A stretch of 64,000 nt of DNA from Thermodesulfobacteriota bacterium (GTDB taxonomy: Bacteria > Desulfobacterota > Desulfarculia > JACQYL01): the NCBI GenBank assembly GCA_963675595.2, contig CAXXLZ010000001.1, forward strand, positions 896,001-960,000, read 5' to 3'. Positions 1 through 64,000 of this stretch are shown piece by piece. Under the pieces are notes generated by a model. That model was given only the letters and a program-made list of their open reading frames with translations. It did no database searches and was not told where the DNA came from. The stretch's first letter is position 1. Every line of letters begins with the position of its first letter. The position numbers were made by a program, and so were the translations under genes.

Positions 1-85
1 GGATGCGGCCGTCTTCGGTCTGATAAAGCAGGATTTCGGACTGTCCATCCTGTCGAGTCGGCAGATTCGATTCTTTCCTGCTCAT
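1..85 (-). CDS. RhuM-family protein, N-terminal fragment (runs off window)
   Basis: ATG at 85 overlaps the hsdM stop (ATGA). Translates MSRKESNLPTRQDGQSEILLYQTEDGRI; ILLYQTEDG is the typical RhuM N-terminus. Confidence 0.7.
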   Translation of the reverse strand, partial: MSRKESNLPTRQDGQSEILLYQTEDGRI

Positions 86-1548
86 GCTTTGCCCCCCAAA
101 CAAGCCGTCAATTCGTCCTTCAGCGCCTGCTGCGCCGCTTCGAGCCGGCGGACGATCTCCCGATACTCGGCCATCAGCTCTTCCGGGTCGCGGTGGTTCA
201 CCTCCACCTCGTGCGGGTTCTTGCAGTCGAGGTTGTGATTGCGCTCGACCAGTTCCTTGGCCGAGACCTTCCAGGCATGCTCGGTGGTCTTGCGGCCTTT
301 GCGTGCCTCGCCGCCCCACCAGGCTTTTTCCCGGTCGAATTCGGCAATGGTCAGGGGTTTGGAACGGGAGTAGGATTTGTACCCTTCCGGGTAGGGATGT
401 TCGAAGAACCAGACGTCCTTGGTGGGTCCGCCCTTTTCGAAGAACAGAATGTTGGTGGCGATGCCGGTGTAGGGGCTGAACACGCCCTTGGGCAGGCGCA
501 CGATGGTGTGCAGGTTGAATTCTTCGAGCAGTTCGCGCTTGAGAGTGGTCTTGACGCCCTCGCCGAACAGGAAGCCGTCGGGCAGCACCACGGCGGCCTT
601 GCCGGTATCGTATTTGAGCAGGTGCATGATGAGCGCCATGAACAGGTCCGCAGTCTCACGAGTCTGGTACTTGCGCGGAAAGTTATGCTCAATGCCGTCT
701 TCTTCCATGCCGCCGAAGGGCGGGTTGGTGACCACGAGGTCCACCCGGTCGCGGGGGCCGTAGTCCTTGAGCGGACGGCTCAGGGTGTTGTCGTGGCGGA
801 TGTTGGTGGGCAAATCGATACCGTGCAGCATCATATTGGTCACGGCCAGCATGTGGGGCAAGGTCTTCTTCTCCACACCGTGGATGGCGGCCTGCAGCCG
901 CCTGCGGTCATCGTTGTTCTTCACCTGTTTGTTCAGGTGCTCGATGGCGCAGGTGAGAAAGCCGCCGGTGCCGCAGGCCGGGTCGAGGATGATCCGGCCC
1001 AGCCGCGGGTCGAGCATATCGACCATGAATCGCGTGACCGCGCGGGGCGTGTAGTATTCGCCCGCGTTACCGGCCGACTGCAGATCGGAAAGAATCTTCT
1101 CGTAGATATCGTTGAACAGGTGCCGGTCGCCGGACGAGTTGAAATCGACATTCTCTTGGATGGTATTGATCACCTGGCGCAACAGGGTGCCGGACTTCAT
1201 GTAGTTGTAGGCGTCCTCGAACACCGAGCCCACCACCTTTCCGTGGGGTGAGACGCCTGCGGCGGTGGCCAGTCTTTTCAGCGCCGGGAAAAGATCGTTG
1301 TTGACAAAATCGATGAGCTCCTCACCGGTCATGCCTTCCGGGTTCTTGGCCCACCCGGACCAGCGGAAGCGGCCTTGCAGAGGCGATTTGTAGCCGGGTA
1401 CGGTGAGCCGCCATTCCTGCTCCTTGTCGTCGAAGATTTTCAGGAAAATGAGCCAGACCATCTGGCTGATGCGCTGGGCGTCGCCGTCCACGCCGACATC
1501 CTTGCGCATGACGTCTTGGATTGACTTGATGAGTGTGGTCAGGGACAT
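82..1548 (-). CDS. hsdM: Type I restriction-modification N6-adenine methyltransferase subunit
   Basis: Motifs GEYYTPR, DPACGTGGFL and NPPF; directly downstream of hsdR. Confidence 0.95.
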   Translation of the reverse strand: MSLTTLIKSIQDVMRKDVGVDGDAQRISQMVWLIFLKIFDDKEQEWRLTVPGYKSPLQGRFRWSGWAKNPEGMTGEELIDFVNNDLFPALKRLATAAGVSPHGKVVGSVFEDAYNYMKSGTLLRQVINTIQENVDFNSSGDRHLFNDIYEKILSDLQSAGNAGEYYTPRAVTRFMVDMLDPRLGRIILDPACGTGGFLTCAIEHLNKQVKNNDDRRRLQAAIHGVEKKTLPHMLAVTNMMLHGIDLPTNIRHDNTLSRPLKDYGPRDRVDLVVTNPPFGGMEEDGIEHNFPRKYQTRETADLFMALIMHLLKYDTGKAAVVLPDGFLFGEGVKTTLKRELLEEFNLHTIVRLPKGVFSPYTGIATNILFFEKGGPTKDVWFFEHPYPEGYKSYSRSKPLTIAEFDREKAWWGGEARKGRKTTEHAWKVSAKELVERNHNLDCKNPHEVEVNHRDPEELMAEYREIVRRLEAAQQALKDELTACLGGKA

Positions 1549-1574
1549 GTTGGTGTTATTTCCATTTCAATTCA

Positions 1575-3950
1575 TCAGGCGCTGTAAAGCGCCTGTTCCA
1601 GTTCGTGTACGGCCTGCCGGTATTGATTCGGTCCGCCGAAGGTTCGGACGATTTCCAGCGGGGTGCCGAAATCGGTAAAGGGGGCGATGGTGAGGATTTG
1701 CGTCTCCTCGATTTGGGACACGCCTTCATCGGCGTATTTGTCGAGCAGGGCCTCCAGCACTCGGCGGGCCTGTTTGCCGTAGCGGGTGAAGTAATTGCGT
1801 TTCTTCACCCGATCGGCTCGCTCTTTTCGGGTGAGAGGCGGCATGTCCCAGGCGACATGGCAGACCAGGTCGAAGGGATCGAACACCTTGTTCGACCGGC
1901 GACCGATTTCATCGGCCAAGGCGTCGAAGAACACGCCTTGCTCGGCCAGTTCGTCGATGACGGCCTGTTTCTTCTCAGCGCCGCTCCAGCGGCGCAGGAA
2001 ATCGTCGAGCGAAGCGTATTCCTTGGCCAGGGCCTTGCGGGTGTAGTCCTTGAGGGATTCGGTGATCAGTTTGCCGTCGGCGTCGAAGTACTGCACCCGT
2101 TCGGCGACCACCGTGACTTCGACGTCGGCCACCACGTAGCGGCGAATACGGGAACCTTCTTCCTCTCCGGGGTCGGCGACTCCGGTCCAATCCGAGCCTT
2201 CACCGGGCTCCGGAAAGGCGACGCCTTCGTCGGCTTCATCGGAGAGGTCCGGAGGCACCGGAGAACCATTTTCATCGGGTTCGTAGATCTGTACCGGGTC
2301 CCCGTCGAACTCCGGATCGGCAAACAGCTCGGTGGCCTTCTTGAAATCGAGGATGGTGAAGTAGTACTTGCCGTAGTCTTCGTTGATGCGGGTGCCTCGC
2401 CCGATGATCTGCTTGAACTCGGTCATGGACTGAATGCGCTGGTCGAGCACGATGAGCTTGCAGGTCTGGGCGTCCACGCCGGTGGACATCAGCTTGGAAG
2501 TGGTGGCGATGACCGGGTACTTGCTTTCCGGGAAAATGAAATTGTCGAGCTCGGCCTTGCCTTCCTCGTTGTCGCCGGTGATGCGCATGACGTACTTGCC
2601 GTTCTGCGCTGTGAGGTCGCCGTTCTCGTTTACCAGTGCCCGACGCATGCGTTCGGCGTGATCGATATTTTCGCAGAAGACGATGGTCTTGTCGAAGCGG
2701 TTGGTTTGCTTGAGGAATTCGGTGATCTTCTTGGCCACCAACTCGGTGCGCTTCTCCAGCACCAGAATCCTGTCGAAATCCTTTTGGTTGTAGACGCGAT
2801 CCTCGATCTCGTTGCCGTATTTGTCGAGCATGCCTTTGTCGGGTCGCCAGCCCACCAGGTCCTTGTCCAGATCGATACGCACCACCTTGTAGGGAGAAAG
2901 GAACCCGTCCTCAATGCCTTGCCTGAGCGAGTAGGTGTAAACGGGGTCGCCGAAGTAGTCGATGTTGGAAACCTCCTTGGTTTCCTTGGGCGTGGCGGTC
3001 AACCCGATCTGGGTGGCGGAGGCGAAGTATTCGAGAATCTCACGCCAGGCGGAATCGGCGGCCGCGCTGCCCCGGTGGCATTCGTCGATAACGATCAGGT
3101 CGAAAAAGTCGGGGCTGAACTGCTTGTAGATGTTCTTCTCTTCTTCGGCGCCGGTCACCGCCTGATAGAGCGACAAGTAGATTTCGTAGGATTTGTCGGC
3201 CTGACGTTTCCGGATCTTGGTCATGGCCGAGCCGAACGGCTTGAAATCGTTGGTCATGGTCTGGTCGATCAGGATGTTGCGGTCGGCGAGGAAGAGGATG
3301 CGTTTCTTCGCCTTGGACTTCCAAAGCCGCCAGATGATCTGGAAAGCGGTGAAGGTCTTGCCGGTGCCCGTCGCCATGACCAGCAGGATGCGATTTCCGC
3401 CGCGAGCAATGGCCTCGACGGCTTTATTAATGGCCAGTAGCTGGTAGTAGCGTGGGGTTTTGTCGCCGGCGTCGCTGTAGTAGTCCTGTGTAATGAGGGT
3501 GTTTTGCCGGTCGTTCAGACCACGGTGTTCCGCCCACCGTTGCCACAGTGTTTGTGCGGAGGGGAATTCGTGCAGGCCGAGTTCCCGCTCGATGATGCCG
3601 TCGGACGCGATCTTGTCGTGGAACAGGAATCCGTCGCCGTTAGAGCTGAACACGAAAGGGACTTGCAGCATTTCGGCATAACCCAGCGCCTGCTGCATGC
3701 CGTCGCCTACGGTGTGATTGTTGTCTTTGGCCTCGATGACGGCCATGGGGATGTTCGGCTTGTGGAACAGGACATAGTCGGCCCGTTTATGTTTGGCGCG
3801 GGTATGGAGCTTGCCGCGAACGATAATGCGCCCGTTGGTGAGAGGGAATTCTTCTCTCACTTGAGTTGCGATATCCCAACCGGACCGTTCCAGGGCGGGT
3901 GTAATGAACTTGGTGCAGATATCGCGCTCGGAGAGTTGCTTCTTATTCAT
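1575..3950 (-). CDS. hsdR: Type I restriction endonuclease R subunit (EcoEI/EcoAI-like)
   Basis: ADY...IEAK nuclease motif, MATGTGKT Walker A, DECH box, QIIGRGTR, EcoEI-like C-terminus. Start moved to ATG 3950, which follows a GGGGAG RBS. Confidence 0.95.
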
Positions 3951-4808
3951 CTGGCCGACTCCCCCTGTTTCTTTTTCCGTGCGCACAAGATTGCTCAATC
4001 GGCCCCTGCGTCGGCCGATTCGGCGCCGCATCGGCTTGCTCCAGACGATGGACCTCGGAGGAATTCGCCCCAGGGGTCTTCTGTCCGTTCCCGCTCAAAT
4101 GTCGGCTCTTCTTCGGAGGCGAGCAAGGATCATTCAGATTTATTCGACAATATACCGTCCGCTAGGCGGGATGCAAAATGAAATCCTTGGACGATCCGAA
4201 AGATTGCTCACGATTCCGAAGGCTAGGCGCTGTGAACACCTATGGAAAGACGAGACTGACATGAGCCTGAGAGAAGTATGAGAGGGATCCGAAGCGGGGG
4301 AGTGACCTGATCTATACTTTGTTGGCGTAACCAAGCGTTACCGGATCATATGAAGGTATATGTCTTTGAAATGCCTATATATTGTCGTTTTCATGGAGAC
4401 CGATCAGTTGTTTCCTTTCATCGTCGGAAAGCAAGATGGGTCGATCGTGGGTTCGTGTTGAAAAATGGGTCTGGAGAAAGCCCCTCAGGTTCTTGATCTG
4501 CGGATCCGTTAGGTAAGGATATGAAGCCAGCGCGATTTTGAGTCTTGACGGAAGATACAGTGAGTGAGGGCTCTTGGCTCCTCCTTATCTCTTGTTGAGC
4601 CGCTCTGAGAGGTTCTCAAAGGTGAATCGGCGGCCCGTAATGGGTATCAGATTTCGTCCATCGAGAATGGATATAAGCTAGGAAGGAACCATGTTCAGGA
4701 GAGGTGGAATGGCCTGGTTCCGGAACTATCCGCAGGCTGATTTGACCATATTGTGTAATGGGGATATATTGTAGAGAATCCCTTCCGTCTTCTCAGGAGT
4801 CTGGTCAC

Positions 4809-5681
4809 ATGGACCTGAGGACCCTTCTGCTAGCCGGTTCCGCAGTATCGGCCAATTTGTCGCTTGCCATGCTTTACTTGCTTGCGACGGGACGCAGCTA
4901 TCCGGGGTTCGGCTTATGGACTGCGGGGGTGATAGCCGTAGCCGCTGGAAACACGCTGATCGCGTTGAGGAGCCAATTGCCGGAAGCGATATCGATTCTT
5001 CTGGGGAACGCACTGATTTTTCTCGCACTATACATGTTTCTTTTCGGGTTGAATCGTTTCGTCGGGCGCAGGACCGAACAGTGCCGGGTTATCCTGCCCT
5101 TGATCGCCGCTCTCTCGGTGTTGTTCTATTACTGGTTTGTTTCGCCGGACTTGAGAGCTAGAATTCTTGTCGTGTCGTTTGTAATTTGCGCCTATCTTAC
5201 GGTGGGTTGGTTTACGGCCTTCCGGCATCTACCCAAAGTAATGCTTAGGGGAGAAAATCTTCTTCTCATCGGCTTCGGTATCTTTGTCGCTTCCACGTTT
5301 CTGAGGCCGTTGGTCGTTCTCTTCCGACGCAGCACCATGTCGGATTTAATGAGTGCGGGAGGATTCGAGCCTGTCGCCGCTCTTGTGAACATACTGGGCG
5401 TGGTGACGTTGGTTCTCGGAATGATCAAGATCAACCAGCAACGACTTGAGGAAGAATTCCGACAAGCACGAATCAAACTCAACGCCTTGGAAGGTCTTCT
5501 ACCGCTTTGTTCCCATTGTGGAAAGATCAGGGACGAGCAAGACGAGTGGCACTCCTTCGAAAATTACTTGCGTCTGCATTCAAAAGCCCAAGTTACTCAT
5601 GGGCTTTGCCCCGATTGCACACGCCTCCTATACCCCGATATTGCGGACTCCGCGCTTCAGGAACTCGCAGAAATGAAATAG
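4809..5681 (+). CDS. Multi-pass membrane protein with C-terminal CxxC...HxxCxxC Zn-binding module
   Basis: About 7 hydrophobic segments followed by LLPLCSHCGKIRD...W...THGLCPDC, a tail common on deltaproteobacterial signalling proteins. AGGAG RBS before ATG 4809. Confidence 0.75.
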   Translation: MDLRTLLLAGSAVSANLSLAMLYLLATGRSYPGFGLWTAGVIAVAAGNTLIALRSQLPEAISILLGNALIFLALYMFLFGLNRFVGRRTEQCRVILPLIAALSVLFYYWFVSPDLRARILVVSFVICAYLTVGWFTAFRHLPKVMLRGENLLLIGFGIFVASTFLRPLVVLFRRSTMSDLMSAGGFEPVAALVNILGVVTLVLGMIKINQQRLEEEFRQARIKLNALEGLLPLCSHCGKIRDEQDEWHSFENYLRLHSKAQVTHGLCPDCTRLLYPDIADSALQELAEMK

Positions 5682-7141
5682 GGTTCGTCTGCCGGACAAG
5701 ACTCGTCGGCGACGGGTTTGTTGCCCCTATTTGCTTATGGCGCGTCAAAAGCGTTTCTCTCTGTCCTCCGTTGTTAAAAAGGCCTGAGCGGTGAGGCGCA
5801 ATGGACACCCGGAACGCACTTTGCGAAATGCTTAAAGAATGTAAAGTCGAAGGACGAAGTCTATCCGACATCGTGATCTATATTAAGAGAAAACCGCAAT
5901 CGCGTCGTCCGTCCTGCCGTTCGTCGGGTGGTGATAGCGGAAATCGGACAATTTCGAGATTCCAGTCCCTTTTTGAAAAGCGCACATTTGCCTGAATCAC
6001 CTTCGGTTTATTCGCCGGTTTTTGTAAAAAGGCACTTGACAGCAATGTGTTTATCGTTTACGCATATGATGCAATCCAAAAAAACAGGCTGACGCACTGA
6101 AGTTGATGACCCGCCTTAATGTCGCTGACCCAAAGGGGCGCAAAATTGCGGATCTTTCTTTCAGTAATCCATGGCTGCGGAATCATCGGACTGACGTGCC
6201 TTCGCAACTATGCGGCATCGTTTAAGGCACCGAGGTCTTCACCGAAGGACTTGCTTCGGATACCGGTTGCGGCATGGACACTGTTTTTCAGGACGTGGAT
6301 GAAATCGATCACATCTCCTGGAACATATCGGAATCCCCACCTTTTGTTAAAATCGTTCCCATCATTCAAAGAATATTTTCGGCGAAAACGCGACTATTCC
6401 CGCCAAGAAGTCATCGTTCTGCTGAAGAATCAGGATCGCAACTTATTAATCAGGAAACCGGAGAGAGACTTCGACGCTCTGTGTTTTGTAGCCTCATCCC
6501 ACGGGGAAGTAGGCGCTGAGCTCCTTAACCTGAGGGGGCCGGAACTTTCATAGCGTCACATGTGGAAGACTTTGGAGAGAGTTTTCCTCTTTACGTTTCT
6601 CCCGAAGGTCGCCTGTCGAATCGTATCGGTGCTCGCAGAGAGCTATTGAGATGCGCGTCGTTAGGGGTGTTGTGCATCGGAGCTCGAAGTCGGCCTCAGC
6701 GGAATCGGCAGGCCTCTTTTCATAGACGCGCACCTGGTTCGGGAGGGCACGGCAACCACCGGCCCCTGAACGGTCGCAAACGCTTCATCCACGCTCTCAG
6801 CGGTAGCCGGGCCTATCTGTTCCTCTGGAAACCGACTCGGCCGCTCTTCGAGAGCAAGGGAACCGGTTTCGGTTTTTGGGTGAGCGAAAAATCCACCACA
6901 GAAGGGAAGTGATAGAAACGAAGATGGGAACTGAGAGTCGTCGGTCTTACAGCGAGAGCACTCTAATCTGAATTCTTGCTGGAATCGTTGCTGTTAGACA
7001 CTGTTAACGCCTGTTGAGTCAAACCTAAGTCCGAAATTCCACTCGAAACGTAGCATGTTGATCCAATGTATGACCCAGTAGATTAACAGCGTTGGGGGTT
7101 GTAAGAAAACCATCTTATTCACAAGAATGAGGGGAGTACAA

Positions 7142-7828
7142 ATGGTCTACATCGTGTTGTACCTGGTAGGGGCTATTCTGGTTGTCAACGGGCTGACCAT
7201 GGCCCAGATCATCACGTCTTTCAGTCCCGTCGCGGGAGCGGCGAACGTACCCGTTCTGGCTTTGGGGTTTTCGGCCACGGGCATTGCTAATCTGAACTGG
7301 ATTATCGGCGGCCTGATCGTCATCATCGCGCTGATTATCGCCACCAAAGACATGTACAACGGTTTCGGGGAAACCGTGTCCTATGTGGTGGCTTCCACCT
7401 GTTTGACTTTTGCCATCGCCTATCTTCTGCTCGGGGCGGCTCTCAACAACATGTACAATCCCGACTTTTTGTCGATGGCGCAAGCGGCTGTGGGGGAAGG
7501 ACAAGAACTGAATCCATTCGTCAGTTTTGCGGCACTGCAACCTTTGGGATGGTATTGCCTGCCCATGTCCATTTTTGTCTTTATTTTGAGCTTGGGATTT
7601 TTCCAGGTCATCGGGAAGAAACTGCCCAAAGTCCCGCAGTTCGGATTCCTCTGGCTGCTGTGGGCGATCACGTTCTTCCTCTTCTTCTGGGTGTTGGGAC
7701 TCGGAAACTACGGCGCCGGCCTGAGCATGTTGATATTCACAGGCTGGTACGCGTTCATTGTCGGTTTGCTTACGTGTGCTTATCCCGCCTTGGCCTATTT
7801 CAACGCGGGCAAGGTAGGAGCCTGGTAA
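7142..7828 (+). CDS. AmiS/UreI-family amide/urea channel-like protein
   Basis: N-terminal LYLVGAILVVNGL, plus LGWYCL and WLLWAITFFLF segments matching the AmiS/UreI pattern. GAGGGGAG RBS. Confidence 0.7.
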   Translation: MVYIVLYLVGAILVVNGLTMAQIITSFSPVAGAANVPVLALGFSATGIANLNWIIGGLIVIIALIIATKDMYNGFGETVSYVVASTCLTFAIAYLLLGAALNNMYNPDFLSMAQAAVGEGQELNPFVSFAALQPLGWYCLPMSIFVFILSLGFFQVIGKKLPKVPQFGFLWLLWAITFFLFFWVLGLGNYGAGLSMLIFTGWYAFIVGLLTCAYPALAYFNAGKVGAW

Positions 7829-7877
7829 TCGCCGCCCGTCACGGAATGGGAGTTGGCTAGTTAAGGCGAGAAGAATG

Positions 7878-7913
7878 AAAGGGTGGTGAACGCGATGTTC
7901 GCCACCCTTTTTT
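7878..7913. terminator. Bidirectional rho-independent terminator
   Basis: aaagggtggtgaac-gcgat-gttcgccacccttttt hairpin between convergent genes. Confidence 0.8.
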
Positions 7914-8047
7914 GTTTGGCCGAGCGAATGCCGGGGATCGGATTCGAGGAGATTTTACTCTCCATCGGTCCGTGGATCGTCCGCGCTTCTCAGGGAAGCT
8001 CGGCGAGCCGATTCCGGCAGGTTAAGCGCGGTTCGAAAGGTTCGTAA

Positions 8048-9025
8048 CTACTCTTCCGAACTTCCTTCGGCACCCGATGAGGTTTGGCCTATCCGCTGAA
8101 GAAGTCGCTCGTATTTGGCATCCACCTGTTCCTGAATCGTCTTGATGTCGTCTTCAGTGAGATGCCTGAAACGCCTCTGGTGTTGCAGATATTCCTGAAC
8201 GGGTTTCGGTGACTTAACGTCTTTGCTGAGAATCCAATTCCCGTCGATCACTTCGTACAGAGGGAAGACGCGTGTTTCCACCGCCAGTCTCGCGGCCTCC
8301 ACGGACCTTTCGGGCGCAAGCCTCCATCCGGTGCAACAGGGTGAAAATACATGCAGATAGGCCGGTCCGGGAATGGTGGCCGCCTTCTTGGCCTTATTCA
8401 TAAGGTCCACCGGATAAGCCGGGCACGCGGTAGCAACGTAAGGGATGTTATGTGCCGCCGCAATGGCGGCCACATCCTTCTTCAAGGTGGCCTGACCGAT
8501 GCTTTGTTTTCCGGGAGGCGATGTCGTGGTCATGGCTCCGTACGGTGTTGAACTCGAACGTTGAATACCCGTGTTCATGTAGGCTTCGTTGTCGAGACAA
8601 ACGTAAAGGAAGTTGTGACCCCGTTCCAAGGCGCCACTGAGAGCCTGGAGTCCGATGTCGGCCGTTCCGCCGTCTCCGGCAACAGCCATGAATACGGTGT
8701 TCTCGTCTTTGATACGCCCCTTACGAATCAGCGCCTTGTAGCCTGATTCAACGCCCGAAGCGACTGCGGCGGCGTTTTCGAAGGCCACGTGGAGCCAAGG
8801 GGTACGCCATGCGGTCTGAGGCCAAGGGGAGGTGATGATTTCCATGCATCCCGTGGCGGAACAGACGATGACATTATCGCCGATGGCCTTCATCACCTGA
8901 CGAAGTGCAAGAACCTCGGTGCAGCCTTGACAGGCGCGATGACCCGGGGCCAGGGGCTCCACGCGAGGAAGCTTCTTCATGGAGTATTTCTGGAAATCCT
9001 TCAATGCTGCTGTCGCCGTTCCCAT
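8048..9025 (-). CDS. porB: Pyruvate/2-oxoacid:ferredoxin oxidoreductase beta subunit
   Basis: GHRACQGC, ATGC, GDGG...DNEAYMNTG TPP-binding motif. Confidence 0.93.
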   Translation of the reverse strand: MGTATAALKDFQKYSMKKLPRVEPLAPGHRACQGCTEVLALRQVMKAIGDNVIVCSATGCMEIITSPWPQTAWRTPWLHVAFENAAAVASGVESGYKALIRKGRIKDENTVFMAVAGDGGTADIGLQALSGALERGHNFLYVCLDNEAYMNTGIQRSSSTPYGAMTTTSPPGKQSIGQATLKKDVAAIAAAHNIPYVATACPAYPVDLMNKAKKAATIPGPAYLHVFSPCCTGWRLAPERSVEAARLAVETRVFPLYEVIDGNWILSKDVKSPKPVQEYLQHQRRFRHLTEDDIKTIQEQVDAKYERLLQRIGQTSSGAEGSSEE

Positions 9026-10200
9026 TATTCCCTCACATTTATGATCTGATAGAGTTCAGAGGAATTGGAGCTTGCCAGGCTCTTCACATCGGAAGCCATT
9101 TCCTCGAAATTTTCGACCGTAACATCGCGGCCGCCCAAGCCGGCGATGAAGTTGAAAATGAAGGGTCGGCTGGACTGGTTGTAGAAAAGGGATCGAATTT
9201 CAGTGGCAAGAGGGCCGCCGTTCCCGCCGAAGCTCAGGTAACGGTCCACCACGCCTACGTACTTGGCGTTCTTGAGCGCGGCCACCACTTCTTCGTTGGG
9301 AAACGGCCGGTACAGCCGAATGCGGGCTACGCCGACTTTGTGGCCCTTGGCGCGCATACCGTCGACCGCGGTCATCGCGGTTTCGCCGATACTGCCCATG
9401 GTTACCAGAATCGTATCGGCATCCTCGGTCAGATAGGTTTCCACGGGGTTGTAGTAGCGTCCGGTGAGGTCGCCGAATTCCTTCCATCCTTTGAGAATGG
9501 TCGGTTTGGACGCTTTGACGGCCTCCTCAAGCGCCATCCTCGCTTCCGTGTAGACTTCCGGCATTCCCACGGGTCCCATGGTGATGGGATTCTTGGGATC
9601 GAGCCGTTGTGCCCAGTCGTAGGGCTTAAGGTACTTGTCCACGTCTTTCTGGTCGAGGATCTCGATAGGCTCGATGACGTGGCTCACGGTGAACCCGTCC
9701 ATGTTGATAATCATGGGCAGCAGGACTCCGTGGTCTTCCGCCACGCGATAAGCATGAAACAACGAATCATACATTTCCTGACCGTTTTCTGCGACGGTTT
9801 GGATCCATCCCGTGTCTCGGGCAAGCATGATGTCGCTGTGATCGTTCCAGATGCTGATGGGGCCGCTCATGGCTCGGTTGGCCATGGCCATGACTATGGG
9901 GAGCCTCAATGATGAGGCGATGAATACGATTTCCACCATCAGAGCCATGCCCTGTGAGCTCGTGGCTGTAAAAACTCTGGCTCCGGCGGCGGCCGCTCCG
10001 ATACTGCAGCTCATGGCCGAATGTTCGGATTCCACCGGAATAAACTCGGCGTCCAATTCCCCGTCTGCGACCAGTTCCGATAGGTGCTCCACAATGTGCG
10101 TCTGGGGAGTAATCGGGTAGGCTGCGACCACGTCCACATTGGCCTGTTTAACCGCTTCAGCCAAAGCGATTGAAACTTCAATTCCGACTCGCTCACTCAT
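9025..10200 (-). CDS. porA: Pyruvate/2-oxoacid:ferredoxin oxidoreductase alpha subunit
   Basis: YPITPQT, ESEHSAMS, TATSSQG, GLGGRD. Confidence 0.93.
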   Translation of the reverse strand: MSERVGIEVSIALAEAVKQANVDVVAAYPITPQTHIVEHLSELVADGELDAEFIPVESEHSAMSCSIGAAAAGARVFTATSSQGMALMVEIVFIASSLRLPIVMAMANRAMSGPISIWNDHSDIMLARDTGWIQTVAENGQEMYDSLFHAYRVAEDHGVLLPMIINMDGFTVSHVIEPIEILDQKDVDKYLKPYDWAQRLDPKNPITMGPVGMPEVYTEARMALEEAVKASKPTILKGWKEFGDLTGRYYNPVETYLTEDADTILVTMGSIGETAMTAVDGMRAKGHKVGVARIRLYRPFPNEEVVAALKNAKYVGVVDRYLSFGGNGGPLATEIRSLFYNQSSRPFIFNFIAGLGGRDVTVENFEEMASDVKSLASSNSSELYQIINVRE

Positions 10201-10492
10201 CGCTTCCGTCCTCCACCATGGTTATGCATTTTTTCGGGCACTCATAAGCGCAGATGCCGCACCCTTTACAGTAGAACAGATTCGCCTCGTAGTAACCCTC
10301 TTCGGTGGGGGAATAAACCATGTCCGGGCAATAGATGTAGCAGAATCCACATTTGATGCAGGTGTCGTAATCCGTGACCGGATGTTTGCTGCGCCAGTCA
10401 CCCGTTTTTAGCCTTGAGGAACTCCCAGGTTCGAGAACGGCAGTCCCCAATGGTAACTCTTTCCAGCTGATTGCGCCGATTTCCTTTGCCAC
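10193..10492 (-). CDS. porD: 2-oxoacid:ferredoxin oxidoreductase delta subunit (2x[4Fe-4S])
   Basis: KTGDWR, CIKCGFCYIYCPD, CKGCGICAYECP. Confidence 0.92.
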   Translation of the reverse strand: MAKEIGAISWKELPLGTAVLEPGSSSRLKTGDWRSKHPVTDYDTCIKCGFCYIYCPDMVYSPTEEGYYEANLFYCKGCGICAYECPKKCITMVEDGSDE

Positions 10493-10496
10493 TTTC

Positions 10497-11045
10497 TTAC
10501 TCCTCGACTCGGGTTTCTACGAATGCCCTCTTGCAGGAAGACAGGTTCTTGGGAGCGATGGGACCAAATCGCTTCTCAAGGGGGCCTTCAAGAGACGCAA
10601 TGTCCACCACTCCGGTGGCCTTCAGGATGGCACCGAGCATTGTCGTGTTGGTAATGGGTACGTTCATTTCTTCCATGGCAATTTTGCTCGCATCCACCAG
10701 CGCAAGGCGTGCCTTCCACCCATATCTCTTTCGGAGGGCTTCCGCACTTTCAGACGTGTTGAGCACCAAAGTGCCTCCTTCGCGCAATCCGGCCGCCACA
10801 TCGACGATCTCGAGGAGTGTCGGGTCCAGCACCGCGACTACGTCGGGCTCGTACACCTTTTCCCTGGTGCGAATCTTTTCCTCGCTGACTCGGGTAAAGG
10901 CCAGTACCGGTGCTCCGCGCCGCTCGGGACCGAAACTGGGGAAGGCCTGTGCGAACTTACCCTCGTTAATGGCGGCAACGGCCATCAACTCAGCGGAAGT
11001 AACCGCTCCTTGTCCCCCTCGTCCATGGTATCTGATTTCAAGCAT
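10497..11045 (-). CDS. porC: 2-oxoacid:ferredoxin oxidoreductase gamma subunit
   Basis: EIRYHGRGGQG, FGPERRGAPV; GGAGG RBS before ATG 11045. Confidence 0.92.
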   Translation of the reverse strand: MLEIRYHGRGGQGAVTSAELMAVAAINEGKFAQAFPSFGPERRGAPVLAFTRVSEEKIRTREKVYEPDVVAVLDPTLLEIVDVAAGLREGGTLVLNTSESAEALRKRYGWKARLALVDASKIAMEEMNVPITNTTMLGAILKATGVVDIASLEGPLEKRFGPIAPKNLSSCKRAFVETRVEE

Positions 11046-11104
11046 AGTCACCAACCTCCCTAAACAATTCAAAGATTCATGAGTATCCAATGGCTCACGA
11101 TAAG

Positions 11105-11899
11105 CTATCTTCCGACAAAGTTGGGTTTCCTCTTCTCTGCGAAGGCCGTGAAGCCTTCCCGGGCGTCCGCGGTCGCGAACATTTTCCGCTGGCTCCTGTT
11201 TTCCTCATCAATATGAGCTCGGAGCCTGGGGAGAATCTCGCGATTCAAGAGGGCCTTGGTCTCGGCGATGGCCACGGGGGGTCTTGCGGCCAAATTTTGA
11301 GCCAACTCTTGAGCAGCCTGCATAACTTCTTCAGCAGGGACGACCCGGTTGTACAGTCCGAGGGAGAATGCCTCCTCCGCCGTCAGAATTCTGCCGGTAA
11401 AGAATAGTTCGGCGGCACGGTGGTACCCAATCGTTTCAGGCACGAAGAAGGTGCCGCCGCCGTCCGGCACCAAACCGATGTTGAGGAATACTTCAGCGAA
11501 GCGCGCCTTCTCGGATGCAATGGTGATATCACAAGCAAGAGCCAAATTGGCACCGGCGCCGGCCGCCACTCCGTTGACGGCCCCGATCACGGGTTTAGGA
11601 GTCCTCCGAATGGCCATGACCACACGGGTAAGCATTCTGAGAATATCTTCCTCTTCCGGTCCCTCCTTAATCTGGCTCAATAAGTCATCAGCGCCTTTTA
11701 CGTCCGCGCCTGCGCAGAACGCGCGGCCCTCTCCGGTGAAGATTACGCACCGAATGTCCTCATCCACCCCGGCGTCTTCAAAAGCTTTCAACAGCTCTTT
11801 CAACATCGGGACGTTGAAAGCATTAAGTTCGTCGGGGCGTCTCATGACGATTGTGGCCACCTGCTCCGATTTTTCAAAGCGAATCGTTGAAAATTCCAT
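11105..11899 (-). CDS. Enoyl-CoA hydratase/isomerase (crotonase family)
   Basis: AFCAGAD, AVNGVAAGAG, GLVPDGG, EKRKPNF. Confidence 0.9.
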   Translation of the reverse strand: MEFSTIRFEKSEQVATIVMRRPDELNAFNVPMLKELLKAFEDAGVDEDIRCVIFTGEGRAFCAGADVKGADDLLSQIKEGPEEEDILRMLTRVVMAIRRTPKPVIGAVNGVAAGAGANLALACDITIASEKARFAEVFLNIGLVPDGGGTFFVPETIGYHRAAELFFTGRILTAEEAFSLGLYNRVVPAEEVMQAAQELAQNLAARPPVAIAETKALLNREILPRLRAHIDEENRSQRKMFATADAREGFTAFAEKRKPNFVGR

Positions 11900-12383
11900 A
11901 GTGGTTTTCCCCTTGTGCCGTGACGTTGATACCATCCAAGGTGGTTCGTGGTTTTCCTCAGAATCAGCCTTCCGGAATTGCGGTGAGGCTTTGAGCTTCC
12001 AGTGATCGCAAGCCCACGGAAACTTTCATTGTAACCGCACAGGGCTCTGCTGTCCAAGCGGAAGTGCAGAGGGCGCAGAAAAGACGTGACGATTCAGGAG
12101 GGGAACACTTCCAAGATGCTTTCCTCACGCGCTTTTGTCCAAAGTTCTTCAACCCCGCAACAGCGGGGAGGTCGCGCTCAGGCCAAACAATCATTCGTCG
12201 AAACGCCTTCGATCGATATGTATCCGTTCCATCCATGCGGTTCTGATGCGGCCCTTTTATCATCAGCCGGACAAAGGCTGAGCGCACCGATGGTCCGTAC
12301 GAGACGGCGGACGAGGGATGGTCGTGGACGGCCGCTGAGGCTGCCCACGACCCAAACCGCCCGGAAGAGGGCGCCCGTTTGAG

Positions 12384-13955
12384 TTATATCTGTCGTTCCT
12401 GATCCTTCCAGTAAGGTTCCCGGATGATGCGTTTGAGCACTTTGCCCGTCGCCGTTCTGGGGAAGTCCTGAACGAATTCGACACTTCGAGGCCGTTTGTA
12501 GCCGGCCAGATTATCCTTGCAGAAGTCCAGTATTTGTTTTTCGGTGAGGGAAGCGCCTTCCTTAAGCATGACAAAGGCCTTCACTTCTTCACCCCAATCG
12601 GGATGGGGTACGCCGATGGCGGCCGCTTCCGAAACCTCGGGAATCTTCATGAGGACCTCTTCAATTTCGGCCGGGTAGACGTTCTCACCACCGCTGATGA
12701 TCATGTCGTGCTTGCGGTCGGCAAGGTAGTAGTAGCCCTCTTCGTCGAAGTACGCAATATCTCCGGCGGTTGACCACTCTCCGTTGATGGATTCTTCAGT
12801 CTTCTTAGGATCCTTGTAATATCCGATAAACGCGGAGCGAGCTTTGGCCCACAGAACGCCCTGTTTGCGCGGCTCGGTCACCACATTTCCTTCTTCGTCT
12901 ATCAGTTTGATGTCGATGCCGGGGTTGGGGAGACCGATGCTGCGGACTTTGCGCTTCTGATCTCGGTGCCTCAAGGTCGTGAGAGCCCCGGTCTCAGTGG
13001 AGCCGTACCCTTCGCTGAAACGGGCGTTGCAGAAGAACTCCAAGGCGGCTTCCTTGGTCTTTGTCATCAACGGGGCGCTGGAACTGCCGAGACTGGAGAG
13101 CGAGGACATGTCGTACTTGCTCCGGACTTCTTCGGGCAGCTCAAGAATTCGACTGATCATGGTGGGAACCATGGATGTCGTGGTCACCTTTTCATCTGAG
13201 ATCAGTTCCAGTACTTTCTCCGGATTGAACTTGCCTGAAGGCATGATTACGTTGGTTCCCCCGCACCAGAAAGTAATCAAGGTCGACCAGACGCTGTTGG
13301 AATGGCAAATGGGGATGATGGCCAGAAGAACACGTTTGGTCAGGTCGATATGAGCTTTTCCCGCAGTACGCACAAACACGTTCTTGATGATGTCCAGAAT
13401 CCCTCGCTGGGTGTTCATTGCCCCTTTGGGGAACCCTGTGGTACCGGAGGTATACCCGAAGAAGAAAATGTCTTCCTCGCTCATGTCCACATCCGTGGGT
13501 TCATTCGTCGGTTGTCCGGCAAGCAGGTCTTCATAATTCATGAAGCCTTCCGGGGTGTCTTCTTTAGGGGCGACGACGAAGACGTTCTCTTTTTTCACAT
13601 TGGCAAGGTTGTCGAAGTTGATCTTGTCGAACAGCTCCCTGCCTATGATGACACCGGTGGAATCGGAGTTGTTGATGACGTACTCGAGTTCGGAGGGCAC
13701 CAAGCGGAAGTTCACGGGCACGCTGATCACGCTGAGTCTCGCCAGTCCGTGGTAAATCTCGAGGAACTCGGTATTGTTGTACATGATGATCGAGACTTTG
13801 TCCTGTCTCTTGAAACCGCGCGCTCTCATGGCGTGAGCCAGCTGATTGGCCCGAGAGTTCAGCTCGGAGTAGGTCAAACGCTTTCCTTCAAAGACCGCTC
13901 CAACTCTGTCCGGGTTCCGCCATGAATTGATGCGCAATCCATCTGCAACGTTCAT
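12384..13955 (-). CDS. AMP-forming acyl-CoA synthetase
   Basis: YTSGTTGFPKG, YGSTE, DRKHDMIISGGENVYP, TGKVLK. Confidence 0.93.
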   Translation of the reverse strand: MNVADGLRINSWRNPDRVGAVFEGKRLTYSELNSRANQLAHAMRARGFKRQDKVSIIMYNNTEFLEIYHGLARLSVISVPVNFRLVPSELEYVINNSDSTGVIIGRELFDKINFDNLANVKKENVFVVAPKEDTPEGFMNYEDLLAGQPTNEPTDVDMSEEDIFFFGYTSGTTGFPKGAMNTQRGILDIIKNVFVRTAGKAHIDLTKRVLLAIIPICHSNSVWSTLITFWCGGTNVIMPSGKFNPEKVLELISDEKVTTTSMVPTMISRILELPEEVRSKYDMSSLSSLGSSSAPLMTKTKEAALEFFCNARFSEGYGSTETGALTTLRHRDQKRKVRSIGLPNPGIDIKLIDEEGNVVTEPRKQGVLWAKARSAFIGYYKDPKKTEESINGEWSTAGDIAYFDEEGYYYLADRKHDMIISGGENVYPAEIEEVLMKIPEVSEAAAIGVPHPDWGEEVKAFVMLKEGASLTEKQILDFCKDNLAGYKRPRSVEFVQDFPRTATGKVLKRIIREPYWKDQERQI

Positions 13956-14008
13956 TAATAGCTCCTTTTGGGATCAAGCGTTTTCTGAGAGGCTGCGCCG
14001 GAGTCTTA

Positions 14009-15100
14009 TCAGCGCAGTTGGTTTTTGTCCTTGGGATACCAGAAGTAACCGTCTTGCCAAGGCGGCACGAACATGTATCCCTGGCTTCCGTCGTTCCATT
14101 GGACGATCTCTTTGGTGCAGGGTCCGTTCTTCGTGGTGAACGGCCTCAACTTGCGACGAAGCAGCTGTTCGAGCACGCGTCCCAAGGCGAGGAGTCTGGG
14201 GACGTCGATACCGGTGTCGATACCCACTTCTTCCAGCATCACCACACCGTCTTCGGAAGAGCAGTTCCCAACGTCGACACCGTCCGTATACAGAGGACCG
14301 GTGCCCTTGCCCACCAAGTTGTCCACGATAAACGCAGGCTGCCCGCCCAGGGCTCCCAAGGAAAGCTCGACAACTTGCGCTCCCGCCATCACGCAAGCAA
14401 ACGTGTTGGCCAAGCCCATGCCTCGAGTATCATGGAAGTGGGCGATGCGGTACTGGGCTTCACCGTCGTACTTCGAGAACTCGTCCACCAGGCGGGACAT
14501 GTACTCATAGGTACGGATCGGATTACTTTCCCCGGTGGTGTCGCAGGGGGTGAAATGCCGGATACCGAGGTCGAGGCCCCATTTGATAAGATCAATGGTG
14601 TTCTCGATGGGCACCACGGCGTCGCAGGGGGACCCGTACACGCAAGCGATGGCCATGTCCAGATGGATTCCGACGGACTTGCAGATTTTGAACATTTCTT
14701 CGATTTCCGGCTTGTATTCGTCACGGGTTCGGCCGGAGTTGCGCTTTCCGTGCAGGTCGGCGGCGGAAATGGTGAAAGCGAGCCCGTCGATGGGATCGCC
14801 CTTCTCTTTGACCGCAGCAGCCCGCTCGGCGGCCTTCTTGGTCATACCGTAGGACTTATAGTATACGCCCTCGACGCGCTTGAGCGCGCCATGCACTTGC
14901 TCGGCGTCCGCCGACTGAGGGAGATATTTGGGGTGAGAAAAGTTGGTGACCTCAAGCATCTTGTACCCGCAGGCGATGAATTCGTTGATGAACCAAGCCT
15001 TGGTGTCTACGGGTAGGTAAGTGTCTAAATTCTGTATGCCGTCTCTCGCGAAGAGTTCCAGCATCTTCACTTTCTTGGGTAAAGATCCTTTCAAATCCAT
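14009..15100 (-). CDS. HMG-CoA lyase-like (DRE-TIM) acyl-CoA lyase, variant
   Basis: RDGIQN, CDTTG, HFHDTRG, EDGVVML; GGQP replaces the canonical GGCP. Confidence 0.8.
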   Translation of the reverse strand: MDLKGSLPKKVKMLELFARDGIQNLDTYLPVDTKAWFINEFIACGYKMLEVTNFSHPKYLPQSADAEQVHGALKRVEGVYYKSYGMTKKAAERAAAVKEKGDPIDGLAFTISAADLHGKRNSGRTRDEYKPEIEEMFKICKSVGIHLDMAIACVYGSPCDAVVPIENTIDLIKWGLDLGIRHFTPCDTTGESNPIRTYEYMSRLVDEFSKYDGEAQYRIAHFHDTRGMGLANTFACVMAGAQVVELSLGALGGQPAFIVDNLVGKGTGPLYTDGVDVGNCSSEDGVVMLEEVGIDTGIDVPRLLALGRVLEQLLRRKLRPFTTKNGPCTKEIVQWNDGSQGYMFVPPWQDGYFWYPKDKNQLR

Positions 15101-15528
15101 TTGACTCCTCCTTCGTTAAGTGTCGATCCCCTGTGAGGGATTGTTTTTGAATTGGCGTGTTGCTTTTCTGCCGTCCCTCTGAGATATGGTCCGGGAACAT
15201 GCCGTGACTCAGGTCAAAAACATACGCTCGGACTATTTTCACACCTTTGGCCTTTCGCACACCGCCCCGGTGTCTCAAGCGAGGCATTCCGGCGGCTGAA
15301 ATGCGATCAACCGGTGGGAAATCCGTTATTACGCCGACAATCGGCCGTGCACTGTCGTTATTGCGAGGAACAACCCAACGAAGCAGTTTCCAGGATTCCA
15401 CGAATCGTGTGTTTCCGGAGTGCCTCGGCCGCAGTAACCGCCTCCGAAGGCTCGGCATGACGGTTACGTTATTCCGTGATCACCTAGACGGGTGAACCTA
15501 CCCCCTTCCCGTTTCGGTGCCAGGGGAG

Positions 15529-15562
15529 CAAAGGAGAAACGCTTTATGGCGCTTCTCCTTTG
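15529..15562 (-). terminator. Hairpin / possible terminator downstream of thiolase
   Basis: caaaggagaaacgc-tttatg-gcgcttctcctttg inverted repeat. Confidence 0.5.
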
Positions 15563-15619
15563 AATATGGTCGAGCTCAGAGCCGAATCAGGTCGGCTCAG
15601 CCTTTGAGAAAGCCTGTCA

Positions 15620-16900
15620 TTAACGTTCCAGCGTCATGGCAAAGCCCATGCCGCCGCCGATGCAAAGCGTAGCCATGGATTTGGAGTAGTTTTTCCTCGC
15701 CATCTCCATGGCCGCCGCGTACACGATGCGAGCGCCGGTGGCTCCAATGGGGTGGCCGATGGAAATGCCGCCGCCGTTGCAATTGGTCTTGGACCAATCG
15801 AGACAGAGCTCTCGGATACAAGCCAAAGCCTGAGAAGCAAAGGCTTCATTCAATTCGGTATATTCGACATCCTTGACGCTCCAGCCGGCTCTCTTGAGGG
15901 CGATGTGCACGGCGGGGATGACGCCCAGTCCCATATAAGCGGGATCGATGGCGCCGGCGGAGTAGGAGCGGATCGTGGCCAAGGGCTTGAGGCCCATTTC
16001 GTCGGCTTTATCTTTGGACATCACCAGCACCGCCGCCGCCGCGTCGTTAATACCGGAGGCGTTGGCCGCCGTGACCGTACCGTCCTTCTTGAAGAAGGGT
16101 TTGAGCTTGCCCATTTTTTCCAGCGATGTATCCATGGGACGCTCGTCCGTATCGAAGATGAGAGGATCGCCTTTTCTCTGGGGGATGGACACAGGGACGA
16201 TTTCTTCTTTGAGAATGCCGGCGGCGATGGCTGCTTTGGCCCGCTGATGGCTCTCAAGGCCCAACTTATCCTGGTCTTCCCTGGAAATCTGGTACTTGTC
16301 GGTGATGTTTTCGGCGGTCATACCCATGTGGTAACCGTAGTAGAGCTCCCACAGGCCGTCGTTGACCATCAGGTCGACGGCTTCCGCGTTGAACATCCGG
16401 GCGCCTTCACGCAGTGCGGGCAGGGCGTAGGGAATACGGCTCATGTTTTCCATTCCGCCGGCCACGATCACGTCGGCGTCGCCCGCTTTGATGCTCTGTG
16501 CGGCCAAGGCGATGGCTTTGATGCCGGAGGCACAGACTTTGTTGACGGTCATCGCGGGAGTTTCCTTGGGCATACCGGCGTAGATGGTCGCTTGGCGAGC
16601 GGGATTCTGACCTTGGCCCGCCTGCACGACGTTACCCATGATGACTTCGTCGACGGCGATCTCGCGGGCGCTGTCGTCCCACTGCCGATTCTTCTCTTCC
16701 AGCTCGATAATACCCACGCCTTTCAGCTTCTCCGGCGCAAAGTCGATCATGTCGGGCGTCGCCGCCGGTTTGAGGCCTACTCGTTTGAGGGCCTCTCGGA
16801 TGCACAGGGCCCCCAACTGAGCGGCCGGAATGTCCTTCAACGTTCCCTGGAAGTTCCCTACGGCAGTTCGGGCTCCGCTTACGATCACAACTTCTCTCAT
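15620..16900 (-). CDS. Acetyl-CoA C-acetyltransferase (thiolase)
   Basis: NKVCASG, NEAF, GHPIGATG, LCIGGGMG. Confidence 0.95.
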   Translation of the reverse strand: MREVVIVSGARTAVGNFQGTLKDIPAAQLGALCIREALKRVGLKPAATPDMIDFAPEKLKGVGIIELEEKNRQWDDSAREIAVDEVIMGNVVQAGQGQNPARQATIYAGMPKETPAMTVNKVCASGIKAIALAAQSIKAGDADVIVAGGMENMSRIPYALPALREGARMFNAEAVDLMVNDGLWELYYGYHMGMTAENITDKYQISREDQDKLGLESHQRAKAAIAAGILKEEIVPVSIPQRKGDPLIFDTDERPMDTSLEKMGKLKPFFKKDGTVTAANASGINDAAAAVLVMSKDKADEMGLKPLATIRSYSAGAIDPAYMGLGVIPAVHIALKRAGWSVKDVEYTELNEAFASQALACIRELCLDWSKTNCNGGGISIGHPIGATGARIVYAAAMEMARKNYSKSMATLCIGGGMGFAMTLER

Positions 16901-17176
16901 TCGCTTGCCTCCTGATTCGTTGTTCTTTCTAAACCTACCCGTTTGAAACCAAGAGCAGAGATTCCACTGCTCCCGAATGGCACCGCTCAGTATGCAAAAT
17001 ACTTCCGTGAAAGTGTTTCCACGCCGAAAAAGGCGTCGCCGTGGACCGCATCACGCCCCGGAAGAACAAGGGCTTTGCCGGCGGGCGAGCCTCCGACCGC
17101 TTTCCCTCGAACGACCCCCACGGCTTGACCGGCAAGGCGAGGCCCGAGGCCTGTAAATCCTGATTATCGGAATGCT

Positions 17177-17785
17177 TCAATCGACGCCGGAATCCGGTCT
17201 TCTTATGCCGTGCAGAATCTGGTCGGTGAACTCGTCTATGTATTCCCTCAGGTCCGGAGTTCTTCCAACAAGCAGTTTGCTTACAACCAGGTGTTCCACC
17301 GTTCCTAAAATCATGGCCCGTACCAAGTAGGGGTTTGTTTCCGGTCTGAACTCTCCTGAAGATATCCCTTCTTCGACTATGCGTAATACGACTCTAGACC
17401 TTTCTCTCACGGCCTGATACGCCTGGGTGTCGAGAAACTTTCGATTCTGCTTGAGGATCAACATCACAACGGCGGCATATTCCAGATGGTTCTGATAAAG
17501 CCACAGATAGTGATAAATTAGGCTTCGAATCTTATTGGAAGCTCCGCGAACGTGATCCAGGATAAACGCCAGCATCTCTCTGGATCGTCTCTCCGTTTCA
17601 CCTCCAATGGAAAACAGGAGTTCTTCTTTGGACGAGAAATACTCATAAATCGTGGCTTCGGATATACCCGCCTGCTGCGCTACCTCCGAAATGGTTGCCT
17701 CGTGAAAACCTTTTTCGGCGAATATCTTTTGCGCTGCGTTTCGAATCCCCTGCTTGCGAGCTTCAACCCTGTCCTTGTTCTGCAC
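17177..17785 (-). CDS. TetR/AcrR family regulator (copy 1)
   Basis: HTH GFHEATISEVAQQAGISEATIYEYFSSKEELL. GTG start inferred by alignment with copy 2. Confidence 0.9.
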   Translation of the reverse strand: MQNKDRVEARKQGIRNAAQKIFAEKGFHEATISEVAQQAGISEATIYEYFSSKEELLFSIGGETERRSREMLAFILDHVRGASNKIRSLIYHYLWLYQNHLEYAAVVMLILKQNRKFLDTQAYQAVRERSRVVLRIVEEGISSGEFRPETNPYLVRAMILGTVEHLVVSKLLVGRTPDLREYIDEFTDQILHGIRRPDSGVD

Positions 17786-18386
17786 GAGGATCTCCAACGA
17801 AATCTTAGGCAACCCAAATTTGTAGAAACATTATCATAGCGACTTTTTGAAAGTCAACGTGATTTCTTATAGGCGTAGAAAAAAAGGAACAAACTTTTTA
17901 GCGTTGATATGGCACGGGGGGGCTTGACCGGAGAACGCCCTGATTGTACCAAACGACGCATGGTTGAAATTCGGCAATCCGTCGAGCCGTTGTGGCTGTC
18001 TTGATCTCATTCCATCCTTCCTTGGATTCATGAAATACGAAGAAAACAGAAGTAATACGGATCGATGCATGAATAGTATCGGCAATTCGGCTTATCGGTC
18101 CTTAAGGGTTTGGATAAAACCTATGTTACTTCACAATTTGCCGAAATTTGCTCTTTCCCTAAGTCCTGTGCTCCCAGGTTCAGGGAAGCCGGGGTGATTC
18201 CGTTTAGGTTAGGGAGGAGGGTTTCCCGGTTTTCCGGGGAAGAGTGGGACGTTGGGCAGGGGGGGGACCTTTGTGGACAAGTCCACGTTCAAAAGATAGT
18301 ATGAACCAGTTTCTTGTTCCTTTACACAGGGCCGGCGACTTCGTTCCGGATTCCTCAAACCTGAGCCGATCAGGGAGGCAAGTTTC

Positions 18387-20342
18387 ATGGAAACACGTAT
18401 TGCGACATCGTGTACCCGCGATTGCCCTTGTGGCTGCAGTCTGCTCGTCACCGTCCAAGACGGTGAGGTTGTGTCTCAACGGGCCGATTCCAGAAACTCC
18501 TATACTCGAAATTTCCTGTGCGAAAAAGGAAACCGCTATCTAAAGCGGGTTTACAGCCCGGAAAGACTCACGTCTCCCTTGAAGCGAGTGGGGGAGACTT
18601 TCGAAACCGTGTCATGGGACGAGGCGTTGGACATTGTGGCGGACAAGTTGACGGGCACTCGCCGGGAAAGCGGCCCTTTGTCCACTCTCTGGGCTCAGTA
18701 TTCCGGCTCCCTTTCCCTGCTCAATCTTTTTATGCCCAGGTTCTTCTGGATACATTTAGGCGGAAGTACGGTCACGACCGGTGGAATTTCCATCGACGCA
18801 CTTCAGGCGGCACAGGAGCTGGATTTTGGTGCTTGTCTGCTTCACGCTCCCGAAGACCTGATGAACTCCCGGAACATAGTGATCTGGGGAAAGAACCCCG
18901 CCGTTTCCAATATTCACTTGATGCCGTTCATCAAGGAAGCCCGGCGAAACGGGGCCCGGCTCACGGTCATTGATCCTCGCAGTTCCGAAACGGCCCGAAT
19001 GGCGGATCACCATATCGCACCCCGACCCGGAGGGGACGGGTACTTGGCCATTGCAGCGGCCAAGGAGATCCGTCGCCGACAAGGTAACATACCGGATTGG
19101 GTCGAAAAAGGGGCGAATTGGGAAGGATACCTCGACCTTCTCGACCGTTACAATGAGGATGATCTTTTAGAGCAAGCCGGCGTCGGTCGAGAGGAGGTCT
19201 CACTCCTGGCCGACGCTTATTGGGATGATCGTCCGTGTTCCACATATATGGGGTTGGGGTTGAATTGGTGGAAGCAGGGGGGAGCCCATTGCCGCTTGGT
19301 GCATTCCTTAATATATATGAGTGGGAACGTGGGGGTCGCCGGAGGTGGGGCGAACTTTTTCAATCGCGACTTTCCTTTCAGTACACAACCGTTCCGAGAA
19401 GAAATGGCCAAGGCGAAGGAGCGAGGAGTAAATTTGGTGAAGCCTCGGCGGCTTGTCCTTCCTCTCCTGGCTCAGGAAATCGAGAAGGCGGAGGATCCGC
19501 CGATAAGGGTCGCGTGGATTTCCATGTTCAACCCGGTGGCCACGGTACCTGATTCCAACCATCTGGCGAATGTGCTGCGTTCCCTGGAATTCGTGGTAGT
19601 CACCGAGCAATTCATGACCGCCACTGCGGCGTGCGCCGATATCGTTTTACCGGTCACCACTTATCTGGAAGAAGAGGACGTGATTGGAAGCCATGGGCAC
19701 TCGTTTGTCGGACCGGTAAATGCGGCCATTGCTCCGCGAGGCCAAGCTCTCAGCAACTTTCGTATCTTCCAGCTGCTTGCCGAGAAGCTGGGATTCGGAG
19801 ATGCCTTGGCGGGATCTGAATGGGATTGGATTGCCCGGGCGTGGAGTCCTCTGTCCGAGCAAGGCATCACGTTGGACCAGGTGAGACAAGGGCCCGTGAA
19901 GCGTCCATTACCGTCGGTTCCGTTCAGTGACGGTGCCTTTTCAACAACCGACGGCAAATTTCAATTCATCACGGAATATGAGGGCCGTCCTCAAGACGAG
20001 CCGGGATTGTCACTCCTCATGGTGAAGGTATCCTCGTTCCTCAATTCACAACTACTGGACGATGAGGCACGTCCCGTACCCACGGTTCTTCTGAATCCGG
20101 TGGTTATGAAAAGCCTGGATCTGAGGGATGGGGATCGGGTGTGGATTCGGTCTCCCCTGGACCGAGTTGAAGCCGAAGTCGTGTCTTCCGAAAGAACCCG
20201 CGCCGACGTAGCCGAACTGTCACCTTCCATTTGGGCGGATGGCGGGAGGGGCGTCAACCGGTTGCGAGCGGCCCAGGTCAGTGACTTGGGACCCACGGCG
20301 GCCGTAAACGAGACGCGAGTCACCATTCACAAAGTGCCGTGA
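18387..20342 (+). CDS. Molybdopterin-dependent oxidoreductase (DMSO reductase family, cytoplasmic)
   Basis: CTRDCPCGC...LCEKG [4Fe-4S] motif, WGKNP, VIDPR, TATAACADIVLP, C-terminal MPT-binding domain; no Tat signal. Confidence 0.88.
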   Translation: METRIATSCTRDCPCGCSLLVTVQDGEVVSQRADSRNSYTRNFLCEKGNRYLKRVYSPERLTSPLKRVGETFETVSWDEALDIVADKLTGTRRESGPLSTLWAQYSGSLSLLNLFMPRFFWIHLGGSTVTTGGISIDALQAAQELDFGACLLHAPEDLMNSRNIVIWGKNPAVSNIHLMPFIKEARRNGARLTVIDPRSSETARMADHHIAPRPGGDGYLAIAAAKEIRRRQGNIPDWVEKGANWEGYLDLLDRYNEDDLLEQAGVGREEVSLLADAYWDDRPCSTYMGLGLNWWKQGGAHCRLVHSLIYMSGNVGVAGGGANFFNRDFPFSTQPFREEMAKAKERGVNLVKPRRLVLPLLAQEIEKAEDPPIRVAWISMFNPVATVPDSNHLANVLRSLEFVVVTEQFMTATAACADIVLPVTTYLEEEDVIGSHGHSFVGPVNAAIAPRGQALSNFRIFQLLAEKLGFGDALAGSEWDWIARAWSPLSEQGITLDQVRQGPVKRPLPSVPFSDGAFSTTDGKFQFITEYEGRPQDEPGLSLLMVKVSSFLNSQLLDDEARPVPTVLLNPVVMKSLDLRDGDRVWIRSPLDRVEAEVVSSERTRADVAELSPSIWADGGRGVNRLRAAQVSDLGPTAAVNETRVTIHKVP

Positions 20343-20580
20343 ACGGTTCGCCGATTCTCTCACGAGACGTCGTACACCTCGGGCAAAGAACGTCTCGTGA
20401 TTACTTGTTGCCGAAAACGGTTCGATTGGGTGTCGCTTCGGAATTCCCGGATCGCGATTCCGGTCTTTGGAAAGCGTATCCATCGGTCCGGAGTGACAAG
20501 GAGCCTTCGGGAAGGATGCGACAATTTCAAGAGATAAGACCGTCTATGCCCTGAACGGCGGAGGAGGCGAGCATGCCGCG

Positions 20581-21300
20581 CTACTCGCCGTTATCGTTCT
20601 CCGTGTGGCCGTCTTCCGCAATGTCGGGTTCCAGAGGCCATTCACCGGGCATCGTGGTGCATTCACGATGCCCCGACTCCGTTTGGGGTCTCCAAACCGT
20701 GCGAAGATCAGGGCTTCTGATACCCACTAGAATCTGATCGGCGAACTGGTCTATGTAATCCCTGAGATCCTGCGCCCTCCCCACAAGGAGCTTGCTGACC
20801 ACCAAATGCTCCACCGTTCCCAAGATCATGGCGCGAACCAGGTAGGGATTGGTTTCCGGTCTGAATTCTCCCGACGATATCCCTTCTTCCACGACGCGCA
20901 GAATTACTCGGGATCTTTCCCGCACAGCCTGATAAGCTATAGTATCCAGGAATTTCCGGTTCTGCTTGAGAATCAACATGACCACTGCGGCGTATTCCAG
21001 GTGGTTCTGGTATAGCCAGAGATAGTGGTAGATAATGCTTCTTATCTTGTTGGATGCTCCGCGAACGTGATCCAGAATGAACGCGAGCATTTCCATGGAG
21101 CGTCGTTCCGTCTCTCCGGGAATGGAGAACAGCAGTTCCTCCTTGGAGGAAAAATACTCGTAAATCGTTGCTTCGGATATGCCGGCTTTTTGTGCTACTT
21201 CCGAAATGGTCGCTTCGTGGAACCCTTTTTCTGAGAAAACCTTCTGGGCGGCCTCTCGGATACTCTGCTTGCGAGCCTCAAACCTATCCTTCTTCTGCAC
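20581..21300 (-). CDS. TetR/AcrR family regulator (copy 2)
   Basis: Same HTH as copy 1; near-identical protein. Confidence 0.9.
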   Translation of the reverse strand: MQKKDRFEARKQSIREAAQKVFSEKGFHEATISEVAQKAGISEATIYEYFSSKEELLFSIPGETERRSMEMLAFILDHVRGASNKIRSIIYHYLWLYQNHLEYAAVVMLILKQNRKFLDTIAYQAVRERSRVILRVVEEGISSGEFRPETNPYLVRAMILGTVEHLVVSKLLVGRAQDLRDYIDQFADQILVGIRSPDLRTVWRPQTESGHRECTTMPGEWPLEPDIAEDGHTENDNGE

Positions 21301-21439
21301 GCAAATCTCCCCTCAAATGATCAATTTCCTTTTCCTCCCAACAACAATATTCGGTACACGGCCGGCACGATGGTTCCTCCACGCGTCAGACGACGTTATG
21401 ACCAACTTGCGGAAGGACGTCGCAGGATTCGAGTCGCAG

Positions 21440-22105
21440 TTATTCGATCCAGGTAGTGAAATCGTCCGCTGAGACGCGTTTTCTCTCAAACCGATTGATG
21501 GCGGCGGAATCATCGGGATACCCGAGGGCGATTCCCATGACCACCCGTTTGTTCTCCGGGATTTTCAAAAGGGATCTGAGCGAATCCGGGTACCGAATCA
21601 CCGTAGACAAGATCAACGTGCCCAATCCTTTGTCATGGGCAAGTAGACAAATTCCGTGCGCAAAAATGCCGATATCCAACATACCGTATGGGACCTCCAA
21701 CTGGTCGTCCAGGAGCAGGAGGATCATCACGGGCGCACCGAACATGGTGTACATTTCTTCGTAGTATCGATTCCGAGCCTCTCGATCATCACGGGCGATG
21801 CCTTGGGCGTCCAGGCACGATTTCCCAATGTCGGCGACCCGCTCGTGCCATTTGGGAGGGAATCTGTCCGGCGTCGGAATATCCGATTTATGGGGAGCAT
21901 GAACGGCGACTTTTTCGCGCTGCGAATCCTTGAACCGTGACAGCGGCTCGCCGGACACCATTACCACTTCCCAAGGTTGAGTGTTCGCCCAGGAGGGACA
22001 CCAGCGGGCTTCCGAAAGAATCTCTTCGAGTAATGCTTTCGGGACCGATTCGGATTTGAACTTCCGAATGCTTCTTCTTCCTTTAAACACTTCCATGAAG
22101 TCCAT
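21440..22105 (-). CDS. Nitroreductase family protein
   Basis: RRSIRKF, PSWANTQPW, GLGT, IALGYP. Confidence 0.9.
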   Translation of the reverse strand: MDFMEVFKGRRSIRKFKSESVPKALLEEILSEARWCPSWANTQPWEVVMVSGEPLSRFKDSQREKVAVHAPHKSDIPTPDRFPPKWHERVADIGKSCLDAQGIARDDREARNRYYEEMYTMFGAPVMILLLLDDQLEVPYGMLDIGIFAHGICLLAHDKGLGTLILSTVIRYPDSLRSLLKIPENKRVVMGIALGYPDDSAAINRFERKRVSADDFTTWIE

Positions 22106-22780
22106 GCAGTTTCCCCTTTCTACTGAGGCTCTGAAATATCAAAATGATCACGCAGGCTTTGGAAACCGTACTACATTCTAACGGCCCGTCGGATCCAGGG
22201 CAAGGCAAAAACCACCACAATAACCGGGATGAAGCCGATTCCCGAAACCTGCATGCGGAATATGCGGGTAAGCAATATATAACTGATTGAAATAGTTAGG
22301 ATGCTGAATTTTTGAAACGCGTTGTTCCCAGCTTCGATGGACGGCGGTTTAACCGGAAAGAGGGGATGGTTAGCGTTCTGATGTAATCCATGCATGCCTC
22401 GGAAAAACATTCAAAAACCATTCTGGTGCTCAGAGAGCCTTCAATTTCACATAACCATGTTATGCGAGAGGGTCAATTTTACGAATGCATCAAAGGAAAT
22501 CTTGACAATTTCGAGGCACCATGTTAGATACGCCATCCGTTATGGTGTTGTTCGCACGAGAGTCATCATTAGGCGGCTCTCGAGAACGGCGGGACGCCGG
22601 GTCGTCTCTCGGGCGACGCTGCCGCAAATCGGGCATTCCTAAGCGTTCGCATCGGCGTTGCCGCACCCTGGGCCTTGCGGCGAGAACATTAAGATTACAG
22701 ACGCGTCGGGGAGGCCGATCCGGAAGCTCCGTTGCTTGTGAGTCTATGGAGTAGACGTTGAATCATTTATAAGGAGGAAA

Positions 22781-22996
22781 GTGATGAGCGAAGTTTTTGC
22801 CCCGATGGCCGGGAAGATCATCAAGATCATGGTGAACGTGGGTGACGGCGTGGAAGAAGACGATGAGGTATTGATCATGGAAGCCATGAAAATGGAAATG
22901 CCCGTTGTCAGTCCCGAAAGTGGGACGGTGAAGGAAATCAAGGTGAAAGAAGGCCAGGCGGTGGAGGCCGAAGAAGTGGTGATGGTTGTCGAGTAG
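22781..22996 (+). CDS. Biotin carboxyl carrier protein
   Basis: APMAG and EAMKME biotinylation motif; AGGAGG RBS. Confidence 0.9.
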   Translation: MMSEVFAPMAGKIIKIMVNVGDGVEEDDEVLIMEAMKMEMPVVSPESGTVKEIKVKEGQAVEAEEVVMVVE

Positions 22997-23254
22997 AAAC
23001 ACGACAGCTTTCCATTTTCTTGACGTTAACCTTCGGGGTGCGCATGCTGCGTCATCGAAATCCGGTGATCGGCGAAGTGCGGACTGAAGGCGGTCGTACT
23101 GGACGGGTCGGCGATTGATCGGACAAGCCGGGATTCGCCTGGGAAACGTAAGTAATAGGCGAGCGGGGCTTGCTTATATGTCCGGGATTGATGTACAGGG
23201 AATTCCGTATCAATCTCATTTGTGACCGTAACCTGATATTTGGAGAAGCCGAAC

Positions 23255-23398
23255 ATGGTTGACTGGGATCAAGCCGTCAAGATCGTGGTGAACGGGTTCC
23301 TGGCCGTATTCGTGATTATGGGAATACTGGCCGGATTGACAACGATTGTAGGAAAAGTTCTTTCTCGCACTCAGAAATCCGACAAGGAAAGGGCGTAG
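23255..23398 (+). CDS. OadG-like small membrane subunit of a Na+-translocating decarboxylase (47 aa, not in ORF track)
   Basis: MVDWDQAVKIVVNGFLAVFVIMGILAGLTTIVGKVLSRTQKSDKERA*. Single TM, GGAG RBS, stop 1 nt before the beta-subunit ATG. Confidence 0.75.
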   Translation: MVDWDQAVKIVVNGFLAVFVIMGILAGLTTIVGKVLSRTQKSDKERA

Positions 23399-23399
23399 T

Positions 23400-24536
23400 A
23401 TGTTTTTGGGCATCCAAATGGGTTTCGGCTTCATGTCCATCGGGCAACTGGTCATGATTCTGGTCGGATTGGGCTTCATGTACCTGGCCATCAAGAAGAA
23501 GTGGGAACCCTATGAATTGCTTCCCATCGGTGCCGGAATGTTGTTGGCGAATCTACCGCTTACCGGGTTGACCACCGCGCCCGCACCGGGGCTTGGGCCG
23601 GGAATGGCGGGGATTCTGGGCATCATTCTGAAATACGGTTTGTACACATGGACGATTCTGCCCCAATTCATCTTCTTCGGAATCGGGGCGCTGACCGACT
23701 TCGGACCGCTGATCGCCAATCCCCGGGCCTTCTTTCTCGGTGCGGCTGCGCAGTTGGGGATCTACACCTCGTTCGTGGGCGCGCTCCTTCTCGGGTTCAC
23801 CATTCCCGAGGCATGTTCCATCGGAATCATAGGAGGAGCGGACGGTCCCACCACCATCTACACGACCGGTCTCTTGGCACCCGACATCATGGGCATTACG
23901 GCGACCGCGGCCTACAGCTATATGGCCATGGTGGCGATCATCCAGCCTCCCATCATCAAGGCGCTGCTCAGTAAGAAAGAACGCCAGATCTACATGAAGC
24001 CGCAGCTCAGGCCGGTTTCCAAGACCGAGAAGATTTTGTTCCCTCTGTTTACGATGATCATTGTGCTTCTGATGATCCCCAAGTCGGCTCCTCTCGTCGG
24101 CATGCTGATGCTGGGTAATCTGTTTCGGGAATCGGGCGTTGTGGAGCGGCTGTCCAACACGGCACAAAACGAGCTGATCAACATCATCACCATCTTGCTC
24201 ATGTTGGGCATCGGAGCGTCCATGCCTGCGGAATCCGTTCTTCAGGTCAAGACCCTGATGGTGCTGGGGCTGGGCCTGTTCGCCTTTTGCGTGGGCACCG
24301 CCGGAGGCGTTTTGCTGGGAAAGGTCATGAGCAAGTTCAGCAAAGAGCCCTTCAACCCCATGCTCGGCGCCAGCGGGGTGTCGGCCGTGCCCATGAGCGC
24401 CCGCATTGTGCAACATTTGGGACAGCATGAGAACAAGAAGAACCTGCTGCTCATGCACGCCATGGGACCCAACGTCGCCGGAGTGATCGGTTCCGCGGTC
24501 GCCGGCGGGTACTTTCTGGGATTGTTCGTGAAATAA
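23400..24536 (+). CDS. Na+-translocating decarboxylase beta subunit (OadB/GcdB/MmdB family)
   Basis: GIIGGADGPT, AYSYMA, GVSAVPMSAR, HAMGPNVAGVIGS. Confidence 0.95.
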   Translation: MFLGIQMGFGFMSIGQLVMILVGLGFMYLAIKKKWEPYELLPIGAGMLLANLPLTGLTTAPAPGLGPGMAGILGIILKYGLYTWTILPQFIFFGIGALTDFGPLIANPRAFFLGAAAQLGIYTSFVGALLLGFTIPEACSIGIIGGADGPTTIYTTGLLAPDIMGITATAAYSYMAMVAIIQPPIIKALLSKKERQIYMKPQLRPVSKTEKILFPLFTMIIVLLMIPKSAPLVGMLMLGNLFRESGVVERLSNTAQNELINIITILLMLGIGASMPAESVLQVKTLMVLGLGLFAFCVGTAGGVLLGKVMSKFSKEPFNPMLGASGVSAVPMSARIVQHLGQHENKKNLLLMHAMGPNVAGVIGSAVAGGYFLGLFVK

Positions 24537-24560
24537 TATCGGAATCGATTGCGTACAAAG

Positions 24561-24595
24561 AAAAGAAGGCCTCTCAAAGAGAGGCCTTCTTTTTT
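24561..24595. terminator. Bidirectional rho-independent terminator
   Basis: aaaagaaggcctctc-aaa-gagaggccttcttttt between convergent genes. Confidence 0.85.
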
Positions 24596-24617
24596 AGAGA
24601 AATCCGTCTCGTCCGGT

Positions 24618-25286
24618 CTACATGAAATCCATATCCCCACTGAAGGTGCCGTTGACAAAGGGGTTGGTAATGCGTTCGTGACCGATGGTGGAGGTGGGAG
24701 AGGGACCGTAATTGTGTCCGGGAAAGATCTCGGTGTCATCCGGCAGGGTCATCAGGTGCCGCTGGATCGAATCGAACATTTCGCTCCAGGATGATTTGGG
24801 ACCGTCCGTTCTCCCCACGGATCCCACGAAAAGCGTGTCTCCGGTCAAACACATGCCGGCGGGCTCATAATACAGGCATATGCCGCCGGGCGTGTGACCC
24901 GGGGTATGAAGCACCCTCCATCCATAGGAGCCGATGGTCAGCATATCTCCGTGTTCCAGTCTGCGATCCGCGGGCGGTGATTTTCGGGCGCTGAACATCT
25001 GGAGCCAGAACTCCCCGATCTTCGTCAAATAATCGGCCTCCGCCTCATGAATGAGGATTTCCGCTCCGGTCTTTTCTTTCATCTCGGCATTGCCCATCAC
25101 ATGATCCACATGCCCATGCGTGTTCAATATCGTACGGATTGTCAGACGATTCGCTTCAGCCAGTTCTATGATACGGTCCGCATCGTCTGCGGGGTCCACG
25201 ACCATGGCGTCGCCCGTATCGGTGTCGCCGATCAGGTAAGCGAACACCGCGTGATATCCAACTTCCAACTGACGAAAAAACATCAT
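24618..25286 (-). CDS. MBL-fold metallohydrolase (glyoxalase II-like)
   Basis: THGHVDH, HTPGHTPG, TGDTLF, PGH. Confidence 0.9.
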   Translation of the reverse strand: MMFFRQLEVGYHAVFAYLIGDTDTGDAMVVDPADDADRIIELAEANRLTIRTILNTHGHVDHVMGNAEMKEKTGAEILIHEAEADYLTKIGEFWLQMFSARKSPPADRRLEHGDMLTIGSYGWRVLHTPGHTPGGICLYYEPAGMCLTGDTLFVGSVGRTDGPKSSWSEMFDSIQRHLMTLPDDTEIFPGHNYGPSPTSTIGHERITNPFVNGTFSGDMDFM

Positions 25287-26179
25287 TAGTTCCGCCTCGA
25301 TTTTCTTAGGTAACCAAGAATCCCGGCCACGCTCAGGCCGAAAGAAAAGCGTTGTGTCGGAAAAGATTTAAGATGCGGCAGGCGTTCCAGGAAGGCCTCC
25401 AGCATTTCTTCGTTGGTTCCATCAGGGAACTGATCCAGCAAATCAGCCAAGGTCCCTACCCAGAGATCGTGTTGGCGCTTGAGGCGTGGAAAGAAATCGT
25501 CATCCCGTGCCAAATAATAGGGGCCGTTGTGGGTGAAAAACAATGACTTGAGATGGAGATCGGCTACCTTGTCCAGAGAAAGTTTGGATTTCGGAAGATC
25601 GTAGTCCGGAGGAGGGGCCAGGACGAAATTGGGCAGACCGAGGTACTTGCTGCCCAACGCATCTCCCACGAATCCGATTCCTTCCTCTGGGCAATAATAG
25701 ACTACATGGTGTCCGGCATGGCCCGGCGTTGCCAATACATGCAGTCGGCGATGGCCAATATCTATGACATCACCGGAATCCACCGCCACGATCGTATTGT
25801 CTTCCGAATCTATGGGGAGCAGTTCCCCTATCTGATGGAAACGGCTTCCGTAGGCTCTCCTGACGCTTTGGTTGAGTCGTTCCGGTCGAGCGAGATGATG
25901 GGCGCCTTCGCCGTGGACATATACGCGCATAGCAGGGTTGTCTCGCACCAGATAGCCCGCACCTCCGGCGTGGTCCAGGTGAATGTGGGTCAGAGCTGTA
26001 ACGTGGATGTCCGCGGGTGTCAGGCCCATCTTTCGCAAGGCCGCCACCAGTTCCGGGTACTCGAAGGGAAAACCGCATTCAACGAGAGTGGGGTGATCAT
26101 CAAGGATCACATAGCACGCGCGAACGCGATTGAGGAGAATCATAAACAGATTCGGGGCCACTTCTTCAATATGGAACAT
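25286..26179 (-). CDS. MBL-fold metallohydrolase (start uncertain)
   Basis: THIHLDHAGG, TPGHAGHH, GDALG. Confidence 0.85.
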   Translation of the reverse strand: MFHIEEVAPNLFMILLNRVRACYVILDDHPTLVECGFPFEYPELVAALRKMGLTPADIHVTALTHIHLDHAGGAGYLVRDNPAMRVYVHGEGAHHLARPERLNQSVRRAYGSRFHQIGELLPIDSEDNTIVAVDSGDVIDIGHRRLHVLATPGHAGHHVVYYCPEEGIGFVGDALGSKYLGLPNFVLAPPPDYDLPKSKLSLDKVADLHLKSLFFTHNGPYYLARDDDFFPRLKRQHDLWVGTLADLLDQFPDGTNEEMLEAFLERLPHLKSFPTQRFSFGLSVAGILGYLRKSRRN

Positions 26180-26391
26180 AACGGCCTTGGCTGGAATCCG
26201 GTCTTGATCGACGGTTATGGCTTTGGCGGCGAAGCTGTGCAAGGAACGATGGACAAACTTAGGTAAGGTCGGCCTTGAACTCGCACACCGGAGAGTGGCG
26301 TAGGAAAAAGGTAAGAACATCGGACCGACCCGTGAGGGCGGAGGTCCGATGTTCGATGAGAGCCCCGATATCGACGTGGTGAGTTCTAATG

Positions 26392-27186
26392 CTATCCTTT
26401 GGAACCGAGCCTGAGGCCTCCATGGAGGAAATAAACCGCTCCGTTGATGGCTTCGTTTCGGTACATTTCAAAAATGAGGGAAGCCACCTCCTCCGGTTCG
26501 ATCAAGCGCCCGATGGGCACATTTTCCAGGATCTTGTCGAGGGCTTTCTGATTCATGCCCTTTACCATGGCGGTGCCCACATACCCGGGAGCGATTGCAC
26601 CGCAGCGGATTCGATCGGCGATGCCTTTTCTGAAAAACTCGGCCACGATAACACTGGGCATGACACTCATGGCCGCTTTGGTTGCGGAATAGTTGATTTG
26701 GCCGGCCGTACCCAGGGAGCCCGTCGAAGAGATAGTGCAGAGGAAGCCGCGGGAGCCGTTGTTGATCATCTGTTCCGCGCACTCTCTCAAGGTGAGGAAG
26801 ACGCCCGTGATATTGATGTCAAGCACGCGCTGGAACTGATCGACACTCATCTTTTTGGTGACTTTGCCCGTTTCCCTGTCGGGGGAGAGAAAAAGTCCGT
26901 CCATGATGATACCCGCACACGGAACGACCAGATTGATGTCGCCGAAGGTATCCACGGCTTTTTTAGCAAGCGCGGAGGCGTCTTCTTCTTTGGTGACGTC
27001 GCAAACGATGGAAGTCGCTTGGCCGCCCATGTCCTTGATTTCCTTCTCCACGCGTTCCAGGTTCTCTTTTACCACGTCTCCCAGAACAACCTTACCACCC
27101 AGTTTGACCCATTCCTTGGCCACCATCTCACCAATACCGCTGCCTCCGCCGGTGATTACCGCTACATGATCCTTGATCTCAAGCAT
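26392..27186 (-). CDS. SDR oxidoreductase, probable 3-hydroxyacyl-CoA dehydrogenase
   Basis: TGGGSGIG, GQINYSATK (YxxxK), IAPG; co-oriented with the mutase genes. Confidence 0.88.
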   Translation of the reverse strand: MLEIKDHVAVITGGGSGIGEMVAKEWVKLGGKVVLGDVVKENLERVEKEIKDMGGQATSIVCDVTKEEDASALAKKAVDTFGDINLVVPCAGIIMDGLFLSPDRETGKVTKKMSVDQFQRVLDINITGVFLTLRECAEQMINNGSRGFLCTISSTGSLGTAGQINYSATKAAMSVMPSVIVAEFFRKGIADRIRCGAIAPGYVGTAMVKGMNQKALDKILENVPIGRLIEPEEVASLIFEMYRNEAINGAVYFLHGGLRLGSKG

Positions 27187-27272
27187 TGTGAATCCCCTTT
27201 TCTGGTGCGAACATTTATGGGTAGCGAATTCATGGAATCAGATCGTCCGAGGCCGGCCGCCAATGTTTCGCC

Positions 27273-28250
27273 TCACGACTGAGAGAGATCCAATTGACGC
27301 TCCACTTGAACGGCGATCTCTCTGGCTGCGGACTCCGGGTCCTTCTTACGCGCCCATATTTGTTCCACGAGCTGGTCCAGGTTGTTGTTCCGACTCATAT
27401 GCTCCCAGGTAATCCGTGTGAGTTCCTTTTCGATAAGTCTCAGCAACTCGGCCCGTATTTGTGTTTTTCTTCGCTTCTTCAGGCGGTCTTCTTTCAGCAG
27501 GAATTCACGATGGGAAAGGATTCCCCGGTAGAGCTCTTCGATTCCCCAGTTGCGCATGGCCGCGGTCATGAAAACCGACGGTGTCCACTCGGACTTTCGG
27601 AAAGTCGTGCGCCGTTCGAGCATGTTGGCAATAGATTCAGCCATGGAATCGGCACCGGATCGGTCCGACTTGTTCACGGCAAAAACATCGGCGATCTCCA
27701 TCAAACCGGCTTTCATGATTTGAACGCTATCGCCGCTTTCAGGGACCAGCACTACAAGAACGGTGTCCGTAGCACTCACGATATCCAGTTCGGACTGGCC
27801 CACCCCCACGGTCTCAATGATGATGATCTGCTTTCCGCAGGCGTCCAGGATGCGGGTGGCTTCACGGGTGGTTTCGGCCAACCCCCCTACGGTCTTGCCG
27901 GCACTCATGCTCCGGAAGAAGATATCCCAGCCCGGTTTCTTTTTGACGTTCATACGAATACGATCGCCGAGGAGCGCACCTCCGCTGAAAGGACTGGAGG
28001 GGTCGATGGCGACGATCCCCACAGAGAAGCCCTCAGCGCAAAAGGTCCTTGTCAGACGGTCGACGAGGGTGCTTTTCCCCGCTCCCGGCGGACCGGTAAT
28101 TCCCACGTAATAGGCATTGCCCACGTGGGGATAAATATGCTTCATCACCTCGTGGGCGGTGGGATCGCGACGCTCCACCAGGGAGATGAGTCTGGCGATG
28201 GCCAGCGTCTCCCCGGCGAGCGCTTTACTCAGCAGCTCTTGTAATTCCAT
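27273..28250 (-). CDS. meaB: MeaB/ArgK mutase-associated GTPase
   Basis: GPPGAGKST, DPSSPFSGGALLGDRIRM, ETVGVGQSE, NKSD. Confidence 0.95.
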   Translation of the reverse strand: MELQELLSKALAGETLAIARLISLVERRDPTAHEVMKHIYPHVGNAYYVGITGPPGAGKSTLVDRLTRTFCAEGFSVGIVAIDPSSPFSGGALLGDRIRMNVKKKPGWDIFFRSMSAGKTVGGLAETTREATRILDACGKQIIIIETVGVGQSELDIVSATDTVLVVLVPESGDSVQIMKAGLMEIADVFAVNKSDRSGADSMAESIANMLERRTTFRKSEWTPSVFMTAAMRNWGIEELYRGILSHREFLLKEDRLKKRRKTQIRAELLRLIEKELTRITWEHMSRNNNLDQLVEQIWARKKDPESAAREIAVQVERQLDLSQS

Positions 28251-28265
28251 AAGTCCCTAAGGCGT

Positions 28266-28658
28266 TCAGACGGACACCGAGCCATTGACTACATCGATGA
28301 TGGTCTGCATGGGTGTGTCCGGAAGAAACACTCGATTGACACCGCCCTCGAGAAGCGCGGGTACGTGCTTGGGAGGAATGACGCCGCCCATGAATACCTT
28401 GACGTTGTCGAGTCCGCCTTCTTTGAGGAGTCTTACGGTCTTCAAGCCCAATGAATGGTGGTTTCCCCCCAACGTGCTCATGCCCACAACGTCCGCGTCT
28501 TCCTGCATCACCGCTTCAACGATCTGTTCAGGAAACTTGTTTCCGATATATACGACATCCATGCCGGCGTCTCTCAGAAACTGACTTACCAAGTAGACGC
28601 CTCTCCAATGAATGTCCAATCCCAGTTTCGCCATGACAACTTTGATCGGTCTGGTCAT
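28266..28658 (-). CDS. Acyl-CoA mutase small (cobalamin-binding) subunit
   Basis: KLGLDIHWRG (DxHxxG), VVGMS, GGVIP. Confidence 0.92.
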   Translation of the reverse strand: MTRPIKVVMAKLGLDIHWRGVYLVSQFLRDAGMDVVYIGNKFPEQIVEAVMQEDADVVGMSTLGGNHHSLGLKTVRLLKEGGLDNVKVFMGGVIPPKHVPALLEGGVNRVFLPDTPMQTIIDVVNGSVSV

Positions 28659-28705
28659 TACTTAACCTCCATACGCTCGGCTCTTAGCACTGTTTCGGTT
28701 TTCGA

Positions 28706-30424
28706 CTAGTTGATCAGCGGGAACGTCCACAGACCGAATTGCTCTCGGAAGAGTTCCTCGATTTCGCCAAGCGTCACCAGATTCTTGACTGCTTCAAGCG
28801 TATACGGGTAGAGGTTTTCATCCGTGTGGCACTTATCGGCCAGTATTTTCAGCGATTCCTTGACCTTTTGTTCGCTGCGCTCTTTGCGGAGACGATCAAG
28901 TTTGGCTTTTTGGCGGGTGTAGGTTTCCGGATACTCGAAGACCTCGATTTCACGGGCGGAACCTTCTTCCGCTCTGAAATAGTTCACGCCGACCACCTTC
29001 ATTTCGCCGTTTTCGATCTTCTTCTGGTACTTCAGGTTGTAGTTGGCGATTTCGCGATGCAGCCAACCGTTCTCCACTGCGGTTACCAAGCCGCCCATGT
29101 CTTCGATTTTCTTAATATAATCGAAGATTCGCTTGACCATCTCGTCGGTGAGGTACTCAAGATAATAGGACCCGGCCAACGGATCCACGGTATTGATGAC
29201 CCCGGTTTCCGCCTGGATGATCTGCTGGGTGCGGAGCGAAATCAACGCCGCTTCCTCGGTGGGCGCGGAGTAAGCTTCGTCATAGGAGTCGATGTGCAGG
29301 GATTGGCAGCCGCCAAAGGTGGCCGCGAGTCCCTGAAGAGCGGACCTCGCCACATTGTTCAGAGGCTCGGTGGCCGGCAGGGTAACGCCCGCGGTTTGCA
29401 CGTGGAAGCGCATCAGCATGGACTTGGGCTTCTTGGCGCCGAAGCGTTCCTTCATGATCTTGTACCAAACCTTACGGCTGGCCCGGCACTTGGCGATCTC
29501 TTCGAAGAAGTCATTGTGGAGGTCCCAGAAAAAGCTCATTCTGGGAGCGAAATCGTCGACGTTCATACCGCGTTTAAGCAATTCCTCGGCCGTGGCGATG
29601 CCGTTGGAGATGGCGATGGCCACTTCCTGGACCGCATTGGTGCCGGCTTCCCGCAGGTTGTACCCGTTATAGCTGATGGGGTTGAAACGGGCGTAGTTCT
29701 GGCAGACGAACTGGACGACGTCGCACTGCAGCCGGAAGCTCACCGGGGGAGGAAGAATTTCCGGACCACTGCCCACGCAGGTTTCCATAATGAAGTCGTT
29801 CTGGCAGGTTCCCGCGATCTTGTCCTTGGGGGTCCCTCGCTGTTCGGCGACCGCGAAATACATGCCCGGGATCACAATGGAGGTGCTGGGCAGATGGGTC
29901 ACGATCGAAGTACTGATGGTTCCCAGGTCGATGTCCTTGAAATAGGCATCCATGTCCCAGATGGAATCCACGGCGGCGCCGCAGTGCCCCACATTGCCTT
30001 CCGCCTCGGCATCGTCGGAGTTATATCCGCGGATCGTGGGAAGGTCGAAGAGGATGTTGACGCCGTTGGCTCCATGCTGCAGCAGGTACTTGATGCGCAG
30101 GTTGCAGTCTTCCGGAGCGCCCAGGCCGGCGAGCTGGCGAACGGTGAACGGACGGCCGCGGTACATATTGGGGTAGACGCCGCGGACGTAGGGGGCGCAG
30201 CCCGGGTAACCGATGTCTTCCGTATAGTCGATGTGGGACACATCCGCAGGAGTGTGCACCATCTTGACGGGAATGCCGGAGTGTGTGAAGTACTTGCCGG
30301 CAAGCTCTTCCTCACGATCTCCGTCCTTCAGGACGTTGTTGAACCAATCGTCATAACCCGTCTTGATGCTGTCCAACTGCTCCTTGGTGAAAATACAAAC
30401 TTGCTTCTCAGGGTTGTTTGCCAT
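28706..30424 (-). CDS. AdoCbl-dependent acyl-CoA mutase large subunit (not MCM-type; possibly 2-hydroxyisobutyryl-CoA mutase-like)
   Basis: RGVYPNMY, RQLAG, FDLPT, QND, REAG, DPLAGSYY; the specificity residues differ from MCM. Confidence 0.9.
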   Translation of the reverse strand: MANNPEKQVCIFTKEQLDSIKTGYDDWFNNVLKDGDREEELAGKYFTHSGIPVKMVHTPADVSHIDYTEDIGYPGCAPYVRGVYPNMYRGRPFTVRQLAGLGAPEDCNLRIKYLLQHGANGVNILFDLPTIRGYNSDDAEAEGNVGHCGAAVDSIWDMDAYFKDIDLGTISTSIVTHLPSTSIVIPGMYFAVAEQRGTPKDKIAGTCQNDFIMETCVGSGPEILPPPVSFRLQCDVVQFVCQNYARFNPISYNGYNLREAGTNAVQEVAIAISNGIATAEELLKRGMNVDDFAPRMSFFWDLHNDFFEEIAKCRASRKVWYKIMKERFGAKKPKSMLMRFHVQTAGVTLPATEPLNNVARSALQGLAATFGGCQSLHIDSYDEAYSAPTEEAALISLRTQQIIQAETGVINTVDPLAGSYYLEYLTDEMVKRIFDYIKKIEDMGGLVTAVENGWLHREIANYNLKYQKKIENGEMKVVGVNYFRAEEGSAREIEVFEYPETYTRQKAKLDRLRKERSEQKVKESLKILADKCHTDENLYPYTLEAVKNLVTLGEIEELFREQFGLWTFPLIN

Positions 30425-30700
30425 GTTCCTGCCTCCTTTACAGAAATCTTACTGCTTTTATTTCCAGGGCTACTGTCCGTTAATAATTCGCTTGAAAATC
30501 GCCGAGTTTCCTCCAGACCGCCACGTCACGGAGGACCCTACGGTTTCAAGCATGTAAGGAGTGCGGTTAAGGGATTGATTTCATGGAGCGAACCCCTACG
30601 GAGGACGATCCGACGCTTCTGCCAATTGCCTTTTGGTTCCCCCTCGTTAACGATGACGCCCGAAGGGTTCTTGCTCACACTACATTCGGTTTCGGTTGGA

Positions 30701-31903
30701 CTAGAACTCTTCCGAGCTCAATTCGAGTTCAAAAGGATCCACCGCCAACGGTACGCCGGTACCTCCTTGAACAATCACTCTCTTGAGTCCGACGGACTCT
30801 ACGATGATTCTTGCCTGATCTATGTCTTCCGCTGTGACGAAAGGCCAGTCCCGCAATCGGAAGGCCGGTTGGTATTCAATAAGGGTAACCGGCATCTCCG
30901 GGTTGATCGCCGCGACGGCACGGGCGGAAGCAAGAAGCTCCTCTTGCGTGTGTACGCGGGGATGGTATGGAAGGCTGACCGCCATAAACACTCGTCCGCG
31001 GTACTTTTCGTCGACGTAAGCTACTGCATTCCAAGAGGTTTCCAAATAAGAACGGGCCAATGGCTCAGATGTAATGCCGCACAAAAGCATGAACGTTCTT
31101 ACGGTTCGGGCCTTCAAATCGGGCGAGAGGTCGGTCACGCCGGCATCGACCAGTTCATCGATGTAGTCGGGCGTTAGAATGGAAGCATTGGTGTCCAATT
31201 GTATCCGGACCTCCGGATGGACCTCTCTGATTCTACGCACTGTCTTGACCAGCCACGGGCGATTCAGTGTAGGTTCCCCACCGGAAATTCCCACCCAGTA
31301 ATCCCGTGAAACGTCCAGACGAAGGGCGTCCACCGCCTCTACCGGGGTACAGGTTCGGCCGGCGGAGGCGAAAGTCATCTCCCAGTTGTGGCACAGATCA
31401 CAAGAATAGTTGCATCCGTGCGTGAATATGGACGGATGGTGATGGGGAGCCGGCCGCATCGTTGTTACCACGCGAAGAGGATCGGCGTCTCGGACTTCGA
31501 CGGAGTCGGTGGAAATCGCCATCCCATCTGTGAGGGGGGTGAGGCAACTTCGCTTCAGCTCACCGTCGATCCAAACTGCGCAGTTCCAACAGCCGCCGGT
31601 GTCACAAGTCGCGTGCGAGGTTTGATCGGCGTGACCTCCGACCGATTTGCCCAGACTGCGGAGCACCTGCCGGACCGTTATGGGACCCTGAATGATGAGG
31701 TTTTCACCGTCCAAGGAGAAGCGAAGCGCCGCTCCGGAATTCCTGCGAGGTTCAAGACTTCTGGCGTTCTGAGGACAACCCTTGATGCATATCCCGCATC
31801 CGATGCACGCGGAGGCGACGGCCGGACACCCCACATAGTGGCTGCAGAATCCGCATTGCACGCAATTATCGTTGACAATGACGGAGAACCGTTCGGAGCT
31901 CAT
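30701..31903 (-). CDS. Radical SAM protein (PflA-like) with N-terminal ferredoxin-type Cys clusters
   Basis: GCNYSCDLCHN, ISGGEP, LDTN; N-terminal CVQCGFC, CIGCGICIKGCP and CDTGGCWNC. Confidence 0.85.
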   Translation of the reverse strand: MSSERFSVIVNDNCVQCGFCSHYVGCPAVASACIGCGICIKGCPQNARSLEPRRNSGAALRFSLDGENLIIQGPITVRQVLRSLGKSVGGHADQTSHATCDTGGCWNCAVWIDGELKRSCLTPLTDGMAISTDSVEVRDADPLRVVTTMRPAPHHHPSIFTHGCNYSCDLCHNWEMTFASAGRTCTPVEAVDALRLDVSRDYWVGISGGEPTLNRPWLVKTVRRIREVHPEVRIQLDTNASILTPDYIDELVDAGVTDLSPDLKARTVRTFMLLCGITSEPLARSYLETSWNAVAYVDEKYRGRVFMAVSLPYHPRVHTQEELLASARAVAAINPEMPVTLIEYQPAFRLRDWPFVTAEDIDQARIIVESVGLKRVIVQGGTGVPLAVDPFELELSSEEF

Positions 31904-32280
31904 TCCCAGATCAACTTCGTATCACCGACCTTGGCACAGAATTCGAACGGAAAGGAACCCCAGAACTCGTTTTCAGCCTCGATGGTAACTTTGTCGAGAC
32001 GGTCCACTCCCATTTTGGTCAGAAACTGTTCCTTGGAAGGGAGGTTGACCACCAACTCGTCGATTCTTGGCAGGGCGATGAAATCGTAGGGATGCTCATT
32101 GTCCAGGTTGGCCCAAACTACGTCTCCCTTGCTGACGATGGTGCTGTCTTCCAGAGCGACGAAGATTTCCTCAGGAAAATCTTCTCGCCGGTAAAACTGC
32201 CTCACGATTAGCATCACCATGGCTTTCTCAACGGTGATCTCTTCGGGTCTTGTTTCGGTGAAATTTCCAAAAAAAGTCAA
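31900..32280 (-). CDS. Hypothetical acidic protein, translationally coupled to the radical SAM gene
   Basis: AGGAG RBS before a TTG start; ATGA overlap with the downstream gene. Confidence 0.7.
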   Translation of the reverse strand: MTFFGNFTETRPEEITVEKAMVMLIVRQFYRREDFPEEIFVALEDSTIVSKGDVVWANLDNEHPYDFIALPRIDELVVNLPSKEQFLTKMGVDRLDKVTIEAENEFWGSFPFEFCAKVGDTKLIWE

Positions 32281-32414
32281 AAGCGATTCTCCTACCGTCG
32301 GGTCGGAATAAAAGAGGAAGTCTTCATCTCAGCTTCGCGAAAATGGAGGCGGAAATGGCTCCCGTTTTTCTCAAAGCATCTGAAATAAAGACTCCCTTGG
32401 AGTGTAGGCGGTTT

Positions 32415-32438
32415 AGGGATTCACCGAAGTGAATCCCC
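32415..32438 (-). terminator. Stable UUCG-capped hairpin after the TDP enzyme gene
   Basis: Minus strand ggggattcac-ttcg-gtgaatccct; no U-tract, so it may be an mRNA-stabilising stem rather than a terminator. Confidence 0.45.
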
Positions 32439-32446
32439 ATTGCCGG

Positions 32447-34498
32447 TTATTTGAACAGATCGGATTTGGGTTCGTAACCGAATTCTTCTTCGGTCAGCGC
32501 TTCCCAGCTGTCGTAAATGGGCATCGGCGGCAGCTTATCCAATTCGGGGAACCAGCGCTTCAGGGTGGAGCGTCTGGAGTGCTTGCCTCTCAAGGGCAGC
32601 TCGTTCCAGGGCAGATGCGCGTACATGAGGGAGTAGACCGGTCCGATAACCGCTTTGTTGACCAAGTGCTGGTCCATGATGCAGTTCATGATGACCGGGC
32701 CGCTCTTTTCCGCGATTCCGTAGGCGGTCTTCAGGTCTTCTTTGAACTTTTCGGAACGGTTGCACACCATGCCGGTGCCGCCGAACACGTCGCAGAGTTT
32801 GTCGAAGCGGGTGTCGAGCGGACGTTCCTCACCCATCATGGTGACGCCCATCCAGTCGTTGCCGAAGACATCCTGGTCGCCCAGCATATCCCAGTTGGGA
32901 CCGTACCAGGGGTACTTCATACCGGGCATCCAACCGCAGTTGTTGGTGACCAGGTAGACGATGGGGAGTTTGTACATAACGGCCACATGGATATCCAGTG
33001 CGCCGTTCATCATACCGGAGTCGCCCATGAGCGCCAGGAACGGAATCTTGGAACCGTTTTCCAGGTCGCCGATGGCCGCACCGATGGCTTGGCCGACGCC
33101 GTGACCCACACCGGCCTGGTCGTTGGCCGTGATGCAGGAACCGGGCCTGGTGAACTGCAGGTACGGCATAACAAAGTCACTCATGGTGTAACCATCAATG
33201 GCCACACGGACCGCACTGCCGTAAAGTTCCTCGTTCACTTCCCGGATGATCTGGGACATGTAACCGAAGTGCAGGATATCTTTGGATTTGTATCTCGGAT
33301 GATCCGGACCGTACTTGTAGGCCTTGGCCGTACGAGCGGAAGTCGCGTCGGCATTGGACTTCTTGCAGCGTGCCGCCCACTCTTCGCGTTCGGGGCTGAG
33401 CTTGTCGTAGCCGTTCTTCTTGATGCACTCGTTGAGCTGCTTCATGACGACTTTGGTGTTTCCGACAAGAGCGGCCTTGGTGTTCACGTAGGTCCAGACG
33501 TACTCGTTGCAGGGAGCGATCTGGATGGACTGCGGCCAACCGCCCGCATAGCCGTCAAAAAAGCCGACCTTGAGGCCGATGGGAATCATCAGGTCGAACT
33601 CGTTGCGGAATTTGGGGAAGCCGCGGTGGGCCATTTCGTGCTTTTCCGTGACCGCCGCGCGACCGATACGCCGAGTGTTGAAAGGAATCTTCGTCAGATT
33701 GACGAATTCCTCGATTTCCGGACCGGCCTGATCCCAAGTGGCATAGTCGCCCAGAATGATGAAGGGCTTCTTGCACTCGAAAATGGCCTTGGCCGCTTTC
33801 TCGATAGAGGCCGGGTCCGCGCCCATGGTGATGGGGGTCGTGGTTTCTTCCTGACGCCAATTGGGCACGTAGTCGGCATGCTGGGGAAAGAATCCGCCCC
33901 AGTAATGCTCGCGGGCCTCGTCCTTCATGAACAGACAGTCGATGCCCAGCTCGAAGGCCACCGGACCCATGGGGGCGGTGGTGGCGACGCGGAAGCCACG
34001 AGTCATGAACTGCTTGACGGACCAGGGATAGAAGCAGCGCTGGGCCCACTTGGTAATGTGGGTGAAGAACTCGGCGCAGATACTTTCCTGGATCGTGTTG
34101 TAGAGGTGGTCGTGTTCCTGCTCGATACCACCCGCCAGATAGATGATGGGGGAGTTGCTGAGAAAAGCCTGCTGCAAGGGGCTGAAAGCGTTGCCCGTGC
34201 CGGGGCCGACCGTACCAAAGGCCACCGCGGGTTTCTGGGTGACCTGAGTATAGGCTTCCGCAGCATAAACCGCGGTTTGCTCATGGCCGAAGATCACCAG
34301 TTTGATGCCGATACGGGAAATAGCATCCACGAAATGCCAAATGTGACCGCCGGGAACACCCCAGGCAACCGTTACGCCCTGCTCCCGAAGGATTTCGGCC
34401 ACGTACTTACCCACGGACGGGTAGAGCTCACGTTTTCCTAAAGGAACATCTAATTTTTTCTGCGCTTCTTCGTCGAATTCGATTCCAAGCTTCGGCAT
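32447..34498 (-). CDS. Thiamine diphosphate-dependent enzyme (acetolactate synthase / 2-hydroxyacyl-CoA lyase superfamily), 683 aa
   Basis: GVPGGHI, HEQTA (catalytic Glu), GPGTGN, GDSG...NN TDP motif; long C-terminal extension. Confidence 0.9.
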   Translation of the reverse strand: MPKLGIEFDEEAQKKLDVPLGKRELYPSVGKYVAEILREQGVTVAWGVPGGHIWHFVDAISRIGIKLVIFGHEQTAVYAAEAYTQVTQKPAVAFGTVGPGTGNAFSPLQQAFLSNSPIIYLAGGIEQEHDHLYNTIQESICAEFFTHITKWAQRCFYPWSVKQFMTRGFRVATTAPMGPVAFELGIDCLFMKDEAREHYWGGFFPQHADYVPNWRQEETTTPITMGADPASIEKAAKAIFECKKPFIILGDYATWDQAGPEIEEFVNLTKIPFNTRRIGRAAVTEKHEMAHRGFPKFRNEFDLMIPIGLKVGFFDGYAGGWPQSIQIAPCNEYVWTYVNTKAALVGNTKVVMKQLNECIKKNGYDKLSPEREEWAARCKKSNADATSARTAKAYKYGPDHPRYKSKDILHFGYMSQIIREVNEELYGSAVRVAIDGYTMSDFVMPYLQFTRPGSCITANDQAGVGHGVGQAIGAAIGDLENGSKIPFLALMGDSGMMNGALDIHVAVMYKLPIVYLVTNNCGWMPGMKYPWYGPNWDMLGDQDVFGNDWMGVTMMGEERPLDTRFDKLCDVFGGTGMVCNRSEKFKEDLKTAYGIAEKSGPVIMNCIMDQHLVNKAVIGPVYSLMYAHLPWNELPLRGKHSRRSTLKRWFPELDKLPPMPIYDSWEALTEEEFGYEPKSDLFK

Positions 34499-34530
34499 TC
34501 TAGTTTACCTCTCTTTGTTTGATAGTTGTT

Positions 34531-34756
34531 CTCTTCTTGCGCAATGAGGACGAGATTGAGGTTCATGCCAATGATGCTGTTTGAGAATCGACAGTTCATC
34601 CCTATCAGCTTTTCTCTTGCTTGGACACCACCTCCCATTCCTTGCGGCCGTGCTCTTCTTGCGCAATGAGGACGAGATTGAGGTTCATGCCAATGATGCT
34701 ATTCAAGAATCGACCCTTTGCCCCTATGCAGCGATTGCCGTTTCTTACTCACCACC
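34531..34756 (-). repeat. Two-copy direct repeat (period 122 nt; identical 48-nt core at 34531-34578 and 34653-34700) in the TDP enzyme leader
   Basis: ctcttcttgcgcaatgaggacgagattgaggttcatgccaatgatgct occurs twice; similarity continues through agaatcgac, ccctat..cagc and caccacct. Confidence 0.9.
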
Positions 34757-34884
34757 TTTCCTCGCTCGATTGATGGTTCGTATCGGGTCAAGATGTATCT
34801 TTAGGATGAGGAGGGTTTCCACATGGTCGCACCCAACCTGATTCCCTGACGATGGGAGCGATCAACCATGCCGAATTTTCACCG

Positions 34885-34913
34885 AAATTAGGACAAAAGA
34901 ATTTTTGTGTCAA
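34885..34913 (-). promoter_or_regulatory. Sigma70-type promoter for the TDP enzyme gene
   Basis: Minus strand TTGACA-N17-TAATTT. Confidence 0.6.
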
Positions 34914-35452
34914 GAGGTTTTTTCCGAGTGCTGTCCCGATTTTTTTGGTCTTTCTTGAGCGTTGATAGACATGACGCCCCTTTTTTTGAATGCCGATACT
35001 AGGTTCGTGGTTTCAGAAATATGGGTATCGGATAAAAGGGAACAAAAAAGTGCTCGGCTTTGCCGTCACGACTCGGAAACAACGGAAGCCAATCGGAGTA
35101 AGGAATCCTTATCTATCGGTCGTAACATGCTGTTGTCAGAGGCAATCTTTCGCTTCCTCAATATGATGGCCCGCTTTGCTCTTGCACGGAATCGAGGATG
35201 GAAGCAAGACGGTCAACTCGGAAGATCAGGATGTACCCGCAGCGAACTCCGGCCCCTTTATGGGCCCGGCGATCTCATGCCGTGTCCTCTATTATGAGGC
35301 ATCTCCATGATGCCGTTCCAGTGAAAACTCGTTGAAACCGTCGTGATCCATGTTATTCTTTCTCCCAAAATCGATGCCGACCAAATGCCGTTGCGCCGCA
35401 ACGACTCAGCGAAAAGGCGGACTCCAACCCATTCGACAGGGGAGCGGATGAT

Positions 35453-36007
35453 ATGCGACACGATATGGCGGCCGTTCGGGAGCGCAGCCTCCTGCTTGTC
35501 GTCGATGTTCAGGAGGCGATGCGCAAAGCGATTTCGGGGTGGGAGGATACCTTGCACAGGATCAGGCAACTGGTTCGAGCCGCAAGTGTGTTGGACGTTC
35601 CCATTCTGGTGACGGAACATTACAAAAAAGGGCTCGGTGCAACCGTTGCCGAGCTTGCCGGTGAGCTGAAAGGTGTTGCGGTCTTTGAAAAGGAATACTT
35701 CAGCGCCTGTTTGGAGGATGGTTTTCTGGAACAAGTTCGCGGCTACGGGCGCGACCTCATCGTTTTGGCGGGTATGGAGACCCACGTCTGTGTCTTTCAG
35801 ACGGGGCTGGACTTGATTCGCTTCGGATATCGAGTCCATTTGGTGCGCAATGCCGTGGCTTCGCGGTTTGCCGAAGATCGTGAAACCGGAATAGAGGTTT
35901 TCCGGCAAGCCGGCGCGGTGATTTCCTCTGCCGAGACGGTCATCTTTCAATGGATCTGTCGATCCAATACTCCTGAATTCCGAGAAGTCTTACCCATTGT
36001 CAAATGA
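35453..36007 (+). CDS. Isochorismatase-family cysteine hydrolase
   Basis: LLVVDVQE, KEYFSA, GMETHVCVFQT. Confidence 0.88.
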   Translation: MRHDMAAVRERSLLLVVDVQEAMRKAISGWEDTLHRIRQLVRAASVLDVPILVTEHYKKGLGATVAELAGELKGVAVFEKEYFSACLEDGFLEQVRGYGRDLIVLAGMETHVCVFQTGLDLIRFGYRVHLVRNAVASRFAEDRETGIEVFRQAGAVISSAETVIFQWICRSNTPEFREVLPIVK

Positions 36008-36115
36008 AGCCGGTAACCCAATTCGCCGTCTCTATGGCGGACCGGCCGTGCGGCGTCACGGGTCGAGCGGTCCGTTTCCGCTGAGAACGACGCAAAGAAC
36101 GGAAGGATACGGGAT

Positions 36116-37180
36116 ATGGACACGGATGTGTACCGCAGGTTGCAGAAGCACCTTGATCGCTTGCCCATGGGCTTCCCTCAGTCCGAGTCGGGTGTGGAAA
36201 TGGAGATCATCCGGAAACTCTTCAATCCGGAGGAAGCCGAAATCGCTTGCGCCATGGATGTCAGACCCGAATCCCCCATCGCCGTGGCCGAACGTCTCGG
36301 CCGCGATCCGGAAGAGACTCGGGAAAAACTGATGGAAATGTCGCGCAAGGGGCTCATTTTCAGGACCGAACGGGACGGTGAAACCCTCTTCTCCGGTGCG
36401 GCCTTCGTCGTGGGTATTTACGAGTATCAAGTGAAGCGTATGGATAAGGACTTGGCGGAGAAAAAGGACCGTTATCTCAAGGAGGCCTTTTTCAAAGAAT
36501 GGCATCCAAAAGTGGGCGCTTCTTCCTTTTCGCGTGTCATGCCGGTGGGAAAGAGCATCACGCCGGATCTCGGCATCAAGCCCTGGGAAGAAATCCGTTC
36601 CATTGTTGAGGCACAGGAGCGCATTGCGGTGACGGACTGCATTTGCCGGGTCAAAGCCGGGTTGCTGGGTCGTCCCTGTGAGAAACCCATGGAAACCTGT
36701 TTCGCCTTCGGTGCCGGCGCCCGGTTCTATATCGAAAACGGATGGGCTAGAGAAGTGAGCCGTGAGGAGGCCCTCGAGATTATCGACAAATGTGAGGGAG
36801 AAGGTATGGTGCTGAGCCCGTCCAATGCACAAGCACCGGTAGCCATGTGCATCTGCTGTCCCTGTTGTTGCGACGTGCTCCACAGCATCAAACGATTCCC
36901 CAAACCCGCCATGGTCCTGAATTCGGGCTTTTGCAGTGAAATCGATCCCGACAAATGTCTGGCCTGTGAAACCTGTATTGAGCGATGCCCCATGGAGGCG
37001 ATTCAACTTTCGGACGGATCGGCCGTCGTGGACGATGGGCGGTGCATAGGTTGCGGGGTTTGCGTGTCCGCTTGTCCCGAAGAAGCCGTTCAACTGATAA
37101 GGCGGGAAGCCGTTGTCGATCCTCCTCAACGCATCGGGCATTTATTCAAGCAAATGGCGGTGGAAAGAGGAAAAGCCTGA
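36116..37180 (+). CDS. 4Fe-4S ferredoxin-domain protein with N-terminal helical domain
   Basis: CICR, ICCPCCC, CLACETCIERCP, CIGCGVCVSACP. Confidence 0.88.
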   Translation: MDTDVYRRLQKHLDRLPMGFPQSESGVEMEIIRKLFNPEEAEIACAMDVRPESPIAVAERLGRDPEETREKLMEMSRKGLIFRTERDGETLFSGAAFVVGIYEYQVKRMDKDLAEKKDRYLKEAFFKEWHPKVGASSFSRVMPVGKSITPDLGIKPWEEIRSIVEAQERIAVTDCICRVKAGLLGRPCEKPMETCFAFGAGARFYIENGWAREVSREEALEIIDKCEGEGMVLSPSNAQAPVAMCICCPCCCDVLHSIKRFPKPAMVLNSGFCSEIDPDKCLACETCIERCPMEAIQLSDGSAVVDDGRCIGCGVCVSACPEEAVQLIRREAVVDPPQRIGHLFKQMAVERGKA

Positions 37181-37392
37181 CGGAAGACGACGGGCGTGAT
37201 CCGGCGTTGAAGGCGGATCACGCTTTGTTTCGGTCTCCGAGGCGTGCAACTCATGACGACTCGGTCTTCAATATCAGCGTGCCCGGGCCTCATCCTAGTT
37301 GAGCCGCCCGGGCTTTTTTGAATGAGCCGGCGATTGCCGCAAAAGGCCGTTCCCGGGCCGTTGCCGCGGCGAAAGGGAGAGTGGGTGACGGA

Positions 37393-38133
37393 ATGCAGTC
37401 CGAAGGCATTGACAGAGAACGATTCATTCTTCGGAGCGACGGGCTTAATCTTCGGGTTTTCACCGCCAAGCCGGCCGACTTTTCCGGTCGTTTGCCTTCG
37501 GTTCAGATTCATCATGCCGGCGGCGGATACGAGCCGGTGTATGAACATATGGCCGAGCAATTAGCCGAGCTGGGGTTCGTGGGTATCTGCATGATTCACA
37601 GGGGATATCCGGGCTCGGAAGGAAACATGGAGTACGGAAAAGGCGAAGTCACGGATATCGGCCGACTTGCCGAAGAAATGGCCGAACGTACTTACATCGA
37701 TCCCGATGCCATGGGCGTGCTTGGATATTCACGGGGTGCGCACAACGTGCTGTTGGCCGTGGAGCGTTTCGACTATTTTCGTGCGGCGGCCCTTTGGAGC
37801 ACGCCCACGGACATGTTCGACCACGTGGCCGTGAATCCTTGGATATCCGAGATGTTTGGGGGACCTCCGGACGTGGTTCCCGAGGAATACCGATGTCGCT
37901 CGTCCATTTTGTTCGTCGACCGGGTGAATTGCCCCTTGTTGTTGCTGCACGGGGAGGACGACGGGGTCGTGCCCGTGCGCCACACCCTCCGGCTTGCAAA
38001 GGCACTGGACGAACTCGGGAAGCCCTATGAAATGAAGGTGTTTCCCGGGGAAGGGCACATCTGGTCCATGAAAGGCTTCTCGCTGAACTGGCGGTTGTCG
38101 GTGGAGTTCTTCAGACGTCTGTTGGCGAAATGA
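37393..38133 (+). CDS. Alpha/beta hydrolase (S9 peptidase-like)
   Basis: GYSRG nucleophile elbow, HGEDDGVV, GEGH. Confidence 0.85.
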   Translation: MQSEGIDRERFILRSDGLNLRVFTAKPADFSGRLPSVQIHHAGGGYEPVYEHMAEQLAELGFVGICMIHRGYPGSEGNMEYGKGEVTDIGRLAEEMAERTYIDPDAMGVLGYSRGAHNVLLAVERFDYFRAAALWSTPTDMFDHVAVNPWISEMFGGPPDVVPEEYRCRSSILFVDRVNCPLLLLHGEDDGVVPVRHTLRLAKALDELGKPYEMKVFPGEGHIWSMKGFSLNWRLSVEFFRRLLAK

Positions 38134-38209
38134 CGTCCGGGAATCGGGAGACGGGGCGCGACCACTCTTTCCGTGAATCGACGCAGCCCCTTCCCGAACC
38201 GACCCGAAT

Positions 38210-39049
38210 CTAGGTTCGGTCGGCGACCTTTCTGGGACCGGGTCCCGAATAGGTCATCTCGCCGGCGATGGTTTCGGGGGGCATGGGCGCTTTCAACCGT
38301 TCTTTTCTCATAAGGGTTTCGTAGCCGTGCGCCATAAGTCCCAAGCCTCGGGACAGGCATACGAATCCCATGGCGGTTTCGGCGGGAATCCCGCATTCGC
38401 ACAGAATGGCGCCGCCGCCTCCATCCACATTCATTGGAATCGCTTCCTTGGCATAGACCGAAGGCAGCACCCTTTCAAAGGTTCTCGCCCACTGCACGAA
38501 TCGACCCGAGATGATTCCTTCCTCACGCGCCTCTTCCGCCAACTGGAACAACCGGACGACCCTGGGGTCTTCATCGTGTACGGGATGGCCGAATCCCGGC
38601 ACAAAGCCTTTCGCGGCCCGATATTCGTGACAAATTTCTCGGACGATGTCTTCCGGCTCTCGGCCGGTTTCCCGGCCGACTTGGTCGGCGCGGTAGAAAA
38701 GTCGGGTGGCCGCCTCGATGGGACCTCCATGAATCTCTCCGAGCAGATTGATTCCGGATGCGATGACACAGTTCAAAGGGATACCGCAGGTCGCGGCCAT
38801 GATGGAGGTGGCCACCGCGGGCGAATTGGCTCCGTGATCGCAGACGGCGACCAGCAGGGCTTCCAACAGAGTGCTGATCTTTCCGTGGGGAGCCAGTTCC
38901 CCCATGATCATGAGATACGCCATTTCTCCATAGGAGACTCGTCCCATCAAATCTTCGATGGCATAACCTTTAATAAGAAGCTCGTTTTTTCGCACTCGAA
39001 CGATGGACGTATCCCACCATCCCCGTTCCCCACCGGCGTCGTGAGGCAT
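38210..39049 (-). CDS. Citryl-CoA lyase / citrate synthase-like protein
   Basis: DHG, IHGG, PGFGHPVH..DPR, NVDG. Confidence 0.85.
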   Translation of the reverse strand: MPHDAGGERGWWDTSIVRVRKNELLIKGYAIEDLMGRVSYGEMAYLMIMGELAPHGKISTLLEALLVAVCDHGANSPAVATSIMAATCGIPLNCVIASGINLLGEIHGGPIEAATRLFYRADQVGRETGREPEDIVREICHEYRAAKGFVPGFGHPVHDEDPRVVRLFQLAEEAREEGIISGRFVQWARTFERVLPSVYAKEAIPMNVDGGGGAILCECGIPAETAMGFVCLSRGLGLMAHGYETLMRKERLKAPMPPETIAGEMTYSGPGPRKVADRT

Positions 39050-39062
39050 CCGTGAATTCCTT

Positions 39063-39827
39063 TCAACCATCGAATTTCGCTTCTCGTTTCTCGACAAAAG
39101 CACGCGTTCCTTCCCGCATCTCACCTTTCGTCATGGTTTCGATCATGGGTCGGGCCGGCTCTTCGACGTTTCGAACGTAGGGGTCTCGGTCGCATTCCGT
39201 GAGAATCTTCTTGGACAGTCTCATGGCGAACGCGGCGTTGTGAGCGAGTTCTCTGCCCAGGGCATCCGCTCGTTCCCACAACTCTGCTTCCGGGTAAACC
39301 TTTTCCACGAGACCGAACTCGCGAGCCTCAAGCGCACCGACGCGTTCACCCGTGAGGACCAGGTACTTCGCCCGGGCGAGTCCCACGCTTCTCACCAACC
39401 GATCCAAATAGAGGTAGCTCTCCGCAACCCCGAGTTTCGAGGAAGGGATGCCCAGCGAAGCCTCCTCGGAAGCAATGCGGAAATCTGCGCAAAGAGCCAA
39501 CTCCAACCCCGTGCCCAAAGCATAGCCGTGAATCACGGCGACCAGCGGGCAGGGCAGGTCCTCCAACTTGGCGAACACCCGTTCCCGAAGGTCGTGAAAA
39601 CGTTTCAGTCCCGCCTCGTCGAAGGAACTCAGGTCGCGGATGTCCGCTCCCGCACAGAAACAGCCTCCTTCACCCTTCAGAATGACTGCTTTGGCCGAGT
39701 CCCGGCATCGATCGACGGCGGTCTCCAGTTCCCCGAGCAACTCACCGTTGACTGCGTTCTTTTTTTCGGGACGATTCAAAGACAGGAAAACGACGTTTGA
39801 ATCTTCTTGAAACAGCACCAAACTCAT
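39063..39827 (-). CDS. Enoyl-CoA hydratase/isomerase
   Basis: LNRPEKKNA, FCAGADI, GTGLELALCAD. Confidence 0.9.
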   Translation of the reverse strand: MSLVLFQEDSNVVFLSLNRPEKKNAVNGELLGELETAVDRCRDSAKAVILKGEGGCFCAGADIRDLSSFDEAGLKRFHDLRERVFAKLEDLPCPLVAVIHGYALGTGLELALCADFRIASEEASLGIPSSKLGVAESYLYLDRLVRSVGLARAKYLVLTGERVGALEAREFGLVEKVYPEAELWERADALGRELAHNAAFAMRLSKKILTECDRDPYVRNVEEPARPMIETMTKGEMREGTRAFVEKREAKFDG

Positions 39828-39857
39828 GGCGACTCCCCCCAATACGAGCCCTAATTC

Positions 39858-40430
39858 TCAGCGGCCTGCCGCAACGGCTTTCAATTTTTCGGCGCCGGGC
39901 GGCAGGTCGGTATTGTTGATTTCCTTCATGAAGGGCGCGTTTTCCGAGTAACGGATGCAACTATCCTTGATGTCCGGTCGGAACCAGAAGAATATGTGAA
40001 ACATCTGGGCTTCGGTAAGGCCGGGAAACATCTTCGTCAGGTCTTCCTTCCCGATGACGCTCTGGGCCTGCGTCAGATCGTAGCACGCGTCGTGGAAGAG
40101 ATCACGAAGGTGGGTGCACCCATTGGCGGCCCATTCTTTGTCCAGCCTCCGCATAAGACCCGGCACAATGCGTTCGCCGATAAGGAGGTCGAGCGATCGA
40201 TCGGCTTCCTGACAAATGGGGTCGGGAATCCGCACCATCTCGCATTTGATTTCCATGATCTTGAGAGAGGGTTGATTAACGAGCATGTGCAGTCTTAGGT
40301 GATGGGCAATGTCCTCCATTTCCGCGGCGACCCTTAGCTGCTTTCCAGGTGGAATTACAAAAATATCGACATTTTTCTTTCTGTTATAGACTAAGTGGTC
40401 TTCATTCTGAGCTTGTCTAAGTTTTTCCAC
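39858..40430 (-). CDS. DUF2889-like protein
   Basis: D..HH, PDPIC and GCTHLRDL pattern, C-terminal DSC. Confidence 0.65.
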   Translation of the reverse strand: MEKLRQAQNEDHLVYNRKKNVDIFVIPPGKQLRVAAEMEDIAHHLRLHMLVNQPSLKIMEIKCEMVRIPDPICQEADRSLDLLIGERIVPGLMRRLDKEWAANGCTHLRDLFHDACYDLTQAQSVIGKEDLTKMFPGLTEAQMFHIFFWFRPDIKDSCIRYSENAPFMKEINNTDLPPGAEKLKAVAAGR

Positions 40431-40619
40431 CGTGAATCACCCTTTCGCATGTGTTGAACCGGTTGTTTTTAGAGTCCGTTTAAGGAAACCTGCTTCGCCT
40501 GAATAGTTGCCGGAGAGCATTCTTGTCAACCCCAAAGCCCTGATTCACAGTGGTCGGATGATCCGATTCGGAAACCCGACGGAGTCCGCACCGCCCGTGC
40601 GCCCCTCCCGGGGCCCTCT

Positions 40620-42485
40620 CTACCAATCTTCGGTTACCTCATAATCCCGGGCCGGGTTCAAGGCAAGACACAGATATCGGTCGCCTTCACGCAACAAGAT
40701 TCCGTCTTCCACCAAGTGGTCCAGACAAAGTCGGAATCGTTGGTCTCCGGAATAAGCTTTCCCCGTCTTGGCCTTGATCTCCCCGGCCAGAGAATCGAAA
40801 GGTCGGATACCGTCCGTGGCGAGGCAGGCGAGTGCAGGTTCTCCCTCGAGTTCTCGATCGGCGTTTCTCATGAACGGTCGGGTATCACGTAGAACAATCC
40901 GGTCTTGGGAGCGAACCTCGAAAGTGAGCTTTGGAGGATCCTGGGCGCTCCACGAACGCTTCCATGCATCCACCTGCTCGCGAAGCGGTTCTATGTAGGT
41001 GGGAATGTCTTCTTTGCCTCGGAAATCGGATTCGAAAAAGTAGGCCAACTGATCCAGGTCGGCTTGCCCGAACGGATACACGGAACGATAAGCCGGGTGC
41101 GCTCGTATGTTTTCGAGACCCCATTCCGCTCCTTGTTCGAACAGCGGGCTGAACCTCACGAGCAGCATGGGGCTGACTCCCATGGGTGGAAACAAATGAA
41201 GGATGGATGGAACCAATCGGGTCATGCGGTCATAGGCTTCCGGATCTTCGCCGGGAAAGCCGTAAAGCAGATTCCAAGTCGGATAAAGGGAATATTCACC
41301 GCACCATTTGAGGAAGCGGACATTTTGAAGAAGCGTTGTTCCTTTCCTCATATGGCTCAAGATTTCGGTGTCGAGACTTTCGATACCCGGCTGGAGCAGG
41401 GTCACACCCGCAGACTTCAGCAGCTTGATTTGGCTCTTGGTCAGGTTGGCTTTGGCTTCGAGATACAGCTCCTCAAGTCTGCCCCATTCGGCCAATGCGG
41501 GGAATAGGGTCTTGAAATAGCTCATGGTCACCACGGAATCCGTGAGTATGACTTTTCCCGTGCGGTATCGTTCCACGAGGGACTTTATTTCGTCCTCGGC
41601 GCGGCGGGCGCTTTTTGATCTGTAACGCAGCGATTGGCAGTTCAGACCGCAGAAGATGCATTGGGACTTCTTGCCCCACCAGCAACCTCGAGAAAATTCC
41701 AGAGAAATCGGGGCCTGTAGGACCTGATCGGGAGCCCATCGGTTGAGGGCCGCGAAGTAGTCGCTGAAGTCGGGGTAGGGCAGCCCGTCCATGTCCGGCG
41801 ATTCCCCCATCCCCTGGTCGACGATCCGGCCCTCTCTGCGGTGACGGACTCCGGGGATGCCCTCGGGGGATTCTCCTTTTTGCCACTTGGCCACTGCTTG
41901 AGGGAACGCCAGATCTCCTTCGCCGGTGAAGACCCAATCGACAAAAGGGAAGAGCCTCAGCAAGGCTTTTCCCATCTCCCCCTGACAGTTGGCTCCTCCG
42001 AAAGCAATGATCTTGTCCGGCCAACGTTCCTTGATTCGGCGGGCGAGCGCCAGGGATGCGATACTTTGGCTGAAAACCGAAGTGAAACCGATGATGCCGT
42101 AATCAGCCCAGGGAAGTCCTTCAAGGCATTGGTCGATAAAGGACCGGGCCAGAGGGCCGAGAGCTTCTATTCGATTCAGGAGGACTTCACCTTGCCGCCC
42201 CTCGGGAAGAAGAGGCGCTTGGATCCTGTGGAGATTCGCTCGTTCGGAACACGCCCACTCCTTTCCATACAGCATCTCGCCGAACACCCATTCGCCCGTG
42301 ACCAGCAGATCGGCAACGGCCTCATAGATATCCGGGCGGCCCATATGAGCCTGAAAGGCGACATTCAAGTAGCCGACGTCACAAGGCATGCCGGTGCTTT
42401 CCAGCGCCGGCTTCAACACGCTCAGAGCTGCGGAGGGATAGCGGGTGCTGGCGAAGGGCATATTCAGAAGGAACACTTTTTTCAT
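40620..42485 (-). CDS. B12-binding radical SAM C-methyltransferase (RiPP maturation rSAM, TIGR03975-like)
   Basis: LNMPF, GFTSVF.Q, GGANC, SRGCWWGKKSQCIFCGLN (Cx7CxxC), QPGIES, WNLLYGFPGE, RFSP. Confidence 0.88.
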   Translation of the reverse strand: MKKVFLLNMPFASTRYPSAALSVLKPALESTGMPCDVGYLNVAFQAHMGRPDIYEAVADLLVTGEWVFGEMLYGKEWACSERANLHRIQAPLLPEGRQGEVLLNRIEALGPLARSFIDQCLEGLPWADYGIIGFTSVFSQSIASLALARRIKERWPDKIIAFGGANCQGEMGKALLRLFPFVDWVFTGEGDLAFPQAVAKWQKGESPEGIPGVRHRREGRIVDQGMGESPDMDGLPYPDFSDYFAALNRWAPDQVLQAPISLEFSRGCWWGKKSQCIFCGLNCQSLRYRSKSARRAEDEIKSLVERYRTGKVILTDSVVTMSYFKTLFPALAEWGRLEELYLEAKANLTKSQIKLLKSAGVTLLQPGIESLDTEILSHMRKGTTLLQNVRFLKWCGEYSLYPTWNLLYGFPGEDPEAYDRMTRLVPSILHLFPPMGVSPMLLVRFSPLFEQGAEWGLENIRAHPAYRSVYPFGQADLDQLAYFFESDFRGKEDIPTYIEPLREQVDAWKRSWSAQDPPKLTFEVRSQDRIVLRDTRPFMRNADRELEGEPALACLATDGIRPFDSLAGEIKAKTGKAYSGDQRFRLCLDHLVEDGILLREGDRYLCLALNPARDYEVTEDW

Positions 42486-42995
42486 TTGAAATCCTCGATC
42501 ATCGGTTGAGCTGGAGCGGGCACGACTTCCACGGGCTTTCCCATGTACAAGGGATCGGGGAGAATCCCCGCCTCCTTGACATTGCACGACATTTACCATA
42601 GTAGATGAGACGCATCCGGCAGAAGGACGAAAGCCGGTTCGCTCGAGCCGAGTGCTTGATATTGCGAAAGCTGATATTGAACGGCCGGAGATTTCGTTTC
42701 AGGCGATTCTCCATGATCCGGCGATACTCGCGGATGGAATCAGCGCGCTATGTCGTCTTGTATGGGCGGGCGAGTTGTGAATCTACGGAGAAACGCGACT
42801 CGATGTCAAGGATGAACAGCGCTGGGCGACAGGGCTTTTTGAGGGTCGCGCGACGACCGACCCGATGACTTCGACGCCGTGCGGATGATCCACATCCGTC
42901 TTGTTCCGTAATCTAGAAGGATGAGTTAGTTCTTCGGAAGTCTCTTACGACGTTCAATCCAGTGGCGGAGCGCTTACAAAACGAGGGAGAACAAT

Positions 42996-45113
42996 ATGGA
43001 AAAGGGTGAAGCGAGATCCATTTGTGAGGCTTATGCAGCCAAAGGAGCCACTGCCGTTCCTGAGCATGAATCCAAGAGAATCATCAAGGGCTACGGAGTT
43101 CGGGTGCCTGAAGGCACATTGGTGAAGGAAACGGAAGAGGCCGTGGCCTTTGCGGATGGTGTGGGTTACCCGGTGGTTCTGAAAGCGGTGTCTTCCGAGA
43201 TATTGCATAAGACGGAGCTAAAGGGCGTTGCCGTCGATTTGAAGGACGCCGACGCGTTGAGAGACGCCTGCCGGAGCATGCAGGAAGCTTTTTCCGGACG
43301 GGGAGCCGCTTTGGACGGCTTTTTGGTGGAAAAAATGGCGCCGGAAGGAATGGAACTCATCGTAGGCCTGCAAAACGATCCCAATTTCGGTCCCGTAATC
43401 ATGCTGGGAACCGGAGGGGTTTTCATCCATTTAATGAACGATGTAACTTTTCGAGTGCTGCCCGCTACGAACGAAGACTACCGGGAAATGATCGAAGAGA
43501 TCAAAGGCAAGATACTCATGCGCGGATTCCGGGGGAAGCCTCCCCTGAACGAGCAGGCTCTCGTGGAGGCGATGGCGGCTATCGGCCGTTTCAGCGTCGA
43601 CGCGGCGGGCCTCTACGAATCCGTGGATTTCAATCCGGTGATACTGTCGCAAAACGAAGCGGTTGCCGTGGACGCCAAAATCATTCTGAGCAAGCAACCT
43701 GCGGAAACATCCATCACCATGGTGGAACCGAACACCAAGAACATGGACAAGTTTTTCGAGCCGCGAAACGTGGCGCTCATCGGTGCTTCCACAACTCCCG
43801 GAAAGATTGGAAACGCGGTTGCAGACAGTCTGATCAACCACCATTTCGACGGAAACGTATTCCCCATCACCAAAGGGGGGAAGGAAGTTTTCGGCCTGAA
43901 AAGCTATGAGGGGCTGGCTGAAATTCCCGAACAGTTGGATCTGGTGGTGGTTTGCGTGGGATTGGGGCTGGTGCCCGGTATTCTGGACCAGTGCAGCGAG
44001 TTGAAGATTCCCGCGATATTAATCGTCTCCGGGGGGGGGAAGGAACTCGGGGAAGACGAGGCCGCCCTTGAATCTGAAATCCAGCGCAAGTCCAAAGAGT
44101 ACGGCATTCGGGTCATCGGACCCAACTGCATCGGCTGCTTCAACGCCAAGAATCGATTCGACGCTTTCTTCCAGGTACACGAGCGCATGGTTCGCCCAAA
44201 ACCCGGCAATATTTCGATGACCACGCAGAGTGGGACCTACGGAGCCAGCTTTCTTGAGGCTTGCGAGTTGATCGGGGCCTGCAAGATGATTTCCTATGGA
44301 AATCGGGTGGACGTGGATGAGGCGGATATGTTGGCGTACTTGGCGGAAGATCCCGACACCAAAGTGATCGGGGCCTATGTCGAGGGGCTGGGTGACGGCC
44401 GCAAATATCTGCAAACGGCCGAAAAGGTGATATCCAAACACAGGAAGCCCATTGTGGTGTACAAGTCCGGACGCACCCAAAGATCGGCGGTCGCCGCTCA
44501 GTCACATACCGGAGCCTATGGCGGCAGTTACGGGGTGTACGCCGGAGCCATGAAACAGGTGGGCATTCTTGCGGTGGATTCCTACGAAGAGCTGGTCGGG
44601 ATCACCAAAGCTCTGTCCATGCAGCCTGCGGCCCAAGGCCCCGGAATCGGTATGATCAGCAACGGGGCGGGTCCCATGGTGAACGCCATTGACCTGTTCG
44701 ATCGGCTGAACCTGGAGATCGCCCAAATCGAGGATGCCACCTACCGGGAAATGACGGATCATTATCCCGCCTTCTACATTGTCAAGAACCCGGTGGATGT
44801 TACGGGGTCGGCCACTTCGGACGACTATGATTTCGCCATGGAGTGCCTGGTAAAGGATCCCAAAGTACAAGTCATCATGAACTGGTTCGTGTTTCAGGAT
44901 ACCCCCTTGGATGAGGGCATTGTCGCGAGCCTGGACAAGATCAACAAGAAGTCCGATAAGCCCATTCTGTGCGGAGCCGCAGGCGGCCCGTATACGAAGA
45001 AGATGTCCCAAGCCATTGAGGAGGTGGGTATACCCGTGTTTGAATCCGCGCACATGTGGATTACGGCCGCCCATGCATTGGTCCGGTGGGGACAAGTTCT
45101 GAAGAGTCTGTAG
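42996..45113 (+). CDS. ADP-forming acyl-CoA synthetase, beta-alpha fusion
   Basis: N-terminal ATP-grasp (LHKTELKGV, FGPVIM, DFNP), CoA-binding GAS..PGK, GPNCIG, QSHTGA; both phospho-His residues present. Confidence 0.92.
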   Translation: MEKGEARSICEAYAAKGATAVPEHESKRIIKGYGVRVPEGTLVKETEEAVAFADGVGYPVVLKAVSSEILHKTELKGVAVDLKDADALRDACRSMQEAFSGRGAALDGFLVEKMAPEGMELIVGLQNDPNFGPVIMLGTGGVFIHLMNDVTFRVLPATNEDYREMIEEIKGKILMRGFRGKPPLNEQALVEAMAAIGRFSVDAAGLYESVDFNPVILSQNEAVAVDAKIILSKQPAETSITMVEPNTKNMDKFFEPRNVALIGASTTPGKIGNAVADSLINHHFDGNVFPITKGGKEVFGLKSYEGLAEIPEQLDLVVVCVGLGLVPGILDQCSELKIPAILIVSGGGKELGEDEAALESEIQRKSKEYGIRVIGPNCIGCFNAKNRFDAFFQVHERMVRPKPGNISMTTQSGTYGASFLEACELIGACKMISYGNRVDVDEADMLAYLAEDPDTKVIGAYVEGLGDGRKYLQTAEKVISKHRKPIVVYKSGRTQRSAVAAQSHTGAYGGSYGVYAGAMKQVGILAVDSYEELVGITKALSMQPAAQGPGIGMISNGAGPMVNAIDLFDRLNLEIAQIEDATYREMTDHYPAFYIVKNPVDVTGSATSDDYDFAMECLVKDPKVQVIMNWFVFQDTPLDEGIVASLDKINKKSDKPILCGAAGGPYTKKMSQAIEEVGIPVFESAHMWITAAHALVRWGQVLKSL

Positions 45114-45135
45114 AACCTGCGTGCTCTCATCTGAA

Positions 45136-45168
45136 AGCCGCTTCCCCCTCGGGGAGCGGCTCTCTTCT
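45136..45168 (+). terminator. Probable terminator
   Basis: agccgcttccc-cctc-ggggagcggct followed by a pyrimidine run. Confidence 0.55.
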
Positions 45169-45260
45169 CGATTTTCGTGGAGGTCGTCCGCCTGATGGAA
45201 ACGGGTCATGGTAGGCTTCAATCCGGTATCAGCCTCGGAAGTTGTCGCAAGAACCATACG

Positions 45261-46652
45261 GTGGAAATCGAAAAAGCCGTTTCTCCTCGCGATACCGTAC
45301 GGCACGTCATTGACACGCTTCGGAGCCTTGATCTTGAGCTGGTGAGAGAAATCACCCGCATCGACTCCGGAAGGCTGGGCATTCCGGTCTTCATCTGCAG
45401 TGCGGGTAAGGACTGCAATATTCCGACCCCCAAAACCATGGGAAAAGGGGCGACACCGGAACAAAGTGAGGCCAGCGCTCTCATGGAAATGGTAGAGCGC
45501 TTCAGCCACGCCAATTATCCCAGGGCGAACAACCACCGGAAAGCCACATTCAAGGAGGTGCGGGAAGAAACCCTGCCCCTGGAGGAACTGGTGCAGGTCC
45601 CGGGACGAGGAGCAACCGTAGCCGAAGGCGAGTTGGACGCTTTCGCGGATTTGCCCTTTGCCTGGGTCCCCGCCTACAGCCTGACGAAGAAGACGGATTT
45701 GCTGCTCCCGTACGAATGGTTTGCGGATGTCCAGGGCACCAACGGGTTGAGCGCCGGCAACACCATGGAAGAAACGGTCCTTCAAGGACTTTGCGAGGTG
45801 GTGGAACGTCACGTATGTGCGGTGATCAACGTTTCTCGGGAACCGGTTCCCACCATCGATCTGAACACCGTTAGGGACCCGGTTGCCGGGGAGCTGTTGG
45901 GCAAGTTTGCTCGAAACAATATTCAGGTCATGTGCAAGGACTTCAGCCTGAACACCGGGATTCCCACAGTGGCCGGAATCGCGTTCGATCCGGCGTCCTT
46001 TCCCAACAGTGAAATCGTTTTCTGTGCGGGCACTTCGACTCACCCCGAAAAAGCCTTGATCCGTACGTTGACGGAAATCCAACAAATGGCCGTGGATACG
46101 TTTCAGCAAGACTATTACGCGGGGGGCATTCTTCCCAAACTCAGAGACTGGCGCGAAAGCGGCTACCTGTTTACCAAGGATGATCCCGTTCCCATTCAGT
46201 CGCTCCCGGACGTTTCGTCCACGGACATGTTCGAAGAGCTCGAAAACTGCACGAACGCCCTCAAGAACATCGGTTTCGAGCCCATGGTGATCGACATCAC
46301 CCATCCCAAACTGGGCATCCCGTCGGTCTTTGTCATCATGCCCGGCGCCGAGTTGTACGATACCTCTTCCGGTCAACTGCACGCGGGCTACTACTTGGGT
46401 CGGCGCATGGAACATACCGGCCGGACGGACGAGGCGATCGGGCTTTTTCGAGAATCCATGCGCAAATATCCCAAGTCGGCCCTCCACGCGCATCTGGAAA
46501 TCGCCAATTGTCTGATGTACCAGAGCCGTTGGGCCGAAGCGATCAGCGCCTACATGGAGGCTTATCGCCATGGTCCGGACCGGGCCATGCAGATGCGCAT
46601 CATGCGGTGCCTCGGCATCTGTAACGACAAGCGGAAAGAAGCCGCATCGTAA
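45261..46652 (+). CDS. YcaO-family protein with C-terminal TPR repeats (start uncertain)
   Basis: MGKG, ASALMEMVERFS, TNGLSAGN, EVVERH, RTLTEIQQ; TPR-like tail. Confidence 0.88.
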   Translation: MEIEKAVSPRDTVRHVIDTLRSLDLELVREITRIDSGRLGIPVFICSAGKDCNIPTPKTMGKGATPEQSEASALMEMVERFSHANYPRANNHRKATFKEVREETLPLEELVQVPGRGATVAEGELDAFADLPFAWVPAYSLTKKTDLLLPYEWFADVQGTNGLSAGNTMEETVLQGLCEVVERHVCAVINVSREPVPTIDLNTVRDPVAGELLGKFARNNIQVMCKDFSLNTGIPTVAGIAFDPASFPNSEIVFCAGTSTHPEKALIRTLTEIQQMAVDTFQQDYYAGGILPKLRDWRESGYLFTKDDPVPIQSLPDVSSTDMFEELENCTNALKNIGFEPMVIDITHPKLGIPSVFVIMPGAELYDTSSGQLHAGYYLGRRMEHTGRTDEAIGLFRESMRKYPKSALHAHLEIANCLMYQSRWAEAISAYMEAYRHGPDRAMQMRIMRCLGICNDKRKEAAS

Positions 46653-46789
46653 GCCAACACGACTTGATTTGGTTCCGAAACCTCTGGAAGCAACTATTCC
46701 ATTGATCCGTCCGGAGGGGGATAGGTGCAGGGAAACCACCGATCTCCTCGAAGGCCGGTAGTCAAAGAGGCCGCCTTCCCCGGCGGGAT

Positions 46790-47773
46790 ATGAAGGGGGT
46801 GGAGACCGTGAATTTCGCCGTGCTCTTCCACACCGGGGACAAGAGCTGTGTGCGCGTGGATCCTCAGGCCTTTTCCCCGGACGTTTTGACTCCTCAAGAT
46901 TTCGCTTGGTGCGATTTCGATTTCTCCTCAAAAGAAGAGGCCAGGTCCCTCCTCGCAGAATTCGGTTTCTCCCAACCTGAATTGGAAACGGCCCTGGAAG
47001 CGGAAGACCCGTTCTTTTTCAGCCATCGCCAGCGAAGAATCTTGGATCTATTTCACGTCTGCCATTGGGAAAGCGACGCTTTGGCGACTACTCCGCTGAT
47101 CGTGGCCATGACCGAGCGCATCATCGTAACCGTGCATCAGGGACCATCCATTTATGTGGACCGAGTGCTGGAAAGTTGCGAGGAATCTTTTCGATCCGTG
47201 GGGAAAAGCCCCGGATTTATCTATTTCCTGTTTTGGGATGCCATGGTGGACGCCTTCCTCCCGCACGTGTTCTTCATCGACAACCGGTTGGAGCAGCTTG
47301 AAGACGCCTACATGAACGGGAGCAGCGGCAAGGAGATACTGGACGCGATCCTCCGGGCCAAACACATGGTGCGCATGCTCAAACAAAGCCTCTCTCCCAT
47401 GCAGCGGTCCATGCGTCATCTTGTGGCCACCCGCCTGGAGATCATCAGGGACGAGGCCCGTGTCTATCTGAGCGGTATCTTCGAGCACGCGGATCGAATC
47501 GGCCAAACCGTGGACTCCCTTCAGGAACGGGTTCATGCCACCATGAGCGGATACGATTCCGTCCTCTCCCAGCAGATCAACAAGTCCATGAAAGTGCTGG
47601 CCATCATTGCCACCATCATGATGCCCTTGTCCCTACTTGCCGGCATCTATGGCACCAATTTCGAATACATCCCGGAGCTGCACTGGAGGTACAGCTACTT
47701 CGTATTTTTGGGGGTGATGCTCGGATCGGGTTTGGGATTGGTGGTACTGTTCAGAAGAAAGAAATGGTTGTGA
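46790..47773 (+). CDS. CorA-family divalent cation transporter
   Basis: Two C-terminal TMs with YGTNF (GMN variant) and IPELHW. Confidence 0.88.
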   Translation: MKGVETVNFAVLFHTGDKSCVRVDPQAFSPDVLTPQDFAWCDFDFSSKEEARSLLAEFGFSQPELETALEAEDPFFFSHRQRRILDLFHVCHWESDALATTPLIVAMTERIIVTVHQGPSIYVDRVLESCEESFRSVGKSPGFIYFLFWDAMVDAFLPHVFFIDNRLEQLEDAYMNGSSGKEILDAILRAKHMVRMLKQSLSPMQRSMRHLVATRLEIIRDEARVYLSGIFEHADRIGQTVDSLQERVHATMSGYDSVLSQQINKSMKVLAIIATIMMPLSLLAGIYGTNFEYIPELHWRYSYFVFLGVMLGSGLGLVVLFRRKKWL

Positions 47774-47994
47774 AAGGGTCCGGACCGCAACATCCATCCT
47801 CCGGGCGTCTTTGAGTCGGGCGTGGCGTATCGCCCGCGTTCAATTCGTCCGGAGGTTGCCCCATGGTGAGGCGGGTGCGAGAAAGGCCGCCGGGACCATC
47901 ATTATTTACAGGCCGGCAGGAAGAAATATCTTTTGCAGGCCTCCCCCCCGTGAATGATCGCCCCGGGCCGCGGACGGGCGGCCCCTCGCCCGGT

Positions 47995-49575
47995 TCAGCG
48001 GACCGTCAGGGATTGGCCCGCATAGGGGACCACCGTGGGCCAGCCTTTGGACTGAAGGAGCTTCTGGAGCGCCAGGCTCTGATCCTCTTCCCCGTGGACC
48101 AAGGCGATCTTCTTCACATTCAAATTGGATCTCTCCAGAAACTGAATCAGTTCTTTTTGGTCCGCATGCGCACTGAAACCGTCCAGGGCCACTACATGCG
48201 CCGCCAAAGGGTATATCTTGTTAAGAAACCGCATCTCCGGAGCGGCTCCTTTCCTGCCTTTGCGTTCGTATTCGGACCCTTCTTCAAGAATTCTCCTACC
48301 CAGGGTGTTTTCGGCCATGTACCCTACGATGAGAATCGTGTTCTTGGGGTTGTGAATCTTGTGCCTCAGGTGGTGGAGGATACGCCCTCCTTCACACATT
48401 CCCGATGAGGCGATGACGATATGGGGACTCTTTTCCCGCATCAACGCGATGGATTCATCCACGGAACCGACGAAACGGACCTGTTTGAAGACAAAGGGGT
48501 TCATCCCTTTTTCGAGAAATGAATTATGGGTCTGGTCGTCGTACAGCTCCGGATGTTCTCCGAAGACCCGGGTGATGCCTTTTCCAAGAGGGCTGTCCAC
48601 GAATATGGGGATACGGGGAACCTGACCTTCGATGTAGAGCTGATGCAGAAAATAGATCAACTCTTGGGTTCGGCCGTAGGCGAAAGAGGGGATCAGAACG
48701 GATCCGCCCCGATCGGCCGCATCCAGCAGAGCTTTCTTCAACTGAGGTTTGAGCTCTTCCACGGGTTCATGCACTCGGTTTCCGTAGGTGCTCTCCAGTA
48801 TCATCAGGTCCACGTCACGATACTCTTCAGGGAAATCCAACACCGGATCACGGATGATCGGTTTGTCGAACCTTCCGATGTCGCCGCTATAGAAAAGAGT
48901 CCGGGTTGCCCCATTTTCGCGGACCCTGACCAGGGAGAAAGCCGAACCCAGGATGTGACCGGCCTCGAAAAAGGTGCAGGTCGATTCTTGACCGATGGAA
49001 AAGGGTTCATTGAAGGGATAGTCCTCGAAATACTCCAAGGATTGTTCGGCCTCGGCTGAGGTATACAAGGGCTCAACGTGCTCGAGGTGGTGGCTTTGGA
49101 TGAGGTCGTTCACCACTTCCGTGCGCACTTTGTGGTCGCCTTCCTTAAGCACTTTCTTGGTGTTCCGGATTTGTCTCTGCGTGAGTTCCCTGCTCCCGGA
49201 ACCCGATTTGACCGCGTAAAGGAACGCCCTGGCGGTTTTATAGTTCAGGTAATCCGCGTCCAATTCCTGAATCTTGGCGCTGTCCATTAAGAGGTAATCG
49301 CACGCGTCGGCGGTGGCACGGGTGCACAAAACGCGGCCGTTGAAACCTTCGGAGGTCAACAAGGGAATTCGGCCGGAGTGATCGATGTGCGCATGGGACA
49401 GGATCAGGTTGGTGACCATTCTGGGGTCGAAGGGCAAAGTCCTGTTCTTCCGTTCCGCATCTTTCCTTCGTCCTTGAAACAACCCGCAATCCAAAAGGAT
49501 GTGATCCGTTTCGGAGGAAATCAAATGTAGAGAGCCGGTAACCTCTCTAGCAGCACCGTAAAACGTGACGTACAT
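47995..49575 (-). CDS. MBL-fold beta-CASP RNA-processing nuclease
   Basis: GAAREVTGS, SHAHIDHSG, AGHILGS, ESTYG, FSAHAD, VHGE. Confidence 0.92.
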   Translation of the reverse strand: MYVTFYGAAREVTGSLHLISSETDHILLDCGLFQGRRKDAERKNRTLPFDPRMVTNLILSHAHIDHSGRIPLLTSEGFNGRVLCTRATADACDYLLMDSAKIQELDADYLNYKTARAFLYAVKSGSGSRELTQRQIRNTKKVLKEGDHKVRTEVVNDLIQSHHLEHVEPLYTSAEAEQSLEYFEDYPFNEPFSIGQESTCTFFEAGHILGSAFSLVRVRENGATRTLFYSGDIGRFDKPIIRDPVLDFPEEYRDVDLMILESTYGNRVHEPVEELKPQLKKALLDAADRGGSVLIPSFAYGRTQELIYFLHQLYIEGQVPRIPIFVDSPLGKGITRVFGEHPELYDDQTHNSFLEKGMNPFVFKQVRFVGSVDESIALMREKSPHIVIASSGMCEGGRILHHLRHKIHNPKNTILIVGYMAENTLGRRILEEGSEYERKGRKGAAPEMRFLNKIYPLAAHVVALDGFSAHADQKELIQFLERSNLNVKKIALVHGEEDQSLALQKLLQSKGWPTVVPYAGQSLTVR

Positions 49576-50073
49576 GTCGACTCCGGGTGTCCTGGTAGAT
49601 GTTGAAACAACACTGGATTCGGAAGGTTTCCGTGCCGGGTCCGTGAACCGGTCCATGATCAAAGGGAGAGTATCGGTTAAAAGAAATCACTTTCCGCCCT
49701 GGATGAAGTGTTGATTTCACAAGCCTGATTTTGCCCGTCCACGAAGGAACCAGCGACGGTGTTCAAATGTTTTTTCCCGGCCATTGAAAACGAATTCGCA
49801 CGGCATGAGAGGTAAGAAACAAAACGGTTTTCCACGGCGAGGGCTTCATCGTCTCACCGTAGACCTCGCCGGGAACGGACGTGCCTTCTCTCCACATGGG
49901 AATGACTTTTCGGTGAGTACATGCATCGCCGCGAAACGGCCGTCCACAAAGAGAGCCGACAGTCGATCCCGCCGATTCCGGGAAAAAGACCGCTTCGGCT
50001 TCCCGACTGGGGGAAACCGCCCGTCAACGTCCTATCCGGACACAACGAACGGGTGTCGGAGCTCCTTGTTGCG

Positions 50074-50313
50074 TCAGTCCTTCAAAGGCCACTGACCTTC
50101 GGCGACTTCCTCGACGAAGTAGCAGAATCGATCCCATTCCACTTCTCTGGCGGTCACCGGGCAGCGCAGTTTCAACTTGCGCTCGGTGACGCCGATGACT
50201 TCCCAGTCTCCCCGTCTAGGTCCGCTTCCGATTCTGATCTTCTGTCCGACCTCATGCGGGTAGGGGGTGAACAAAACGAAGCGTTCCGGTTTACTCGTCG
50301 CGTCCATGATCAT
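50074..50313 (-). CDS. Small hypothetical protein (79 aa)
   Basis: C-terminal part of the track ORF after a GGAAAGGA RBS; protein-like sequence PYPHEVGQKIRI...GDWEVIG...CP. Confidence 0.6.
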   Translation of the reverse strand: MIMDATSKPERFVLFTPYPHEVGQKIRIGSGPRRGDWEVIGVTERKLKLRCPVTAREVEWDRFCYFVEEVAEGQWPLKD

Positions 50314-50488
50314 ATCCTTTCCGCCCGGCGGTCGATTCCCTCCGTCCGGCTGATGGAAGGGGAACCGAGTTTCCGGACAATCCGGGTCCGTATTATGGTG
50401 ACTTTGACGGGAAAAGCAAGGATCGTCTCTTGAAAAGGGATGCCGGTGGATATTGGGGCGCTCCCTTTGAGCGATGCCCCTGCGAGGT

Positions 50489-51046
50489 TCAAAATGAGGA
50501 ACTTGATCGAGGGGGCACGAGGACATATTCGGTAAGGAAGCGATCCCACCAGGTAATTTTTCGGATGAGATTGCAGAGGTAGGTGACGGCTTCCGGATTC
50601 TGCGCGTAAACATCCGTAGAATTCGACAAGCTGCCTCCCCCCAGGTCGGCCCGCTGGTACAGAAGGGCCGCGATTCCCACTACCGGAGGGAAGGAACGAG
50701 CCGCGGCCTCGTTGGCCGCTTTGATGTAGTTGTTCACCAGAAAGGCTGGGTTTTGGTTTCTCTCCTCGATTTCCGCGAGAAGATCCGTAGTGTGATTCAC
50801 CACGCGTTTCATCTGGTGATCCGGGAGAAGGGCGGGGAGGTGAGTCAGGTTGGCTGCGATGATTGCCCACGCCAGTTCGACGGCTGCATCGTCTTTGTGG
50901 AGTCGTGGTTGAATCGCTACTCCGGTTCGACCGATGTTTTCCAGGACCTGAGGCCAGAGAGAATCGACAATTTGAAAGACGTGCTTCAAAAAATAGGCAC
51001 AGGCCGATTTTTCGGCGATGCGCTTCTTCTGAATTTCTTGGGCCAT
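50489..51046 (-). CDS. Hypothetical protein
   Basis: 185-aa ORF co-oriented with its neighbours; helical composition. Confidence 0.65.
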   Translation of the reverse strand: MAQEIQKKRIAEKSACAYFLKHVFQIVDSLWPQVLENIGRTGVAIQPRLHKDDAAVELAWAIIAANLTHLPALLPDHQMKRVVNHTTDLLAEIEERNQNPAFLVNNYIKAANEAAARSFPPVVGIAALLYQRADLGGGSLSNSTDVYAQNPEAVTYLCNLIRKITWWDRFLTEYVLVPPRSSSSF

Positions 51047-51124
51047 GAATGATCGTTCTCACAAAGAAGTGTGGCGGATGGGACAATTCCCGGGAAAACC
51101 AGGGTTTGCTTTTCGACTCCCCGA

Positions 51125-52267
51125 TCAATCCTGCTTGTCGCCGGCGTCTTGGGCGTAGCTTACGGCGGACAGGATTCTCGCGTACAAATGGGCCGCTTGG
51201 CACACTTGGCTGAAGGACACGGATTCGTCTTCCACATGGGCCTTCTCCAATCGACCGGGTCCCAATAAAATCGGTTTCACGCCCGCCATCCAAAGCAGAT
51301 TGGCGTCGGAGTGACTTCTGAAGGATTCCGGACTCCACGGACCTTGGAGGTCGACCGAGATTGTTTTCAACAAGTCGACCATCGGACCGCGGTCCGGGAT
51401 CTCGTAACCTGAGTGAATTGTGGGAAAACGAATGTGGGCATCAAGGCCCGGCTCACGAGAGGTGCCGTTCAGAAGGGCTTCCTCCAACTCAAGCGTGATC
51501 TCTCCCATGGGGGCGGTGGGAGGCAGATGCAGGTCCAGCCAAGCCTCGCAATGATCCGGAACCACGAATCCGGCTTTCGAACTGCTGATGTCGCGAATGT
51601 TGTATACGGCCTCTTTTCTCTTACTCCCCAGGTACTTGAGAATTTCCAGGAGGACCCTCAGCATGGCTTCTACCGCGTTTTCTCCCGAACCGGCCAAAGA
51701 GGCGTGTTTCCTCTTTCCTTGGGTGACGATTTGGACTTCGAGGTATCCGTAATGATTGAGGCAGGGTTGCAGGTCCGTGGGCTCTCCGATGATGGCCCAG
51801 GGGAAGTCGTATTCACGTATGAGTTTCCGGGCGCCGTCTCCTTCCTCTTCTTCACCCACGACGAAACAAAGGGCGGTGGACGACAGGTTGCATCCCGCCT
51901 CCATGGCGGAGAGATAGGCTTCCACCATGGCGGCGCAACCCGATTTCATGTCCGCCGCTCCCAGACCGAACACCTCGTCGTCTTCTTCCTCGTAGCCGAA
52001 TTCTCCCAGCTCATAGGCCGGGACGGTATCCAAGTGTCCGATGAGGGCCAGCTCAATGTTTTGCGGGTCCGGAACCACGAGAATGTTGTCCCGGCTTTCG
52101 TCGACGCTCTGCCGAACCACGGGCAAGTCGTGCCTCTTCAGAAACGAATACAGGTAGTCGCCGATGTCTCCCTCTTTTCCCGAAGGGCTGTAGATGTCGA
52201 TCAACCGCTTCAGGAACCGGCGGAGTCGCTTGGTTTGTATGACCGGATTCGTTCGCGGATTTTTCAT
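51125..52267 (-). CDS. M20 family metallopeptidase/deacylase (ArgE/DapE-like)
   Basis: GHLDTV, GLGAADMKSG, GEE, KAH..DE. Confidence 0.9.
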   Translation of the reverse strand: MKNPRTNPVIQTKRLRRFLKRLIDIYSPSGKEGDIGDYLYSFLKRHDLPVVRQSVDESRDNILVVPDPQNIELALIGHLDTVPAYELGEFGYEEEDDEVFGLGAADMKSGCAAMVEAYLSAMEAGCNLSSTALCFVVGEEEEGDGARKLIREYDFPWAIIGEPTDLQPCLNHYGYLEVQIVTQGKRKHASLAGSGENAVEAMLRVLLEILKYLGSKRKEAVYNIRDISSSKAGFVVPDHCEAWLDLHLPPTAPMGEITLELEEALLNGTSREPGLDAHIRFPTIHSGYEIPDRGPMVDLLKTISVDLQGPWSPESFRSHSDANLLWMAGVKPILLGPGRLEKAHVEDESVSFSQVCQAAHLYARILSAVSYAQDAGDKQD

Positions 52268-52821
52268 TCGTCGAGGTCTTCTCCCACTCTGATGCCGTTT
52301 TGGATGCGCGGTCTATTTTCTTTGCGTCTCGGCGCCATATTCAGGGTGAGATAAATGTGTTCTTCGGGGTGGCCGAATCCCATCTTACGGAAGAATTTCA
52401 GGGCCGGCAGGTTATCCGCCTGCGTATCCACCAACATGATGTTGACCTTGATCTCTTTCATTCGCTCTCTGAGGTGAACGAACAGTTTCTCCCCAATTCC
52501 CTGACCCTGGAACTCCGGATCGATCCCCAGCCAAACCAGATAACCGTACTTCCAGGCTGAGCGACTCTTGCTGATCGTGGTGGCCAATGCGAACCCGACG
52601 ACCCGCTCTTCGATCTCGGCGGTGAGACAGAGTTCCGGATCGCCCTGAAAGAAAGAGGTCAGCTCGAATTCGTCCCAGGTCCGGTACAAATTGGGGACGA
52701 CCTTCGCGGTGAACAGTCTTTCGCCCAAATGGAAGACCGTGGCCAGGTCGTCGATCTCCATTTGTCGCACGGTTACGTGGTGTCTCTTTTTATGTTTATT
52801 GGGCCCTTCCACTGAGTCCAT
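52264..52821 (-). CDS. GNAT acetyltransferase
   Basis: LGIDPEFQGQGIG, N.PALKFFRKMGF; overlaps the M20 start. Confidence 0.9.
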   Translation of the reverse strand: MDSVEGPNKHKKRHHVTVRQMEIDDLATVFHLGERLFTAKVVPNLYRTWDEFELTSFFQGDPELCLTAEIEERVVGFALATTISKSRSAWKYGYLVWLGIDPEFQGQGIGEKLFVHLRERMKEIKVNIMLVDTQADNLPALKFFRKMGFGHPEEHIYLTLNMAPRRKENRPRIQNGIRVGEDLDE

Positions 52822-53063
52822 CTTTCTCCGTTTCCAGGTTCGGTGAATTCCGACAAATTGTGACCTGCTTCTTTCTTTGCGTCAAGAGAAGGATGGGCAT
52901 GTTGACGTCATTCGGCGGATCGTTGCTACGGTGTGAAACGGCGGGATTGACAAAGTGCAAAGAATGCCGGCACCGGGGAGCACGGCGGAGGGGGGGCTCC
53001 AATACATGCAGCAAAATAATGCTGTTATATCAGCATGTTATTCTCTATGCGTGAGCCGGGTTT

Positions 53064-53078
53064 TGGCACGGCCTTTGC
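53064..53078 (+). promoter_or_regulatory. Sigma54 -24/-12 promoter
   Basis: TGGCAC-GGCCT-TTGC, an exact consensus match upstream of the small ORF and USP genes. Confidence 0.7.
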
Positions 53079-53201
53079 CTATCTAGTTTGTCGATTCAAG
53101 AAGAGCATTGCTTTCAGAGGCTGAGGCCCAATGATTTTGGATATCGGCTTTTGGATTGAAATACAGAAGCTCCCGTTGTTACGCTTTCTTGAGGAGGGCC
53201 C

Positions 53202-53387
53202 ATGACCCGTGAAATACTCAAACGACAGATACAGGAATTGAATTCCACGATCGGTGAGCTCAGGGATGGGATCGCGGTGGAGACGAAGATCGGATTTCAG
53301 TGCGACACGTGCCAAACGCTCAGGTCCATGGTTGCTCTTCGAAGCAGGCTCCTCGAAGATTACCTACAAACGAGACGGGAGGCGTAA
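53202..53387 (+). CDS. Small hypothetical coiled-coil protein with CxxC
   Basis: GAGGAGG RBS, 61 aa, leads into the USP genes. Confidence 0.6.
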   Translation: MTREILKRQIQELNSTIGELRDGIAVETKIGFQCDTCQTLRSMVALRSRLLEDYLQTRREA

Positions 53388-53406
53388 TTCCTCCGGGAGG
53401 TGAACC

Positions 53407-54348
53407 ATGGACGGCGGGGAAAGCAGGAAGATTCTGGTCGCGTTGGACGGTTCGGCTCAGTCGATGGCCGCGGTGAAATACGTGGCTGCCACGGCCTTCG
53501 ATGGGGAAGCGAGGCTTGTCCTCACTCACGTTCTAAGCAGGGTCCCGGAAAGCTGTTACGATCTGGCCAAGTTCCCGGACCTCAAAGAGAAAGTGGCTGT
53601 TCTCCGGGAGTGGGATGCAAGCAATGAGAAGGCGGTTCGGGATTTTCTGAAAAAGTGCGAGGAAGTATGCTGGGCGGAAGGATTGGCGGAGAATCGTGTT
53701 CACGTGGCGGTCAAGGAATTGCAGCGGGGCGTTGCCCGCGACCTTCTGGATGAATCCCGTGACGGATATTCAGCCGTGGTCCTTGGAAGAGTGGGGAAAA
53801 GCAAAGTCAAAGATCTTGTGATGGGGAGCGTGGCCAACAAACTGATAGGGCGTCTGGGGCACGTTCCCGTTTGGGTAATCGGCGGCAACCCGAAACCGGG
53901 GCGTCTTCTCGTTGCAATGGACGGCTCGGAGACCTCGCTGAAAACGGTCCGATACGTGGCTTCAACGCTGGATATGCGCAGACAGGAAGTGTGCCTTTAC
54001 CACGTAAGTCGCGCTACGGAGAGTTCGGACCTGCACGGCGGCCCGGTGGACGCCGACTTGGATCTTTATATTCAAGGCTTGTACCGGGACCAAACGGACC
54101 GCGTGATGCGGGAAGCGAGGGACCTGCTGATTGCGGCGGGCGCGGAACCGCAACGGCTGAAATTGAAATATGAATCCGGCAAGGCCTCGCGGGCGGACGC
54201 CATCGTCCAGGAGGCCGATTGCGGGGGTTATGACACCATAGTGCTCGGTCGGAAGGGAGTCTCCAAGGTCGAGGAATTTCTGATAGGACGTGTGAGCGCC
54301 AAGGTGCTCCACAAAGCGAGAGAACAAGCGGTATGGGTGGTGGATTAG
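53407..54348 (+). CDS. Tandem-domain universal stress protein
   Basis: ILVALDGS, GRVG...GSV, GRKG...GRVS. Confidence 0.9.
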   Translation: MDGGESRKILVALDGSAQSMAAVKYVAATAFDGEARLVLTHVLSRVPESCYDLAKFPDLKEKVAVLREWDASNEKAVRDFLKKCEEVCWAEGLAENRVHVAVKELQRGVARDLLDESRDGYSAVVLGRVGKSKVKDLVMGSVANKLIGRLGHVPVWVIGGNPKPGRLLVAMDGSETSLKTVRYVASTLDMRRQEVCLYHVSRATESSDLHGGPVDADLDLYIQGLYRDQTDRVMREARDLLIAAGAEPQRLKLKYESGKASRADAIVQEADCGGYDTIVLGRKGVSKVEEFLIGRVSAKVLHKAREQAVWVVD

Positions 54349-54484
54349 CGGCTTTCGACCACTAAGGGGAAGGATGCTCCGCCCGTGGAAAGCCGCTTGG
54401 AAGGCCGTTGCGCCCTTTTTGCAGCCCGTTGGAGACGGGGTGTAATCGGTTCTGAACATCCTGATAGTCGGAGGTAGTCGGGCA

Positions 54485-55426
54485 ATGGGGAATACCAAGA
54501 AGAGAATTTTGGCGGCTGTAGACGGTTCGGTGCATTCACTTGAAGCCGTGAAGTATGTAGGCACGCTGCTGCCGGCGGAAAAAGTGGAAGTGACCCTGTT
54601 CAACGTGAAGGACAAGATTCCGGAGTTGTACTACGATGTTGAAGTCAACCCGGAGTTTCACCCGACCCTCGGAGCTTTCAAGGAGTGGGCTTTGGAGGAG
54701 GAGAAAGCCGTCGATGAATTCATGAACAAATGTCGGGAGTCTTTGGTCGAAAACGGCGTTCCCGGTGACGCGGTAACCATTGCGGTGCGGGAAAGGCGGC
54801 AAGGAATCGCCCGTGACATAGCCGAGGAGTCCCGGAATGGATACGACGCGGTGGCCGTGGGAAAACGGGGTCGAAGTCCGTTAAAGGACCTGGTGCTTGG
54901 GAGCATCGCCACGAAGCTCATCGGCAAGTTGACTCATGTGCCGCTGTGGGTGGTTGGAGGAAGGCCCCGTGCCGGAAAGGTCCTGGTAGGCTTTGACGGT
55001 TCGGAAGGCGCCATGGCGGCGGTGGACTATGTCGGAAGCATGCTTGGGGGGTCCGATGCCGAAATTTGCCTGGTGCACGTGGGGCGAGTTCTGGACATCT
55101 ATCGGGAAACCTATGAAGTGATATTCAATTCCGAGGAAACTCAGAAGTGGCTTGATGAAGCCAAGGTTCAAATTTCATCGGCCATGGAAAAGGCGAAGGC
55201 GCGACTCATGGATGCGGGAATTCCGGAGAATCGCGTGAAAGCCAAGGTGATTACGGGAAAGAGCAGCAGGGCGGAGGCCATTGTGGACGAAGCCAAGGAA
55301 AACGACTATGGCACCATCGTGGTGGGGAGGCGAGGGATTTCCAAAGTCGAGGAGTTCCTGATCGGCCGGGTCGGCAACAAGGTCATTCACCTGTCAAGAG
55401 ACGCGGCGGTTTGGGTCGTCGGCTGA
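54485..55426 (+). CDS. Tandem-domain universal stress protein
   Basis: ILAAVDGS, GKRG...GSI, GRRG...GRVG. Confidence 0.9.
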   Translation: MGNTKKRILAAVDGSVHSLEAVKYVGTLLPAEKVEVTLFNVKDKIPELYYDVEVNPEFHPTLGAFKEWALEEEKAVDEFMNKCRESLVENGVPGDAVTIAVRERRQGIARDIAEESRNGYDAVAVGKRGRSPLKDLVLGSIATKLIGKLTHVPLWVVGGRPRAGKVLVGFDGSEGAMAAVDYVGSMLGGSDAEICLVHVGRVLDIYRETYEVIFNSEETQKWLDEAKVQISSAMEKAKARLMDAGIPENRVKAKVITGKSSRAEAIVDEAKENDYGTIVVGRRGISKVEEFLIGRVGNKVIHLSRDAAVWVVG

Positions 55427-55629
55427 TTCGCCGTACCTTCACCCGGGACCGAGAGGTGCGGAATCTCTTCGACCGATGGGGAGTAAATTCACGCTCGGCG
55501 GAATACCGGAACCACGATTCCGCGGGCGGTTCCTTTTGGGGAGCAGGGATACGAAACCTTGCTCCCCATGTCGCGTTCGGCACTGCGGGGAAAAAGCGGC
55601 GCAATCATTCACGGGGGGGCCTGTCTATT

Positions 55630-55655
55630 GTAGGGGCAGGCCATAGTGCCTGCCC
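55630..55655 (+). repeat. GTAG-type REP-like palindrome
   Basis: GTAG-GGGCAGGC-catagt-GCCTGCCC. Confidence 0.55.
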
Positions 55656-55855
55656 AAGAGACGGCCGAAGGCCCACCTTTTCCGCTGTGCCCCCCGTGCC
55701 GGCGCCCCTCTGCGGCACACCCCGTGAATAGGTGCAAAGCGTAGCCCCGCCTGATCCGGATTTGAAGACGGTTCGGATGGGCGAAGGTGTTTTCCATCCT
55801 TGCGACGGCCCCGTGTGGGGCGACGCGAGTGAGAGACTTGGAAGGAGAACCGGCC

Positions 55856-56536
55856 ATGTTGGTCAAGAATTGGATGACACGGAACGTGATCACGGTAAAC
55901 GCCGATGACTCGATGCGACGGGCCGTAGAGCTGATCAAGGAAAACAAGATCAATCGGCTCCCCGTGCTCAAGAACGGCGAGTTGGTCGGGATCGTCACCG
56001 ACGGGGACATCAAACGTGCGTCCGCTTCGGACGCCACTTCACTCGAAATCCACGAGTTGCTCTACCTGATATCAAAGATCGCCGTCGCCGATATTATGAC
56101 GCCCGACCCCATAACGGTTCCCCCGGACTATACGGTGGAAGAAGTCGCCATGATGTTGCGGGAGAAGGGGATTTCCGGTGTTCCCGTGACGGAGAACGGA
56201 AGTCTGGTAGGCATCATCACTCAGAACGATCTGTTCGATGTCTTGATCTCCCTCACGGGCATGGGAAAGCGCGGGGTACAATTCGCCTTCGATCTGGAAG
56301 ATCGGCCGGGTTCCATCAAAGAGGTGACGGACGTGATCAGGGAGTACGGAGGAAGACTCGTAAGCATCCTCAGCACCTCGGATCGTGCTCCGGAAGGCCG
56401 CAGGCAAGTCTTCATCAGGGCTCACCATCTTGACCGGGAACGGTTGCGGGAACTGAAGGAGAGATTGGCGACCAAGGCGCCCCTCAAGTACTTCGTGGAT
56501 CACGCGAGCGGTGTACGGGAAATCTATTCGGAGTGA
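55856..56536 (+). CDS. CBS-pair + ACT domain protein (AcuB-like)
   Basis: MLVKNWMT, LPV...LVGIVTD, DRPGSI ACT motif; GGAG RBS. Confidence 0.88.
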   Translation: MLVKNWMTRNVITVNADDSMRRAVELIKENKINRLPVLKNGELVGIVTDGDIKRASASDATSLEIHELLYLISKIAVADIMTPDPITVPPDYTVEEVAMMLREKGISGVPVTENGSLVGIITQNDLFDVLISLTGMGKRGVQFAFDLEDRPGSIKEVTDVIREYGGRLVSILSTSDRAPEGRRQVFIRAHHLDRERLRELKERLATKAPLKYFVDHASGVREIYSE

Positions 56537-56596
56537 TGGAGGCTTGACGGATATTCACCCCGGTCAGGGCCGCCCAACCGCGGTATATGGACAAAC

Positions 56597-57394
56597 TTAA
56601 GCCCCTTTTTCCAGGGTCTTTTTGATCATCCGGCTCACCGCCTCCTTTGCTTCGCGGCCCGGCGGATAAGACATGTGCTTGATGGGTATCACTTGAATAG
56701 TCCGTCTGGAATCGGTTTGTGCGGTATAGACATTTCCCATCGCGTCATTCACGGATTTGGGCATGGGTTTCTTGAAGCGAAGAAGGGTCTGAAGCTGTTC
56801 CATGGCGTCATTGCCCATGGGGACGATGATTCGGAAAGGGCATTCCGAGAGCAGCCGGAGCGTAAATTCTCTCTGGTGGCCTGCCGTTCGCTCTCTTTCC
56901 ATCACCGAGTCACCAAGCCAACCCTTCTTGCTCTTGTAGCGGCAAGCCTGAATCAGGACGGCATGCTCTCCTAAGCGAAAATCCCCGTCGCTGACTTCGG
57001 CAAGATACTCCTTTCCAAATTTCTCAATGTTGTTCCAAAGTCTTGACAGCTTCCGCCCACCGTCGGTTTTTGTCACAAATATCCTGTTTTTTTCGTCTCG
57101 ATTCTCCCGGTTGTAACGAGAACGAAAGAACGCGTCGTATTTTTCGAAAGTCCACTTCGGATGAAGGGACGGAATATTTTCGTCTTCGGTGATGCTCGGG
57201 TTGAGGCCCATGAAGGCCATTCCCAGCTTGGACTGGTTCCCTGAAAAGGGTTCGGGCAGTTGAAAGGGCTCATAACCCTCTCTTTTTTGCCAATCCACAA
57301 AATGGCGACAAGGATGCTTTCGATCCTGCACCGCTGCGAGTGCGTCTTCGTAGACCGCTTTGCTGTAGCTCTTCGTGATTACAACCGGCTTCAT
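56597..57394 (-). CDS. Hypothetical protein, uracil-DNA-glycosylase-superfamily-like
   Basis: LPEPFSG, FMGLNPS, IIVPMG, IPIKHMSY; GGAGG RBS. Confidence 0.6.
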   Translation of the reverse strand: MKPVVITKSYSKAVYEDALAAVQDRKHPCRHFVDWQKREGYEPFQLPEPFSGNQSKLGMAFMGLNPSITEDENIPSLHPKWTFEKYDAFFRSRYNRENRDEKNRIFVTKTDGGRKLSRLWNNIEKFGKEYLAEVSDGDFRLGEHAVLIQACRYKSKKGWLGDSVMERERTAGHQREFTLRLLSECPFRIIVPMGNDAMEQLQTLLRFKKPMPKSVNDAMGNVYTAQTDSRRTIQVIPIKHMSYPPGREAKEAVSRMIKKTLEKGA

Positions 57395-57528
57395 TGATTA
57401 TTCCTCCCAGCTCCGAGTACTTTAGGTTTTGCCGCCAAACGGATTTTGGTAGCATTCAGGTAAACCAATAACCCAAGGTGGATGGATTTCAGGTTGCCGT
57501 TACGGTACGGTGCCACAGCCTCTTTCCC

Positions 57529-58188
57529 TCAACCGCGCAGCACCCCTCGATAAACCCTCCTCAGCCCGGCAAGGCCTGCCAGGCCCGAACCCATCAGCAG
57601 GATCGAGGCAGGCACCGGCACGGGATCCAATCCCAGTGTTGCACCGACATTGCCGTCGTGAACAGCCCAGACCTGGGCGAGCGTGCCGATGTAGCTTCCG
57701 TCCTGGGCGCCGGTGAACCAGTTGAAGAGCCAAGCGCCGTTAGGGTCGCCGGCCAGGGGGGTGACCGACCACCATGAGGAATTGGTGTCGGTGTAGGCAT
57801 CTATGTGTTCGAAGGGGCCCGGATTGGAAAATCCGTAATAGCCCGCGGAGTTCCCCAGGAGGACATAGTACAGGTAGGCCATTTCACTGTCGGTTTGATT
57901 GAACTTGTCGCCGGGTGGGTCCGAAGGAACCGTGGCCGGCAATCGCCAGCCGGAGACGCCCATGTAGTTCAAGGTTTGCGCCCAGACGTTGGCCTGGGGC
58001 CACGTCATCAATCCATCGTCGTCGTAACCGGAGGTCAGGGAGTATTTCGCATCCTGCAACCAAGTGAGATTTTGATCCGTATCGTAAATCAGCCCGAAAC
58101 CGTAGTCCACGAGGGAGGCGTGTAAAAGGCAAGGAGTCACTGCGGACAGCGCAGCCAAACAGCACAACAGAATCGATAGTCTTCGCAT
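57529..58188 (-). CDS. Secreted DUF1566/Lcl-like protein with VPLPA/PEP-CTERM sorting signal
   Basis: Signal peptide, YDTDQNLTWLQDA, WRLP, WAVHDG, VPVPASILLMGSGLAGLAGLRR. Confidence 0.85.
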   Translation of the reverse strand: MRRLSILLCCLAALSAVTPCLLHASLVDYGFGLIYDTDQNLTWLQDAKYSLTSGYDDDGLMTWPQANVWAQTLNYMGVSGWRLPATVPSDPPGDKFNQTDSEMAYLYYVLLGNSAGYYGFSNPGPFEHIDAYTDTNSSWWSVTPLAGDPNGAWLFNWFTGAQDGSYIGTLAQVWAVHDGNVGATLGLDPVPVPASILLMGSGLAGLAGLRRVYRGVLRG

Positions 58189-58510
58189 AGATATTCCTCC
58201 AGTAGTTAAGGTCATTCCTTTACTTCCATTCAATAAGAAAAGCATTCATGGCCTCACATCAGGTTCGGTTCGACCTTTTCATCATAAGGACGGGTTGATG
58301 CCCCCAGCAAAAGGAAATACAGCTTTGGACTAAGGCGATGGGCTGCGCGAATCAAAAGAAGTATCCCGACATATACATCCGAAACTTCGGGATGTCATAT
58401 TGGTTCCAACGAACGTTCACCAAAAGCTGTGATCCAGTTTCTTTCAGGCTAAATACATCGCAAGATGCCAGGCTTGATTTCAATCATAACCATATCATTT
58501 GCTATTTTCA

Positions 58511-58630
58511 TTATTTCCTAGAACGGATGTTTGAAGATCCAATAAACGTAAGAATAGCTCCAAAAATGATAAGGGGAAGGAAATTTATCAGCAGTAGAAT
58601 GATCATGGTCCATTTAATAAATCTGATCAT
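58511..58630 (-). CDS. Putative 39-aa hydrophobic peptide at the CRISPR trailer
   Basis: MIRFIKWTMIILLLINFLPLIIFGAILTFIGSSNIRSRK*; AT-rich region, weak RBS. Confidence 0.3.
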   Translation of the reverse strand: MIRFIKWTMIILLLINFLPLIIFGAILTFIGSSNIRSRK

Positions 58631-58699
58631 GGTTGCTCTTGACCTAAGGGTTATATGTTTTTCAAGAGTTTTGTAGGTTCTATATGCAATATGTTATCC

Positions 58700-59495
58700 G
58701 CAACAATCCCTTCCTATTCAGGTCTGTTATTCCAATGGGGGCGTCAATTACCCATCAATTAAGCAGGGAGGACGTCTCAATCCCTTCTTATTCAGGTCTG
58801 TTATTCCAATCAACGGCAATGGTGACAACCCACAAGTGTGTTGTTGTTGGTCTCAATCCCTTCTTATTCAGGTCTGTTATTCCAATAAAAACGCCCCTGT
58901 GCAAGCCCTGTTGTTAAAGGGTGGGTCTCAATCCCTTCTTATTCAGGTCTGTTATTCCAATCACATGCCCGGACCATGGCAAGGGTGGCCGACTACACGT
59001 CTCAATCCCTTCTTATTCAGGTCTGTTATTCCAATACTGGTTAAGGACGGTGTTTACGCCGGTGACGCCCTTGGGTCTCAATCCCTTCTTATTCAGGTCT
59101 GTTATTCCAATGGAGAAGAAGGAGAAGGATCTCCTGGAACTGTTGAGGAAAGTCTCAATCCCTTCTTATTCAGGTCTGTTATTCCAATCATGTCACAAGG
59201 TCGGCTTTGGTCAATTTGTCCATTGGGCAGTCTCAATCCCTTCTTATTCAGGTCTGTTATTCCAATTATACCTATATATTGGACAGCACTCCTCCTTCGT
59301 GCCTGCGTCTCAATCCCTTCTTATTCAGGTCTGTTATTCCAATGGACAACATGGCAAAGCAAGCGGTAGTACAACAGCACAAGTCTCAATCCCTTCTTAT
59401 TCAGGTCTGTTATTCCAATCGACGACGGTACAGCAGCACAAGTGTGTAGTAATGGTAGGTCTCAATCCCTTCTTATTCAGGTCTGTTATTCCAAT
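58700..59495 (-). CRISPR. CRISPR array: 11 repeats of 37 nt (terminal copy degenerate) and 10 spacers of 37-41 nt
   Basis: Repeat (minus strand) ATTGGAATAACAGACCTGAATAAGAAGGGATTGAGAC. Plus-strand starts at 58700 (degenerate), 58774, 58850, 58925, 58999, 59075, 59152, 59230, 59307, 59383 and 59459. Confidence 0.98.
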
Positions 59496-59774
59496 CCTCC
59501 CTTCTCCAACCTCCGAATCTTCCAATAAAAACACGTCCGATTTCGCGCATCCCCCTCGTTTGAAAAAGTAAAAATAGTTTCCTTCATGTTGTCCCTCCAA
59601 TGATCCTGTAATTTCAATAAGTTATCGTTTCGCGCAACGTTTCAGTTCCTTCCAATGATTCCGGACACTTGCATCATATCCCGCCAAATCTAAATCATGC
59701 GCGGAAAACCTACGGAACTAGTTGAAATCATTTGTTATCCTCTTTGGGTCAGCAAATATCCCAAAGATGGCAAG
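59496..59774 (-). promoter_or_regulatory. CRISPR leader
   Basis: AT-rich non-coding stretch between cas2 and the first perfect repeat, at the opposite end from the degenerate repeat. Confidence 0.75.
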
Positions 59775-60050
59775 CTACACCACGATCACCTCCTCGTCCT
59801 CGACGATCGCACCCACTCCCACGATCTCCACTCTGTCTTTGCAGCGTTCGCAAAGCAGGTAATATCTCACTCCGTCTTCTTCCTTATCCAACTCCCGCTC
59901 CACAAGCTCACGCATCTTCAAGAACCGCCGATCGTCCAACCTGCATTCGAACACGCTCTTCTGAACCCGCCGGCCGTAGCGCGTAAGCAGCTTGGCCACC
60001 CTGTTTCGCGTCCGATCATCCACAATATCATAGGAAACCACCACATGCAT
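59775..60050 (-). CDS. cas2: CRISPR-associated endonuclease Cas2
   Basis: VVSYDI.DD, RVQKSVFEC, DGVRYY. Confidence 0.95.
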   Translation of the reverse strand: MHVVVSYDIVDDRTRNRVAKLLTRYGRRVQKSVFECRLDDRRFLKMRELVERELDKEEDGVRYYLLCERCKDRVEIVGVGAIVEDEEVIVV

Positions 60051-60059
60051 ACGCGCCTC

Positions 60060-61109
60060 CTATTTCATGGGATACGGCACGTATTCCCCGTTCCCCTGAA
60101 TACAACGGGCGCACAACCGTACCTGTTCGAGGCAAACGTCCCGATACGTCAATCGCTTACCCGTGGGTACATACATGACCCGCCCGTTCAGCTTCCGTTC
60201 GAACCGTGTGATGAACTTGCGCATCCCTTGATGGGTCAACAGCACCGGGTACCCCTCCTTGGGCGTTTCTGCCTCGGCGAAATCGTACGCCGCGGGTTCC
60301 TTCTCTTCCGGGTAGTAGAAGTCGGTGAGCCGGATTTCCTTTCGATTGATCATGTGCATGACCAAGGAGTCCACCAGGACGGGACGGAACTCCTCCATCA
60401 AGTCCAGCGCCAAGGAAGGCCGGCCGTAATCCACCGCATGGAGGCATCCCAGGTACGGGTCCAATCCGACCACGTTCACCTGGGTTTGCACGGCGTTGGC
60501 CAGCAGCGTGTACCCCAGACTCAACAGGGCGTTGACCGGGTCGCGGGGAGGCCTTCGGTTCCTTCCTTCGAAAATGAAACCGTCGCCCGAGATCAACTGC
60601 CCCAATCCTTGAAAGTATTCCACCGCGGCGCGGCCTTCAACGCCCATCAGGGCCTCGATGCTCTCCATCTCCTCGATGCGCCCGGACAGCAGGCGAATGC
60701 GGTGAAGCTTCTCGATCACCGGTTCCAGGCCGGTCCGTTGGTTCAATCTCCTGAGGAGGGTCCGGCTGTTGGCCAGCTTGCCGGCCAAGATTCTCTTGGC
60801 CGTGTCGAGACGAAATTCCGCATCGTCCATCTTGCGAAACTGGGCCCGACGCAACTCGATGTTCTTGCCGAATTGGGAGATCAACCGACCCCTGTACTTT
60901 CCGTGCACAGACATGAACACCGTATCGATTCCTTCGGTCAACAGATAACCGATCATGACCGGAGACAGGCTTACGTTGCCCATGACCACCACCTGGTTCA
61001 CTTTGAAGGCGTGAACCCATTGGATGGTCTTGCCCATCTTGCGCACTTCGATCCGGTCTCCGCGTTTCACAAGGCTTGCTCCCTGATCCCCCACATACAA
61101 AATGGACAT
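60060..61109 (-). CDS. cas1: CRISPR-associated endonuclease Cas1
   Basis: GVEG, RRPPRDPVNALLSLGY, GCLH, LALDLMEEFRP. Confidence 0.97.
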   Translation of the reverse strand: MSILYVGDQGASLVKRGDRIEVRKMGKTIQWVHAFKVNQVVVMGNVSLSPVMIGYLLTEGIDTVFMSVHGKYRGRLISQFGKNIELRRAQFRKMDDAEFRLDTAKRILAGKLANSRTLLRRLNQRTGLEPVIEKLHRIRLLSGRIEEMESIEALMGVEGRAAVEYFQGLGQLISGDGFIFEGRNRRPPRDPVNALLSLGYTLLANAVQTQVNVVGLDPYLGCLHAVDYGRPSLALDLMEEFRPVLVDSLVMHMINRKEIRLTDFYYPEEKEPAAYDFAEAETPKEGYPVLLTHQGMRKFITRFERKLNGRVMYVPTGKRLTYRDVCLEQVRLCARCIQGNGEYVPYPMK

Positions 61110-61242
61110 GTCCCATTTACCCGGCCGTTCAGGAGGCGAACTCCTGAAATGAAGGAGTTACAAGCCTGTTCGTCCTCGATTCGGTGAAAAACATCGCAGA
61201 AAACCGAGTGCCGATCGTCTGAGGTTTCAATTGAGCGGCTAT

Positions 61243-63138
61243 TCAAATTTCCAAGGCGAAAACAGGCGGCGTGTTTTCCTTTTGTAAGCGTCTGAGTACG
61301 CCCAAGGCCGTGTGAATCTCTTCAACCCCGGCCGCCTCGAAGACTTCGTTCAATTGCTTTTCCAATCCGTCCATCTGCAGGCTGAGTTCCCGCAGTTGCC
61401 TGCGCGTTTTCAGGTAGGATTCCACCAGTTGATGAAAGCGTATGGAATCCAGGCCTCTTCCCGCTCCAGTCGAGGTCTTGACCGGCTCCAATTCGCGCAT
61501 ATGGTTCAAAGGGCTGGGGTAGAGGTTCAACAAGGGATCAAAGGAGCAATTGCAGGACGTTGCAGCGGTGATGTGCGGGATCCGCATCCGGATTTTGGGA
61601 CAACTGATGGGATTTCCTCTTAATCGGGACTTCATGAATAAGCTGGGATCACTCACGGCGCAACGCTCGAGAAGCCCGTTCACGGCTTCGGGCCCTTGCT
61701 CGAGGTGTCCCACGGAATGCATCAGCACCATGGCTTCGTCATGGGTGAGGGAGGCTTCCCGGTTCACCCTTTCGACAATGGTCTTGAGCACCGGGCACTT
61801 GAGCAGGAGAAACTGCAAGCGCGGATCACGGTCCGGATCGTAAGGCGGTTCCGCGACGGCCGGGGCTCTATAGCCGTCCGATTCTTCCCAGGGCGGCGGC
61901 TCTTCCCTTTCCGGAGGTGAAGGCGGGGCGGCCCTGACGGACGAAGCGTTCGCGCGCTGGATGAGGGCATATACGCAGCGTCGCTCCGTCTTCATGATGG
62001 TTTCCAGAAAGTCGAGCTGTTGGGTCTGCGGCGCACCGGAAGGCTCCAAGAAAATGCTTCTGCGTCCCGTCTTCTTGTGTATGCCCAAAGGCAGCTTGAT
62101 GAGGTTTCCGAGACCACCCGGTGCCACGCGGGATTGCTTGGGAAACACTTCCACCGTGACTTCGGGGGGCAGGGCGCCGGTTCTGGAAAGCAGCACATGG
62201 CCGCACTTTCTCGCCACTCCGGCCGGGATCGGCGTTTCGAGAAATATCCAGGCGTGACGACCCTTGAAGCCCGAGTCTTCGATGTACACCGGAAGGTCCT
62301 CTGAGGCGCCCGCATCCACGAGCTTGCAGGCGGTCTGATGCACCCGGCTCATGACACTGTCCCATGCCGATTTGCTGTTGATGGTCTTGCGCACGACAGG
62401 CTTGGCGATGTCCACATCAAAAGCGATGAAGTTTACCGTCTGATCCAGTCGCAAGGGGTAGGCGCCCGCCGTGAGGTTGCCCAAGACGTGTTGTTCGGCC
62501 ACTTTGAGGGTGAAAGGCTCGTGCACGGGAGTATACCCCGATTCGCCCGTGGGACTCGCCCACTGCCGAGCATAAACGCCCTCCCGGCCGGAAAAGAGGG
62601 CCAGGAATGTCACCAGGTGGTGGGAAGCCGGGACGAGGACTTCGGTTCCGTCGGCGCTCGCAGGTTCCTCGGTGTCCTTCGACAGGAAATCCAGTTCCTT
62701 GAGTAGGCTTTTTAGGCCTTCGTCTCCGGTTTGTTCGATGCCCCGCGTGTAGATTTCTCCCGCTTTTCCGTATTCACCGGTCTCTTCAAGCAGCTGCCCC
62801 AGAGCTTGATAAGCGTCGGCATCCTGTGGAAAAAGGTCCACCAGTTTTCCACGGTAATGGCAGGCTTTTTCCATTTGCCCCTGATCCAGGTGAATTTCAG
62901 CCAAGCGACCAATGATGTTCGCATCGTCGGGCTGATCACGCAACGCCAGGTTCAGCTCAAGGATCACCTGATCCATCAGACCCAGCTCTTCCAAAGCGTC
63001 GGCCCAACGGACGTGGACGGCAAAGTCCCGCATGTCCATGGTGTTGCGCGCATGGGCCGCGGCTTCGGCTTCCGCCGTCCTGCCTGAAGCCGCCAGACTC
63101 CGGATTTCGTCGATGTCGCGAATGATGGAATCCGTCAC
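61243..63138 (-). CDS. CRISPR-associated primase-polymerase (CAPP): TPR + AEP + Cys-rich C-terminal domain
   Basis: N-terminal TPRs; FSGREGVYARQW; AEP motifs FDVD, SGFKGRH and GNLIKLPLG; C-terminal CPVL, SCPKI and CNC. Confidence 0.88.
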   Translation of the reverse strand: MTDSIIRDIDEIRSLAASGRTAEAEAAAHARNTMDMRDFAVHVRWADALEELGLMDQVILELNLALRDQPDDANIIGRLAEIHLDQGQMEKACHYRGKLVDLFPQDADAYQALGQLLEETGEYGKAGEIYTRGIEQTGDEGLKSLLKELDFLSKDTEEPASADGTEVLVPASHHLVTFLALFSGREGVYARQWASPTGESGYTPVHEPFTLKVAEQHVLGNLTAGAYPLRLDQTVNFIAFDVDIAKPVVRKTINSKSAWDSVMSRVHQTACKLVDAGASEDLPVYIEDSGFKGRHAWIFLETPIPAGVARKCGHVLLSRTGALPPEVTVEVFPKQSRVAPGGLGNLIKLPLGIHKKTGRRSIFLEPSGAPQTQQLDFLETIMKTERRCVYALIQRANASSVRAAPPSPPEREEPPPWEESDGYRAPAVAEPPYDPDRDPRLQFLLLKCPVLKTIVERVNREASLTHDEAMVLMHSVGHLEQGPEAVNGLLERCAVSDPSLFMKSRLRGNPISCPKIRMRIPHITAATSCNCSFDPLLNLYPSPLNHMRELEPVKTSTGAGRGLDSIRFHQLVESYLKTRRQLRELSLQMDGLEKQLNEVFEAAGVEEIHTALGVLRRLQKENTPPVFALEI

Positions 63139-64000
63139 GGTAACCTCGGAAATTCTATCACCGGATGGATGCCGGTGAACTCGGTTACGGTGTCGAGGAA
63201 ACTTCTTGCCTGAGATTCCCCAATCGGCTGGATTCCGTGGGCCAGGAACGAATGGTTTCGAATGTCCGTCACGGCCCGCATCCTGTCCCGCATGGTCTCA
63301 AACCGCAGGCCGATGGGATTCCCGGTCTCGGCGAGAAAACGAAAGGTGGAAAACAAGGGGAGCTGAAGTTTGTTCTTGCCTGAATCGAAGTGCTTGCTCG
63401 AATATTCATCGCGAATGCTTTCCGGCACTTGCTCCAAAGGCACGTCCGAAGTGGTATGGCCGGTTTGCCCTAAAAAGGCGTCCTGTCCGTACATTTCCAG
63501 GGCTCTATAGATTCGGGCCGCGGCGTCTTCGAATTGCCGGTCCTCGATGCGCCTTTGGGCATTAGCCAACAGGTCCTCCACCAAAATGACGTGCACCTGA
63601 TTGAGGCCCCTGGTCCGGTTGAGGAGTTGACTCAGGAAATCCGCGTTGTGCTCCACCATGGCCTTCACCGCGTCGAGGTCTTCGTGATACTCCAGTTCAA
63701 GATGCTCTCGCAGCTTACGGGAACCCTCCTTGATGCATTCGGCGGCCTTCTTGTATTCGAATCGTTCCCATAGGGCGTATCCTTCGGACAACAGCGTCAA
63801 CCAGGAAAAGAAGGATCGAATTTTGTGCGGCATCTGATTGATGCGGTCGAAGGAACCGAGCAGTTCCTTCACCGCGGCGAATCGGCGTTCGTTGAACAAT
63901 ATGGCGGCGTTCCGACGTTCCTCTTCGGCAAAAGCGGCCCAGGGGCTGATGTTGGTCATCATGATTTCACTGCCCGATTGGACGATTCCAAGACCCTGCT
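63135..64000 (-). CDS. TIGR02710-family CRISPR-associated CARF/HEPN protein (5' end outside window)
   Basis: GLGIVQSGSE, GYALWERF, DLLANAQRR, ARIYRALE, HEPN-like RNHSFLAHG; frame open to the window edge. Confidence 0.82.
   Translation of the reverse strand, partial: QGLGIVQSGSEIMMTNISPWAAFAEEERRNAAILFNERRFAAVKELLGSFDRINQMPHKIRSFFSWLTLLSEGYALWERFEYKKAAECIKEGSRKLREHLELEYHEDLDAVKAMVEHNADFLSQLLNRTRGLNQVHVILVEDLLANAQRRIEDRQFEDAAARIYRALEMYGQDAFLGQTGHTTSDVPLEQVPESIRDEYSSKHFDSGKNKLQLPLFSTFRFLAETGNPIGLRFETMRDRMRAVTDIRNHSFLAHGIQPIGESQARSFLDTVTEFTGIHPVIEFPRLP

Follow-up and report, generated by a model that had tools for sequence, protein, structure and literature searches.

Anaerobic activation of acetone without a carboxylase is an unsolved reaction, in which the C1 donor and the activity of the ThDP enzyme both still await demonstration (PMC7888143), and it is also of interest for the design of C1-assimilation pathways with 2-hydroxyacyl-CoA synthases. 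The locus described here, part of a 64,000-nt stretch of genomic DNA (the window), raises the question of whether its host uses such a route for short-chain ketones and which proteins the first step would then require.

Gene organization and relation to the published acetone cluster

Nine co-oriented genes, all on the minus strand, occupy positions 24618-34498 (given here as ORF positions in the window), and their families were assigned with Pfam and NCBIfam. The run begins with a 683-aa ThDP enzyme (32447-34498; TPP_enzyme_N, M and C domains), a 126-aa orphan protein, hyp126, which belongs to no Pfam or NCBIfam family (31900-32280), and a 400-aa radical SAM enzyme with Fer4, Fer2_4 and Radical_SAM domains (30701-31903). 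These are followed by the large subunit of a B12-dependent acyl-CoA mutase (28706-30424; MM_CoA_mutase, 575 bits), its small subunit with the B12-binding domain (28266-28658), the G-protein chaperone MeaB (27273-28250; 317 bits on TIGR00750 against a cut-off of 241) and a short-chain dehydrogenase/reductase (SDR; 26392-27186). Two MBL-fold hydrolases (Lactamase_B) complete the run: one of 344 aa (25286-26320), the gene for which follows the SDR gene in four of the related loci compared below (L001, L007, L011 and L015), and a glyoxalase-II-like protein of 222 aa (24618-25286; best solved relative 2xf4, 130 bits), which is 68% identical to its counterpart in Desulfosarcina cetonica and may be a 2-hydroxyacyl-thioester hydrolase. 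All nine genes had been listed, on one strand, by an earlier reading of the sequence alone (the sequence-only reading).

The cluster is embedded in a wider island. Also on the minus strand are subunits of a 2-oxoacid:ferredoxin oxidoreductase (8048-11090) and an enoyl-CoA hydratase (11105-11935), similar to genes that are induced in D. arcticum (PMC8084838), as well as an AMP-forming acyl-CoA synthetase (12384-13955), an HMGL-like lyase (14009-15100) and a thiolase (15620-16900), which are 75%, 53% and 78% identical, respectively, to acetone-induced D. cetonica genes. The plus strand carries a Na+-decarboxylase membrane module made up of a biotin carrier (22781-22996), a gamma-like subunit (23240-23398) and OAD beta (23400-24536; 50% identity to D. 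cetonica). On the other side of the cluster lies a 659-aa B12-binding radical SAM C-methyltransferase (40620-42599, minus strand), which scores 596.6 bits on TIGR03975 (cut-off 281.85) with the full model covered.

Compared with the acetone-inducible cluster of Desulfococcus biacutus and D. cetonica (Gutierrez Acosta 2014; Frey 2018, 2021), the window has in common a ThDP enzyme of ~685 aa, a split B12 mutase, MeaB, the SDR, the acyl-CoA synthetase, the thiolase, the HMGL-like lyase and OAD beta, at 50-83% identity to the D. cetonica genes. Identities are given against D. cetonica only, because D. biacutus was not among the loci returned in the comparison; they amount to 83% over 683 aa for the ThDP enzyme (locus L003), 76% and 67% for the large and small mutase subunits, 53% for MeaB and 72% for the SDR, and the matching D. 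cetonica genes are induced by acetone (PMC7888143). The window is nevertheless more compact: the genes for the ThDP enzyme, hyp126 and the radical SAM enzyme (hereafter the triad) immediately precede the mutase operon and share its strand, whereas in D. cetonica the mutase is found ~10 kb from the ThDP gene on the opposite strand. Also unlike the published cluster, the window has TetR genes in place of a two-component regulator, and the additional B12 radical SAM methyltransferase nearby. To judge by its dsrA gene (585.6 bits, above the cut-off), the host is a sulfate reducer. The cluster is a further copy of the published thiamine/B12 acetone-degradation cluster, for which the model is already in print (PMC7888143, PMC8084838, PMC7176365). 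The ketone route put forward in the sequence-only reading is accordingly upheld as a pathway, by orthology to acetone-induced D. cetonica genes, but not as a new idea.

Family and sequence features of the ThDP enzyme

With D. biacutus DebiaDRAFT_04566 and D. cetonica Ga0122881_105227 as family references, the window ThDP enzyme falls in a 12-row clade together with the D. cetonica enzyme (support 100/98), enclosed by a 21-row clade (100/100) that is distinct from both the IlvB of this genome and four further paralogues. Assignment as an ordinary acetolactate synthase, which the sequence-only reading had named as a test of its proposal, was rejected: the enzyme scores 143.8 bits on TIGR00118 (cut-off 538.35) and 164 on another acetolactate synthase model (cut-off 587), and a separate true IlvB elsewhere in the genome reaches 810.2 bits on TIGR00118. 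The cut-offs of the 2-hydroxyacyl-CoA lyase (HACL) and oxalyl-CoA decarboxylase (OXC) models are all missed as well (NF058623, 93.7 versus 600; NF006721, 124.8 versus 557; TIGR03254, 106 versus 739.4). Oxalyl-CoA decarboxylase and 2-hydroxyacyl-CoA synthases are nonetheless found among the best solved relatives (8vzk, 1.3e-30; 8vzd, 4.7e-29), and the ThDP decarboxylase-superfamily fold and three-domain layout are common to the window enzyme and to AcHACL, OXC and HACS.

Within the family (alignment A2), the HEQ and GDSG...NN motifs are invariant, the ThDP motif is followed by a family-specific insertion of ~30 aa that contains the invariant residues Q542, D543 and E558, and a conserved C-terminal extension of ~75 aa reaches beyond the end of TPP_enzyme_C at residue 605. 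In AcHACL, the acid/base glutamate E493 is located on a helix after the ThDP motif, and a C-terminal lid is present (PMC8760513); by analogy, the long, basic and conserved C-terminal extension of the window enzyme could be a CoA lid. The insertion, on the other hand, distinguishes the window enzyme from HACL and OXC, as do its radical SAM and orphan partners, neither of which is described for HACL/OXC in the cited literature, and for the D. biacutus ThDP enzyme an identity of ~22% is reported (Rohwerder et al., PMC7176365). The protein is a candidate ketone-activating 2-hydroxyisobutyryl-CoA synthase, in a family for none of whose members the formation of 2-hydroxyisobutyryl-CoA from acetone has been demonstrated (PMC7888143).

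Conservation of the triad

Twenty related loci were compared, three of which end within or at the ThDP gene. In all 17 loci with downstream DNA, homologues of both the radical SAM enzyme and hyp126 are encoded no more than ~2.2 kb downstream of the ThDP gene, and these are its only strictly conserved neighbours. The loci span two phyla, Thermodesulfobacteriota and Bacillota, and include one in which the radical SAM gene is interrupted by a run of N (L002) and one in which the order is changed to ThDP enzyme, radical SAM enzyme and then a 110-aa relative of hyp126 with 21% identity (L020). What the genome comparison adds is that, wherever downstream DNA is available, the ThDP enzyme comes with hyp126 and the radical SAM enzyme. 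Linkage to the B12 mutase, MeaB and SDR within 10 kb is seen in 7/20 loci, with D. cetonica just beyond this distance; the gene linkage on which the sequence-only reading had staked its proposal is conserved in related loci. The B12 radical SAM methyltransferase gene likewise adjoins the ThDP gene in seven of the 20 loci, no close orthologue of it was found in the five other genomes searched, and it is a lineage-restricted companion of the triad.

Both partner genes are single-copy in the genome, and neither is found near a 38%-identical ThDP paralogue that the same genome encodes. The hyp126 gene starts with TTG, behind a ribosome-binding site of the GGAG type, and its stop overlaps the radical SAM start by four bases (ATGA). 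An alignment of 18 hyp126 sequences, in which column identity averages 53%, shows the 126-aa ORF to be a real conserved gene. Its family comprises 21 clusters among 1.84 billion representatives, all of 54-170 aa and free of fusions, and a fold comparison of hyp126 gave no match. Contigs from RNA libraries match the window exactly across hyp126 and the ThDP gene; no growth condition is attached to them, and since they may stem from carried-over DNA, this evidence is weak. Ketone-grown cells were the only ones of D. arcticum in which the two partners were detected (PMC8084838), and the two have already been proposed to act as subunits or activators (Frey et al. 2021).

The radical SAM enzyme consists of an N-terminal module of ~150 aa with 12 conserved Cys residues, eight of which correspond to two ferredoxin-type clusters and four to a 2Fe-2S-like module, and of a core in which the CX3CX2C motif (C164/C168/C171) and GGE (208-210) are invariant. 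Superposition of the predicted core on PFL-AE (3c8f) gives a TM score of 0.75 over the target and 258 columns, and among radical SAM proteins of solved structure PFL-AE is also the best match in sequence. NifB and LipA give similar scores in the structure comparison, and neither the PflA family cut-off (TIGR02493, 28.4 versus 231.75) nor that of TIGR02495 (54 versus 131.15) is reached. The model suggests a compact, PFL-activase-like core, which has the CX3CX2C motif, GGE and fold of PFL-AE and compact activases but differs in its 12-Cys N-terminal module and in having a ThDP enzyme, rather than a glycyl-radical enzyme, as its neighbour. Inspection of the ThDP enzyme and hyp126 by eye revealed nothing like the glycyl-radical motif RVxG[FY].

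The B12-dependent mutase

Among solved structures, the mutase large subunit matches HcmA best (4r3u_A, 458 bits), compared with 360 bits for human methylmalonyl-CoA mutase and 198 bits for IcmF. Split large and small subunits and a MeaB-type chaperone are likewise features of HcmAB (Aquincola) and RcmAB (Kyrpidia), and the enzyme is predicted to be of the 2-hydroxyisobutyryl-CoA mutase type. Two sites that we take to bear on substrate and stereospecificity differ from HcmA: 'RQIAGFG' reads RQLAGLG, with Leu in place of the Ile of HcmA and the Tyr of methylmalonyl-CoA mutase, and 'TDFDMPT' reads ILFDLPT, with Leu in place of the Asp of HcmA. The D. biacutus mutase has been termed RcmAB-like (Rohwerder et al., PMC7176365).

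Proposed pathway and alternatives

Taken together, gene content and orthology make it probable that the cluster is the organism's D. biacutus/D. cetonica-type route for short-chain ketones, with a first step that would also need hyp126 and the radical SAM enzyme. The ThDP enzyme would join acetone (or butanone) and an activated C1 unit to give 2-hydroxyisobutyryl-CoA. With MeaB keeping it loaded, the split B12 mutase would convert this to 3-hydroxybutyryl-CoA, a rearrangement that the orthologues from D. biacutus and D. cetonica have been shown to catalyse. The SDR, whose orthologue is an acetone-induced 3-hydroxybutyryl-CoA dehydrogenase of demonstrated activity (PMC7888143), would then form acetoacetyl-CoA, to be split by the island thiolase. 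In the first step, hyp126 and the ferredoxin-fused radical SAM enzyme would most likely serve as small subunit and activase or maturase, and such a need would explain why no activity has been seen with extracts or with the ThDP enzyme alone.

The dependence of the ThDP enzyme on formyl-CoA is an assumption, made by Rohwerder et al. (PMC7176365). Cell extracts supplied with formyl-CoA or oxalyl-CoA gave no product, and formyl-CoA was not detected in cells (PMC7888143). The suggestion of the sequence-only reading that neighbouring genes may supply the formyl donor found no plausible universal candidate near the ThDP gene in the compared loci; an Fmt-like formyltransferase and the B12 radical SAM methyltransferase accompany the triad in certain lineages only.

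A simple HACL-type reaction joining acetone and free formyl-CoA, with hyp126 and the radical SAM enzyme as unrelated passengers or proteins of other function, would fit the solved relatives 8vzk and 8vzd, the donor assumed by Rohwerder et al. and a basic C-terminal extension that could act as an AcHACL-like lid. We consider it unlikely, given that 17/17 loci from two phyla retain the triad even where gene order has changed, that hyp126 is confined to this setting (21 clusters, no fusions) and that formyl-CoA neither gave a product in extracts nor was detected in cells, as noted above. Somewhat better placed, but still tentative, is the possibility that ketone activation is a three-part, radical-SAM-dependent ThDP system, in which the radical SAM enzyme, with a three-cluster electron wire, installs a radical or a post-translational modification on either of the other two proteins, or acts jointly with them, assisted in some lineages by the B12 radical SAM methyltransferase or the Fmt-like formyltransferase.

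No support was found for the reverse direction that the sequence-only reading had also allowed, in which 2-hydroxyisobutyrate or a tertiary-branched compound is broken down and a ThDP lyase frees acetone and formyl-CoA, as in Actinomycetospora. The lyase reaction of actinobacterial HACL is reversible (PMC8760513), and an AMP-forming acyl-CoA synthetase is present in the island; however, acetone, butanone and isopropanol induce the orthologous genes in four sulfate reducers, D. biacutus is without a 2-HIBA-CoA ligase according to Rohwerder et al. (PMC7176365), and mutase and lyase represent alternative 2-HIBA routes rather than consecutive steps, so that this reading is highly improbable. Also highly improbable, and slightly less likely than the reverse pathway, is a general acyl-CoA rearrangement and fatty-acid module (acting, for instance, on isobutyryl- or methylmalonyl-CoA) with an acetolactate-synthase-like biosynthetic ThDP enzyme. 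The top NCBIfam matches are indeed named 'acetolactate synthase' and 'methylmalonyl-CoA mutase', but the former scores lie far under the cut-offs (164 versus 587; 144 versus 538), a genuine IlvB is encoded elsewhere, the mutase is nearer to HcmA than to methylmalonyl-CoA mutase, and the genes are orthologous to acetone-induced genes.

The window alone lengthens the list of organisms with the known cluster by one. The genome comparison, however, narrows the unit to be expressed to the ThDP enzyme, hyp126 and the radical SAM enzyme together, and marks the Fmt-like formyltransferase and the B12 radical SAM methyltransferase as lineage-restricted extras rather than a universal answer. If the tentative three-part system proved true, the family would define radical-activated ThDP enzymes as a new class, which would explain why the reaction has resisted reconstitution for more than 10 years.

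Gene content of the cluster and its surroundings

The region 24618-34498 contains nine ORFs, all co-oriented on the minus strand, and their Pfam and NCBIfam assignments match its gene-by-gene description in the sequence-only reading in every item. The 683-aa ThDP enzyme (32447-34498), which carries all three TPP_enzyme domains, is followed by a 126-aa orphan protein without a family (hyp126, 31900-32280) and by a radical SAM enzyme of 400 aa (30701-31903), in which the Radical_SAM domain is joined by ferredoxin and Fer2_4 domains; the latter two genes overlap by ATGA. Beyond this triad lie the two subunit genes of a B12 acyl-CoA mutase (large, 28706-30424; small, 28266-28658), MeaB (27273-28250), which scores above its curated cut-off, an SDR (26392-27186) and two MBL-fold hydrolases (25286-26320 and 24618-25286, the second termed MBL222).

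The wider island includes oxoacid:ferredoxin oxidoreductase genes (8048-11090), a hydratase (11105-11935), an acyl-CoA synthetase (12384-13955), an HMGL-like gene (14009-15100) and a thiolase (15620-16900), as well as a plus-strand Na+-decarboxylase membrane module (22781-24536) composed of OAD beta, an OAD-gamma-like membrane protein of 52 aa and a biotin carrier of 71 aa that contains an EAMKM motif. No carboxyltransferase gene for this module was found within the window, and contig 2 of the same genome holds a 52% match to the carboxyltransferase of a related locus (L013). The acetone carboxylase gamma subunit (PF08882) had no match in the genome, in a search without a positive control.

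Upstream of the ThDP region, and separating it from a B12 radical SAM gene, 38210-40430 (minus strand) encodes three proteins: one citryl-CoA-lyase-like, which reaches 280 bits on NF004864 (cut-off 261), an enoyl-CoA hydratase and a DUF2889 protein, the last two of which each recur in 4 related loci. At 42996-46652 (plus strand), an ADP-forming acyl-CoA ligase precedes a YcaO protein with TPR repeats; the ligase's top match is 3-hydroxypropionate-CoA ligase, at 915 bits where the cut-off is 1300. Both ends of the window (82-4031 and 61243-63962, minus strand) are occupied by defence genes, namely HsdM and HsdR of type I restriction-modification, together with a primase-like protein of the TOTE system that adjoins a Csm6-like HEPN protein.

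Correspondence with the published ketone pathway

In Desulfosarcina cetonica, according to Frey et al. (2021, BMC Microbiol, PMC7888143), acetone, butanone and isopropanol induce a ThDP enzyme annotated as 'acetolactate synthase', a '3-oxoacyl-ACP reductase', a MeaB-like protein and the two mutase subunits. The induced set also includes decarboxylase subunits, a thiolase, an acyl-CoA synthetase and an HMG-CoA-lyase-like protein, and the mutase and dehydrogenase steps were demonstrated experimentally. Two Desulfotomaculum species are added to the pathway by a second paper (Frey, Kassner and Schink, 2021, Curr Microbiol, PMC8084838). Rohwerder et al. (2020, PMC7176365) treat the Desulfococcus biacutus ThDP enzyme, which shares 22% identity with the actinobacterial lyase, as a candidate 2-hydroxyacyl-CoA lyase and term the D. 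biacutus mutase RcmAB-like.

A scan for related loci, limited to one genome per species, returned 20, among which D. biacutus was not represented; identities were therefore calculated between the window proteins and the whole 33-kb D. cetonica contig (L003, strain JCM 12296). The ThDP enzyme is 83% identical over its full length, followed by the mutase large subunit (76%), the SDR (72%), MBL222 (68%), the mutase small subunit (67%) and MeaB (53%), while hyp126 and the radical SAM enzyme reach 49% and 50%. Outside the nine-gene run, the thiolase (78%), acyl-CoA synthetase (75%), HMGL-like protein (53%), OAD beta (50%) and DUF2889 protein (49%) are also matched. Across the gene set shared with the published cluster, identities are 50-83%, and the wider window thus mirrors the published induced island.

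The sequence-only reading had proposed the route put forward for D. biacutus, or its reverse: conversion of acetone to 2-hydroxyisobutyryl-CoA by the ThDP enzyme, isomerization to 3-hydroxybutyryl-CoA by the mutase and oxidation by the SDR. The forward route agrees with the published model and with the D. cetonica orthology but is not new: since the pathway already appears in PMC7888143, PMC8084838 and PMC7176365, the interpretation is the published one. The cluster is genuine, and with good confidence its function is best explained by that pathway; it is a known cluster in one more organism.

The ThDP enzyme and the mutase

The ThDP enzyme falls outside the ordinary acetolactate synthases. 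Its score on TIGR00118 (143.8 bits) is far below the cut-off of 538, and it is likewise below the cut-offs of the oxalyl-CoA decarboxylase and actinobacterial HACL models. There are six TPP_enzyme_N proteins in the genome, one of which is a genuine IlvB (810 bits) and another a 555-aa HACL/OXC-like paralogue whose 378.6 bits on the HACL model fall short of the cut-off; the remaining three paralogues are longer (650-660 aa) and lie at L030 (contig 2), L031 (contig 3) and L032 (contig 1). One of these three, 38% identical to the window enzyme, adjoins an SCP-x thiolase and an acyl-CoA dehydrogenase, and another is clustered with an SDR, a hydratase and four subunits of BCR/HGD type.

An IQ-TREE tree was calculated from 29 rows, none dropped, comprising 24 from the alignment of ThDP enzyme relatives (from which L012 was omitted on account of a shortened ORF) and the five genome paralogues, which stand in for named HACL, OXC and ALS references. 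The window enzyme falls with D. cetonica in a 12-row clade (support 100/98) nested in a 21-row clade (100/100), and the latter is set apart by a branch of 0.58 from the 38% paralogue and three metagenomic relatives. The organism's own IlvB is separate in this tree, although its exact placement and that of the other paralogues are unsure because of long branches. The closest solved structures, all distant, are oxalyl-CoA decarboxylase / HACS (1.3e-30), benzaldehyde lyase (1.9e-29) and acetolactate synthases.

The mutase large subunit is nearest to the solved 2-hydroxyisobutyryl-CoA mutase HcmA (458 bits), compared with 360 bits for methylmalonyl-CoA mutase and 198 bits for IcmF. It differs from HcmA at two sites that we take to determine substrate and stereospecificity: the RQ-x-AG position is Leu in the window mutase, Ile in HcmA and Tyr in human methylmalonyl-CoA mutase, and the T-D-FDMPT position is Leu in the window mutase and Asp in HcmA.

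Candidates for the C1 donor

The suggestion that neighbouring genes may supply the formyl donor found no support, as no gene of the window is a conspicuous candidate. The molybdopterin oxidoreductase encoded at 18387-20342 is only weakly formate dehydrogenase alpha-like (206 bits against a cut-off of 666) and is not conserved in related loci. At 40620-42599 (minus strand), 6 kb upstream of the ThDP gene, is the gene for a B12-binding radical SAM C-methyltransferase of 659 aa, which scores 596.6 bits on TIGR03975 (cut-off 281.85). Homologues adjoin the ThDP gene or triad in 7 of the 20 loci, in varying positions. None of five other triad-bearing genomes, D. cetonica included, has a close orthologue, however, their best matches being 26-27% identical or absent; the protein was rejected as an essential component and is lineage-restricted, not a general answer to the C1-donor question.

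A similar distribution is found for an Fmt-like formyltransferase encoded directly 3' of the radical SAM gene in three related loci (L004, 13782-14702; L008, 6320-7240; L009, 13786-14706), which scores 188.8 bits on TIGR00460, just below the cut-off of 201.5, and for which a link to 10-formyl-THF is possible. With orthology set at 55% identity or more, the window's own genome has an orthologue outside the window (59.5%; contig 1, 1598089-1598997), as does one of five other triad-bearing genomes (58%), but the best match in D. cetonica, a proven acetone degrader, reaches only 33%. As a universal formyl supplier the enzyme was rejected; it is a lineage-restricted lead rather than a general answer.

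The Fmt-like gene of this genome lies in a second locus (L034; contig 1, 1593000-1612000) that also encodes the HACL/OXC-like ThDP enzyme of 555 aa, a corrinoid adenosyltransferase, a 3-hydroxyacyl-CoA dehydrogenase and an SCP-x-type thiolase, along with two subunits of HGD-D type (2-hydroxyacyl-CoA dehydratase / BCR-like), a PEP-mutase/ICL-family protein and an MBL/ODP protein. An MFS transporter and a TPR/SEC-C protein of 955 aa are encoded there too. Several genes of this locus adjoin the triad in other genomes, and the TPR/SEC-C protein flanks it in six other loci. Acetone induction of BCR/HGD-like subunits has been reported in the literature.

Regulation and expression

Four related loci (L007, L011, L012, L015) encode a PAS histidine kinase and a LuxR-type response regulator alongside the cluster, and two (L003, L016) the regulator alone; in the window, two TetR genes (17177-17812 and 20581-21300) are present in their place. 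The sigma-54 promoter pattern has 2 matches in comparison with 1.62 expected, neither near the cluster, and sigma-70 and terminator scans did not rise above shuffled controls. Immediately 3' of the ThDP stop codon is a hairpin (32395-32446, minus strand) with an 11-bp stem and no following U-run (-26 kcal/mol for the folded 63-nt stretch, z = -5.2), which was rejected as a conserved feature, comparable strength being judged in only 5 of 18 folded sequences, window included.

In one rhizosphere metatranscriptome run, mismatch-free contigs cover the spacer 30460-30635, hyp126 (32018-32201) and parts of the ThDP gene, as well as the 5' leader of that gene as far as 34631. In a wastewater RNA run the ThDP gene, hyp126, mutase and SDR are matched by contigs that are 90-99% alike. 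These RNA-library contigs are a hint of expression, not proof of transcription.

A conserved triad of ThDP enzyme, hyp126 and radical SAM enzyme

The radical SAM enzyme has invariant cysteines for two ferredoxin-type clusters (Cys 14, 17, 20, 26, 33, 36, 39 and 43) and for a 2Fe-2S-like module resembling NuoG, FdhA and HydA (Cys 100, 105, 108 and 120), in addition to the radical SAM motif (C164/C168/C171) and GGE at 208-210. For its predicted model (pLDDT 85.2), the structural matches are PFL activase, lipoyl synthase and NifB, with PFL-AE covered almost in full (TM 0.75 over target). No glycyl-radical-like motif was seen by eye in the ThDP enzyme or hyp126, the candidate substrates. The hyp126 model is also confident (pLDDT 85.0), and no fold was assigned: Foldseek against the PDB gave 0 matches at E <= 0.001, VIA-align over 48,161 chains gave a top Z of only 3.0, and the ESM Atlas had no usable match.

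Three of the 20 loci (L006, L010, L017) stop within or at the ThDP gene and were excluded from the triad count. The gene linkage seen in the window holds elsewhere, as the triad is found in all 17 remaining loci, from two phyla, with the radical SAM and hyp126 homologues at most about 2.2 kb downstream of the ThDP gene. The order is ThDP, hyp126, radical SAM in 16 loci; a run of N interrupts the radical SAM gene in L002, and one opposite-strand gene intervenes in L019. The Peptococcaceae locus (L020) has the order ThDP, radical SAM, then a 110-aa hyp126 relative, the order reported for D. arcticum. When the ORFs of the 20 loci and the window were clustered all against all, the ThDP enzyme came from 18 sources, the radical SAM enzyme and hyp126 from 17 each, both mutase subunits and the SDR from 8 each, MeaB, acyl-CoA synthetase, HMGL-like protein and B12 radical SAM protein from 7 each, and the thiolase from 6.

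The hyp126 and radical SAM genes are single-copy in the genome. The 38% paralogue has its C-terminal extension in common with the window ThDP enzyme, and neither a hyp126 nor a radical SAM partner was found near it; an adjoining 111-aa ORF was rejected as a hyp126 relative (hhalign probability 0.14%). Among 1.84 billion representatives, the hyp126 profile found 21 clusters (E <= 0.001), all of 54-170 aa and without fusions, and across 401 sampled genomes of the phylum its sole match was the window's own genome, which shows the rarity of hyp126 and is not evidence of co-occurrence. The radical SAM family occurs in the same taxa, and equal sizes of the longest contig suggest that at least 10 of its matches share contigs with ThDP matches.

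A literature search found no later work settling how the ThDP step proceeds, and neither the neighbouring locus tags nor the term 'radical' turned up in the supplementary file of PMC7888143 that was searched. Taken at the level of gene conservation, these observations favour a putative obligatory unit of three proteins, in which the ThDP enzyme would act together with hyp126 and the radical SAM enzyme. The three-protein idea is itself an existing printed suggestion, for which the presence of the triad in 17 of 17 loci across two phyla is new support.
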